A stretch of 64,000 bases of DNA from Schmidtea polychroa (Eukaryota), in the NCBI GenBank assembly GCA_044892525.1, contig CM097885.1, forward strand, positions 13,766,001-13,830,000, read 5' to 3'. This document shows positions 1 to 64,000 of the stretch, in pieces (within the stretch, counting starts at the first letter, position 1; each line of letters opens with the position of its first letter). Made by a program: the position numbers and the translations under genes. The notes beneath the pieces are model-generated. The model had not been told where the DNA came from. It saw nothing but the letters and a program-made list of their open reading frames with translations, and did not search any database.

Positions 1-27
1 AGTACAGAACCATTCGAGAAGATATAT

Positions 28-795
28 ATGGATATATGTGGGCCATTGAAAGAAACGTTCAACAAAAAGAAATATATTTGCGGAATCATTGACCACTATA
101 GTAAATACATCTCATTAACGGCCATAAACAAGCAAGACGAAAAAACAATTAGTGAGACGTTATTAAATAAATGGATATTAAAGTTTGGAGCTCCAAAAGA
201 ACTTCATGTAGATTGTGGGAAGAACTTTGAAGCAAGAAGTATAAAAGAACTAGCAAAGGCAGCTGGCATTGAATTAATTTTCTCAAGCCCATATCACCAT
301 AACACGAATGGTATTATTGAAAGACAATTCAGAACAATCAGAGAGTATATTAATGCGTCATTGAATGAAGGAGGAAGGAAAAACTGGGCTGATATAGTGC
401 CAGAAATAGAATATACTTTAAATGCAACAGTTCAAAAAACAACGGGAGTAAGCCCAGCAGAGATTATATTTGGGAGGAAAATCGACAGAATGAAATGGTA
501 CTCGAATAAAGAAATAAATAGAGAAGATATGGAAAAGAGAATAGAGGATAAAACACTAAAACCAAAAATAAGCAAAACAGTGAGAGATTTTGAAATGGAA
601 GATTTGGTTTTGATCAAACAAGAAATTCGAAATAAAGACGATGAAAGGTGGGAAGGGCCGTACAAAGTGATAAAGAAAATACATGAACGGAGCTACTTAC
701 TTAAAGATCAAAATGGGAAGATGGTAGTCAGAAATGTTGAGAAGATCAAACATTTTAAAAAAGGGGGATGTGAGGAGTTAAAATTAAAATACTAA
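28..795 (+). CDS. Gypsy integrase core and C-terminus (partial, ORF enters from upstream of the window)
   Basis: MDICGP, IDHYSKY, HVDCG, SPYHHNTNGIIER and WEGPY (GPY/F) motifs. Confidence 0.93.
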   Translation: MDICGPLKETFNKKKYICGIIDHYSKYISLTAINKQDEKTISETLLNKWILKFGAPKELHVDCGKNFEARSIKELAKAAGIELIFSSPYHHNTNGIIERQFRTIREYINASLNEGGRKNWADIVPEIEYTLNATVQKTTGVSPAEIIFGRKIDRMKWYSNKEINREDMEKRIEDKTLKPKISKTVRDFEMEDLVLIKQEIRNKDDERWEGPYKVIKKIHERSYLLKDQNGKMVVRNVEKIKHFKKGGCEELKLKY

Positions 796-1085
796 ATTAA
801 ATTAGTTCATGATTAAAATTTGTAAAATTTTAATTGAAACTTAAATTATTTTAAGATATTAAAATTGAAATGATAATTGAAATTTTAAAATAAAATAATT
901 TTTAATAAAATTGAAATTCAAGTATGAATGCGATGGTATGTTGATATTTGGTTGAAATTAAAATTTAGAAAATGTCCCAAGAATATTTGTTTATATAATC
1001 AGATTTAATGAAATATAATTTTGGATTTAATAGTCTTAGTAATTTATTTTGATGACAGAAGAATTAAATGTTATAGCTTCTAACA
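769..1085 (+). repeat. 3' LTR (~317 bp, TG...CA)
   Basis: Starts TGTGAGGAG after the PPT and ends TCTAACA; its ends resemble the 50476 LTR (TGTAAGGAG...TCTAACA). Confidence 0.8.
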
Positions 1086-1399
1086 GAAGATATAGCCACT
1101 CTCCGATTAAATCTAAAAATATTATACAATTAACAAATACAAATTCTATAAACATAGAGTGTGATTGTATAACAGGTTCATACAATAATGGTAAACATGC
1201 AAATATTTTATATTCCTTTCCATCTGATATTGTTCGAGTTGGGTATAAAATGGTTGAAAGAATGAATCCTCCAAATTATTTACCTTTATGTCGGAAAAAC
1301 CTAATGGATATTAGTTTTAGAATTGTTGATGAAGACGGGAAGTTAATTGACTTTAACGGTGAAATGATTATAATGTATTTACATTTGAAACAAGTCTGA
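1086..1399 (+). pseudogene. Polinton minor capsid protein (penton), C-terminal part; N-terminus separated by the Gypsy insertion
   Basis: INIECDCITGSY..G....ILYSF...GYKMVE..P.YLPL...ISFRIVDEDGKLIDFNGE....LHLK matches the Polinton single jelly-roll penton C-terminus; the first 12 codons of the 1049 ORF are LTR sequence. Confidence 0.8.
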
Positions 1400-1423
1400 A
1401 AGTCATTCTTTAGTCTATAATAA

Positions 1424-1717
1424 ATGAATTATAATAAATTAGGATTATACAATGAAGGACTAAAAGATGAAGATGTTATAACCCTTACAGAAAAAAGATT
1501 TGTAAATGAAAAAGGAGATTCAATGAAGGGGGATTTAAATTTAAATACTCACAAGATAAAAGATTTAGGTCCTCCAATTGATGACTTTGATGCAACTAAT
1601 AAAAAATATGTAGATGAAAAGCTATCCAAGCTTAATAATATCGAACAACGATTAAATGAAGAAACTCAAAGGTTAACTGATACAATATCAATGTTAAAAA
1701 ATAAGACTTATGCATAA
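1424..1717 (+). CDS. Fiber/tail-fiber-like protein with coiled coil
   Basis: GDSMKGDLNLNTHKIKDLGPPIDDFDATNKKYVD fits the GDxMxGxL..KI..L..P...DAxxKxYVD repeat of viral fibers; lies directly after the penton. Confidence 0.65.
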   Translation: MNYNKLGLYNEGLKDEDVITLTEKRFVNEKGDSMKGDLNLNTHKIKDLGPPIDDFDATNKKYVDEKLSKLNNIEQRLNEETQRLTDTISMLKNKTYA

Positions 1718-2321
1718 AAAACTTATGGATGATAGAATTAATACAATATATAATATAATAAATGAGATGATTGCATCATTTAATACAAGACTTGTTAAAT
1801 TAGAGTCTCATACAACACATGTTGATAAATCACACACTATTAGAAAAAGAGCTGCTGAATTAGAACAGAATAATACATTATTACCCCATACATATAAACA
1901 TTTTATAGAACCAAGTTTAATAACAACAAGTAGTAAAGAATGGTCTTGTTTTATGGTTGTAAAGATTATTGATCCTTATTTCCTTATATTTAATGATGAT
2001 GGTGAAACAATAAAATGGTTTGTAAAATGTGATTATAATAGTAATTTTGAAAAGGATGAAGTTATAATAATTGGTTATGATTTACCACACGGACATTGGC
2101 ATGATAAAACTGAATCACATAAAATACATAAAGTTAAAAGTAAGAATATTATTTTTAAAAGCACACTTGTAAGTTATATAGATTTAATATTTTATGAAAA
2201 AAAGGTTGATGTTGATCAAGTTCGTAAAGCGTTGGTAGAATTGTATAAAGACATTCTCTCAAAAAGAGTTTCTTATGATATTCGAGCGTTGGTACCAGAT
2301 AATAAAGTCTTGATTTTTTAA
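1710..2321 (+). CDS. Polinton hypothetical protein (N-terminal coiled coil, beta-rich C-terminus); possibly the frameshifted continuation of the fiber
   Basis: 203-aa ORF overlapping the previous ORF by 8 nt. Confidence 0.55.
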   Translation: MHKKLMDDRINTIYNIINEMIASFNTRLVKLESHTTHVDKSHTIRKRAAELEQNNTLLPHTYKHFIEPSLITTSSKEWSCFMVVKIIDPYFLIFNDDGETIKWFVKCDYNSNFEKDEVIIIGYDLPHGHWHDKTESHKIHKVKSKNIIFKSTLVSYIDLIFYEKKVDVDQVRKALVELYKDILSKRVSYDIRALVPDNKVLIF

Positions 2322-2329
2322 TTATTAAA

Positions 2330-2944
2330 ATGGAAACAGTACGAAGTCCAGAAGTACAAAGTCCAGAATGGCCTGTTCCAGTAGTACGAAGTCCAATAGT
2401 ACAATATCCAAAGATTCCATCAGCTCCTACAGAACTTGAAGTCATGAGGGTGAAAGAATTTAAATCAGAGACTTTACATTTAAAGGACTTGCTCCGTCAT
2501 TATAAAAAAATAAAAAAAAGATGGAATAATGGGAATACAGCTTTAAAGATTATAGGTTACTCCTTAGGATTTACATCTGCAATACTTACAATTGTTTTCC
2601 CTATAACCCTACCGACTATTACTCTTGCGCCCGTAATCCTTGGAAGTATTTCTGTTGCAGATTCTTTCTTGACTGAAATAGTTTCTTTATCCTATACTTC
2701 AAAAAAGAAAAGCTTATATCGTGAAGTTTGTCTGGCAATAGACTTGGGGATATCTAAATTATTTTTATTTCAAATGAAAGCCATGGAGGATGGAATCCTA
2801 ACAGATGAGGAAATAATGAAATCAAATCAAATAATCCAAGATATTAAAAATGAAGTTGTAAAGTTGAAAACTACGCGAAGCCCTAAAGATAAATATTCTA
2901 ACAAGGAATACCGAGAGAAATGGTTAAAGGAGAAGACTGTATAA
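2330..2944 (+). CDS. Polinton membrane protein (two hydrophobic helices, PSAP motif)
   Basis: YPKIPSAP; hydrophobic segment ALKIIGYSLGFTSAILTIVFPITLPTITLAPVILGSISVA; KAMEDGILTDEE. Confidence 0.7.
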   Translation: METVRSPEVQSPEWPVPVVRSPIVQYPKIPSAPTELEVMRVKEFKSETLHLKDLLRHYKKIKKRWNNGNTALKIIGYSLGFTSAILTIVFPITLPTITLAPVILGSISVADSFLTEIVSLSYTSKKKSLYREVCLAIDLGISKLFLFQMKAMEDGILTDEEIMKSNQIIQDIKNEVVKLKTTRSPKDKYSNKEYREKWLKEKTV

Positions 2945-2958
2945 TTTTTAATTTAAAA

Positions 2959-3159
2959 ATGAATTCAAGGTTAAATGATTTTAGAAGTTTATCACTTGAG
3001 GATAAAATTAGAATAGGTGAAAAGTGTTACATCTTTTATCTTGTAAGAATTAATGACTGTGATCTTTTAAATAAAATAACTAAATTTAAATCTTTAAGCA
3101 TACAAGACCAAATACTAAGAGGAGAATATTATTTTGCTTTATTCCCTCAACTATTTTAA
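2959..3159 (+). CDS. Small Polinton hypothetical protein with an internal duplication
   Basis: Repeat FRSLSLEDKIRIGEKCY / FKSLSIQDQILRGEYYF; lies in the packed gene array. Confidence 0.45.
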   Translation: MNSRLNDFRSLSLEDKIRIGEKCYIFYLVRINDCDLLNKITKFKSLSIQDQILRGEYYFALFPQLF

Positions 3160-3169
3160 TTTTGTAAAA

Positions 3170-3652
3170 ATGGATGGCTTTATAAAAAAAATTGAACAGC
3201 TTTCAATGATTGACCCTTTAATTTTAAACAAGATTCAACAAAAAGAGAAGGCTTTTGAATTTGCAAGACTAAAGAGTGAAAACCCTAAAATGAATCAAAG
3301 TGAAATTTGTAAAATAATCGGTACTTCAGACTCGACGATGAGACGAATTAAAAAGGATTTAGGAATTGACTCTCCCTATAGGCATACAGGCAAGAAGAAA
3401 AAGACTAAAGAGACCAAGGGTGTTTATTGTAAGGATTGTTCAAGTACTGTACTTGATAAAAACCATCAATGCGTGAAGTCTAAAAAGTATCAAAGGTCCG
3501 AAGGTCGAAAACAAAAGAAAGATCCTTTAGGCTCTGGGCCTGGGACAGAAGTCTCTACGACTTTCGGAACGACCTCCTTCGGAACAGACCATTCTGGAGA
3601 TGTTGAAGATATTTTAGATCGAACTAGTATCATGTTTAAAAACTTTAAATAA
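3170..3652 (+). CDS. Helix-turn-helix DNA-binding protein with CxxC
   Basis: MNQSEICKIIGTSDSTMRRIKKDLG HTH pattern, basic NLS-like stretch, CKDC...HQC. Confidence 0.65.
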   Translation: MDGFIKKIEQLSMIDPLILNKIQQKEKAFEFARLKSENPKMNQSEICKIIGTSDSTMRRIKKDLGIDSPYRHTGKKKKTKETKGVYCKDCSSTVLDKNHQCVKSKKYQRSEGRKQKKDPLGSGPGTEVSTTFGTTSFGTDHSGDVEDILDRTSIMFKNFK

Positions 3653-3919
3653 ATGGACGAACGTGTTTTAAACCTGATAAAAAGTAATCCTATTATTAAA
3701 AAGGAATCGAGTATTGCATTAAAAGAATATAATGAGAAATCCCCAGAGGATAAAGCCCTGCAAGCCGCGCAACTTGCTATTCGAGAGCCTGTACTTATCT
3801 GGATTATAAATGATTTAGAGATTCAGTTGATGAGAATTCATAAAGAGATTAAAACCAGAAAGACTTTAGCCAAGGCAAACCGAGAGAAAATAAAAGAGAA
3901 AATAGAAAAGATGTTATAA
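3653..3919 (+). CDS. Polinton small helical hypothetical protein
   Basis: 88-aa ORF whose ATG directly follows the previous stop (TAAATG). Confidence 0.55.
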   Translation: MDERVLNLIKSNPIIKKESSIALKEYNEKSPEDKALQAAQLAIREPVLIWIINDLEIQLMRIHKEIKTRKTLAKANREKIKEKIEKML

Positions 3920-6900
3920 CTATAAAAGTAAAATTTTTATTATTGAAACAGATGGTTTATTTTTTAAAGCTTTAATAATATCAATCAATACTTTGTCATT
4001 TGTTAAAGACTTTAAGTTTTCAAAAATTGATTTTAAGGGTATTTCAGTCATTTTATAATTTATTTTTTAAACTTTCAGTCATTGATGACTGTTGATATCT
4101 TTTAATCTCCAGTCTATGATCTTCAAATTCTTTTTCTGACAGGTTTTGAATGTAATCGGGGTCAATGTTTAAATATTTAAAGTTTATATTTTCAAGTTTA
4201 GCTAATTGCACATCCGTGAAGTTTGTAGCATACAAGTCATTTAATCTTGGTAGGTTTTTTATTATTGGGATTAAATTATTCCCGATTGGAAGTGTTGTTT
4301 TCAAATCACTCAGTATACAGCGTTTATCATCATAATTTGATATTGCAACTTTATTTGACTCTTCTAAATACATGTTATGCCTCTCGGATTTAAGTTGATG
4401 AACTTCAACTATTTTATCTACATAGTTTTTATTTAGAGCGTCTTTATAGTCTTGATGTGTTAGTCTTTTCGATAGACATTTTTGTATTCCTTTACTTTTG
4501 TTTTCCTTAAAGACTTTATCATTGTCAAATACTACTACTGGTACCGAATATGTTTGATCATCGATCTTAATTGAATGGGTTTCAATCTTTCCAGCTTCAA
4601 CTGTTTCCAGTGAATATTGTTTAGACCTAATAAATACAGCACTAGTTATTGGAGTATTCGGCTTTTCATCCTTGAAGACGAATAAATCCCCAGTTGAATT
4701 TATTACCATGTTTAGGCTTTCATTTGCAGCTATTTCCTCTTTTAAGCTTGGGAAGTCTATAATGTTTTCTACTTTTAAAAACATACTGTCGGTATCCATT
4801 GCATGCATTGATATTCTATTTTTAAAATATGGTAGTAGTTTATCATAATAGGTTTCATACATTTGCAGTTTTGATAATTCTAAAACAGTGAAACCTATAA
4901 AGATTGGTTTGTTATAAGTCTTGACATTATTTTTCAATTCAATGGCTACAAGGTTCTTGGAGAATACTTCTGCATTTTTGAATGTAGGTTTTCCAATCAT
5001 TCGATTATACCTCTTAATATCCTTTGGAGTATTTGCTAATAATTCTACATGTGTATATTTTTCAACATTTTCCATTGTCTTTCCAAAGACTGAATTATTT
5101 GAAAGCTTATAAATCATATCAAAGTTAGCGTTTCCCATTCTTTTTGCCTCTTTCCTTTTGGCGATATTTCCCATTATAAAGGGTTTCATGAATGCAGTTT
5201 GTCTAAATTTTATGATTGAATGTACAGTTTTTAAAACCATTCCATGTGAAAGATAAAATTTTAATAATCTATAGTGACAAAGGTAATAACTCTTATCAGT
5301 TTGATCACATAAGAGCTTTACAGTTGTCGGTCGATCTTGTTCAATCTGCCAAGGTAAAAGTTCATTTGGATCTATTTTTCTTTTCACAGGTGCAAATGGA
5401 AAATTTCTAGTTGAAGATTTTATTTCATCAGGATATTCTAGATCACACTCTATAACATATCCTATTTCTGAATCCTTTTTAGTTGATAATATTTCTGTCA
5501 TAAGCTCTGGGACAGGACCCTCTGGGACAGCCACATATTCAAAACCATCAATTGGTAAATGTTGAGCCATTGATCCTGAATATAGGGCATTTGCATCTAT
5601 GTAGATAATCTCTGATGGATTATTTAAACCCTCCATTATTAAATTTAAATCCTCTTCTGTTTTTATTTCTACATAGTTTGCTTCAGGATCTTCACTAAAG
5701 AATTTCTTGTATAGAGTTGTAAAGTTGTTTGCAGTGATTTCTCGATCTCCCATCACGGAGCTAATACCTCCACGAATATTTTCTTTAAATAGATTAAACA
5801 TATCGATTTCAGTTAATAGTTCTATGGATCGAAAGGACTCACCTGGCTCTGTCCGCATTGTATATAATAAACAATCCCAAGATAAAGATGGAAAAGATAT
5901 ATAATTATAAGGCTTTAATTCAAATGCTTTGCAAAAATTCTCGAAACAATCTGCTAGGATATAAACATCAAGGGATAAATACATGTCAGTATATTCCCCC
6001 ATATTTTTACATTTGAAAAGTTCCCACATTTTATTCCCTCGGGTATATTCCTCATCACTTATATCCGTTTGATTTAATATTGAAAAAAACAAGTCTTGAG
6101 GAGGTAAAGATGTTTCATTATATCTATCAAAGGAGTCGATGTAATCATAAGGATAGATTCCTTTTGCCAAACAGGTTTTATATTCCTCCTGGGGAATATT
6201 ATTTTTTACTAATACTCTTTCTATTGTATGCTTAAAGTCTTCAGGTTTCATGGTTTTTGCTATTGCATCTAGTGACATTCCTAAAAAGTTTAGAGAATCT
6301 ATAAATTTTAAACACCCATATTGTACACATTTATATTTTTCCTTTGTCAGTCCTATAACCTTGAATGAGTTTTTAGCACTTACAGCTAGATGTTTTATAA
6401 ATAGGTGGATGTCATATCCAAAAAGATTATGGAATACAACTGGGATAAATCCAGGTCTTTTACAATTTAAGTTGCAATCCCTATGGGCTGCTCCCCTATA
6501 ATTATTTTCTTTTTTAAAGTGGTCATGGTCAGGGACTTTTATGTTTGCATGAAATAATATTTCTTCCTCTTCTTCAGCATTCAAACCCTCGAGACTTGGA
6601 GGATTAAATCCTTGTTTGCACACCCAGCAAGTTGTGCAGTCTTTATATTCCCCCCATTGTTGATCTGAAAAGTTTATTAAATTTTTTGTTTTTAATTTTT
6701 TAAAAAGTTTATGCTCTAAATCATTTATGGTTTTAGTGAAATGATCTAGGGTTTCTTCCTCTGAGGATCCTCTAAATGAAAATTCTTCAGAGTCTATAAG
6801 GTCAGGGTAATTACTTTTAAAAAATAGTTTATAAGCCGATGCCACTTGTTTTGTAAGTTTTACAGTGTAGGACTTATTATTTAATTTTAAAAGATCTTTC

Positions 6901-7633
6901 ATATCCTCCCATTTTGAAGATTTTAAAGAATCCAATAGATTATTTTTTTCTATTAATTTGAAATATTCCCGGTTTAGATCCTGTTTTATATTTATACCTT
7001 CAAAGTCACCATATATCACACCTAAGGTTTCTAGTAGGTTTGAAAAGTTTTTAAAATACATCTTTGCGTTTACAGGTAAAGGCATTTTAATTAAAGCCGG
7101 CAAGTTCTTACAACATAATCTTTCATGTTTAAATGCTGCACTGTCTGAAACCGAATAATGAAGACATCTTTTACAAGTTATTCCCCCTCTAACTTCTGTA
7201 TTTGATCTCATAAAAGCTTGAAAGTTTTTTATGAGGATATAGTGTTGTTTTCTTTCTTCTTGAGTTTCTTCTTCTTCTTCTGAAAGGATTAAATCTTCTT
7301 CTGAAAGGGCTTCAAACTCTGTAGCGCCTTCTTCCAATATTAAAAGATCTATTTCCCTATCTTGGTCACTATCTGAAATGTATATTGGAATGATGTTTTT
7401 CTTAAAATCATCATGATTATGGTACATGTATTCATAAATATTAATTTTGAGATTATTTAGACTTTCAAATTTTGGTACATCACAGATTTTCATTGGATGT
7501 TTAAAATCTTTTGGATATAACAATTCATTCTCATAAGGTTTGTATTTTGATACTCTTTGGGGGTTTGTAGCTTGAGGATGTATATATGCAAGGATCGCCC
7601 ATTGAAAACATTTATTATCACTATTTTCTACAT

Positions 7634-8555
<922 letters not shown>

Positions 8556-8641
8556 TTTTTAAAAATATTTTTTTATTGGGGTGGTGTGTTTTGGGTTTTT
8601 AAAATATATTTATAAATTAGCAAACTGCGCCAGCAGCTGTT

Positions 8642-8853
8642 AGTAGTGTTAGAACTATACACCTGAGCGCACCCTCATCTCTTCCCTTTCCATCGGGCTC
8701 GGACAGAGGGCTTTGTTTTGGGTTTTTTCGGTTAAAATATATTAAAACGTGTAAAAAAACTGTTGTTTTTTTATATTAAAGGGTAATAATTGAGGGCTTT
8801 GGAATTGGACGCTTTGCGGTGGGTGTGCTCAGGTGTATAGTTCTAACACTACT
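8642..8853. repeat. Polinton terminus: 33-bp inverted repeat (8642-8674 / 8821-8853)
   Basis: AGTAGTGTTAGAACTATACACCTGAGCGCACCC versus reverse complement of GGGTGTGCTCAGGTGTATAGTTCTAACACTACT, 1 mismatch. Confidence 0.9.
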
Positions 8854-8859
8854 TGAATA

Positions 8860-8966
8860 TCAAAATCATCGATATATTACTGATTCCATAGTCAAGCTTT
8901 TTAATAAATACAATGTCAATGGAAAAGAAATCAGTAGTGAAATTTGAAAATAAAGTTCTTATAATT
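8860..8966 (+). repeat. Dispersed short repeat family (copies near 20584-20700, 21376-21510, 38040-38150)
   Basis: Shared CATCGATATATTACTGATTCATAGTCAAGC...TAATAAATACAATGT...GAAATCAGTAGTGAAATTTGAAAA core. Confidence 0.8.
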
Positions 8967-9258
8967 ACTTTAATGTTTTAAATCTTACAGTTCACTTATC
9001 CAAAGAACTTTAGTGCTCTTCTTTATTTAAATGGAAATACAAGTAATTTAATATTGAAATTTCAGTGGGATAACAATGTTTTCTGGTTTTGGTACAAAAC
9101 ATTTTACAAGGCCTTTATATACAAATCAAAAAATACATTTTAAGCGTATTGGATACGAATATTATGTTGTTGCATTTCGGTTAGTTCTCAGAAATAAAGT
9201 TTGTCTATCAGTAGGTCACAGGGTTTCCCAACTGTATTTTATTCATACTATTTTTTAA

Positions 9259-9433
9259 CCCTTTCGATGTGAAATGAAAGGGAAACTGAGCGTGACATTA
9301 GCTAAAGTGTTAAACGTACATTTACGGAATTAGCACATTGGACTAGTTTCGTGGCAGTAGCACACAAGAATAGCAGATTAATGGAGTAGCATTCCTTGGA
9401 AAACGTGTATTTAAAGATGTTGCAGCGAAATGG
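9259..9433. mobile_element. piggyBac-like MITE
   Basis: TTAA|CCCTTTCG ... CGAAATGG|TTAA. Confidence 0.55.
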
Positions 9434-9799
9434 TTAAGCATAAGCGGATTAGGAATTTGTATGTATCCCAATTTGAGTGAGCCATATAAGGAGGAAGCCT
9501 ATCCAGGTGAGAGGAAAAATACTCTTATTAAGGTGGGATTTAATACATATCACTAGGGAGAAGAGTGCTCACTGGCTCATAAAAGAATTACTTATCACTG
9601 AAGTATTTAATAATCATAATTGGTTGGATAGAGGGTGAGTTAACCACAAAATTACACCAAACACCACTGAGATACATTTTCTATAGTGGTGGTTTGGTGT
9701 GTGTGTCAAAAATAACGATGAGTCATTGTTTTTATAAGAAATTTTCGAAAATTTATCAAACTTGTTAGTGTCCTCTGTCCTCATGAAATTTTAAAATGT

Positions 9800-10490
9800 C
9801 AAACCTGTTGCATTTTTGTTAGGCATTTTCAGTGTGGAATATTTTTTACGAGGAAAGACTAAACATATTGTGAAATGTATTCAATGTGATCAAGTGTTAA
9901 AAATACCAGGCGAATGTACAACCTCTATGTAGACACATATTCTCAGTAAACATAATGTGGTTTTGACAAAGCGAAAAATTTATGAAACAACAAGTGAGAC
10001 TAACAAAAAAAGTAAATACAATCGGCAAGTTCTTTTGTCGGTTTAGATCATTTTGTGTTTTTTTCTAGTTCAAATGACCTAAGGAAATGCTGCCGTATGC
10101 GATGATTAGATAACATCCCGAAGTCAGCGGCATGCATCCAAAAACTTGTAATGAATTACGGTGTAAAAATTCGAAAAGCAGTTATTTCCGAAATTATGTC
10201 ACTAAAGAAGAAGAACGATGAGTAGACTTCTGTTAGAAACAGATTTTTTTTAACGTAAACGTATATGGATTTCAACAAGTGTGTACTTCAGAACCAGTTT
10301 AAAATGATCAGAAAAAAGAGTTGAGGCTTCTACTCAATTCAAAGATCAGATTTAGTTGTATGATTTCCATATTGAAAAGGTTTCATCTGTTAAAACTTCT
10401 AAGTAAAGCGATAATCGATGCTAAAGCAGAAACAAGTTTTAATAAATCAGGATTGGATATGATATTACAAATTTTAAGAAATTTTATAGC
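9800..10490 (+). pseudogene. Degenerate BED-finger hAT transposase
   Basis: KHIVKCIQCDQVLKIPGECTTSM*THILSKH BED finger; LLLNSKIRFSCMISILKRF resembles the hAT RW region. Confidence 0.6.
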
Positions 10491-10518
10491 TATAAAAATA
10501 ATAATAATAATAATAATA

Positions 10519-10573
<55 letters not shown>

Positions 10574-10974
10574 CATAATATTTTTACAAACGAGGAAGTT
10601 AATGAAAATAGAAAAGTGTAGGTTTAATAATATGCAAATACTACCAATCTGAATCCAGTCACATTTTCTCATGCATCTATTATAACCACTTACATTAATA
10701 TCTAGTAATGTAGCGTCCAGTCATATCTGCACTCTCTACAGTTTTTCCAGAATATAGTACGCGCGCGTATTATATTCAAATTTCACTTGTAAATATAATT
10801 TCAATTTTACTTCCAAGAAAGTAAAGCCAAAAACTAGTTATTTTAAAATTATAATTCAGTAGTTATTAAGAATTTTGAATGTTTTTTTAAGTAACTTGAC
10901 TATTCATTAACAGTTTGTATTATTGTAGTAAACGCTCTTTTTTTTAAATTGAAATAATTTGTTGAATCTTTATA

Positions 10975-11720
10975 GAATGAATATCGATACAAAAATTTCA
11001 AGTAGAAATAACTATACCATCAAACAAAACTTGACATTTTAAAGGAAATTAAAACAGGTGAGTCAGGAAAAGGTTGCCAAACAATTGCTAAACTAGATTG
11101 AATTAACGAATCCGTATTTCGCGGTTGGAAGAATATTAAGAGCGATCTATTTAACACGTTAACTGCCGTGTCACCCGTATTCGGGTGACAGCAAAAGTTC
11201 TCATCAGGCCACGTCACCCGTATTCGGGTGACAGCAAGAGTTCTCATCAGGCCACATCGGGTGACTCCTTCCAAAGGATTTCCGAACATAATAGTCCATA
11301 GAACATAATCGTAATAGATATCGGGCTGAGAGTACCGAAAGAAATGTAAACAGACATGCGGTAGCAGAGCACGCATCTTACAGTGGCGCCGGTGGCCTGA
11401 CGGGGATTTTGTTGTAAACACGCGTGGCAGTCAACGTGTTAAAGCGGTGAGTGATCCAAATATTTGTATTCGTAAGAGCAGGATATTAGCTGGTTGTGGT
11501 AGGCACTTGAATATGAATAAATTGAAAATAAAGTTCTGCAATAGGTTTCGTTACGAAAAGAGAAGGAAATCTGAGTTAAAGATAAAAATATTCAGTTGTA
11601 AGCTCTTTTTGTTCGAAATAAAATTTTGCCACACAACAAAAATGAGGAGTTGAAAAATATTCAGGTATCAATCGGATGGGTGGAACATTTCAAGAAGCGA
11701 AACTGCTGATTGTAAGTAAT
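10975..11720 (+). pseudogene. Degenerate pogo/Tigger transposase N-terminus (CENP-B-type HTH), interrupted by a MITE
   Basis: YTIKQKLDILKEIK...ESVFRGWK and VSIGWVEHFKKR motifs. Confidence 0.55.
11155..11438. mobile_element. piggyBac-family MITE
   Basis: TTAA TSD on both sides; TIR CACGTTAACTGCC / GGCAGTCAACGTG; internal palindromic duplication GTCACCCGTATTCGGGTGAC x2. Confidence 0.85.
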
Positions 11721-11805
11721 GGCTTGATGCTGCTGAAAAAAACTCTACAAAATACTAAATCTACTGGAACCAATTTCGAAATTTATTCTGTGTCTACCAT
11801 AAATC

Positions 11806-12230
11806 CAGGGCCGCCTTAACCACATGGCTAAATGGGCTATAGCCCCAAGGCGAAAGCCTTTTGGGGCGGCAATTTTTATTTGCGATGTATGTTTTTTGTT
11901 ATTATTAGTTATTAGTTTTATAAAAATTCATTTTTCATATTATTGATCAGTTTGCCAAAGAAAAATCTAAGAAAATAAATATATAAGTTACTTTTGTTTC
12001 TTGTTTGCATTGAGATTTGTTTTTGTTCTTTAAGGTTTTTTAATTTAATTTAATTCAATTTTGTGTTTTTGTTTTGTATATAGATAATAATTTGATTTTT
12101 TTTAGTTGTGACACTTTTGTATAACTTTGCCGGATATCCCGTTCCGTTTGTTATTCTGTGAATTTTCTTAAGAAGAGAGGCGCATTATTTTTAGTAGCCC
12201 ACGGGCGCCGAATTTCTTAAGACGACCCTG
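11806..12230. mobile_element. hAT MITE
   Basis: 8-bp TSD CATAAATC; TIR CAGGGCCGCCTTAA / TTAAGACGACCCTG. Confidence 0.9.
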
Positions 12231-12471
12231 CATAAATCATTGGAAAATTAAAGTTACCACCTTAGATGAGTAAACATATGAAAGCTCAAGTTTTATTTAT
12301 GAAACTGCTTCACCAGAAAACAATATCCCAATTGTTAAACAAAAGGTTTTTCACGGTTTAAAATTATAAAATTAAATTATAATTTATTATTTATTTTACA
12401 GAATGAAATAAATCTAAGAAATAAAGCTTTCAAATTTACAATGTTAGTTTATTTTTATTTATATAGAAGTA

Positions 12472-12885
12472 ATTGCCCCCTTGAATTTCCCAAACATTCT
12501 ATTTTTCGATTAATTTAAACACATTTTAATAGATTCGCTCAAACAAAAAACAAAAAATATTAATAAAAAAATTTAATTTTTTTTTTAAATTCCTGTCTTT
12601 TTTTAATATTATTAATTATATCTGGAAATCAATAATTTCAAATCATCTTATTTGAATAAAATCTTTCAATATTAACTGACGTTCTGGTTTTAAAAAATGT
12701 GTTCTATTTTGTAAATAAACGAAAAAAAGTCTTATTTTGTATAATGCCCCAAATACTATATATATATATATACCATGCATTTTTTTCAACTCTCTTCCCC
12801 ACTAAAAAATTGTCTACTTGGTAAGACAAATATTTTGGCCACCCCCTCCCCCCCTTCATTGGAAAAATTCCTGCGGACGCCCATG
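12472..12885 (+). mobile_element. 5'-truncated copy of the hAT MITE at 29050-29487
   Basis: Colinear near-identity to 29090-29487; ends CCTGCGGACGCCCATG. Confidence 0.85.
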
Positions 12886-13877
12886 TATAGAACTACCAGA
12901 AAGACTTATGCTAATATTCGAAAAAAATACGCGTGTTATATTTGAGTGCGCATTTAATTTGACAAAAAATATAGTATTTGAAATTATGAATATTTTCGTA
13001 GGAAGACTATAGTAACACTGTGTGATGAAATAAAATCTAAAATATTGGCAAAAATTGGGAGCTTAAAGGGGTCAACTGGTCGAAAATAATTGAGAAACAT
13101 TGGTTTAGTGCACAACAGTCCATTTCACCATTTAATAAATATAAACAATTGAACATATAAAAAAACAACAACCGAATTCGGTCAATGAAAATAGTGCAAT
13201 AATAATTCGAACTTGTAAACCTTTATGAATGAAATTCAACCCTTTATAATGCCAATCAAAATCCGTAAAAAATCATGCGCTAGACTAAATTGTCTCCGTA
13301 GATGCCAATAAACAGGAAGCCAAACAATAAACAGAATTTTATACATTATATTTATTACCGATGAAAATTTGGCATCAATATTTTTATTATTAACGAACCT
13401 TATTTTTCACTTTTTTTATTAATATTGAATTGAAGTGGCACCATATAGACAAATTACCAAGGGAAATTTGATAAGAAATTCATAAATTTGACAAACCACT
13501 TAATAAATTTTTTTAAGGTCAAAAGTTTTAATTTTTTCATGAAAATAAAATTTTATCTATTATAAACAAATAATTAAAACAACTAAAAATAATTTATAAT
13601 TTCTATGCGAATATTCAGTTACCATCTTACAGAAAACAGTTTGAGCTAAATGAATATTTATTCAAAATCACGTGCACTGTGCAATCTCCAAAATTTTAGA
13701 ACCCCATGATGTCATAATTGGTTCTTATGTGCACATGAGTCAATAATTCTGAAATCCTATTGGATTTCAACCGGCCAATGAAAACGAAGAGACTTTGCAT
13801 CCAATCAATGTATTTAATTATTATAATTGTGCGTTCATTGTTACAATAACAGTATTTAATTATTCGATAAAAATTAA

Positions 13878-15182
13878 ATGAAGAAATTAGTTTATATTTT
13901 ATTGCTGATAATTTTGACATTGAATTATTCGGCGCAAACTTATTTCGAAAGTGGCTTAATTGATGAGCCATGCCAAAAAAAGTGCCGATGTAAACACAAA
14001 GAAAATACCACAAAAATTCAGATGGCTTACTGCATTGTCGACGAGAAAGACACATTTGTGTCGTGTAATGTTGAATGGCCGATGTTGATGATGACGATTA
14101 AGAAACTTCGATTTAACGCCGATCTTCTTGCGCCTTGTCAACGGATCAGTCGATTACTGATTACGGCAGAAAGCGAATTGGTTGTTCTAATGCCGGAGAT
14201 GTTTAAATTCGTTTCCCGCCTCGAAATACTAGTTGTTCAATCTCCGGTTCAAACCATTGAAAATCAGTTTATGAAAAATTTTGTTTCCCTGAAAATTTTG
14301 GATATTTCTGAAACGAAAATCGAACATTTGTCAAGTGCAATGTTTTCCGTTTGCCCGGTGACTGAGAGAATTCGATTGAGTTCGAATCGGATTTCGGTTA
14401 TTGGGGATAAAACATTCGACAGTTGCAATCGAGTGGTTAATTTGGATCTAGGAAACAACCGACTAACGGCAATCCGTCGATTGACGTTCAGTGAAGGATA
14501 TAATTTGCAAACATTGGACCTGAATCGCAACCGAATTACGAGAATTGAAGATTTTAGTTTTAAGAATTTGAAGAAATTGAAAGTCCTAAATTTGCAAAGG
14601 AACCTTTTGAAGAGTATTAAATCTGAAATTTTATTCGGCTTGGAAAGTCTTCAGTATTTGTTTTTGAGTAAAAATAACATCGAAACAATTGATGAAGATT
14701 CTTTTGTTAATTTGAAATCTCTGAGAATGATCAATCTGGAAAATAATCCACTGCTTCGACCACATTTAACTTTATTCCTCAACCTTGACAAATTGACAGT
14801 GCTATTAACCGGAGTCAAATGTGTCAATGAGCAGTATTACGATTACACGAAGGTCTCAATTAATGTTTCGAAGGAGTTTGAGAAATATCCCCTTTGTTCT
14901 GGAATCCGAAAACGAAACGTGACGGGAGAAAATAAGCCTTTGATTCAAAATTCTGAATCGAAAAATCAACAGCCAAATCCGACAAAGGTTTGGAAAACCT
15001 CCGTCGGCCCGTCGATATTCGATCTCCATCCGTATTTATTCCCAATGATATTCGGAGGTCTGTCAGTTTTACTCATCTCCATCATTGTCATTGCTGTCGT
15101 GTGCCATGTTAAAAACCAACAGATTAATGAGTTGAGATTACAAGAATTACAAAACTTGCCCATGATGCAATCAACTTTGTAA
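13878..15182 (+). CDS. Single-exon leucine-rich-repeat type I transmembrane protein (host gene)
   Basis: Signal peptide, Cys-rich LRRNT (CQKKCRC), multiple LxxLxLxxNxI repeats, TM helix, short tail ending -STL. Confidence 0.93.
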   Translation: MKKLVYILLLIILTLNYSAQTYFESGLIDEPCQKKCRCKHKENTTKIQMAYCIVDEKDTFVSCNVEWPMLMMTIKKLRFNADLLAPCQRISRLLITAESELVVLMPEMFKFVSRLEILVVQSPVQTIENQFMKNFVSLKILDISETKIEHLSSAMFSVCPVTERIRLSSNRISVIGDKTFDSCNRVVNLDLGNNRLTAIRRLTFSEGYNLQTLDLNRNRITRIEDFSFKNLKKLKVLNLQRNLLKSIKSEILFGLESLQYLFLSKNNIETIDEDSFVNLKSLRMINLENNPLLRPHLTLFLNLDKLTVLLTGVKCVNEQYYDYTKVSINVSKEFEKYPLCSGIRKRNVTGENKPLIQNSESKNQQPNPTKVWKTSVGPSIFDLHPYLFPMIFGGLSVLLISIIVIAVVCHVKNQQINELRLQELQNLPMMQSTL

Positions 15183-15770
15183 AAGACAATTTGGAAAAAT
15201 GTATGAAATTGTAAATATCACAGATGACAAAAAAAATAAAAGTTTTTTTACCTCGATATAGATATGTATTTAATTTTTTATTTAAATAAATGTTTTAATC
15301 TTACTTTCCGTTTTATTGGGAATATAAAAATAATATTTTCCATCACACCTCTACTTTTATTAAACAAAATTTTAAATAAATTTGATATTTTTAATTTTAA
15401 AATTGGAAAGGGGAGCTGTGGCCGCTCGCCTATAAGGGCCACATGGCTGTAACCTTTACACAGATATCATCCACGAGTATCCACTGAAGGGAGGGTAAAT
15501 ATTATGATTTTACATTTTTAAGCCTTTCCTTTATATTTTAAAAAAATATTTTAAATGGATTGTTTTACGCTTTTTATTATTGTTAACAAATACAAACTAA
15601 TGATAAATATAAAATAAAATTTATATTTGTTTAAACATATTGAAACAAAACCGTGAGATATACTTTAAAAAATATGAATCACGGTCCCAAAGATATTTTT
15701 AAAGCAAATTAAATTATTTCTGTTCAAAAAAATGTATAAATTTATATCACTTTGTTAGTTTATTACTGGC

Positions 15771-16396
15771 GTGGGAGTCTGCAGTACACGCCAAGCTAAA
15801 GCAATGAAAGGGTATCTCTCGAATCAGAATATTGATCAAATCATGATTCCATCCGGCACGACAGCATATTTACAAAGTTTGGATATTGGCATAAATAAGC
15901 CATTTAAGAATTATCTTCGGGAAAAAGTTAACATCTATATTGAAACCAAAAGAGAACGTAATATGAAAGGTAATTATATCAAACCTAAATTACAGGATGC
16001 TGTTGGCTGGGTAAAAGCAGCTTGGAGTAAAATCAAAAATGAATGTCTTTTCAACTCTTTGGACAAATCCTTTTCATTCGATACTTCAGCAATTGCTAAA
16101 CATGAACGTTTTGGTCCGTTGATTTTAATGGAGTTAGAATCGCAAACAAGACCTGCTGATTTTTCAATTTTAAATGAACAAGACAATGTTTTACAAGAAG
16201 ATGATATGGTTGTACTAGAATAAAAACATTTTAATTGATTAAATTTTTATTTTTAATATTTGTATAATTTTTAAAAGTTTATTTTTATTCCAAAAAATAG
16301 AAAACCTCCCGAAATTAAGCCCTAAGTGTATTTTTGCCAAATTTTTTTTTAAAAAATATATTTAAACTCGGAGCTGTATTTTGGAAAAACACGGTA
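15771..16396 (+). pseudogene. pogo-type DDE_1 transposase 3' fragment with probable right end
   Basis: IPSGTTAYLQSLDIGINKPFK and WVKAAW motifs; ends TTTTGGAAAAACACGG|TA. Confidence 0.75.
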
Positions 16397-17109
16397 TTAT
16401 TATGAATTTTGCAAATTTTTGTAGGCCCCAAATGGGGCCTGGTAATCCTTAGGTTCACCCCATTTTTTGAGTTTCTTCTATTTTATGTTAAGTCTGTCGT
16501 CAGCGGTCAATTCTAACAGTTTCTTAATTTTCTCATTCCACCTCGTTTTTTAGTAGTTTAATTTTTTTAAACAAAAGTACATCAGTAATTATGACAAAAT
16601 CAAATAACGGAAATAAACAATTAGAATCGCAAAAATGAAATAATTCTTTGTGTCAACGCGCTATTCAAATCTATTTTTAACTTTTCCTTTTTTCCTCCAC
16701 CATAGTTATATTCAACAATGATCTTCTCATCCCTATCGGCAAACTTCAATACTGTTGCTTCGTTTTCAAGATTTGAAGTTGAGCGTTACAATTTAAAGCA
16801 CTCTCATTATTTTTTTAAATATATATTGCATCCGTATCTATTTGTTGGAAAATAGAAAATCTGAAGCATCAATGTTACTGATGTTTATAAATTAATTTTT
16901 AATCATAATTGATCATCCCTGACTAAATCGCACATTTTTCAGCTCTCGAATAAAGCTAAAAAATACATAAAATAAAAGCTATAGAATAAACAATACCAAA
17001 ATCATTTGCATGATATGTTTTGGTTTATTTAGACATATTTTACTCTTGTTTAGTAAGACTACACAAGAAATATCATTATACCATTTCTAAATTGAATCTG
17101 TTATAAGCG

Positions 17110-19683
17110 CAGGCCCGTACCGTCGGGGGGCCCAGGAGGGCCCGGCCCCCCCCAAACGCAAGTCTGGCCCCCCCAAATAAAAAAACGGACATGAATAAAA
17201 AATTACATTCAATATGTTTGATAAAAGAAAAATTGCTATCGTGTACACATGCATTGAGTTGCACATGTAGAGGTTTATGTAGTGTGGACGGGGGTAGGAT
17301 GTTCCATCTATCTGCCCCACTGGAAGAGACTGGCATGTGAAGTCGGTGGCGTGGGTAGGGTGCGTGCTGTCTGTCTTTCCTGCCTCACAGGCAGTAACAA
17401 CGCATGGAGGCATGAATCTTCTGTTGGCCACATCCATGCCATGGAACGCTGGAAAGAGAAACAGCTGAGATGTGAAAAAGGTGAGGAAGTTTGCACTTTG
17501 ATTAATGAAACACAGCTGAAGAACAACCGTTATTATGTCAACGAAATCGTTGACGTTGTAAAGTTTCTTGTGACAAATGAATTAGCCTTTAGTGGTGACA
17601 GTTTCAGTAGAGATGATATTGATGAGGATGATAAGCTTCCGTGTGGTCTATTTTTACGTCTCTTCGAATACACTGTTAAGAAAAATCCTGAGCTGGCTCG
17701 AATCATTAAAACGATTCCCAAAATTGCCACGTACACATCACCTCGAATTCAAAATGAAATTATCGCGTTAATGGCATCAATAGTGCAAGAGTCAATTGTT
17801 AAGAAGTGCAAGTCTGCGGATGTTGAATATTTTACTCTGAAGGTGGATGGTACCAAAGATCGAACAGGGACTGAGAATGTGTCGATTGCCATAAGGTTTG
17901 TCTCAGCAGGACAACCTCAGGAGCACTTAATCTGCATTTCCCGAACAATTGCTCTCAATGCAGAGGCCTTCACAGATGTAATTTTGACAACCTTGAAAGA
18001 GGCTCAGTTGGATCCTAAAAATATAATTTCCCAATGCTATGATGGAGCCGCTGTTATGTCTGGACAGCATGGTGGGGTGCAGGCCTTGCTTCAGGAGCGT
18101 CTACAAAAAGAAATTCCGTATGTCCATTGCTTCAACCACAAGTTGCATTTGGTTGTTGTGTGTGCCGTTTCTGAGTGCCAAAAACTGCGGGACTTCTTCA
18201 ACATATGCAGAAACTTATACACATTTTTGTCATATCCTAAGGTTGCGGCCATATATCAAGGCGATAAATTGACACGGCTCATGGAACATCGTTGGACAGG
18301 ACACTTGCAGACGACTCAGGCAATAACAACTAATTATGATACAATTGTGAATTTGCTTGAGATGTGTTCTAGTAGACATTCTCACTTTTCAATTGATATT
18401 CAATTGGAAGCTACTGGACTCTTGCATCGAGTCAATGAAGTGGAGTTTCAGTTCATTGCACACATGGTGCTCTCATTGCTGACTATCCTTGAAACAGCCA
18501 ACAATAGCTTGCAGGATCAAGCAATGGACCTTTCTTCAGCATGTGATGTTATGGATGCCGTCATAGAGCGCATTCGCAGCCTACGCAATGAAGAGGAATT
18601 CCAAGTTCTTTTTGGGAAATTCGAAGGTCAAATGGATATGGAACAGACACCAAAAAGAAGAAGAACTCAGATGAACTCAAAATTAGACAACTTCATTGTG
18701 TTCGGATCTGTGGGACAGCCAGAACACCAGGCCTTGCATACCAGATGCGCATATCGCCAGATGTATTACGAAGTCGTTGATAGGACTCTGCAGGAACTAA
18801 CAAAACGCTTCGGTGTCACCAACAGAAGCCTTTATAAGTCTCTTGCATGTTTCAAGACTGATCACGCAAACTTTTTGAATATTGAGGATCTAAAGACTTT
18901 AGCGACACTGTGTGGCGTGGACCTAAGCGAAACCCAACATGAATTTGAAACTGCAAAGGTTTTCCTATTGAAGAGAGCCAGTACTGTGACAAACGTTCAT
19001 CAGTTAGTGCAAGAACTGTACTCATACCGAGATGCTTTTCCATCTGTCTATCGTCTTGCAGCTTCTGCACTGACAATCGGTGCTTCAACTGCCACATGTG
19101 AGGCGACTTTCAGTACTTTATCTCGTGTCTTAACTCCCTTTCGTACGTCAATGAGCCATTCTCGTAAAGCCAACCTTGTATTGCTCTCATTTGAAAGTAA
19201 CATCAGTAATAACATCAAATCTGATGAGTTTCTTCGGCGGTTTCATGAAATGAAAAATCGTCGACTGCAGCTATTTTGAGTCATGTCGATATCTCACACA
19301 CGTAATTTCTTTTTTCTGGATCTAGTTCCTGTGTAATTTCTATTGCACTCACCTTTAGTTTTCAAATCTGTGTGACTGTGTGTGCTGTCTTTGTATGTCC
19401 AATTGTCCGTCGTGCAAATACATGCAGCTATTTGTTTTTTGTGTTTGTTCCTAAAAAATGTGCGAAAATCATTTACTATATACTAGTATATGCAATAATG
19501 TAGCAAAATAATGCTCAGACAAAATGTCGATTTTGCTTTCCTTTTTTTTAAATTGAACATTTCGGAGTGCAAAGTGTGAGTAGTGACTAGTCTGTTTTCA
19601 TAAAATACTTAGTTTACATGAGAATTACTGGCCCCCCAAACGCAAGTCTGGCCCCGGTCAAAAGGTGTCACGGTACGGGGCTG
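17110..19683 (+). mobile_element. hAT transposon (ZMYM1/DUF4371-like)
   Basis: 8-bp TSD TATAAGCG; TIR CAGGCCCGTACCGT / ACGGTACGGGGCTG; subterminal CCCCCCAAACGCAAGTCTGGCCCC at both ends. Confidence 0.95.
17282..19279 (+). CDS. hAT transposase, N-terminus apparently deleted
   Basis: YTSPRIQNEII, KVDGTKD, CYDGA, HCFNHKLHL, RW, CEATFS and hATC dimerization region; no stops over 665 codons. Confidence 0.92.
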   Translation: MWTGVGCSIYLPHWKRLACEVGGVGRVRAVCLSCLTGSNNAWRHESSVGHIHAMERWKEKQLRCEKGEEVCTLINETQLKNNRYYVNEIVDVVKFLVTNELAFSGDSFSRDDIDEDDKLPCGLFLRLFEYTVKKNPELARIIKTIPKIATYTSPRIQNEIIALMASIVQESIVKKCKSADVEYFTLKVDGTKDRTGTENVSIAIRFVSAGQPQEHLICISRTIALNAEAFTDVILTTLKEAQLDPKNIISQCYDGAAVMSGQHGGVQALLQERLQKEIPYVHCFNHKLHLVVVCAVSECQKLRDFFNICRNLYTFLSYPKVAAIYQGDKLTRLMEHRWTGHLQTTQAITTNYDTIVNLLEMCSSRHSHFSIDIQLEATGLLHRVNEVEFQFIAHMVLSLLTILETANNSLQDQAMDLSSACDVMDAVIERIRSLRNEEEFQVLFGKFEGQMDMEQTPKRRRTQMNSKLDNFIVFGSVGQPEHQALHTRCAYRQMYYEVVDRTLQELTKRFGVTNRSLYKSLACFKTDHANFLNIEDLKTLATLCGVDLSETQHEFETAKVFLLKRASTVTNVHQLVQELYSYRDAFPSVYRLAASALTIGASTATCEATFSTLSRVLTPFRTSMSHSRKANLVLLSFESNISNNIKSDEFLRRFHEMKNRRLQLF

Positions 19684-20494
19684 TATAAGCGGATGATTTG
19701 CAAGTTACACTCACGTGATATTTTCTCACTGTTATAGAAAATATTTCAATTTGCTATTAGCTCAAAACTTTAAGCTCATTAATTATTTTGATTGAGATGG
19801 ATAAGTCTATGTGCATACATCGAGCAGTGTATAGATTTTTCTACTTAAAGTATATTTTGTATCAAATTTTGTGTTTCTTATAAGTGTAGACCTAGAAGAA
19901 TCTGTTAAATTGAGTTCCCTCGTATTATAAAGCCTCAGGGTTTTCCGCTTCTTTGGAAGTTTTACTGTTCTCTATTAACACTTATTAAAGGATTGGTGTC
20001 AATTAATAATTAATAATTTTAATAATTTATTAATTTTAATAATTTTACTGATTTATTACAATAGTTCTAAAACCCATTTTTGGTAGCTTTCCCAAAATTC
20101 GAAATGCATTTCCTTCGCGATTCAACTTATGAAAACACAAAAAATAGAAATGTACTGAAATTTTTTTTATCAATTTTGTGAAAAATTTACAGTTAAAACT
20201 CATGCCTACTTGTCCTTAACTGAGCATTGCGTTTTAATAAAAAATATTTAATGTTTTCTGTTGTAAAAATTGCAAGCGACAATGTGAGAACAAGTCTTTT
20301 AGACATTGAACCCAAACAAGTTGAAATTTTAGCCCAAAAAGAAAAATCTGACTCGTGTAATGAAGAAAGGAAGTACTTAATTCTAACGATCATGCTAGAC
20401 GGTTAAATTGAAAGGATTTTAAATTTATGTAATAATAATGATAATTGCTATATTAATTATAATATTATTAAAGTACAATAATGATAATGATGAT

Positions 20495-20495
20495 G

Positions 20496-20584
<89 letters not shown>

Positions 20585-20782
20585 TTCAATTTCACTACTG
20601 ATTTCTTTTCAATTGACATTGTATTTATTAAAAGCTTGACTATGAATCAGTAATATATCAAAAAAACATCGACATATTAACTGATTCATAATCAAGTGTT
20701 TTAATAAATTATTATTATTATTTTTATTATTATTATTATTATTATTAATTTTATTATTATTATTATTATTATTATAATTATA

Positions 20783-20842
<60 letters not shown>

Positions 20843-20843
20843 G
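20495..20843. repeat. (AAT)n and (TTA)n tracts flanking an inverted dimer of the dispersed repeat
   Basis: Direct reading. Confidence 0.9.
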
Positions 20844-22729
20844 ATTTAGAAATAACATATCGAAGAATCAAACATGAACAAAAAAATTATATTATAAAAA
20901 TCCCATATTTATAATTTGAAAATTTATTTTGCATTAAAACAATTATGCATAATAAGAGATGAAATTCTATCTGATAATTCTGAAAGATCATAAATAATAA
21001 AAATACAAACAAAATATTTCCCAGTTCACAAATTTCTGTCAATGTTAAATTAGAACAAATATTTCTAGTAACAATTGGAATTTTGTTTACCAATTATCAA
21101 ATCATTGGGACCGGAAATCTGTTTCTACTGTCATATTTGATGATTAGAAACACAAAATTTTGTTTATCTTATATCAATTGTCATGATTAATAATTGATGA
21201 ATTCTATTTTTGTTTTCTTGAATAAATAAATTTTATTATGTTTATCCATTATTAACTGATCACAAAAATGTGATTACCATTGACTCTACTGGGCTCAGGG
21301 ACTCAATGAAAATTGCCGACAATGCATTATATTTGGGGATAATAACGGTATTATTTATTTTTTTATTATTTATTAAAAAAGCTTGACTATGAATCAGTAA
21401 ATGTATAAAAAACATCGATATATTTACTGATTCATAGTCAAGCTATTTTAATAAATACAATGTAAAAGAAATCAGTGGTGAAATTTGAAAAGAAAAAAAA
21501 GTTCTTATAATATCTTTTATCTTCTTCAACCCAATATTTTGTTCAATATTTAACACGAATTTTTGGGATTGACTTTTTCAAAACAAATTATCGATTTGTA
21601 GTCTGAAAAGAAATGAAGATAAAGGAAATTTATTGACATCACAATAAGCTCACAAAAAGATCAAAATTTGTGAGCTTATTCATTCGCTAAATAGTTTTGA
21701 AATACCATTTTGGGTTTCAATAGATTCTGTCATATTCTTCATTACTTTGTTCTTCATCTGAAAAGTCGATTCGTTTCAACCTCTAAAGGAGGCTTGGACA
21801 AAACAAAATATCCAAGAGTCAATTTCAAAATTATTAAAATAGAGTGAGTAGCAAAAAAATTGCATAAATAGATTCAATTGTAAAGATTCAAATTTGCTTC
21901 TTCATTTAACTGGTCGAGGTTTTTTTTTGCTTTTTCTGTACTATTACAAGATAGCACACACAAAATAGCATTAATTGTAAATTATGCAGTCTTATTAATT
22001 ATGATTCACATTATTCAATTGACCGTTGCTAACAACAGGTGGTGAACAGAGTAGCGCTAGGAATATAATAAACAACTATCTTAATACATTGTCGATTGAT
22101 CCGGGAGATCTCCCTGTCTGGCTATATAATGAAAAACAGTTCTGTATGTATGGTTCTCAGGATATTTTTAATACATTTTGATGCCCCTTGCTCCCATTTC
22201 TCACAATAACTTATCCCATTTGTTTTATATAATAGAAAAAGTAAAATAGATTTGAGAATGTTGTTAGTTGTCGTTTGTAAAAAATGCGCTATGGCTAGCT
22301 CATATTCAAACGCAATTCGTTCAGTCGGTATTGTGTTAACTAATAAATATTTAGATAATCTGCTTATTTGCAAATATGAAATAACCATAAAAGTTAAAAG
22401 AGAAATTATAAAACAATCAACTTTAAATTTAAATAATTGTACTACAGTATATCTACACCTGTTTGCATGGAATAAAAGCATTACAAAACTTCATTGTTAA
22501 AAATTTAATAAAAAAACTTGGCGAAATAATAACTTAATTTAAATAATAATATTTTGATAGAATTTCCGAACATGACAAAATTCGATTAATTTATGCTTTC
22601 AAAAATCGATTGGAACAATAATTTATAAATAGAAAAATGTGGAGAAATTTCCAAAGAAATAAGAGGTGGCAGGAAACAAATTATTTCAGAAGAACAGGGC
22701 AATTAATGTAATAAAAAATATGTGTTTGG

Positions 22730-23075
22730 CGGTTACTTAAAATATATCTAACTTACATTATATAGAAATAATTCCAAAATAAATGTCATGCATAAATTTC
22801 TTAAAAAAGAGCTAAAAAGTAATTTAAATAAATTATAATACAAATGTTGACTAAAAGTAATATTTAAGAACTTGAATAATGATCTCATATTTATATAAAA
22901 ATTAAAATTCAACCCCTCAAATTTACTTAAAATTAAAAATCTTACTTGAAAGCCTTTTCTAAAATGGCTAAAATAAATAAACTTATAAATTAACTCCATT
23001 TCATTACAAATGGTGAGTCATCTATAATTGGTTATACACACCAACCTGTATTCCGTGCAAACACTGGTAAGATTA
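22730..23075. repeat. Dispersed repeat (DNA-transposon end-like); inverted copy at ~31330-31620
   Basis: TTACTTGAAA...TTTCTAAAATGGCTAAAATAAAT...GTCATCTATAATTGGTT.TACACACCAAC shared in opposite orientation. Confidence 0.7.
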
Positions 23076-25149
23076 CAATGCTTACTGTTAAAAAGGTTCT
23101 TGACAATATATGTTTTGTAACGGTCTGTAGAAGGAAATTGTTGCACCCAACCGAGTCGCATATAAAAATGTGTCAGAATGGCTAGTGGTGAATGTTATGT
23201 TTTAATGAAATTAATTCGTTTCGCTTAACAGAAAAAGTAACATTAAAAGAACAGCAATAAAAATATTAAATTCACAAGATTTATTAATAAATTAAAAGTA
23301 TGAAACCTTCAACCACTCTTCGGAAGATTAGCCAAATTTAGTTTCCTCAGTTCGTTAAAGAGATTTCTAAGAGTTTTCTAATTCCTTCTTTATTTCCAAA
23401 TTGTTTTTAACTCAACTTTTTGGATATATGTTTTCAATATTATTTGATCTCTATAAGTTGTTAATTAATTTACTATAAAATATTGGATTTTTCTTTACTT
23501 CGTCATTGATGATAGACAATAATAAATAATAACGATGACAAAAACGGGAGGGGCAGCACAGAGTCTAAAATACAACAGTATTGCACTTACAAAATCAATT
23601 ATAGAGTCCACAATTGTGAGCGATTCCACGTAAGTGGTCTATCAGAGAATTTACCTATGGGTTTCTACAAAAGGTTCATGTTCAATTGAAAATGTTTGCT
23701 TCTGGATGCCTGATTTTTTTTCTTTATTAAGTAACTTTTTGCTTTGAAGACTATCTTATTATTTTACCTTAAAGGTTCAAAATAGGTAGAAGTAAACCCG
23801 CGATGACTCATCATTTTTTATCAATTTTTTCTATGTCAGAACAAAGGCAATGAGTCATAACTATTAGTCATAAGTAGCTCAAGGTCATTGAGACAAAGTC
23901 AAGGACTCATAGTGAATTTGTTTTTATTAATATTTTGCGCTAAGTATTCAAGTATTTTTTTTAAATGATCGCTATCGTCTAATTTCTATTTTGGCTTTTT
24001 TTATACAACATGGGTATTTGACGAGAACTTTAAAAGTATTTTAAAACATTGCCAAAAGTTTCAAAAATTTCTGTTTTTAGACAAAGACCACCATCCCACT
24101 TACCGTCTTTTATTAAAATCAATAACAAAATCTGCTTAATATATTTATAAAAATTTTATCACCAAAACTTTTGTTGTAGATTATCATAATACGAGTATCT
24201 TTCATTAAGGAACCATATCTCTAAAGTCAATAAATAATAAAGATAGTTTTAATATTTTTGTTAATCATGCACTTGTATTGCAGACGTCTTTGTTAATCAT
24301 ACACTCAACAATCATGCCTCAATACATTGACCAATCACACTCATGCATTGAATGTATAAATATTGCGTTCTTGTCAATATTTTTTTATTAAAATGAATCA
24401 ATCGAACTTTGTTATAACTTTAATCAACGGGTTAATGTCAAATGAAGAAGAAAATTAAATTGTTTGAGAATCCTGGTATCTTATGCAGAGAAGTTAACAA
24501 AAGAAAACCACATTGATTTCCCCAGTATTCGCAATCAGAAATTCGTTAGACCAAAGGAATGTTACTTTATTCTCTTTTCGAAAGAAGCATGAATTGGTCA
24601 TGCGTCATAATGGCTGGTAGCATAACCTTAGATGTAAAAGATTTTATGGTTTTTGTTTATGAACCATGTTTACAATAAAACACATATTGAAATCATGATT
24701 CGATAATTTTACAATCGTCATCCATCGAATGTTTACAACTAGCATATATTCATGTCTTTGATGATGAATCTAATTGATCTTACCCTAATTAATTAGTTAA
24801 TTTTACTAATTCTACTAATATTATCCTTTTTTCGATAATAGTTAAGGAAAATAAATAGAAACCGCTATCCATGTGAAAATATTTCTCACATTAGTCACTA
24901 AACAATACAGTCAACAAAAGGTATCCCCTCTCTATTCGACAAAAAAATTGTGAGAGTCGAGGATTCCTATAGGATCTGTAGTACACATATCTATTTACTA
25001 TGTATTGCTCTATTGATTGACCTCAGAATAAATTTGTGTTACAATGGGACAAAATTGATCTATAGTCACATTGAAAATAAATGAAATGTTAAAAGAAAAC
25101 AAAAATAATTCAAAGGTGAACAATTTCAGTAATGTACATTTAAAATATT

Positions 25150-25437
25150 CAGTGGTGTAGCCAAAGGAGGGGGGGTTAAACCCCACTCCCCCACCCTTTG
25201 GATTTTTCATGTACAAATCATTCACTTAAATAAGAAAAAAACAAGACACTTTTTTTCTTTATTTTATTTACTGTAAATGTAATACTGTCACATCTGTCTG
25301 TACTCTGTAGTTTGTACTCTCAGTACATTGTGATTATTTATTTTGTTAAATTTTATTTTGGTTATTACCATAATATTAAAAAATATTTTTCAATTCCAAA
25401 CCCCCCCCCCCTTCATAAATTCCAAGCTACGCCACTA
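25150..25437. mobile_element. hAT MITE
   Basis: 8-bp TSD AAAATATT; TIR CAGTGGTGTAGC / GCTACGCCACTA. Confidence 0.8.
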
Positions 25438-26389
25438 AAAATATTTAAGTATGTAACTAAATTTTTAAATACTCAAAAGTTATCGGCGAGAGAAAAAGGT
25501 TGAGACTCGCTGCTTTAAGCTTCTATTAACAGAGTCACATTGGTAGGTTTGATAGGTAGGAAAGCTACAAAGGAGATGTGCACGATTTTATTTTTGACAA
25601 AAATATTTCTTTCGCTGCCAATTGTGAAAATTCCGGTTACATTCGTAACTGCATGAGATGTGAAAAGATAAGAGATTTGTCATGTTTCAATCATATTCAT
25701 TGTACTTTTCAGCAATCCGGCTCGCTACTAATCCAACGGTGAGGTGAAAATAGCAAAAATGAAATATTTTTATTACCATTTAAACATGAAATAAAAGCGA
25801 TAAGGCCAAATGACGGATGAATGAGAAATGTTTATATGACGAATTGTTTGTTATCGCTCTAGAATGACAGCATCAAATCAACTGCAAATTTATTAAATTA
25901 AATTTTGAAATCTTTTTTTTAATTTACTTGGTCATTTTCCTAGATTTCCCTCTAGTGCTTGATGGATCGCAATTTGCAATGGTTTACGTTATGAGTCCAT
26001 TAAAACGGTAAAAAGACATTTTATTTGCCGTAGGCACAGACTTAGAAGCTTGACAAATATGGTTTCAAATATTATTCACAGCTGCCATTGAATTTGGTGG
26101 AATTCGCTTCGTGTAGGTGGCGAGGTAAGCGATTAGGCTGACGAGATTTTTCCGCTCATTTTTCGGAAAAATTAAATTTTCAATTTAGTTTCTGATATTT
26201 TAATAAAAGGCAGCATTGGCCGAGTTATGTTCACATATTTCGTAACTTCTCTGACAATTTCATGATGAACTTCCGTCGACTGGTACTTTTGCGTCTTGTC
26301 TCTTTCGACAATATTTCAGAGTAGCAATTAATGTTAGATAACCAAAAATTTAGCAAAATCAAAGAGAAAATTTTAAAAAATATGAAAAT

Positions 26390-27520
26390 TTTGGTTGATA
26401 TTCAATTTCGGGGTGTAATTTTTATTTAAATTAAATTAATTAATTAATAATTATTGATTTTTTAATAATAATAAAAAGCAAAAAAATTGATGAAATAATT
26501 TATTAAAATGATCTGAAACCAGTTCACATAACTTTAAAAAAGAGTTACTCGAATTGATTCCACTGTTTTTAAGGATCTCCAACATCTCTCTTGCTACCTT
26601 TGTAACACCAACATTTGTCGCAAAAAAATAAACCAATAAAATTCCTTTAGAAACAGTTAGGTTTGTTTCTGGATATATTGTCTTTGCAAATATTGAAAGG
26701 CTAAAATTAGACATTTAATTTCCATATTTTAAAAAACTTTATGCCATGTCTTTCTCGGCTATTATCTTGGTACAAAGAATAGTTGTAATTATTACAGGTA
26801 GTTATAGGGCTACCAAACAAGTTTAACCCTTTGACCACTGTCGGGACATATATGTCCCAGTCAAATTAAAAAATATATATAGATGCCTTATTCTTTGTGC
26901 TATTACAACCAACGCTTGTCCCACTCGTGTTTATAGTATTTTCGACTAGTTTCGTCTATACTCGTTAATATACGTTCTACCGGCTAGCAAACGTAACATT
27001 TTATTTCATTCGTTGTCACAGTTTACAGCATGTACTTTGTGAAATAGTGGTTATAATACCTGCATTATTGTTTATTTTGGGAAGTATTTATATCAAAAGG
27101 TAAGCACATTTATTTTTTTTGTGTATATGTTTATATTTTTTTTATAAAACTGCATGCAATAATAGTTTTTGCCTTACATTTAGTTAGTTGGACATATATG
27201 TCCCGCAATCAAATTTCAAATTTGTAGCATAGGAAAAATTTGAAATCAACATTACACGTTTTAAACAAGCTTTATAGCTGATTTCTATCGTTAAAGTTAC
27301 AGAAATTTCATTTTTTAAAATTTGTCGTCAAAGGGTTAATTCAGTTGCATAAATTAATGCATTTTCTTCATTTGAAATTCTCTTCATAATTTCATATTTT
27401 AATTTTTTTGAGGTTTAATTAAATAATTATAGGAAATTATTATTAAAAAATCAATAATTATTAATTAATTTAATTTAATTAAAAATTACACCCCCCAAAA
27501 ATTAAAAATCAACCGAAATT
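26390..27520. mobile_element. Foldback-like element with long AT-rich inverted repeats, containing a nested MITE
   Basis: GGGGTGTAATTTTTATTTAAATTAAATTAATTAAT...TTATTGATTTTTTAATAATA near 26410-26470 and its reverse complement near 27438-27495. Confidence 0.65.
26827..27335. mobile_element. piggyBac-family MITE
   Basis: TTAA|CCCTTTGAC ... GTCAAAGGG|TTAA; internal palindrome GGGACATATATGTCCC. Confidence 0.88.
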
Positions 27521-28599
27521 TATTTTAAATTCTTAAATTTTTTGAAAATATTTAACAAACAACATGAAAAATATAAGATTCAATTAGAGAGAAAAATCAG
27601 TCCTATTCTAGTTGATAAATAGTTGATATTTTAGGTAGAAAATTTATCAACTATTTAAAATTGTTTTAATTAACACAAATTTTTTGCATTCGTGTGTCAT
27701 TTTTGTGAATAAAACCTTTTCTTGATCATCAAAATAAACTTGAAGTCAGTCATGTGAGGAATTCATAAACATCCGATCAGTATCGGATTCGTTTATCTCT
27801 TAAGAATGTCTCCATTTCAACAAACCGTTACTGAAATGGTTGACTGACTTTTTTTTCATTCAATCACTGAAATAACTTCGTTCTAACTTGTTTATTAATT
27901 TTTATTTAATAATCATACAAATTGATAAGCTGGTTTTATTTGTAATTCTAATAAAATCAACACGGTTTAAGCCTCTGTTTGACTTTGACATTTTCACCAT
28001 TCGAAAGTTGTGTTGATTAAAACAAAATAAATTTACAGGTAAAAAATGAATCATACAAAATTTGCAGTGAGTAACCAAACGATAAGCTTCCGTTAAAATA
28101 CAAAACAAATGTGCTCATTTATTTATTTTTAAACATTATCTCAATTTTTTATTCGGACTTTTGTTTGAATGGACTACTTATATGGAGAAATATTATTTGC
28201 GAATTTTACGCTAATTAACTAGGAAAATTATAAGATTATTTCAACATGAAATTACCGATCTGTTAAAATGATAGGAGGGGAAAAAAGCAACTGAAATCTC
28301 CTTGAATTTGATCTAGCTATCTGATCGGATCGGAAAACCAATTTTATGTAGGAAAAATTTCCGATAAATTGAATATAAAGTGACACAAAAATGTTATCAT
28401 TATGATTATTCATAATTAAATGTGTTAATATATTATTTTTTACTGATATTTTTTTAAATGAAAATTCTAAATTCTTGATAAATTTCTTTTATTTTCTTTT
28501 ATTACAAATTAAATTATAAAATACATTTAAAATAAAAATATAAAAAATGAGAGAATACATTATTGATGACGTTATTGAACATTATTGAACATGAATTTA

Positions 28600-28723
28600 T
28601 TAAGGCTATCTGTGATTTATGTGATTATGTGAGTTTATGTGGCGTAAACGTGTTCTAAGCAACAGTGCCGATGTGTTCGATACTATTATCAACGACATTG
28701 TGGTTTTCTGGCCACCTGGATGA
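28600..28723 (+). pseudogene. Merlin (IS1595-like) transposase C-terminal fragment
   Basis: LCEFMWRKRVLSNSADVFDTIINDIVVFWPPG* matches the YLxEFxWR...D.F..I...P motif. Confidence 0.6.
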
Positions 28724-29049
28724 CCATTTACAAACTCTTTACAAACATTTGCTGAGTTTGTAACTGTGATTTAGAAAATAAATATAATAATCATGTGTTC
28801 TTTTTTCATTTAATTTTTGGGGGTAAGATAACAGGGAAGTACCATTTCTTTACTACTTAAATTAATATTTTGGCGGACAATTTGTTTTGAAATAATTTGT
28901 CTTTTTGCATTGAGAAATTCACACTGTGTCTTTTGTAAAAATGTTCCTAAAAATGGTACGAATATTTACAATTGTGCATTTTTTATGTCATTAAGGTGTC
29001 TTTGACACCTTTGGCAGTTTATTGTGCAATGTGAGATCGATCTAACAAT

Positions 29050-29487
29050 CATGGGCGTCCGCAAGGGGAGCGAGGGGGTGGGCACTTGCCTCCCCTGAAT
29101 TTCCCAAACCATTCTATTTTTCGATTAATTTAAACACATTTTAATAGATGCGCTCAAACAATGTTGGAAAAACCCAAGACAAAAAAAGTTAATAAAAAAT
29201 TTAATTTAAAGAGGCTTCCTGTTTTTTTAATATTATTAATTATATCTGGAAATCAATGATTTCAAACCATCTTATTTGTATAAGAACTTTCAATATTAAC
29301 TGACGTTCTGGTTTTAAAAAAAGTGTTCTATTTTGTAAATAAACGAAAAAAAGTCCTATTTTGTATAATGCCCCAAATATTTATTATACACATGCATTTT
29401 TTCAACTCTCTTCCCCCTAGAAAAATTGTCTTCTTGGTAAAAAAATATTTTTATCTCCTCTTGGAAAAATTCCTGCTGACGCCCATG
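29050..29487 (+). mobile_element. hAT MITE
   Basis: 8-bp TSD CTAACAAT; TIR CATGGGCGTCCGCA / TGCTGACGCCCATG. Confidence 0.92.
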
Positions 29488-30576
29488 CTAACAATGAATT
29501 TATCTTTAATATAAATTTGAATACTATTCATTAATTGTAAGAAAGCTCCACTCAAACATTCGTTTTACAATATATTTCGACAGTTTCCGTGTTATTGTCA
29601 GGTAGGATAGAATTATAGATTTTTATACAAATTTATTAATTATATCTTTTTTAATAAAAATATTTTTTTCAATTATAATAATTAGAATTTAAATAATAAA
29701 TCATGTTTAATTTGTAGCATAAAATAGGAGATTTTAAAATAACGGAATTTAAAATTTTTTAAATTTAATAATTATTTAATTTAACAACAATATACATAAC
29801 TATTTAAAACACAAGTGTTCACTGCATTTTGCACATTAATTTTCGGATTCAATGGCTTAATCAATAACGCTTCACATATTACACGTTTTCAAAATCATAC
29901 ATACCTATTTTTCTCTTACAGCTCCTATCGTGTCCACTAATATTTAAGTATTCATTTTCCTTTCAGAAACATCCCTCGTAACAAAACTGAAAGTTTTCAT
30001 GATTTAAAGGCGAAAAGTTTTTCAACAGAATATGAAAATAATAATTGTAGTAGTCATGAAAATTACGAACCATCCACAATATTGAAACCTAATCAAAGAA
30101 AGCACCATTCAACAAACAATCTCGTGTCTTTAGTAAAGAATATGAATTTGAGCCTCAAAAAAGATGCAAAACTATGACAACAGTTTTGAGATGATGGAAT
30201 TCAATTACAAACACCTTTAAAACCAGGAATATACTAAGTCGGTTTCAAGGAAGCTTGAAACATGAAGTGTAGAATGTAAGAAACACTGAAGAAAGAATTT
30301 TAATGGGAAAATGAGATAGAAGAAAATGTCAAGTGATTGTGTTAAAGAATGATTAAAGGAGAAGTTAAATTGGCAAATTCTCAATATTCAGTGTGGCATA
30401 GTCAAATAATTATTACCAACACAACTGCCGTCAACATTGATAAGCAAAATGGTATTGTTACGTCACTAAATTTATGTTTTTAGTTCGTTCTAATGTACGA
30501 AATGCTTTTTATTCGGATTTGTTTTTAAAATATATTTTATGAAAATAAAAATTAATTAATTCCCCTCATTACAGGG

Positions 30577-30690
30577 TTATTCTAAAATATATTTAAAATT
30601 ATCTAGAAATATATTTAAAATTATCTAACAATATATATTTAAAATTATTCAACAATATATTTAAAATTATCCAACAATATATTTAAAATT
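30577..30690. repeat. Minisatellite, ~21-23-bp unit x5
   Basis: TTATCTAGAAATATATTTAAAA-like units in tandem. Confidence 0.8.
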
Positions 30691-30817
30691 TTTAAAATAG
30701 TAAGGAAATATTTTTATTACCTTTAAAAAACACTTTGTCAGCCATATAATTAAAAATCGATGTTGTAAGAAATAAATTATTTATTTTATAGGATTTAAAA
30801 ATTATTTTTTTATATCC

Positions 30818-31075
30818 ATGTTTAGTGACGAATACGATTTTTTTGAAAACGATTTAAAGGAAAATTCCGCACCGAATTCCAGAAAAAAGCGAGGCACCAT
30901 AACTCTTGACATGCTTAAGAGCATAAGAAAATATTTAGAGAAGAATATTTATGTAAAAGAAATCGCTGAAAGCCAGAAAATTACCTTGCAATGTGCATAT
31001 AATATCATTAAAAATTTATGATAATATGAGTGACGAGGAAATACTTCAAAAGAAAAAAGGACGAAAGAAATAAAA
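30818..31075 (+). pseudogene. Possible transposase HTH N-terminal fragment
   Basis: VKEIAESQKITLQCAYNIIK HTH-like segment followed, after a frameshift, by KKKGRKK. Confidence 0.4.
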
Positions 31076-32802
31076 TAAAACTGAAGTTAAAAATCCAATA
31101 TCCCAGTTTTTGCTACGTGATAGATTTATATTTAAATTAATTTATCAAATTAGAAATATAATAATTAATGAAAAGGAAAAGTTTTTTTACTCCTTTTTTG
31201 ACCGTCCCCACCCAGTTCACTTGTCCAATCAAACTGGTCCGACAAAAACAGATATTACACCCGAATGAATTGTTAAAATGTTTTATTGATTTGCATTGCT
31301 GATGTGTAGACATATATAATACACCCGTTGGTAATGAATAAACACACCTATAATACTTGTTGGTGTGTACAACCAATTATAGATGACGCATCATTTGTTG
31401 TAAACTTAGAAACTGTATTTAATTTATTTTAGCCATTTTAGAAATGGTTTTCAAGTAATTTTTTTTAATTTAAAGTAAACTTTAAGGCTTGGATTTCGAA
31501 CAATATAGATAAGCTCTTAAATATAACTTTTCCCCAACATTTTTATTATAAATTATTTATAATTAATTTTTACACAATTTTTTAGATATTTATTAATAAA
31601 AATTTGAATTTATTTTAATACAATATGAGTTCTATTATTTTTAAATTAATTAATTGACAAATATAATTTATTGATCTCCAAAAAAATCTATTTTTATAAC
31701 ATTTATAGAAAAGGTGAATGTGTTCAAAATAGTTTTCCAAATTTTTATAATCATCTTTTTTCAGCTCAGGTTAATGCTAAGGTTAATGCTAGATTTATAT
31801 GCAGAAGGTTTGATAATAGTTGGAACTTTGAAGAAAAAAAAAGAATAAATGTCTAAATCTTGTTATCATATAAATTATGGTAACACCAATTTATTAATAT
31901 GTAACAAAAAATCTTCATGTTCATCAATAGAATTTGATGAGCCAGGTAAAAGGCTTCTTGAAATTTGACATTTATGTCGGTGATCAAGTATGTGCTAATT
32001 ATAGTATCTGTAGGGGGCAGCAAGATGGTCATTTTCACTATTTCATGGGTTGTTTAATTTAAACGATCAACGCATATGTATTACGTAAATAAGTGAGAAA
32101 TATGAAAAATTAGATTTTTGGTGTAATCTTTCCAAAATCCCCTATTATCGTAATAAAGAGATATGGTGAAGTTTGTGGAGTCCAGACCATGGTAAATATA
32201 TGTGTATTATGTTTAATGTAAATAAGTTTATGAAATCACTTGAATATTTGTTTATTTTAATACGATTTTATTTTGTGTATCATATGACATGTCGCCAGTA
32301 CTGGTATGGTATTAAACTTGAGGGTGCTGAAGGGCTAAATTTTCTGACTCACCATAAATATATGTTTCGTATCCTTGCTTCTGTGTTCCAAATATATTTT
32401 GATTATACCGCGTAATTTATATTCAACAATTTTTGCAAAAACAATGGGAAGATGTTTGAGTATATTTGAGTAAAAACAGTAAATTTCATTAAATGAAGCC
32501 CACTTTAAAATTGCCTTTTCAGACCACTTTGCAAGAAAAACAAGAAATTTTATCATTTAATCTTAAGTACAGAGCTTAATTAGTAACAGAAGCACAAATA
32601 TCATTTTAATATTTTTACTCTCTGGGAAATATTATAAAAATTTAATTTGTTAAGCAAATATTTTCAGGGGAAAATTTGTAACCTCAAAGTATAAAAGGTC
32701 ATTCTTAGTTTACTTGGAGGCTAAATAATTACTGGACTTAGTGGATTATTACTTTTATCATTATTTCTAGTGTTAACCACGTCAATTTATAACATATTTT
32801 AA

Positions 32803-33356
32803 CCCTTTCAACACTATAGGGACATATTGTCCCAGAGAATTTCTAATAATTACTAAAATAATTTAAATGCTTACAAATGCATTGGGATCTGGGAATTTAG
32901 AACTGTACGGTCATAGGCTCGTAAACAAGTTCAAACCTGTCTGCTTTTTTTCTTTTCTATAAAATGTTGTCAATCTAAATGTTGCTAACAAACCGTAGAC
33001 ATGTGTCATGTTTATTAGTAACTGTGTTTTTATATGTGCTGTGCTCGGAATTGCCAAGTAAGCTATTCATAATTTTATTTTATTTATTTAGTGTGCAGCA
33101 ATAGTTTTTATGAGTTTTTTTATTTCCAAAAATAAAAACGGAACTTATATGTCCCAATAGTGTTAATTATTGGGATATTATGCCCCACCAGTATTAAATA
33201 ACCTATATATTCAAAATTTTCTTTTTAGAATGAATAAACCTTTGTCAGATCATTTATTTAAATATTTGTTTTTTCCGTCAAACTAAATTAGCAATAAATA
33301 TTTTGTGCTATAAATATTATATGAATTATTAAAATAAAAAAATCGTATTGAAAGAG
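32803..33356. mobile_element. piggyBac-family MITE related to 26827-27335
   Basis: TTAA|CCCTTTCAA ... TTGAAAGAG|TTAA; GGGACATATTGTCCC palindrome. Confidence 0.8.
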
Positions 33357-35377
33357 TTAATAAGGATTGTTAATAAGTTGTCATATTATCTTTCATATCT
33401 TAATTATTTAAACAAATTTTTGAGAGATTAAATATATAATTTTTATCAGCAAATATTACAAAATTTATATCAAACATGTATTTAATTATAAAAATAAAAA
33501 ATATGTAAACTAAATTGTAATCAAATTTTTTATTTTTTAAAATTTTACAATATTTTTAATTTAAAAATTATCATCTGACATTGACGATTTTTGGTGCATG
33601 ATGAACTTTTGTAACAGATTCTTTGGGATATGCAAGTTTAATACAGTATTATGAAAGATACAAATGTCCCGTGTTAGGGTGAGGGATTTATCAGATGTTA
33701 TGTAATCAATTATCTGAAAGTGTAAGTGCAACCAGGAGATAAAATATTTGAAGTTAGATATAAGAAAAACAAAGGCAATTTATGGATAGTGAAATGACAG
33801 GTGCATTTCCATAGCTTTAGATGAAGGCAAATTTATGTGTTAATGGATTTTCAACATCTCTATTTGTTGAATCTGGATTAAGTAGGGATAATTATTTGGT
33901 CTCGGAGGCTCGTAATCACCTAAGTCAGTGTCATAGCTCGTTAATTGGCCCCCGGAGAGAGTAACGGTTGTTGTCCATTCATATACCAGATTGTCATTTG
34001 GCGAATGTTTATTTTAGATATTGTTATATTGAAATTATTTCAAAATAACAAACTGGAATGAAAGCTGATTGAAATATAAATATAAAACTGTAATCATTAA
34101 TAGAATTGATAGCAAACGTGAATAAAACGGAAATACAGTTAAGAAAAAGTGCATAATTAGATGTGAAATTTTTTCAATTTGTATTTGGAAAACGGGTAAG
34201 GGATAAATTAGATAACGACTTACAAAATGGTAAAATTGAATTTTTCGTAAGACGTTCAGAACGGTTCAAAAAGCAATGACGCGTATAAAAAAATACCTAA
34301 TTAATTAATTAAGGAAAATGCAAGTTGGGTAAACAACAAGAAAAATCAACAAAATGGATCTCGAGGAGACATTATCATGACAACATAATCAATGGTAGTC
34401 AAAGGCGGGGAAATTAACCAATGGTAAAACCCAAACCAAATCATAAGTTATTTTTTATTATTTTTATTATTTTTGATGACAACCAAAAGAATAATATGAG
34501 TAAGAATGTGACAATATTAGAAAGAAATAATTTATTTAATTATTAATAAGAGTATCAAAGATGACTGTAACTTAGGAAATTCATCATTTTCCCTCAGATT
34601 AGGACAAAAAAATTGAATTTAGGACTAAAGGGGTAAACGTTAGAAAGATTAAAACGGGGAATATTAGAAAATTTAAGACATTTTTAGAAGGGAAATAAGT
34701 GATCAAATCAGTCTCCAAGGACTTGGAACATTTAATTATTATTTCATTGTGTGGGGTCTTAACATTCTGTGCCCGTAGAGGCTTTATTATTAGTTATTAA
34801 CCATTGCTGTTGAAACGGTTCAATTGTATATAATATTAATATATGACGAAAGTTGTTATTTAATTATCATCAAGGAAATTATTTTAGAGCCAAGAAGTAG
34901 ATACCGAATGTGGTTCATTTATTTCATTGAAACCCAACAATTTACTGTCAACTTTATTTTAACCTCTAAAAATTCTCTAAAATTAATTTGAACACGAAGA
35001 ACGCAAAAGTATTTATATGTGGAGTTGACTATATTGTTTTTAATTTTATGATACTTCTTACTTTTCTAAGATGATATTTGTATCAGTTTCCGCGTTTTTT
35101 GGATAGAAAGTGGCGAAGAAAAATTATCAAAATTACTAAAAAAATATATAAAATCTTTTTACCATTAAAATAATTTGTTTGAAATGGTAATTTTTAGCTA
35201 TGAGTGAACTTTTTTTAAACTTTTTTTACGCCATTTGTCTTTATTTTATCAATTAAAGTAATATTGCTTTGAAGCCAAAAATATTGCAATCAAACATTAA
35301 AAATAAGAATTACACAAAACTTTATTTAGTAAGAGTCAATTTATTACAATTTATTACAGTAAATAATGTTCAAGTAC

Positions 35378-35918
<541 letters not shown>

Positions 35919-38328
35919 AATCCATTCTATAATATTTAATTTTTATTTTTCATTTCTTTTTCGCGTGAGTGACTTTAGCATATGGGAGGGTATTGACGTC
36001 ATAGACCGATGTGGGTCGAGGCAGAGATTTCTGAGGACCCGTAGTTTTTTTCAGTATTATCAGTAAGCCCAACTTGGGCTTACCAAGTTTGTCCTACGCT
36101 ATCACACTTTAGATCAATAACTTTAAATATGCATCGGTCATATAGACTAAGTTCGACACCTAGAGAGGTCAGGCCACGAGTCGATCCATGTGGTAGGAAA
36201 TAATCACTTATCTAAAGGATCTGTAAATATGTGCTTTAATTAACTATTATTATAGATCTAAATTACTGTAAGTATTGGTGAGTCGCAGGTAATCTACATT
36301 TTACCAGTTTAAGATATTGCATTTAAGATACTTATCATCTAAAACCTCAATTATTTTTTTATAAGATGATACAAAAATAAAGCGGTTACACAGATATATA
36401 AACATATAAATATAAAAGTGTTTTTATTGCTTGTTATTCTTGCGCGTGGTATTTTCTTTGCTTATAAGATGGCATTGTTTACGTTTACGACAGATTTATA
36501 GTAATTTTTGATTGGTCACTCATTGTGGGCAAGTATTTTTTGTCAGTGTTCTGTGTAAAAAAATCATGTAAATGGTGTTCCGAGCTCTTATATTATTTGA
36601 GAACCACTGTCATATACAATAATTCATAATTCATTAAATTATGTAATTCATAAATATATATATATATATATCATTATTGATCATGCCGTAATTTTCAACT
36701 ATTAATAACAAATAAAAAACAATTCATTTGTTACTCAACCCTGTCGCGACGAGGAGACTCGTGACTGCTGATAGAAAGATTTTTGATCGTTGTTCGTAAG
36801 TCAAAAATTAAGTTATGTATTTGCTTCTATTAAATCAACTAATCTGGGTTAAAACAAGATCTCTGTAATTTAATGGGAAGAGTTTACCAATTAATATTCT
36901 GGAACAAAAATATGATATTTAGCTAACATGATTATGTTATGTATATTTATTATAAGATACTCTAGAATAATTTACATGGTTAAACATTAGGATTTCAAAT
37001 TTAAAGCAACAATTTGGATTGTTTGTTTCATCGACACATTCAGACTCACCACGTTCATGCACATTAAATTAAGAAAAAACGAAAATTTTATTAATATATA
37101 AACGGAACCACATGCATTCTAAGTCTAATTAGTTGGCGGGCTTCGCCCAGAACCTCGCTTCCACTGACGTTCCCTCACGTCTCCATGAGACTAAGTATTT
37201 ACAAAAGTTAATCAACACACTGCAAAACAGATTGCGTCTCAGTTCTATCAAATTGAATGTTCCTCATCATCAGGGTAATTAGATGGATTTTCTTGTCATC
37301 TAACCCGGTATACTTCTCAAATCATCTACAGAAGTTCAACTTACTGTTCAACCAAATATCAGTCATCTAGTTCACCGACGTCGAGTTGTTCAAGGGTTTT
37401 AGCGTGAATACCAATTGTCACCAAGATACTACCTGTACAAATACACTGTGGATATTTCTTTTACTTGCTAATCACCTCGACTACAGTATTTTATTGTGTG
37501 GATTTTATCATAATTCAACACACCTACATCAGCGGTCAGCAAACTCATTTGTTAAAAGAGCCAAATATCAGAAGCACCACAATTAATTTTTTCTGGAGAG
37601 CCTTAGCTACGAACTAGGTAAATTTAAGAAGGTCTACCCCTTCGCACTCACATAATTTTTTATATCTAATAGTTACAGACACCATTAAATTACAACTGTG
37701 TTACTGACTGATTCTTAGTTAAAATTAACTCTTGCAATATGAAATTATTTCCTATCATAAAATATCTTTTTACTAATGGAAAAAATTAAACTTTGTTTAT
37801 TAAAACAAAAATTATTTAATTTAAAATTAAATTAATTTTGATACCAAATCTTACAACAGTTGATAAAATTTTAATTAATATTAGAAAATAATTTTTTTGG
37901 AATAATTTAATATGTAAACAATATGTGAATAATTTTTGTGGTTACTAAATATGGTGAAACATGTGATATTTATGGTGCTACTGTATGGAAAGTATTTGTA
38001 ACACAGAGATTACTGAATAATAAATTCAAATCTACTTTATTATAAGAACTTTTTTCAAATTTCACCACTGATTTTTTTTCAATTGACATTGGTATTTATT
38101 AAAAATCTCGACTATGAATCAGTAAATATATCGATGTTTTTTAATAAATACAATATCTATTTTAGTCAATTAATTTTTTATTAATTAAATTTGTTTAAAG
38201 AGTTTAAATAATGTAAAAGATGATTCCTACAATAAATTAAAAGTTTTTCTGTACGCATAGTTTAAAAAATATTAAATGTATTTCTTTAAATTTGAGTTAA
38301 AACACATTTGGAAAAAAGTATTCTTTTT

Positions 38329-38400
<72 letters not shown>

Positions 38401-39065
38401 CAAACAAGAAATGTGAATAATAAATTAAATAAAACAATTATTTCTGATTCTGGTGACAACTTTCCTGATGTAGTACTTCTTTCTGAATCTTTCTGAATCT
38501 GGCGATAGCGTTCATGATGTAATAATTATTTTTGATGATAATCTTTCTGATATACCACTTGTTAATCAATTTGGTGGCCCGATTGCTCCTATTGTTACTT
38601 TCAATTTAAACAAATCACATGTCATTGTTATGATGAATGTTTCACATTTAAAGTTGCAATCTGTTGACGTGTACCAATCCTTTAATTAATTAATTAAATA
38701 ATGTTATATTTGAAATGGTATCAATTAAGATGCAATTTTGTATCGGTGTAGAGTTGGAAAAAGATGGATAATTTCAAACTTTCATCATTTCAAACTCTGT
38801 ACCACCTATGATAAATACCTTTTTAAATGAAGGTATTTCTCTTCTTAACGGAAAAATTACATTAATTAGTAACTGGGTTATCAATAAAATAAAAGAAATC
38901 CATTTTGTTGTAACCAATTTCACTCAGATAAATCCTTTCGTTTTTTATACTGGATTGGAAGCTGTTTTCCTGCAGACAATGTTCACTTCCAAAGGCGCTT
39001 ACCGATCTCTGCAGGTTTACTTTAATTAATAATTTTAATTAATAATTGACGTATCTGATTATATA

Positions 39066-39520
39066 GTGATTATACAAGAAAGATTACAGTCGACATGGAC
39101 TCAAGCCGGATTTAAAATAAGATATCATCAAGAAGCGTATAAAGAGTGTTATGATATTAAAGCTGGATATTGTGTATATATAAATAAACCAGAGCTGACG
39201 AAAGGCCTATCTACGAAACTACAACGATCATTCAAAGGACCGTATCTAGTGTGTGGACAACAGAAAGCAATTTAAAATTACGCCCACAAAATAATAAAAG
39301 GGCCGGAACAATTATTGTTTATGTAAATCAGTGTAAGAAAGTACCAGTAGGGGAAGAAATACGATATCCATTGAGATCAAAACAAAATAAATTGGAAGAG
39401 AGAGTAATTAACTAAAGATTCACCTAAAACACAGCACTCTTAAGCTATATCAATAAAATATTGTTAATAACAAAGATAATGATAATCAATGTTTTGAGTA
39501 CATTAGCAATAAATTGCCAT
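39066..39520 (+). pseudogene. Degenerate Gypsy integrase C-terminus related to the 42560 element
   Basis: ERLQSTWTQAGFKIRYHQE, KGLSTKLQRSFKGPY and RYPLRSK align to ERMQEAWEKAGLNIRYNQE, KGLSPKLMRNYKGPY and RYPLRSR. Confidence 0.8.
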
Positions 39521-40035
39521 AACCGATGGAGTAACTTGCCTTAAACCCTTACTTCAATGAAAAATATCGAAATATATATTAAAAATATTCATTCATGTGA
39601 AAATCTTATTTTATGAATTTTATTATAATTTATATTATTTTTAAAATATTTTCCAACTATAGAAATATTGTGATTTAATTTTATTAATTATATTAATTCT
39701 GATAAAACACATTCCAAAAAATGGATTTCTGTAATTCTGAGAATATGAATGCTTTAACTTCACTTATATACATTAATAATTAATCTAAAATGCTATTTGC
39801 AAAATTATCCATACATTAAAAATTTAATATTCCATTAATAAATAATTTAGAAATCATACAAGATAATAAATGTCAGTCGTATTCGATTTATTATAAACTT
39901 CTGCACTGCCCTTTGGTTATAATTCGAATGTTGAGATGTTTACCGCCATTCAATTGATCAAATTACAATTTGGTTAATCTAAACAACTTTAAGTAGTAGT
40001 ATTTGTACACCTGTACATAAGTTGATTTGTATACA

Positions 40036-40976
40036 ATGGTTGCGATTAAAGTATGGTATTGAATTATTTTAATCCAAATATTTAATTGCTCCATTTTGAA
40101 TAGATTGGCATAATTGGTTGCATAGGATTATCCAAATTGTATATTTTCAAAAACGTTCTTAATAATGATATAACCATACCATTTGGTAATCTCTCAGGCA
40201 CTCTACAGCAGGGATTTATTCTTGACAAGCATTGTGTTCTCGTCAATAGACATGATCAAAACCACAGAATAAACCCTACGAATATTAACTATCGAGCTAA
40301 TTTGTGTGCATTGAAAAGCCTTAAATGTATTATTCCAATCATAAGTTGCGGTGGTTTACATAGTCATACAAAACCTGGAGATTTTGTAGTTTTTTGACAG
40401 AACAAATAAAAGAATTCAAACTTTCTATGATGGACAACCGAATCATCAAAAGGTCTTCTTCACATTCCAATGAGTGAGCCGTTTTGTGTGAGGGAACCCG
40501 TCAGGTATTAAAAATTTCATTTGACATATTTTTTTTTCAATGATTTTTAGATATTGATAAAAGTTGCTGCTCAAATTAGGCGAGGAAGTCCATAAATCTG
40601 GAACATTTGTTACCATAGAAGGATCACGGTTTTCTTCGAAATTCGAGTCGAAGTTTTGGAATTAATTGGGAGCTTCTGTTATCAATGTGACTACTATTCC
40701 CAAAGTGATTCTTGCCAAAAAATTATGCTTATATTATGCATCTTTGGCTATGGTGACTGATTACGACAGCCGGTTGGATAATGAGAATTCGGTAAATGTT
40801 CTAAAAGTTGCTAGTGTCATGAAATCCAATATCTAATGTATGAAAAGATTATTATTGAATTTTTTAAGTGACGAAGATTGGTTTGAAAATCTGAATAGAA
40901 ATAATGTAAATGATTTTTAATTTATTCGAGTGTTAATGTTACAATTATTTAGGATCTTCACGACTCTAATTTTTAA
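40036..40976 (+). pseudogene. MTAP: S-methyl-5'-thioadenosine phosphorylase pseudogene with introns
   Basis: MVAIK|IGIIG, PFG, RH...INYRANLCALK, PGDFV, DRT...FYDG, HIPMSEPFC, VTIEGSRFSS, LAMVTDYD; GT-AG introns at 40051-40103, ~40505-40550, ~40906-40952; frameshifts and in-frame stops. Confidence 0.92.
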
Positions 40977-41139
40977 AACAGACTTCTTTTTTGGTAAACC
41001 AAAAATTATTGAATATGTTGCTACAGAATAATAATTATAATTATAATAATAATAATAACAATAATAATAATAATAATATTAATAATAATAATAGTAATTA
41101 TAATAACAATAATAATAATTATAATAATAATAATAATAA

Positions 41140-42404
<1,265 letters not shown>

Positions 42405-42410
42405 TATAAT

Positions 42411-42466
<56 letters not shown>

Positions 42467-42473
42467 TAATAAT

Positions 42474-42527
<54 letters not shown>

Positions 42528-42559
42528 TATAATAATAATTATAAAAACATACCCATTTC

Positions 42560-43760
42560 ATTCCCAATTCCAAATCATAAGGCAGACACAATTGCCAGAA
42601 TCTTTGTAGAACAAATTGTATTTAGATATGGTGTTCCGACAAAATTGCTTACCGACAGAGGAAAGGATTTCATGAGTAATTTGTTAAAGAGTATAAATGA
42701 TTACTTTGCTATTTTAAAATTAAATACCTCACCATACCACCCACAGACGGATGGATTGGTAGAAAGGTTCAATGGAACCTTGGCAAACATGCTATCATCA
42801 TACGTAAACTCAGGTCAGACGGACTGGGATATACACATACCATCTTGTTTGTTTGCGTATAGAAATGCTGTTCATTCAGTAACTGGAGAAACACCTTTCT
42901 ATCTGATGTATTTAAGGCATAGCAAGATGCCAGTGGATCTTATATTTTATCCGAAAGCCTCACAGAATTGTGATGAAGGAAATTACTTATTCGAGATGAG
43001 AGAGAGAATGCAAGAAGCCTGGGAGAAAGCAGGCTTGAACATTCGTTATAATCAGGAAACAATGAAGGAATATCATGATCGTAAAGCAAAGGATCATGGA
43101 TTTTTGGTAGGAGATTATGTCATGTTAGAGGGACATTACAACAAAAAAGGTTTATCTCCAAAATTAATGAGAAATTACAAAGGGCCGTATCAAATTTTGA
43201 AAGTCACAGAAACCAATTTAGTCTTGCAGTTAGTGGCAAACAGAAAAGCAGAACCGATAATGGTTCATGCAAACAGATGTAAAAAGATAGCGCCACCAGA
43301 AACGGAGAAACCAAGATCAGAAATTAATGAATTCAAAATAGATAAGAAATCGAAAAAGAAAACGTTAGAATCATACAAAAGTATCCTAAAGGGACAACCG
43401 GAACGATACCCTTTACGATCTAGGCAAATCCCGAAAACAGTTACATTTCTAGCAGTGATTAGTTGTGTTATGATGATGGGACATGCATTTGAGGTATTCA
43501 CACCTAAAGCCAGTCAACATCTAGATATCGAATATCAACGAACAGATAGAGCGTTCAGATTTCATCTAACGAATATACAGTGGCATAGATATGACTTATA
43601 TTTGGTAGCTGCTGAAAGAGGGATATCATTTCACTTGAATACATGGGACCGAGTAAAAGTAATAAGAGGGACTTATGCCGAATACAAGTTATCTATTAGA
43701 AATCAAGACATTCTTTGCAGACCCAAACGTTTTAGCAGACGGAGGAGATTGTGTAGATAA
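42560..43760 (+). CDS. Gypsy integrase (5'-truncated) with C-terminal extension
   Basis: LLTDRG, SPYHPQTDGLVERFN, KGPY, RYPLRSR then a hydrophobic segment; the poly-N start of the listed ORF is microsatellite. Confidence 0.9.
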
Positions 43761-44415
43761 AGCAGCATGGATCTTGAAGACTGAAAAATTTACGAAAAAA
43801 GTGGAGATTTCATATCTCGGGCAGATAGTGAGATTTACTCATCCACGATGGAACAGAAATGATACATCTTCCACTCACGATTGGAGGACGAATAATAAAA
43901 TTGCGCTTATCGTCATATTAGAAAATGACCTGCGAGTCGAGAGATTAGTGCTCAATCATGCGTATCTAAGTAGAAGATGGAGAATCAAACCAGATACCGT
44001 GACAAAGGCGAATATTTCGTATTTGGAATTTACGGAGAGAACCGGTTGGTATACAATATATCAAGAAATAGTAAATCTAATACCTCCCACAAAGGGAAAA
44101 CTAGCTAGCAAAGAAGGAAAGGCTAGATTAGTGAGTATTCCTGGTTGTAAAGGAATAAATGCTCTGGATTGGTTTAGTATTAAAAAGGTAGCGAGTGTAA
44201 AACAGCCCCGCATAACTAAAATAATTAATAATTGTAGTTGTCAAAATACGTTAAAGGGGACAACAAGAGAAAAAACGGCAACATGGCTATTGTTAATTAT
44301 GATAGGGGGAGTAATTTGTATGATTTTAATTTTGCTATTAACCACCCTATGGATGTTTAGATTAAATATACGGGATATTCGTTATTGGGAAAATATTTAC
44401 GAAACCGAGGTATAG
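43675..44415 (+). CDS. env-like membrane protein (C-terminal TM helix)
   Basis: Sequons NDT, NIS, NCS; TM TATWLLLIMIGGVICMILILLLTTLWMF; located between integrase and the 3' LTR. Confidence 0.6.
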   Translation: MPNTSYLLEIKTFFADPNVLADGGDCVDKAAWILKTEKFTKKVEISYLGQIVRFTHPRWNRNDTSSTHDWRTNNKIALIVILENDLRVERLVLNHAYLSRRWRIKPDTVTKANISYLEFTERTGWYTIYQEIVNLIPPTKGKLASKEGKARLVSIPGCKGINALDWFSIKKVASVKQPRITKIINNCSCQNTLKGTTREKTATWLLLIMIGGVICMILILLLTTLWMFRLNIRDIRYWENIYETEV

Positions 44416-44616
44416 GGGGGAAAGTCTCACCATATACTAGGAAGTGTAAATATATATAGTTATTTATTTTATATGTTATTTATTTTAGTATGTAGACTAA
44501 TGTGGGCTCAAATGAGCATCGGTAAAATCAGACATCAGCGTATGTCGACTTTGGTTACCCTGCGAGGGTCTATCACGAAAGTGATAAAAGCTGTTAATTA
44601 TTTTATTTTTAGAAAA

Positions 44617-45135
44617 ATGAATTTTAACAGAGAACCAAAGCCACCAGTCAAAGCAAATCGACAACACCCACTGGCAACGTACAATTCCCAAACTCGAGTT
44701 GAAACTGAAGTGTATAGCACCTATAAAGAAGAGTATGTATATCGGTTCATCGGAACCACGGTAGCAGCAAAGATGAATCACCTCACCTCAAACTATTGGT
44801 ATTATCCCAGGAGAGTGGATATTCCAAACGACTTCAAATTCCCAGGAGGGCCTCGAAGGCAAATGATGGTAACGGTTATAAATAACCAAGGTAGATTAAA
44901 ATTGGCGGAACTATGTAGAGAGTATGGTTCATGTCCGAAATTGGAAAATATTTGGATCCATGCGATCAATAGGCCATTCACTGTGTTTATGGCGGGATTA
45001 GAGTTACCTGTTGAGTTAGAAAAACAGTGTACTCTGGAGATATACCACGCTGATGGACGAGAACGGAATATTATGATCCAGGCAGCGGCGGTGGGCACCA
45101 TAATCGCAGTAGAAATCTTAGACTTCTATATCTAA
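44617..45135 (+). CDS. Additional retrotransposon ORF of unknown function
   Basis: Open 172-codon frame after a TTTTAG acceptor-like site, upstream of the PPT. Confidence 0.55.
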   Translation: MNFNREPKPPVKANRQHPLATYNSQTRVETEVYSTYKEEYVYRFIGTTVAAKMNHLTSNYWYYPRRVDIPNDFKFPGGPRRQMMVTVINNQGRLKLAELCREYGSCPKLENIWIHAINRPFTVFMAGLELPVELEKQCTLEIYHADGRERNIMIQAAAVGTIIAVEILDFYI

Positions 45136-45380
45136 TCCAAGAGAGTTGCCACTCAACATGTGTCGTCGAATTCAAAATGTGTATAAAATGACTTATCTAT
45201 TATTTGATTTGTGCTATCCAGTGTTTTGACATTCATTATTTGTAATCTGAAACATTCATTTTGTGTTTTGTCTTATTTGATTAATTTTTATGTCTTATTG
45301 TAATACTGTTTATCAAAAGCCTTTCTTTAGTCTTGCTTTTGTCTTGTTTTCGAGACGAAAATCTTTTAGGGGGTAAGACT

Positions 45381-46463
45381 TGTTAGGGATAGGCCTAGGG
45401 CCTTGATTGTAAAATATATAAAGAATTACTATATTTAGAAATGGTATAAATAAAATAATAAAGAATTACCGAAAATAAAACATTAGAGTTAAATAATTAC
45501 TATAATTAGAATTAGGTAGTATATAGTAATATTTGATATTACTGTCACTATATATAGTAATTATAAAATTGCTATTAATATAATAAATAATTAAAATAGA
45601 ATATAAATACTTGTTCAAAACAAGAACCAAGGGACGATAAAACATAGAGAATAATTGAAACGGTAATTTGAGGACGAGAAACATTGAGAAGAATATACAA
45701 CGTATTTCAGAGAGAGAGACGATAAATTGAAAAGAAATAGTCTGGACGATTAAATTAGTTGATTATTGTGATTAAAGAATCACTGTGTTTATTTTAATTA
45801 ATTTCAACTCAACTCTGAGTTGTTTAAATTGGATATAAACAATAGCTCACACGCGAAGAAATTCCGGCTTCAATTTCAAATCAATATCAACGGAGAAATT
45901 CTACTATAAATTGATCATCAAATTAGTTGAGAGAGAGAAATAAGAAATTAGTCAAGAGCTAAGAATATTGTCGTCACAGAATTGTAAAGAAGATTGGTCT
46001 ACAACATTGTTTAACCATTCAGGTAGATTTGATTATCAAGGGATAAATTAGTATCCTGTTAAATAGGTAAAATTAAAGCGAACACAAAGTATAGATCTTT
46101 TACTTTAGTGTTCCCTGGAAGCCTCAAAATCATTCCCCCTTGCTTGCCCAACTCTTTTAGTCATATTGCGATCGTTGTGCTACACAGGAGCCATCGATTT
46201 CTTGCAGGCTGTGGTAAACAGTAAGGATTAATAAATCCGTTTTCTTGTACTCTTTGTACATATATTATAAAGTTCATTTGTAAATTATAAAATACATTTT
46301 TATAAAAAGAGAAAGGAGTTTTTGTTTTTAATTCAGTGATTTAAACTTAAACGCGCAACCACATTAAATATAACATATTTATATTTATTTTTATTTATTT
46401 ATCTTAATTAAATTATTGGAGTCGTTTGTGTTAGGATCTATAGTCCCCGTTTTCGATCTTAAC

Positions 46464-46464
<1 letters not shown>
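45381..46464 (+). repeat. LTR copy 2 (3' LTR)
   Basis: About 10 differences from LTR copy 1, counted by eye. Confidence 0.95.
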
Positions 46465-46516
<52 letters not shown>

Positions 46517-46523
46517 TAATAAC

Positions 46524-46592
<69 letters not shown>

Positions 46593-46959
46593 TATAATAA
46601 TAATTATAAAAACATACCCATTTCTTCATAAAAAAGTTTTTTTCATTAAATTGATTTCATAAATCATATAATTTGTTTTCATAAAAACTGGTTTCAGAAA
46701 AAAAAAATAAAAATTAATCATAAGAAATTTAATTATAAAAAATTTAAATCATAAAAATAATAATTACCTCATTTGAAAAATATATACAAAGTATTGATAA
46801 CATCTAACCAATCAGAATTGGATATTATCGATTCTTTGTTCTCTGAATATGACTCATCGATGAGTCATTGTTACTAACTGAGTAATTTCTACTCACATAA
46901 AGACATGCAATACAAGTGCAATACAAGTGCATGAAATGTCTTGATGTAAGTAATAATAC

Positions 46960-46991
<32 letters not shown>

Positions 46992-47091
46992 TTTATGACA
47001 ATACTAGTAATAATAATAATTAAATTAATAATATTTATGCCAATAATAATAATAATATATCAGACAAAGATTATTTAAATTAATACATTTA

Positions 47092-47592
47092 TTAAACAAT
47101 GAAATAATTGAAAATTAACAATGGCCATTTAAATATTGATGTACTCATAATTGCTGCCATCTTGTTTGAAATTGGTAACGTTGAATTGGTTTTCAAATTT
47201 TCTATCGATTCTTTTATTGTTCGAATTTCGAATATTATTAAATCAATCTTTCTTAACAAATGATCATGTTTCTTATCAATAATTTTCATATTCTTTATAT
47301 TTTCAACAATTGAGTTATTGAAAACCTCAATATGATCAATAAATTTAAATTTTATATTTTGTATATATTCAAAAGATAGGTCATAGCTGTTTTCTAAATT
47401 CTCCAATCTTTGAGATATTCTTTTTCCTGGATGCTTTGCCCATTTTGGTTTGTCAAGAATATATAAAATATCCATCAACTTGGCGGTATTTGGACAAATA
47501 CATATTGATTTATTAAAGGACTCCACCGTTATTGTTGTATTGTGTGAGCACACATTCCTTATAATAATTAGCAATAGAAATATAGTTTTCAT
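47092..47592 (-). CDS. Secreted or GPI-anchored coiled-coil protein
   Basis: Signal peptide MKTIFLLLIIIRNVCS, CICP, N-glycosylation sequons, heptad region, C-terminal hydrophobic tail IFKWPLLIFNYFIV. Confidence 0.7.
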   Translation of the reverse strand: MKTIFLLLIIIRNVCSHNTTITVESFNKSICICPNTAKLMDILYILDKPKWAKHPGKRISQRLENLENSYDLSFEYIQNIKFKFIDHIEVFNNSIVENIKNMKIIDKKHDHLLRKIDLIIFEIRTIKESIENLKTNSTLPISNKMAAIMSTSIFKWPLLIFNYFIV

Positions 47593-47701
47593 GTTGTATC
47601 AAATCTATTATGTTTTACATTTATAGTCTATCAACCAATCAGAATCATATTACACACACAGTAGTATAAATAAGACAGTATATTAAAAATTATTGTAAAA
47701 A
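47593..47701. promoter_or_regulatory. Compact bidirectional promoter
   Basis: TATAAA on minus strand (47620-47625), CCAAT (47635) and TATAAA on plus strand (47665-47670) between two divergent ATGs. Confidence 0.6.
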
Positions 47702-48156
<455 letters not shown>

Positions 48157-48259
48157 TATTATTAATATTACTTATTATTATAATTATTATTCAGTAGCGA
48201 CATACAATAAATTTTGGTTTACCAAAAAAAGAAGTCTGTTCTAAAAATTAGAGTCGTGT

Positions 48260-48922
48260 GATGAGTCTTTTTTTTAAAAATAAATTATTGGTCTTTGTTC
48301 AAAAAAGTCATCGATGAGTCATACTGGGGGGGGGGGGAGTATGCAAAAAAAAGAAAAAAGAAACCCCCTATCTAAACTATGAGTCATCGATGAGTCTTTG
48401 TCTATATATCTTTGTTTAAATGTCTTTGTTTAAATGTATTTATTTAATTATTTGTTTACATGTCTTTGTTTAAATATTTGTTTAAATATATTTATTTAAA
48501 TATTTGTTTAAATGTATTTATTTAAATTTTTGTTTTAATGTCTTTGTTTAAATATTAAATATGTCTTTGTTTAAAAAATGATGAGTCATATATACTTTGA
48601 TAATGAGTCAGTTAGCTTTGTTCCAAAAATGATATGACCTTCTTACTAAAATTAGAATGACCTTGATGAGTCATCTTCTTTGTTTAAAAATGATGAGTCA
48701 TCGGGCAGGATCAAAGGAGATGAGTCATATGTACTTTATTGATGAGTCATCGTCTTTGTTTAAAAATGATGAGTCATCGGATCTGGGCAAAAAGTGATTT
48801 GGATCAATGATCGGATCAAAAAATGATGAGTCGCCGATGAGTCATCGATTAGTCATATGTCTTTGTTTTGCGCTGAGTCATGGGGGGTATATGAAGAGTC
48901 ATGGAGCACACTTCCCTCTACT
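48260..48922. promoter_or_regulatory. Dense AP-1 (TGAGTCA) / HMG-box (CTTTGTT) / Fox-like (TGTTTA) motif array
   Basis: 11 perfect TGAGTCA counted (48315-48880) and about 10 CTTTGT sites. Confidence 0.7.
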
Positions 48923-49517
48923 GTTGATAAATTAAAACAAACATGTTTTTGTAATTTTCCTGATTTTAAAATTATTTGATGATAATAGGGAAAAATTTAC
49001 TTTTAACATCAATATTTTTGAATTTTTGATCTTTTAAATATAAAAAATATATAGAAATCAAAACAATTTAAATCAATGAAAACAAACTAATGCTGGTTCA
49101 AAAATTTCTGTTGTTTGATGATTAAAATTAATCTCAAAATTGCCACATCATGAATTCAAAATTATACAGAAATTAGCAATATGCAATCCGAAGCTGAGAA
49201 TTGGTGATTATCTTTCGGATTTCGAGTTTCAACTAAGGCATTATTAACAACAGGTTCATATGCGTACACGTGAAATTCCGTTTTGCATTGTAGTAGCGCT
49301 ATTCTTAGGCAATCCAATCTTGATTGATAGCCGACAATAAATGTTGTCTTTCAACATTCATTTTCATTATACCTTAGACACACAATGTTCATACATTCTG
49401 TTGAATTTTGGGGAAACACTACTGAGGTTCATATTTTTAAAATTTTTTTTTTAATGTAATGATTTCAAATCCAATTATATCCCGACGGAGCCCCCAAATT
49501 TGTGTGGTGGGTTGCAA

Positions 49518-50102
49518 GTAATCTACATTTTACCAATATTTATTTTGAGGATTTTTGATTTGGAAATATTTTGTAAATAATCTACATTTTACCAAAATTT
49601 ATTTTGAGAATTTTTGATTTGGAAATATTTTGTAAATATCTTATGTGTGATTTTTTCTAGTAATTTGTTGATTTTTTTTCCACCGCCAGTTCCTAGCGAG
49701 GTTGGCTGTGAAAATTTATAAACTACCGCGCCTGCCACTTCGGGGCGGACGTGTAGGTTGATGATTTTAATCTTCATATTTGTATAACTTGGACTTGCAT
49801 GTTTTGTGATTGATTTTAAAAATTAGACTTTAGTTTTTTGGACCTTTTTTAAAATTTTGATTTGTTAAATTTTGGGAACTTTGTTTTTGGGACTTTTTAA
49901 AATTTTGGGAAGAATAAATTTGGGAAAATTTTGAGTTTGGAAAATGTGGGAAAATAATATTGGTATTTTTAAAATTTTGGGAAATTTTGGGTCGAGAAAA
50001 TTTGGGAAATTTATTTTTGGGACTTTTTAAATTTTGGGAAAATTTAGAGTTGGGAAATTTATTTTAGGGATTTTTTGAGTTGGAAATATTTTGTAAATAT
50101 CC
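49518..50102. repeat. Degenerate tandem repeats (TTTGGGAAAATT-rich; AATCTACATTTTACCAA duplication)
   Basis: Repeated GGAAATATTTTGTAAATA and TTTTGGGACTTTTTAAA motifs. Confidence 0.6.
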
Positions 50103-50475
50103 TATGGACATGGTGTGGAAGGGACATATCCATCTGCTATAGATATTATGAGGATAACAAGTGACGGCGCAAGTTTAATGCTTAAATATTGGAGACTATC
50201 ACAGGTCGAATCACAGCTCTTCTACAATCACATAATACAACTGGCGATTATGAACGTATTTTACATTAAGCAACCAAAGGAAATGAACCAGGCAATAGAA
50301 AATGATTCTGCTGAAGAAGAATTTGATGTCTAAAACCTGTAAAAGATGAAGAAAATGAAAATGAATTCATGGCCGGAGAATATTCGCTTATTAGTAATAT
50401 GAATATATTCGACACAATTAAAAAAAAATTCAAATTAGCAAAGATACATAATGGATACAGAAAACAAATAACTAT

Positions 50476-50768
50476 TGTAAGGAGTCAGTAAATCTCTATA
50501 TAAGATTATTATGGTTAAATGGTAGAAGTGAGATCAGTTAGTAGAAATAATTATTTCTGTTAAATTTTTATATTTAAATTCTATATTAAATTATATCATA
50601 TTATATTAAATTATATTAAATTAAATCAATTAAATGTATGACCAGTAATTACATTAATATTAATAATTATCACGCCTCGGTGTTTAAATACTCTAGTAAA
50701 CGGCACAATTTTGAAGTTGTTATAAAAATAAATGATTGAAGAAAACTTGAATTTAATTGCGTCTAACA
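50476..50768 (+). repeat. 5' LTR
   Basis: TGTAAGGAG...GTCTAACA; about 4 mismatches to the split 3' LTR (55146-55303 + 57954-58092). Confidence 0.95.
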
Positions 50769-51798
50769 TGGCGACCACGACCACGGATTTATTGATAAGC
50801 AGACTATTACCTGAGAAATTTCACAAAGGCGATGATTTAGAAAATTTTATCAAGGATTGTCAAAGGTTTTATGGCGCGACAAAAACAACAATTAGGATGC
50901 AAGTAATATTAACTACAACATTACTTGAAAGATCGCTAATGGAAGATTATGAAGCAGCCGAAGGAAAAACTATGGAAGAGAAACTTCGATATGCATTTTC
51001 GAAACCGACATCATTAATGGATGATCTAAAAGAAGCTTTGAGTTATGAACAAGGATCAGATTCAGCCGAAACTTTTATAGAGAAAATTAAAAAGATGGCA
51101 AAGAAAATAATAGCGCACAAATGGGATGAAGAAGAAATAGAAAAATGCCTGCTTACAAACTGTGTAAGAGATCGAGAAGTTAAAAAAGAGATCGAGATGA
51201 AGGATTTGAAAACATCAGAAGAAATAAAAGCGACAATAAAGAAATTAGAAAAGGTAAACAAAATTATGGGCCATATTAATGTTGTGTGGACTTCACCGGT
51301 TGTTCAAAACTACAGAAGCTACAGAGATGTTGCTCAAAGAGGAATGGTAAACGGAAATAATAATTTCAAGCAGCGAAACGTCAGTAACCGACAATTGGAA
51401 TGCTGTACATGCAAGAAAACTGGTCATGTTAGTCAAGAATGCCAAATGAAAAAGAAAATGACGTGTTTTGCATGCGGAGTTGAAGGCGAGAATGTTCAAC
51501 GATTCAATGCCAGAGATGTTACTTACGTGGACACAAGGAGATTGACTGCTATACAAATTTGGAAAGAAGGAAGTTTCAAACTAATTCAAACATGAGAAAC
51601 AATAATTATTATGCCCATCGAACCACAAGCTATCAACAAAAGATCCACAATCCAGGAAGAACAATTGCAGCAATTGAAGCTAATGATGAGACGATGCCAC
51701 TTGAATATTCAGATGATGCAGAAGACAAATATGAGGATATTCAGCACCCAAAAGTACATGCTTCGACACGGGAGGCAATGATCGGAGCAATATACTAG
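50768..51798 (+). pseudogene. Gag with zinc knuckles (frameshifted)
   Basis: PEKFHKGDDLENFI; CCTCKKTGHVSQEC; CFACGVEG. Confidence 0.85.
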
Positions 51799-52143
51799 GT
51801 AATTTTGATATTGATGTAAATATTGGTCATAATAATTTTAATAATGTAAATATAATAATAATGTAGAACCTTTATGTAATAAAATTTGTAATTTTAAAAA
51901 GTTTCCTTTAAATAATTTTAAATGTTATTGTTATTTTAATGCTGATCGATCTTTAATAAATAATAATAATAATCTTAAGAATCAAGAAGAGTATAATGAA
52001 ATTAAAGAAGCAGAATATAATAATAAAATAGTAAATGAAAAAGTTTATAAATTTATTAAAAAGGCAGAAGATAAATTAGAGAGAAATGAAATCGGGTGGA
52101 TTAATGAAATATCAGAGAAGCAAAATATTTTCACTAAAGATGA

Positions 52144-55100
52144 ATGGAAACGACAAAACTGAGTTATGACAAAATGCAAGGTAGACCGAGTACAACTCTT
52201 GAAATTCATGGCTATAGAATGGAATGCTTACTAGATACAGGAGCAAGAGTAAATGTAATGGCAGAAGCAGTTGTGGACAAATTAGTGAATGTGAAAATCA
52301 TAAAAACAGATGAGATGTTAAGATGTGCAAATGATAGTAAATTAGAGACAATCGGAAAAATACATATTGATGTTAGAATTGGTAATATGAAAAGAAAAAT
52401 AATATTTATAATAGTTAAAAATATTGTTCCAGATATAATAGGCGGAGTGGAATTGCAGAAAGAGTTTGGAATTGAATTAAACTACATCAAGCAAAATGAA
52501 GAAGGATATAATGAATTTGTGTGTGAAATAGAAGCTAGATTTGGGGAAAAGATTACAGATAACGAGAGATGTCAAAAAGCAATAGAAATTCTAAGATTAA
52601 ACGAAAATAAAAGACTGTTAGAGATTGTTAAAAACAATAAAAGTGTTTTTATGGCTAATAACTAGGATATCGGATGTACTGATTTAATTGCACATAAAAT
52701 CATCACAAAAGAAGGGCCAATTATGATAAAACCCAGAAGACAACCCATCAATTTAGAAGAGAAAATAAATGCTGCTATAAAAAATTTAGAAAATAATGAT
52801 ATCATAAGAAGATGTAATTCACCTTGGAATACGCCGTTACTATGCGTGTGGAAAAAAGACAAAAAGATATCAGACTTTGTTTAGATTTTAGACAGCTTAA
52901 TAAGATTACTGAAAGACAAGCTTTTCCTATGCCGAATGTAAAAGAAATTCTAGATACATTACATGGATCTAAGTACTTTAGTTCTATAGACCTTGGGAAC
53001 GCTTATTATCAAGTGAAATTGGACATAGAATCGCAAGAAAAGACAGCATTTTTAACTAAAGAAGGGCAATTTTGTTTTAATAGAATACCTTTTGGCATTG
53101 CGGCGGCACCGGGTACATTCCAAGAATTAATGACAAAAAGATTGAAAGATCTATGGAAAGAAGGAGTTATGGTGTATTTAGACGATATTTTAATTTTTAC
53201 AAGAACAATTGAAGAACATTACAATGTGTTTGGAAAAGTTCTAGAGAAAATACGGGAAGCTAAATTGAGAATCAACCCAGAAAAATGTCAGTTATTAAAG
53301 AGCGAAGTAAAGTTTTTAGGGCACATTATTAACAGTCAGGGGATTCGGACAGATCAAAGTAAAATTGAGGCTATTAAATCATTTCAGAGGCCTAGGTGTA
53401 TAAAGAATTTGAGAAGCTTTTTAGATATATGTAACTATTATCGGAGATTTATTAAGGAATATGCAACAAAATCAAGAGCGCTAGAAAGCATATGTGGAAG
53501 CAATAGTGAAAAAATAATCTAGACTGAGGAATGTGAGAAAGCTTTCGAAGAAATGAAAATGGCGTTGACTACAGCGCCAATTCTCGTATTTCCAGATTTC
53601 AAGAAAGAATTCATATTAGATACAGACGCAAGCTTTGATACAATTGGAGCTGCATTATCACAAAGAGATGAAATGGGGCATGAACACGTTATTGCATATG
53701 GATCCCATGCAATGAGTAGCCATGAAAGAGGATATTGTATAACACGAAAAGAGCTTTTGGCTATATATTATTTCTGTCGCCATTTCAACCATTATTTATA
53801 CGGTAAACGGTTTGTTTTGCGCACTGATCATAAAGCAATAACTTTTATGTTAACGACAAAGAAACCTATAACAGCACAGTTCCAAACGTGGATAAATTAC
53901 TTGAGCAGTTTAGACATAAAAATGGAGTTCAGAAAAGGTACGGCGCATACGAATGAAGATATGCTGTCTAGAAATACATGCGGCAAATGTGTACAATGTT
54001 TGATGGACCATGATAATCCCAAATCAGGGCGATTAAAAACTAGATTGTTAACATTGATGACCGAAAATAATGGAAATGAATGGCAAAGAGATAATGCAGA
54101 AATACAAGATATAAAAGATCAAATAAATGAAAGGAAAAATAATAAATATATATTAAAAGGAAATATTATCTATACCAATCAAAACAAAATATGGATACCA
54201 GAAACAAAAAGACGAGAAATGATTAAGGAAACACATTTATTATAATGCCACGCAGGAGTAGAAAAAGTTATGAAATATATTAGGAACAATTTTGATATGG
54301 AAGATTTGCTAAATGAAGTAAAAGAGACTATTTCAATATGTGAAGCATGCCAGAAAAACAAAGTTTTAACTACAAAGTCAAAAGAAAAAACCCAAGTAAT
54401 TCAAGCTTCAGAACCTATGGAGAAAATATACATGGATATTTGCGGTCCATTAAGAGAAACCTTCAGAGGAGAAAAATATATTTGTGCAATAATCGATCAT
54501 TACAGTAAATACATATCTTTAACTCCTATTAGAAAGCAAGATGAAAATACAATAAAGGCAGTTTTGTTAAATAATTGGATATTGAAATTTGGAGCCCCTA
54601 AGGAACTACATGTTGATTGTGGAAAGAATATAGAAGCAAATAGAATTAAAGAACTAGCAAAGGCAGCAGGAATTGAGTTGATATTTTCGAGTCCGTATCA
54701 TCATAATACTAATGGTGTAATTGAAAGACAATTTCGTACTATAAGAGACTATATAAACGCGTCACACAGAGAAGGAGTTAAAAAAAGCTGGGCAGAATTA
54801 ATACGTTTTAAATGCAACAGCTCAAAAAACTACTAGAGTGAGTCCAGCAGAAATTATATTTGGAAGAAAGATTAATAGATCGCAATGGCATAGTAATAAT
54901 GAAGTGGATAGAAGTGGATAGAGGCTAAAAGACAGCAAGCGAAGGAAATTGACACAACAAGGAACTTAGAAGTGGGGGACAAAGTATTGGTGAAACAAGA
55001 AATTAGAAACAAAGATCACGAGAGATATGAAGGACCATACACAGTAATAAAACGAAATCATGAAAGAAGTTACTTATTAACAGACGAAAACGGGAGGAAA

Positions 55101-55150
55101 ATAGCGAGGAATATAGAAAAGTTAAAGCATTTTAAAGAAGGGGGATGTAA
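52144..55150 (+). pseudogene. Pol (protease, RT, RNase H, integrase) with stops and frameshifts
   Basis: LLDTGA; LCLDFRQLN, PFGI, YLDD; DTDAS, KELLAI, TDHKA; MDICGP, SPYHHNTNG, EGPY. Confidence 0.95.
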
Positions 55151-55623
55151 GGAGTTAGTAAATCTCTATATAAGATTATTATGGTTAAATGGTAGAAGTG
55201 AGATCAGTTAGTAGAAATAATTATTTCTGTTAAATTTTTATATTTAAATTCTATATTAAATTATATCATATTATATTAAATTATATTAAATTAAATCAAT
55301 TAACACATTGTGATCGGGCAGTTTTCGGCCACGTACTAGTGCTGGTAACGGGTGATTTTTCGCGCAATTTCGCGCTAACGTAGACCTCTAGAAAAATTGC
55401 GATAACTTCAAAAATATTTGTTTGATTTCAATAATTCTTTTTGCAAATTATTTATTTTATTTCATTTTATTTTATTATATTTAGAAATGTATTCTTTATC
55501 GTTAAACTAGTGCAGAATTTCATATAAAGCAGGAAAGTTATGAAAAAATTAATATTTTTTTTACATAACATCCTTTATTTTACAAATTATACACAAAAAT
55601 TATTTCTAAATGTAAAATAAAAA

Positions 55624-57304
55624 TTAGTATTGTTTTAGGGTGTGATATCTTTCAAAACATTTGCCCCTGTGTAGGGGAACTTCACAAAATTTGCATATGA
55701 AGCATGTTTCACTACGCACCTTGCGCGCTGAACAGACACGACATTGCCTTTGAACAAATTTCTTCTTTCCCTTGCTTTCAATTTTGGCTATCAATTGTTT
55801 GCGCATGTCCATGGAAAGCCTTCCAGGAGGATCACGAGAAGGAGCCCTTTTCCACGAAGATGTCGATGGCCCTGGATCTTCAGAAATAACTTCTTCATGA
55901 ATAGAATCGGAAGTCCATTCGAAGGCAATGTCATATAAAAATCTTTTATATTTAATCTTTTTAGTTGTAATGGAGTTGTATACAACAAAAGAATTGAATA
56001 AGGCACAATTTATCATATACATTGCCACATGTTTTGTCCATTTCGTGGTTTTTCTCAAAATATTGTAATACGATAAATATTGATCGGCACGATCGACGCC
56101 TTTCATATACTTATTGTAATCAATAAGGGCATTTGGCTTGATAATCTTTTGTCGCGTCATTCGGTCGACATTATGGCTCTCCTTCATTTCTGCAGAATGG
56201 ATAGAAGATATGAGAGATACCTCTTTCTTGGATTTCCAAACTTGTAACAATATATCATTTTTCCGACGGAATATTGTATCTCCTCTCTGTAAATCCGTTT
56301 TTTAGGCATTCAGGTAAGCCTCTATTTTTTCTAATGGTTCCACAAACCCTTATTTTCTTTTGTAAAAGCGCAACAGTATTGTCGACACTATTATAATAGT
56401 TATCCATATACAAATGGTGCCAGACATCAGTATAAGGCGAAACTACAGTTTGGATTGTTTCAATCAATCGTAGTCCTTGCGCAGCGTAAATTTCAAAATT
56501 ACAGATATATCCTGTATCACTCTCGGATAATATTCTCACGAGAATCCCGTACTTTATGATTTTTCAAGCATTGTACACCCTGAAGAATAGTCTTCCTCTC
56601 CATGATATTATGCCTTCATCCAATGAGACTTGCTGTTTTGGCTTGTAGATGTTTTTGAACTTTTCAACGAAGTGATTGATTATAGGTCTTACTTTTTCCA
56701 GACGATTAGATGGGTCAGTAATATTTTCATTGTTATTGAAATGCCAAGCGCGCCATATTTGGTTAAACCTATCTCTTGACATTGTTTTACCGAAAAACGG
56801 CGTATCTAAAACAGGATCTGTGGTCCAATATTCATTCCGTCTATCTTTCCGTACTAGCCCCATGAATATTATGAGACCTACAAACTTTTTCATTTCCGGA
56901 ATGGTGATATCTTTCCATTTGATACCTTTGGTTTGTGATTTTAGTCGGTCGATGTTTTGATAATAATATCTGTTGGATTCGATAACCAAAAACTTAAAAA
57001 AATCGTCGTCTATGAACAATTTCAACACATCCATCTGCGTTTTTGGAGGATTATTCAAGGTAATTCCAGGAATACCCAAAAGATCTTCAAGAACTTGGGG
57101 ATTATCATTTATAGACCAACCATCAACCTCTTCTTCGTCAGAACTGGACGAAATGGTTCTGCGGGTAAATGTTGTAGGCAGTGGAATAATATCTTCATCA
57201 TCAACTAGATCGCTATCATCACTATCAAAATCACTTTCACACGATATGTCGGATTGATCGTCGGCGTATATTTCTTGGTCACTATCTTCATGGTGGTGAG
57301 ACAT
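55624..57304 (-). pseudogene. piggyBac transposase (frameshifted into three ORFs)
   Basis: SLDEG, MDNYY, GTIRKNR, YNKYMKGVDRADQ; C-terminal Cys-rich CRVC...CKFC..PLH...CFERYH. Confidence 0.95.
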
Positions 57305-57457
57305 TTTTCTTATGGGATAAATAACAATATAATAATATAACTAATAAAAAAAATAACAAACTTTCAATCACAATCTTGGTAAAAATGTCTGTTTCATCGA
57401 AAATTTATCAAAAGTATTTATACTTTTAAACACTAAAATAAAATGAAAATATGTACG

Positions 57458-57586
<129 letters not shown>

Positions 57587-58232
57587 CTATGTACTCGATA
57601 TTTAGCTTTTAGCAACGTCCGACCACCAAAGAGTAGTGAAATAAACTAAAAAAATTATTATTCTTTGTCTTAGTGTTGCATGTAGACCGTTATATGTACC
57701 GTGTACTATTTTTGTGATGAATAACACTACCTCGGTACCTACCGTACACCCCATCTATTGTTCTCAAAAGGTTTTTACCTGCATGGGTACAACCCTACAG
57801 ACGCTATATAGCGAAAACTCAAGTATATTGGAACCCGCATTTTAACGTGACCCGCGCTCCACTAACAATCTATCAAAAACGTATAAATACGTGTTCCGCT
57901 CTCTAGCATTAATTTGCTAAACACGTATCAATACGTGATCCGATTACAATGTGCTAAATGTATGACCAGTAATTACATTAATATTAATAATTATCACTTC
58001 TCGGTGTTTAAATACTCTAGTAAACGGCACAATTTTGAAGTTGTTATAAAAATAAATGATTGAAGAAGACTTGAATTTAATTGCGTCTAACAACTATCAT
58101 TGCTTTTGGACTGTCGATCACGATGGAGTAGATTAGTAATTATGGTGGAACGGTTTTTAAGGGTAATCGATTCAATACAAAAGGTTTTGTTGGAACTGAA
58201 TAAAGGCAAAATCTGGTGTTTAAAGGTAACAG

Positions 58233-58807
58233 CAGTGCTCGAAGTGGAACAAAATATGTGCCGGGATAGGCATGCTTTGGCACCCGGGATTCCAGGCTTT
58301 TATGCAAAAATTTTCAGTTTGGGGTGTTGCAAAACTTTGGGGGGTCCTATCTTACATATCTCTTACATATTGTGATTGTCAATATGTGCATGTGTATGTA
58401 TATCTGCGTAGCACATATATGTTTTCTTATCACGTTAATTATAACAGCTCTCTGCATGTGAAATCATGCACACATTATATATAGAGGGGGTCGCAGTATA
58501 AATAACTCAACAAACAACTTGCTGGTTTAACTAAAATAAATAAGAGAATATACCTACCTATCCATTACTGCTGCTTGGGAAATTCTTAATTGAATAGAGA
58601 ATAGAGAATAAAGAATATATATATATATACATACATATATGGATGTACTATGTGTGACCTTAATTGCAGTATTTGGCTGCCTATAAAATGAAATAAGTAC
58701 CGGGATAAACCTATAGATTATATGAAATGTAGTGCCGGGATGCAATTCCGCCTACATAATCAATGCCGGGATAATATCCCGGCTATCCCGCCTCACTTCG
58801 AGCACTG
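58233..58807. mobile_element. hAT MITE
   Basis: 8-bp TSD GGTAACAG; perfect TIR CAGTGCTCGAAGTG; repeated CCGGGAT subterminal motifs. Confidence 0.93.
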
Positions 58808-61712
58808 GGTAACAGATACAGCAAAATGGATACTGAACTCTTAAAGCCCTGTCAAATATGCTATAAGGTTTTGAGTCGTGAAAATCCCAACCTTTTAACC
58901 TGAGAAGGGTTCAAAGATTTTTATTTAATGCTCTTCGTGTTGAAAATTCAAAACTAAGCAAAAGATGTTTAGATGAACTACAAATTTTGAAGTGAATAAA
59001 TAAATCGGAAGCTTAGCTATTAAAGTTTTTACAAGATCCCAATCATTTACAATACTGTAAGGGTGAAATTTTTAAATCAACCTCAATATCTAGTATTATT
59101 AAACTTGATACAAGTTATATGAAAAGGCATTATCATACCAGAGATGAATTGGAATATTACAACTCCGAATCTGAGTCTGATCTTGATGATGCTGTCCTAA
59201 CTGAAAGCAATTAAAATACTAAAACAAGTTGATTTTTAATGTTAATTTTATGTTTATACGATCAATATTTCTTAAAACTAGAAGGAGGTCGGGGGAAGGG
59301 GGTTTTGCCGTGTGATCACATAATTTTCAAAAGACCCAGTAGAGGCATTTGAATTTTTTAAAGAGTTTTCTTATAAAGTAATTTTCTGATTTAAACTGTA
59401 GAAAAATTTTTTAAACTTAGTTTTTAATTTGAATTTAAAATTTTTCGTTTTACATAAAAATATTTCAAAACTTCTGAATTACACAGAATGTCAATGCGCA
59501 TTCAACGCACAAAAAATATAAATATATAATTCGACAAGTTATACTTTATTCGGAAAAGTTTTGAATTAATTTTAAAATGTCCGATAAGTACTCGCTATTA
59601 GGACCTATCACAACCTGTATGTATTTGTGTGTGCGCGCAATAACAATATATGAAAAGCAGGATTCCGGTTATCCTAACCATTTCTCACCAATCAGTAAGT
59701 GCAAATCATATTGAATTTTTTTGGAAAAGTAAGAGATATTTAATATTTCCCTAGGTACAGTTGTCAGTCACACGTTTATTAAATTATTTAATAATTAATA
59801 ATATTAATACAATTTCCATAATTGAATCCACAAAGATTCCTCAACTGATTTCCAAAATTATTCAATTCAACATTTAGTGTCAATTGCTCCAAAATTTTCC
59901 TTCCCAAATTTGTTTCTAGTTTCCTAATAATTATTAATAATCTGAATTTTTTCTTGATACAAATTCCTTTTATAGCCGAAATTCTTCATCCAGCTTCAAT
60001 TTGTCATTGGCCAACAGGATTTCATTGAAAACAAAATTAAATTTGTTTTAGTCAACAATTTTACTATTAATAGTTTTTGTTTATTCTTGAATTTTTCATA
60101 ATAATTTTCGATCAAATTTTAGTAAAGTCTTAATGATACAGTGGATTTTCTTTTTTATTTTTAAATTTCATGCATTGTCATTACGACTGTAGGTTAAAAA
60201 TCTTTATTTTTCAATTAAACTCAAATTTTCGCCAATACTTTCAGTTGATTAAATATTATATTGACATATTTGTTTTAATAATACTTTTGTAAGAGATGGT
60301 AAACTGCGATATTTCAAAATGCTAACTATTTAAAATATTAATTATTAATTTTTTTATTAAAGTATTTTATTTATTGGTGATTTTTGTTAAGATACTTTTC
60401 CCAATTTCTAAGATTAATTATGTATTACAAGTTTCCAACAAATAAAGTTATGAATAATAATGCAAGATTAAAATTATTTACAGGAGGAAGAATTAATTTT
60501 TATATTAATAACATTTGCAAAAGTCTACAAATTATTATTTAGTTACTCTTAAGTTTTGGATTGTCAACTTCATTCCTCACAAATCACTATAGTTCATGTG
60601 CCTGAATCCCACAATATTTTAATATCAACGCATCCATCATCATTGTGCTGCAGTCTTTGTCATCTGACGGTGCAGGACTCTTTCATTCCGTTTTGTTTAT
60701 TTGATAACTATTTGAACTATTTGAGCCCGCTTAACGAAATAAGAATAATAAAATTCCTCGTTTTTACAAGTTTCTCAATTAGACATTCATTAATTTTTAA
60801 CAGCTTCTCCATTTTCGGTGCACATAAACAATGCTTTTAGTATTTTTACAGCCATTAAAAATCAAAAATCTTTGTCCCCCTTGACTTTTCAATAAGCAAA
60901 AGACATAATTCTCTGTTCATATCTGGAGTGACACATCTAACATGAACCATATATAGAAATTATTGAGGGTAAAGCTCAGAATATTTTTATTGTAAATAAG
61001 GTGAAAAACCTTTTGCAAAATAAACTCACAAAAATACCATCTTCATTTGGCTGTTTATCAGGAAACAATAGACCATTGCTTTCTGACCATGAGATGTTTA
61101 TAGATAATATTGACTTTGAAACTAGCAATGGCATCCATCACATCCATTCGTCTTATATTTCCAAAAGGTAATATAAATAATCCGGCAACTTCCATGAATT
61201 GAAAAGTAATTTGAACACAATTAGAATGGATAGTTCAAACCATAATTGTATGAAAGAATATTTATCCTTATTATCATAATGTTCATTCGATGCACTACTA
61301 TGACAAATATTAATAAAAACATTTTATCGGAAATCGTCTTAAATAGTCTTAACTTTCTGTGGAAATTGATGTTTCTCTGAAGAGTGTCCCGTTAAATTTA
61401 CAGTTCCTTAAAGAGGGATGAAAAAAGAGTAACTGGTAATTAGTGGGCAGAACATTTAATTGGTTCAATCAGCGACTTGATTGAATATTCTAAGTCTCGC
61501 AATTGTTGTAAAATGTAGTGCTATTTTAAAAAGATTATAAACTAAGCCTATTTTTGAAAAAGAGAAAAATATTTTCTTAGGTTCGATGTCATTTTTTGAA
61601 CAAGCCGTCGTATACTCATTTTTCTATGAAGAATTTCAAGTAATAAATATCAGCGTAACAACTTTTTAATTCAAATAACAATTTAAGAAATATTTTAAAA
61701 TTACTTTACATA

Positions 61713-62806
61713 CAGTGACTGCCGAAATTGGCTCAATGTTTTTTATGTCTTTCATTAACAAATTTTTGTAAGATTTTCATTAATTGTTTCTGTGTGTATA
61801 TGAAACAGTTTTAATGTGTTATTGTTTAAAGCAATCTCCTCTATGATAATTTGGTTGAATTATAATTCAATTTAGTCATTGACCCAATTTTGGCACTGCT
61901 ATATTCATCTGACATTTGAGTCTTATAAAGCTTCTTGAAAATTTTCTACTGTTGCAATCTTATCTAAAAGGTTAAAATACTGTTGAAATGTAGTTTGCAA
62001 TATTTTTTTATGATTTATCTTGATTTATTTTAGATATAAAAGCTATTTCTAAAAGTAAGCGAGATTGTATCATTTCTCTTATAAATCAACTATCGTCTCG
62101 TCAAATAGAGATGAGAATCAACGTAGGACGTGCAACGGTTAATAGAATCCGTTCGAAATATTGTCCATGTGCCCAACACCTATCAGCTGGTAGGCCAACT
62201 AAACTTACGCCGAATGACAAGTACTGCCTGGTTCGAATGGTGACTTCTGGTGCAGCAGATAATTCTGTAAAACTTGCTAAAGTTCTCAGATCTACAAAGA
62301 ACTTGGATGTAAGCACTAATACTATCCGATGAGCTCTAAAAGAGGCTGGCTTAAAGGCAATTCCTAAGAAGAAAAAACCTATACTTTTACTACGTAATGA
62401 AAGGGAACGGCTTAACTTTGCACTGAAGTACCATAATTGGACAAGTGAAGGTTGGAATTGTGTGGTGTGATAATATGAAACTAAAATATCACGTTTGGGC
62501 TCGGATGGACGTGTATGGAATGGAATGAGCCAGGAACACAGCTACAAGAGCAGCATGTAAAAGGAACATTAAAGTTTGCTGGTGGGAGTCTAATGATGTG
62601 GAGCTATACACAGATATTCTCAGAAATGAAATATTACAAAGTTTGCAATATTATGACCTTGACAAAGGAAGAATTATTTACCAACAGGACAATGATCCAA
62701 AACACAAATCTCGATTAGCTCAAAAGTGGTTTGAAGTGGGTTACCAGTTTTGTTATGTTAATTTATTTATAAGTTAGAAACATTGAGCCAATTTTGGCAG
62801 TCACTG
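61713..62806 (+). mobile_element. Tc1-like transposon, internally deleted and degenerate
   Basis: TA TSD; TIR CAGTGACTGCCGAAATTGGCTCAATGTTT; GRPTKLT, TIR*ALK, KKKP, GGSLMMW, QQDNDPKH motifs. Confidence 0.92.
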
Positions 62807-64000
62807 TATTTGTAAAAAACTTCTGATAAAATCCAGTATATTATACAATTATATAATTTTAATTAATAATTATAATCATATAGTAAAAAATTACTATTTT
62901 TTCGGACATTTAAATAAATAATATTTTTTAGCTTTGGGCATCAACATTAAAAACTTTACTCCGAAATATATAAATTTTATTTATTAAATTTGTCCTTGTA
63001 TTTGTTTAAATAATTTATAGCTGGAGTTGTGACTGTATGCATGTTGTATATATTGCAAAGTAATATTTTGTTAAATATTTCTTTCCATGTTAAAGAATTT
63101 ATTTAATCTTTCAAAATAAATTGATATCTGAATTCAAATATTTATAGATAGTGAATATGAGCCGTAAATTTTCAATTACTCGGAAGTTCTCTACTTTAGG
63201 ACTTGGAAGTAAGATACATTATCTAAATTAAATTGTACTATATGATAACATGTAAATATTAAAATATTTTTAATTAAAATTCATTAGATTCATAATTCTC
63301 AAATAGAAATAAAAATGTAGTTATTATTTGAAATAGTCAATGTTTACATTATTTATTATTAAATGAATTCTATTTATTTACTTAATAAATAATCCAAAAT
63401 GGTACTAGGATTAAATGGTATAATGTATAAAATGATAGGCTTAAGTCTATTCAAATAGAGTAATAAGTCTATTTTTTAAATGTTGTTAGTTAATTATTGG
63501 TCTAACACATATTGGTCAAACAAGGAATAGTTTAATGATTAGAAAAGCAAGTTGCCTTTATTTAGCATAAATGCCTGGCTCTATCCGTGTAATAATGATA
63601 AAAAACAATAGAAAAATCTAGACTAGTCAAATAAAAATATAAATTATAATGAATAAACAAATTATATAAAATTTAATGTCAAACATCTAAAACTATGTTT
63701 CCTTTATGTTCATACAAATTTGCAATAAAGTTGCTGTCAGACAACATTTATATTGTTGAGGATACCTAAATAGTAAATAATATTATAAACAATTAGAATA
63801 ACTTAGGGGAAAACCGATAGGGTGATTGAGTTAACATTCTGAAACTTTGAGAAGAAAACAGAAAGGAAAAAATTGAGAAATGAGGAAGGAATAACAAAAC
63901 AAAAGAAACTCAACAATAGAGCGGAGAAAGGTTACTTATAATTAATAAGTGCAAGAAAGCAAAAAGGAATTTCAAGATTGGAAAACAAAAAAACAAAACA

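Follow-up and report, generated by a model that had tools for sequence, protein, structure and literature searches.

A dense array of AP-1-type sites lies in the 64-kb window (the whole stretch of DNA that was analysed), between a putative Bcl-2-like gene and a candidate element end (Table 1). With modest confidence we regard the array as a control region at the terminus of a truncated Maverick/Polinton-like element, one that carries its own early genes and would be driven by host bZIP proteins. The nearer target of the array is predicted to be the element's own genes rather than host neighbours.

Table 1. Features of the array, its adjoining genes and the diverged remnant (window coordinates)
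Feature	Position	Strand	Remark
Upstream module: CCAAT box, TCTTTGTT, two AP-1 sites forming a 20-bp palindrome (46849-46868), word common to the diverged copy	46806..46946	+	
Small gene without known family; hydrophobic at both ends, coiled-coil-like middle	47092..47592	-	
Promoter common to the two divergent genes: CCAAT box flanked on both sides by a TATA-like box	47633..47672	.	
Small Bcl-2-like gene (putative), first exon, running towards the array; then GT and TTA microsatellite	47702..47998	+	
TTA microsatellite, probably intronic to the Bcl-2-like gene	48005..48191	+	intron predicted
AP-1-type array (core GATGAGTCAT): 11 perfect sites and 5 with one mismatch, amid TCTTTGTT modules	48260..48905	+	
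Tandem array of the word TCTTTGTTTAAA, period 14/26 bp	48395..48555	+	period 14, 12.1 copies, 76%
11-mer AATGACCTTGA, nuclear-receptor-type extended half-site; other strand TCAAGGTCA	48656..48666	+	
Candidate element end CCCTCTACT (AGTAGAGGG from outside; AGTAGA)	48914..48922	+	42 bp past last AP-1 site
Diverged array copy: 2 perfect and 2 near-miss AP-1 sites, 2 CTTTGT, AATGACCTTGA, end word TTCTACCT	23784..23915	-	
Broken Bcl-2-like gene (putative), spread over three frames, interrupted by stops and preceded by a CCAAT-TATA promoter	24331..24640	+	right edge approximate

Motif composition of the array

The sequence-only reading had listed eleven perfect TGAGTCA sites in one block, and all are exactly where it put them (starts at 48315, 48380, 48582, 48604, 48667, 48694, 48721, 48743, 48770, 48838 and 48874). 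The enrichment is pronounced, as the 11 sites in the 646 bp of 48260-48905 compare with a mean of 0.09 and a maximum of 2 in 2000 dinucleotide shuffles, and none of 291 window tiles matched for GC holds more than 2. Half of the TGASTCA matches in the 64-kb window (11/22) fall inside the array. Within 48260-48905 the CRE TGACGTCA was not found (0 copies) and no GAATTC was seen by reading, and there were 0 Rfam matches in 46600-49400. An AP-1-type enhancer would be plausible.

The further motifs that had been named are also present, CTTTGTT and TGTTTA in 10 copies each, ATCAAAG once (48710) and TGACCT twice (48635 and 48658), and the putative binding words of the array include GATGAGTCATC and TCTTTGTT. 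A reading of these as four independent classes of factor is not supported. Seven of the 10 TGTTTA copies lie within a CTTTGTT word and all 10 within TTTGTTTA, and the tandem array at 48395-48555 is the source of most of the "Sox/TCF" and "Fox" matches; these matches are therefore repeats of a single word rather than several motifs interleaved, and that word could presumably suit either an HMG-box or a forkhead factor. The TCF word is found only the once. The TGACCT at 48635, a place that is occupied by an AP-1 core in the sister units, looks like a decayed AP-1 unit, and the TGACCT at 48658 belongs to TGACCTTGA, which we take to be a nuclear-receptor-type extended site, TCAAGGTCA being presumably of the NR5A/ERR type. 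Window-wide the 11-mer AATGACCTTGA is found only at 48656 (+) and at 23879 (-).

Adjoining genes, diverged copy and candidate end

The two small genes next to the array diverge from a common promoter, whose elements we take to be CCAAT and TATA-like boxes, and the arrangement of CCAAT to TATAAAT is found within the window only at 47633-47672 and at 24331. The ORF at 47702-47998 would seem, on weak but concordant evidence, to be a Bcl-2-like gene. It matches Pfam PF00452 with E=0.005, which is under the cut-off, as do 8/8 of the aligned family members (best E=0.0008, all under the 31.4-bit cut-off). In PDB the six top matches to a profile of the family are all chains of Bcl-2-related A1 (E 0.03-0.05), and the first match in the ESM Atlas is a Bcl-2 cluster (0.91, of low recognition value). 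The BH1 motif is degenerate. Models of the protein are of low confidence (pLDDT 43.7 and 48.5), and when used with Foldseek they gave no match at E<=0.001, Bcl-2-family chains making up 8 of the 32 rows listed (E>4). An anti-apoptotic role may be expected of such a product.

Seven relatives of this exon are found at 67-97% identity and in all of them the similarity stops after residue 99, each ending within 13 residues; the residue that follows is valine in 6/7 and the window reads GT at 47999, from which we infer a common splice site. No longer homologue was found among the exon's matches, and protein-based locus scans found no relative. The divergent ORF, 47092-47592, has four relatives at 80-84% identity and is possibly a surface protein. 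In front of this second gene, 1.4 kb from the array, the vocabulary of the array (CCAAT, TCTTTGTT and AP-1) recurs at 46806-46868.

A second, diverged remnant is found at 23784-24640. Among 613 tiles outside the block, 23784-23915 is the top match to the array (38, with the next locus at 35 and a median of 20), its last AP-1 site is 20 bp from TTCTACCT (AGGTAGA at 23784), and it has an 18-bp word in common with 46917-46934, in the same order. The broken Bcl-2-like gene gives a profile match at 24446-24568 (12.2 bits, E=0.0013; best of 20 shuffles 9.0 bits), and it runs away from the end, the gene of the 48922 remnant running towards it. The protein of the diverged copy has decayed far more than its array words. 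As array, end word, promoter and gene recur jointly, in one diverged copy, the array probably belongs to a mobile family; this joint recurrence is also the strongest evidence that the array words may outlast the sequence between them. Mobility had been proposed from the sequence alone, and it is supported by this second, diverged motif set with its Bcl-2-like remnant and by the relatives of the neighbouring genes at 67-97% identity. The same proposal made conservation of the motifs among copies a point on which it could fail, and AP-1, CTTTGT and AATGACCTTGA are kept in the one diverged copy.

Two further readings of this remnant were rejected: 23784 and 48922 are not the two ends of one element, as there is no mirror similarity and the flanks differ, and a BH2-like reading at 24033-24155 has no Pfam match.

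The position 48922 is probably an element end. GC is 0.44 inside and 0.15 outside (150 bp), a step in the top 0.1% of positions, and the fitted change point is at 48923-48926 (range 48915-48945); by chance, 3% of 60-bp windows would contain an end word of this kind. With up to 3 mismatches allowed, the 16-bp end word has a single occurrence in the 64-kb window, and no partner end was found there. Self-comparison of the 64 kb gave no mirror arm for this end, nor were paired terminal inverted repeats found for it within the window. The 6-bp flank of the end is absent before any other AGTA in the 64-kb window, and the opposite end is missing. In viral contigs the 16-bp word has 3 matches, of which 0/3 have AP-1 within 700 bp, and these were taken as chance.

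On its left the remnant, which runs from ~46800 to 48922, is cut off by a Gypsy element whose LTRs are 98.7% identical. This element (41140-46624) lacks gag and most of pol and has an env-like region, and behind each of its LTRs stand a TAA run and a short integrase-like piece, the same in both cases. It is inserted in the TAA run of an inverted 91% copy (40959-41140) of the microsatellite-to-array stretch 48076-48258, a copy that breaks where the array would start.

Several other elements are found in the window. A Polinton-like element at 780-8853 has a polymerase B gene broken by an AT run and ends in AGTAGT, with a 33-bp inverted copy of that end 212 bp inside, at 8642; it has AGTAG in common with the candidate end at 48922. 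An intact single-exon gene for a leucine-rich-repeat membrane protein of 434 aa (13878-15182) lies amid transposons and may be either a host gene or cargo. A decayed piece of a nucleoside phosphorylase gene is found at 40104-40850 (Pfam PNP_UDP_1, E=2.6e-06), which we take to be MTAP-like. A Gypsy element with an inserted piggyBac-type transposon (50476-58092) is flanked by repeats of 158 bp and 138 bp, and tandem arrays with units of 56-59 bp (49512-50100), which are degenerate and rich in TTTGGGAAAATT, seem to form the end of another repeat; 31 bp of them recur at 36276.

Affinities of the element and growth of the array

The Maverick identity is suggested by the candidate end and the accessory gene. 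Vertebrate Maverick ends are given as (AGT)2 or (AG)3 in the accessible text of PMC8097293, and Bcl2 homologues are reported from adintoviruses in the accessible text of PMC8502044; as far as these sources go, the remnants are like Mavericks and adintoviruses in having a candidate AG-type end word and small accessory genes that include a putative Bcl-2 homologue. They are unlike them in that core genes, a partner end and a target duplication were not found here, and in that the end word AGTAGA is a hybrid and not the canonical Maverick motif. The word of the diverged copy differs again (AGGTAGA at 23784), the GC change point coinciding with the end at 48922. Protein-primed polymerase B, integrase, capsid, ATPase and protease were not recognised in or beside either remnant, tblastx of the remnants against the polymerase-bearing element of the window gave no match, and the end region of that element (8300-8853) has 0 AP-1 sites. 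As no Maverick core gene was found the element is therefore not filed as a member; both remnants are fragments, however, and the absence of core genes thus speaks for these copies and not for the family. The literature searched, mostly without subscription papers, gave no account of AP-1 arrays at the ends of Mavericks.

Alternatively, the array could be the host-bZIP-driven control region of some other mobile element or endogenous DNA virus, such as a giant Gypsy LTR, a Helitron or the remnant of a large virus. The lack of a Maverick core gene fits this, as does the presence of AP-1 arrays in several virus-type contigs (8 loci), and giant planarian Burro retrotransposons have BCL2-like motifs according to the accessible part of PMC6431247. 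In that part of the source, however, the Burro motif lies within a polyprotein, whereas here the Bcl-2-like gene comes with a promoter and a start of its own; furthermore the window self-comparison shows no LTR partner, and by eye the end is neither TG..CA nor CTAG with a hairpin. We consider such an origin unlikely.

Arrays of bZIP sites are already known in animal DNA viruses, which limits the surprise of the present one. The accessible texts describe baculovirus hrs as holding clustered CRE/TRE bZIP sites (PMC13513840, PMC3230853), and the number of these sites tracks enhancer strength across seven hrs (PMC13513840). So far as those sources extend, the array resembles an hr in being several hundred bp of degenerate, bZIP-rich tandem units in a virus-like element; unlike an hr it lacks the 30-bp EcoRI palindrome, is of TRE type only and stands at the candidate end of an integrated remnant, so that the comparison is one of putative function only. 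The polyomavirus NCCR and the adenovirus ITR-packaging region, in the accessible part of bioRxiv 10.1101/2025.07.20.665756, are similar in shuffled blocks of variable copy number with activating AP-1 sites and in strong regulatory activity at a genome end, which in the present case is predicted and by analogy only. The array has far more AP-1 copies than these control regions from small DNA viruses of animals.

Eight viral loci with three spaced AP-1 sites were found, in several virus-type contigs, and of these L008 alone was compared with Pfam. L008, a baculovirus-type contig, has at 5914-6492, among baculovirus genes, an array of 29-bp units that hold 17 TGAGTCA together with CTTTG and TGACCT; immediately downstream of this array comes an FGF gene. 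Judged by eye, the repeats of L006 and L011 are of coding type, and two giant-virus-type contigs have short GATGAGTCAT arrays in non-coding-looking DNA (L009 18-126 and L010 5950-6051). The exact words of the cluster gave 0 matches in viral contigs and 0 in metagenome contigs. Among the matches listed in a sequencing-run search, part of the stretch was found in 8/16 and half of its words in 0, with no RNA run among them.

The array would appear to have grown as short modules (GATGAGTCAT, TCTTTGTT and GGATC) were duplicated locally, with the binding words kept and drift in the spacers. The duplicated module that had been noticed on first reading is real, being 42 bp at 48663/48739 with 97.6% identity; a 54-bp duplication at 48580/48719 is 81% identical, and a 27-bp period runs through 48664-48779. 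At least three of the AP-1 sites come from recent local duplication, and the 11 are therefore not independent. Local duplication is also the reason for their single orientation, a claim of the sequence-only reading that, the site being a near-palindrome, touches no more than its central base.

Positions -2, -1 and +7 of the AP-1 sites, which were not used in picking them, are kept in 9, 10 and 10 of the 11, and agreement over the 20-bp flanks is 6.7/20 between array sites compared with 6.1/20 among unrelated sites. With the three recent duplicates left out, which was our own choice, 20/24 positions agree compared with 77/160 (Fisher p=0.002), an optimistic value as the comparison is ungapped and the units are related. 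Three of the spacings between sites are of 11, and slippage of an 11-bp unit could yield the same pattern of conservation. The array may differ from a fresh tandem repeat, with a core conserved beyond its flanks, and this is suggestive only; the conserved span is presumably the known bZIP core. A neutral minisatellite, in which a chance TGAGTCA founder word was amplified by slippage and duplication with no regulatory role, would explain the tandem periods of 14, 26 and 27, the near-exact internal duplications and the one orientation, in a region of the genome that is rich in simple repeats. It would leave unexplained the sharp edge of conservation round the high-affinity core, and the recurrence of the same words at two other places, one a promoter-like module 1.4 kb off and the other a copy in which decay of the protein has gone much further, and it seems to us quite unlikely.

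Predicted control and host injury responses

If the array is the control region of a Maverick-like element, host bZIP dimers (of Jun/Fos type, or ATF/Maf relatives) would bind the ATGAGTCAT cores in numbers, with help from a nuclear receptor and from either an HMG-box or a forkhead factor. Recruitment of these host proteins, as by baculovirus hr enhancers, would switch on the early genes of the element under stress signalling, and the Bcl-2-like early product would keep the cell alive.

The sequence-only reading had gone further, to an injury- or regeneration-responsive enhancer that could also act on host neighbours. That the present copy now serves the host in this way on its neighbouring genes is, in our view, very unlikely. 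The extreme density of AP-1 (11 compared with a mean of 0.09) would suit it, and the accessible part of bioRxiv 10.1101/2022.05.06.490982 describes transposon-derived zebrafish regeneration enhancers with AP-1 motifs, so that within the reach of that source the two are alike in motif and in transposon origin. There, however, E-boxes are necessary together with AP-1, whereas the array has no excess of them (2, compared with a mean of 2.07). Furthermore the surroundings are mostly transposon remnants with no intact host gene recognised nearby, the sole Pfam match among 82 short ORFs scanned being the decayed phosphorylase-family piece, and planarian Polintons, which are open during differentiation, are targets of piRNA and silenced by it according to the accessible text of PMC8532177. 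Sites for a replication or packaging protein of the element, with the AP-1 match incidental, would suit the adjoining candidate genome end and palindromic arrangements such as 46849-46868, and are highly improbable since the conserved span also stands next to CCAAT and TATA boxes at a distance from the end and no candidate for such a protein is available.

It can be speculated that there is a lineage of Maverick-like elements in a regenerating animal whose ends carry a terminal enhancer array for wound signals (JNK/AP-1), in which injury would switch the element on, the Bcl-2-like gene would shield the cell from wound-induced death and scattered ends would seed injury-responsive enhancers in the host; as a whole this is a tentative and rather doubtful proposal. 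A dense, family-conserved array at the end would be a direct candidate for the switch of integrated Mavericks, and would tie their activation to the stress signalling of the host. If the host is a regenerating flatworm, such ends may be a ready source of injury-responsive regulatory DNA.
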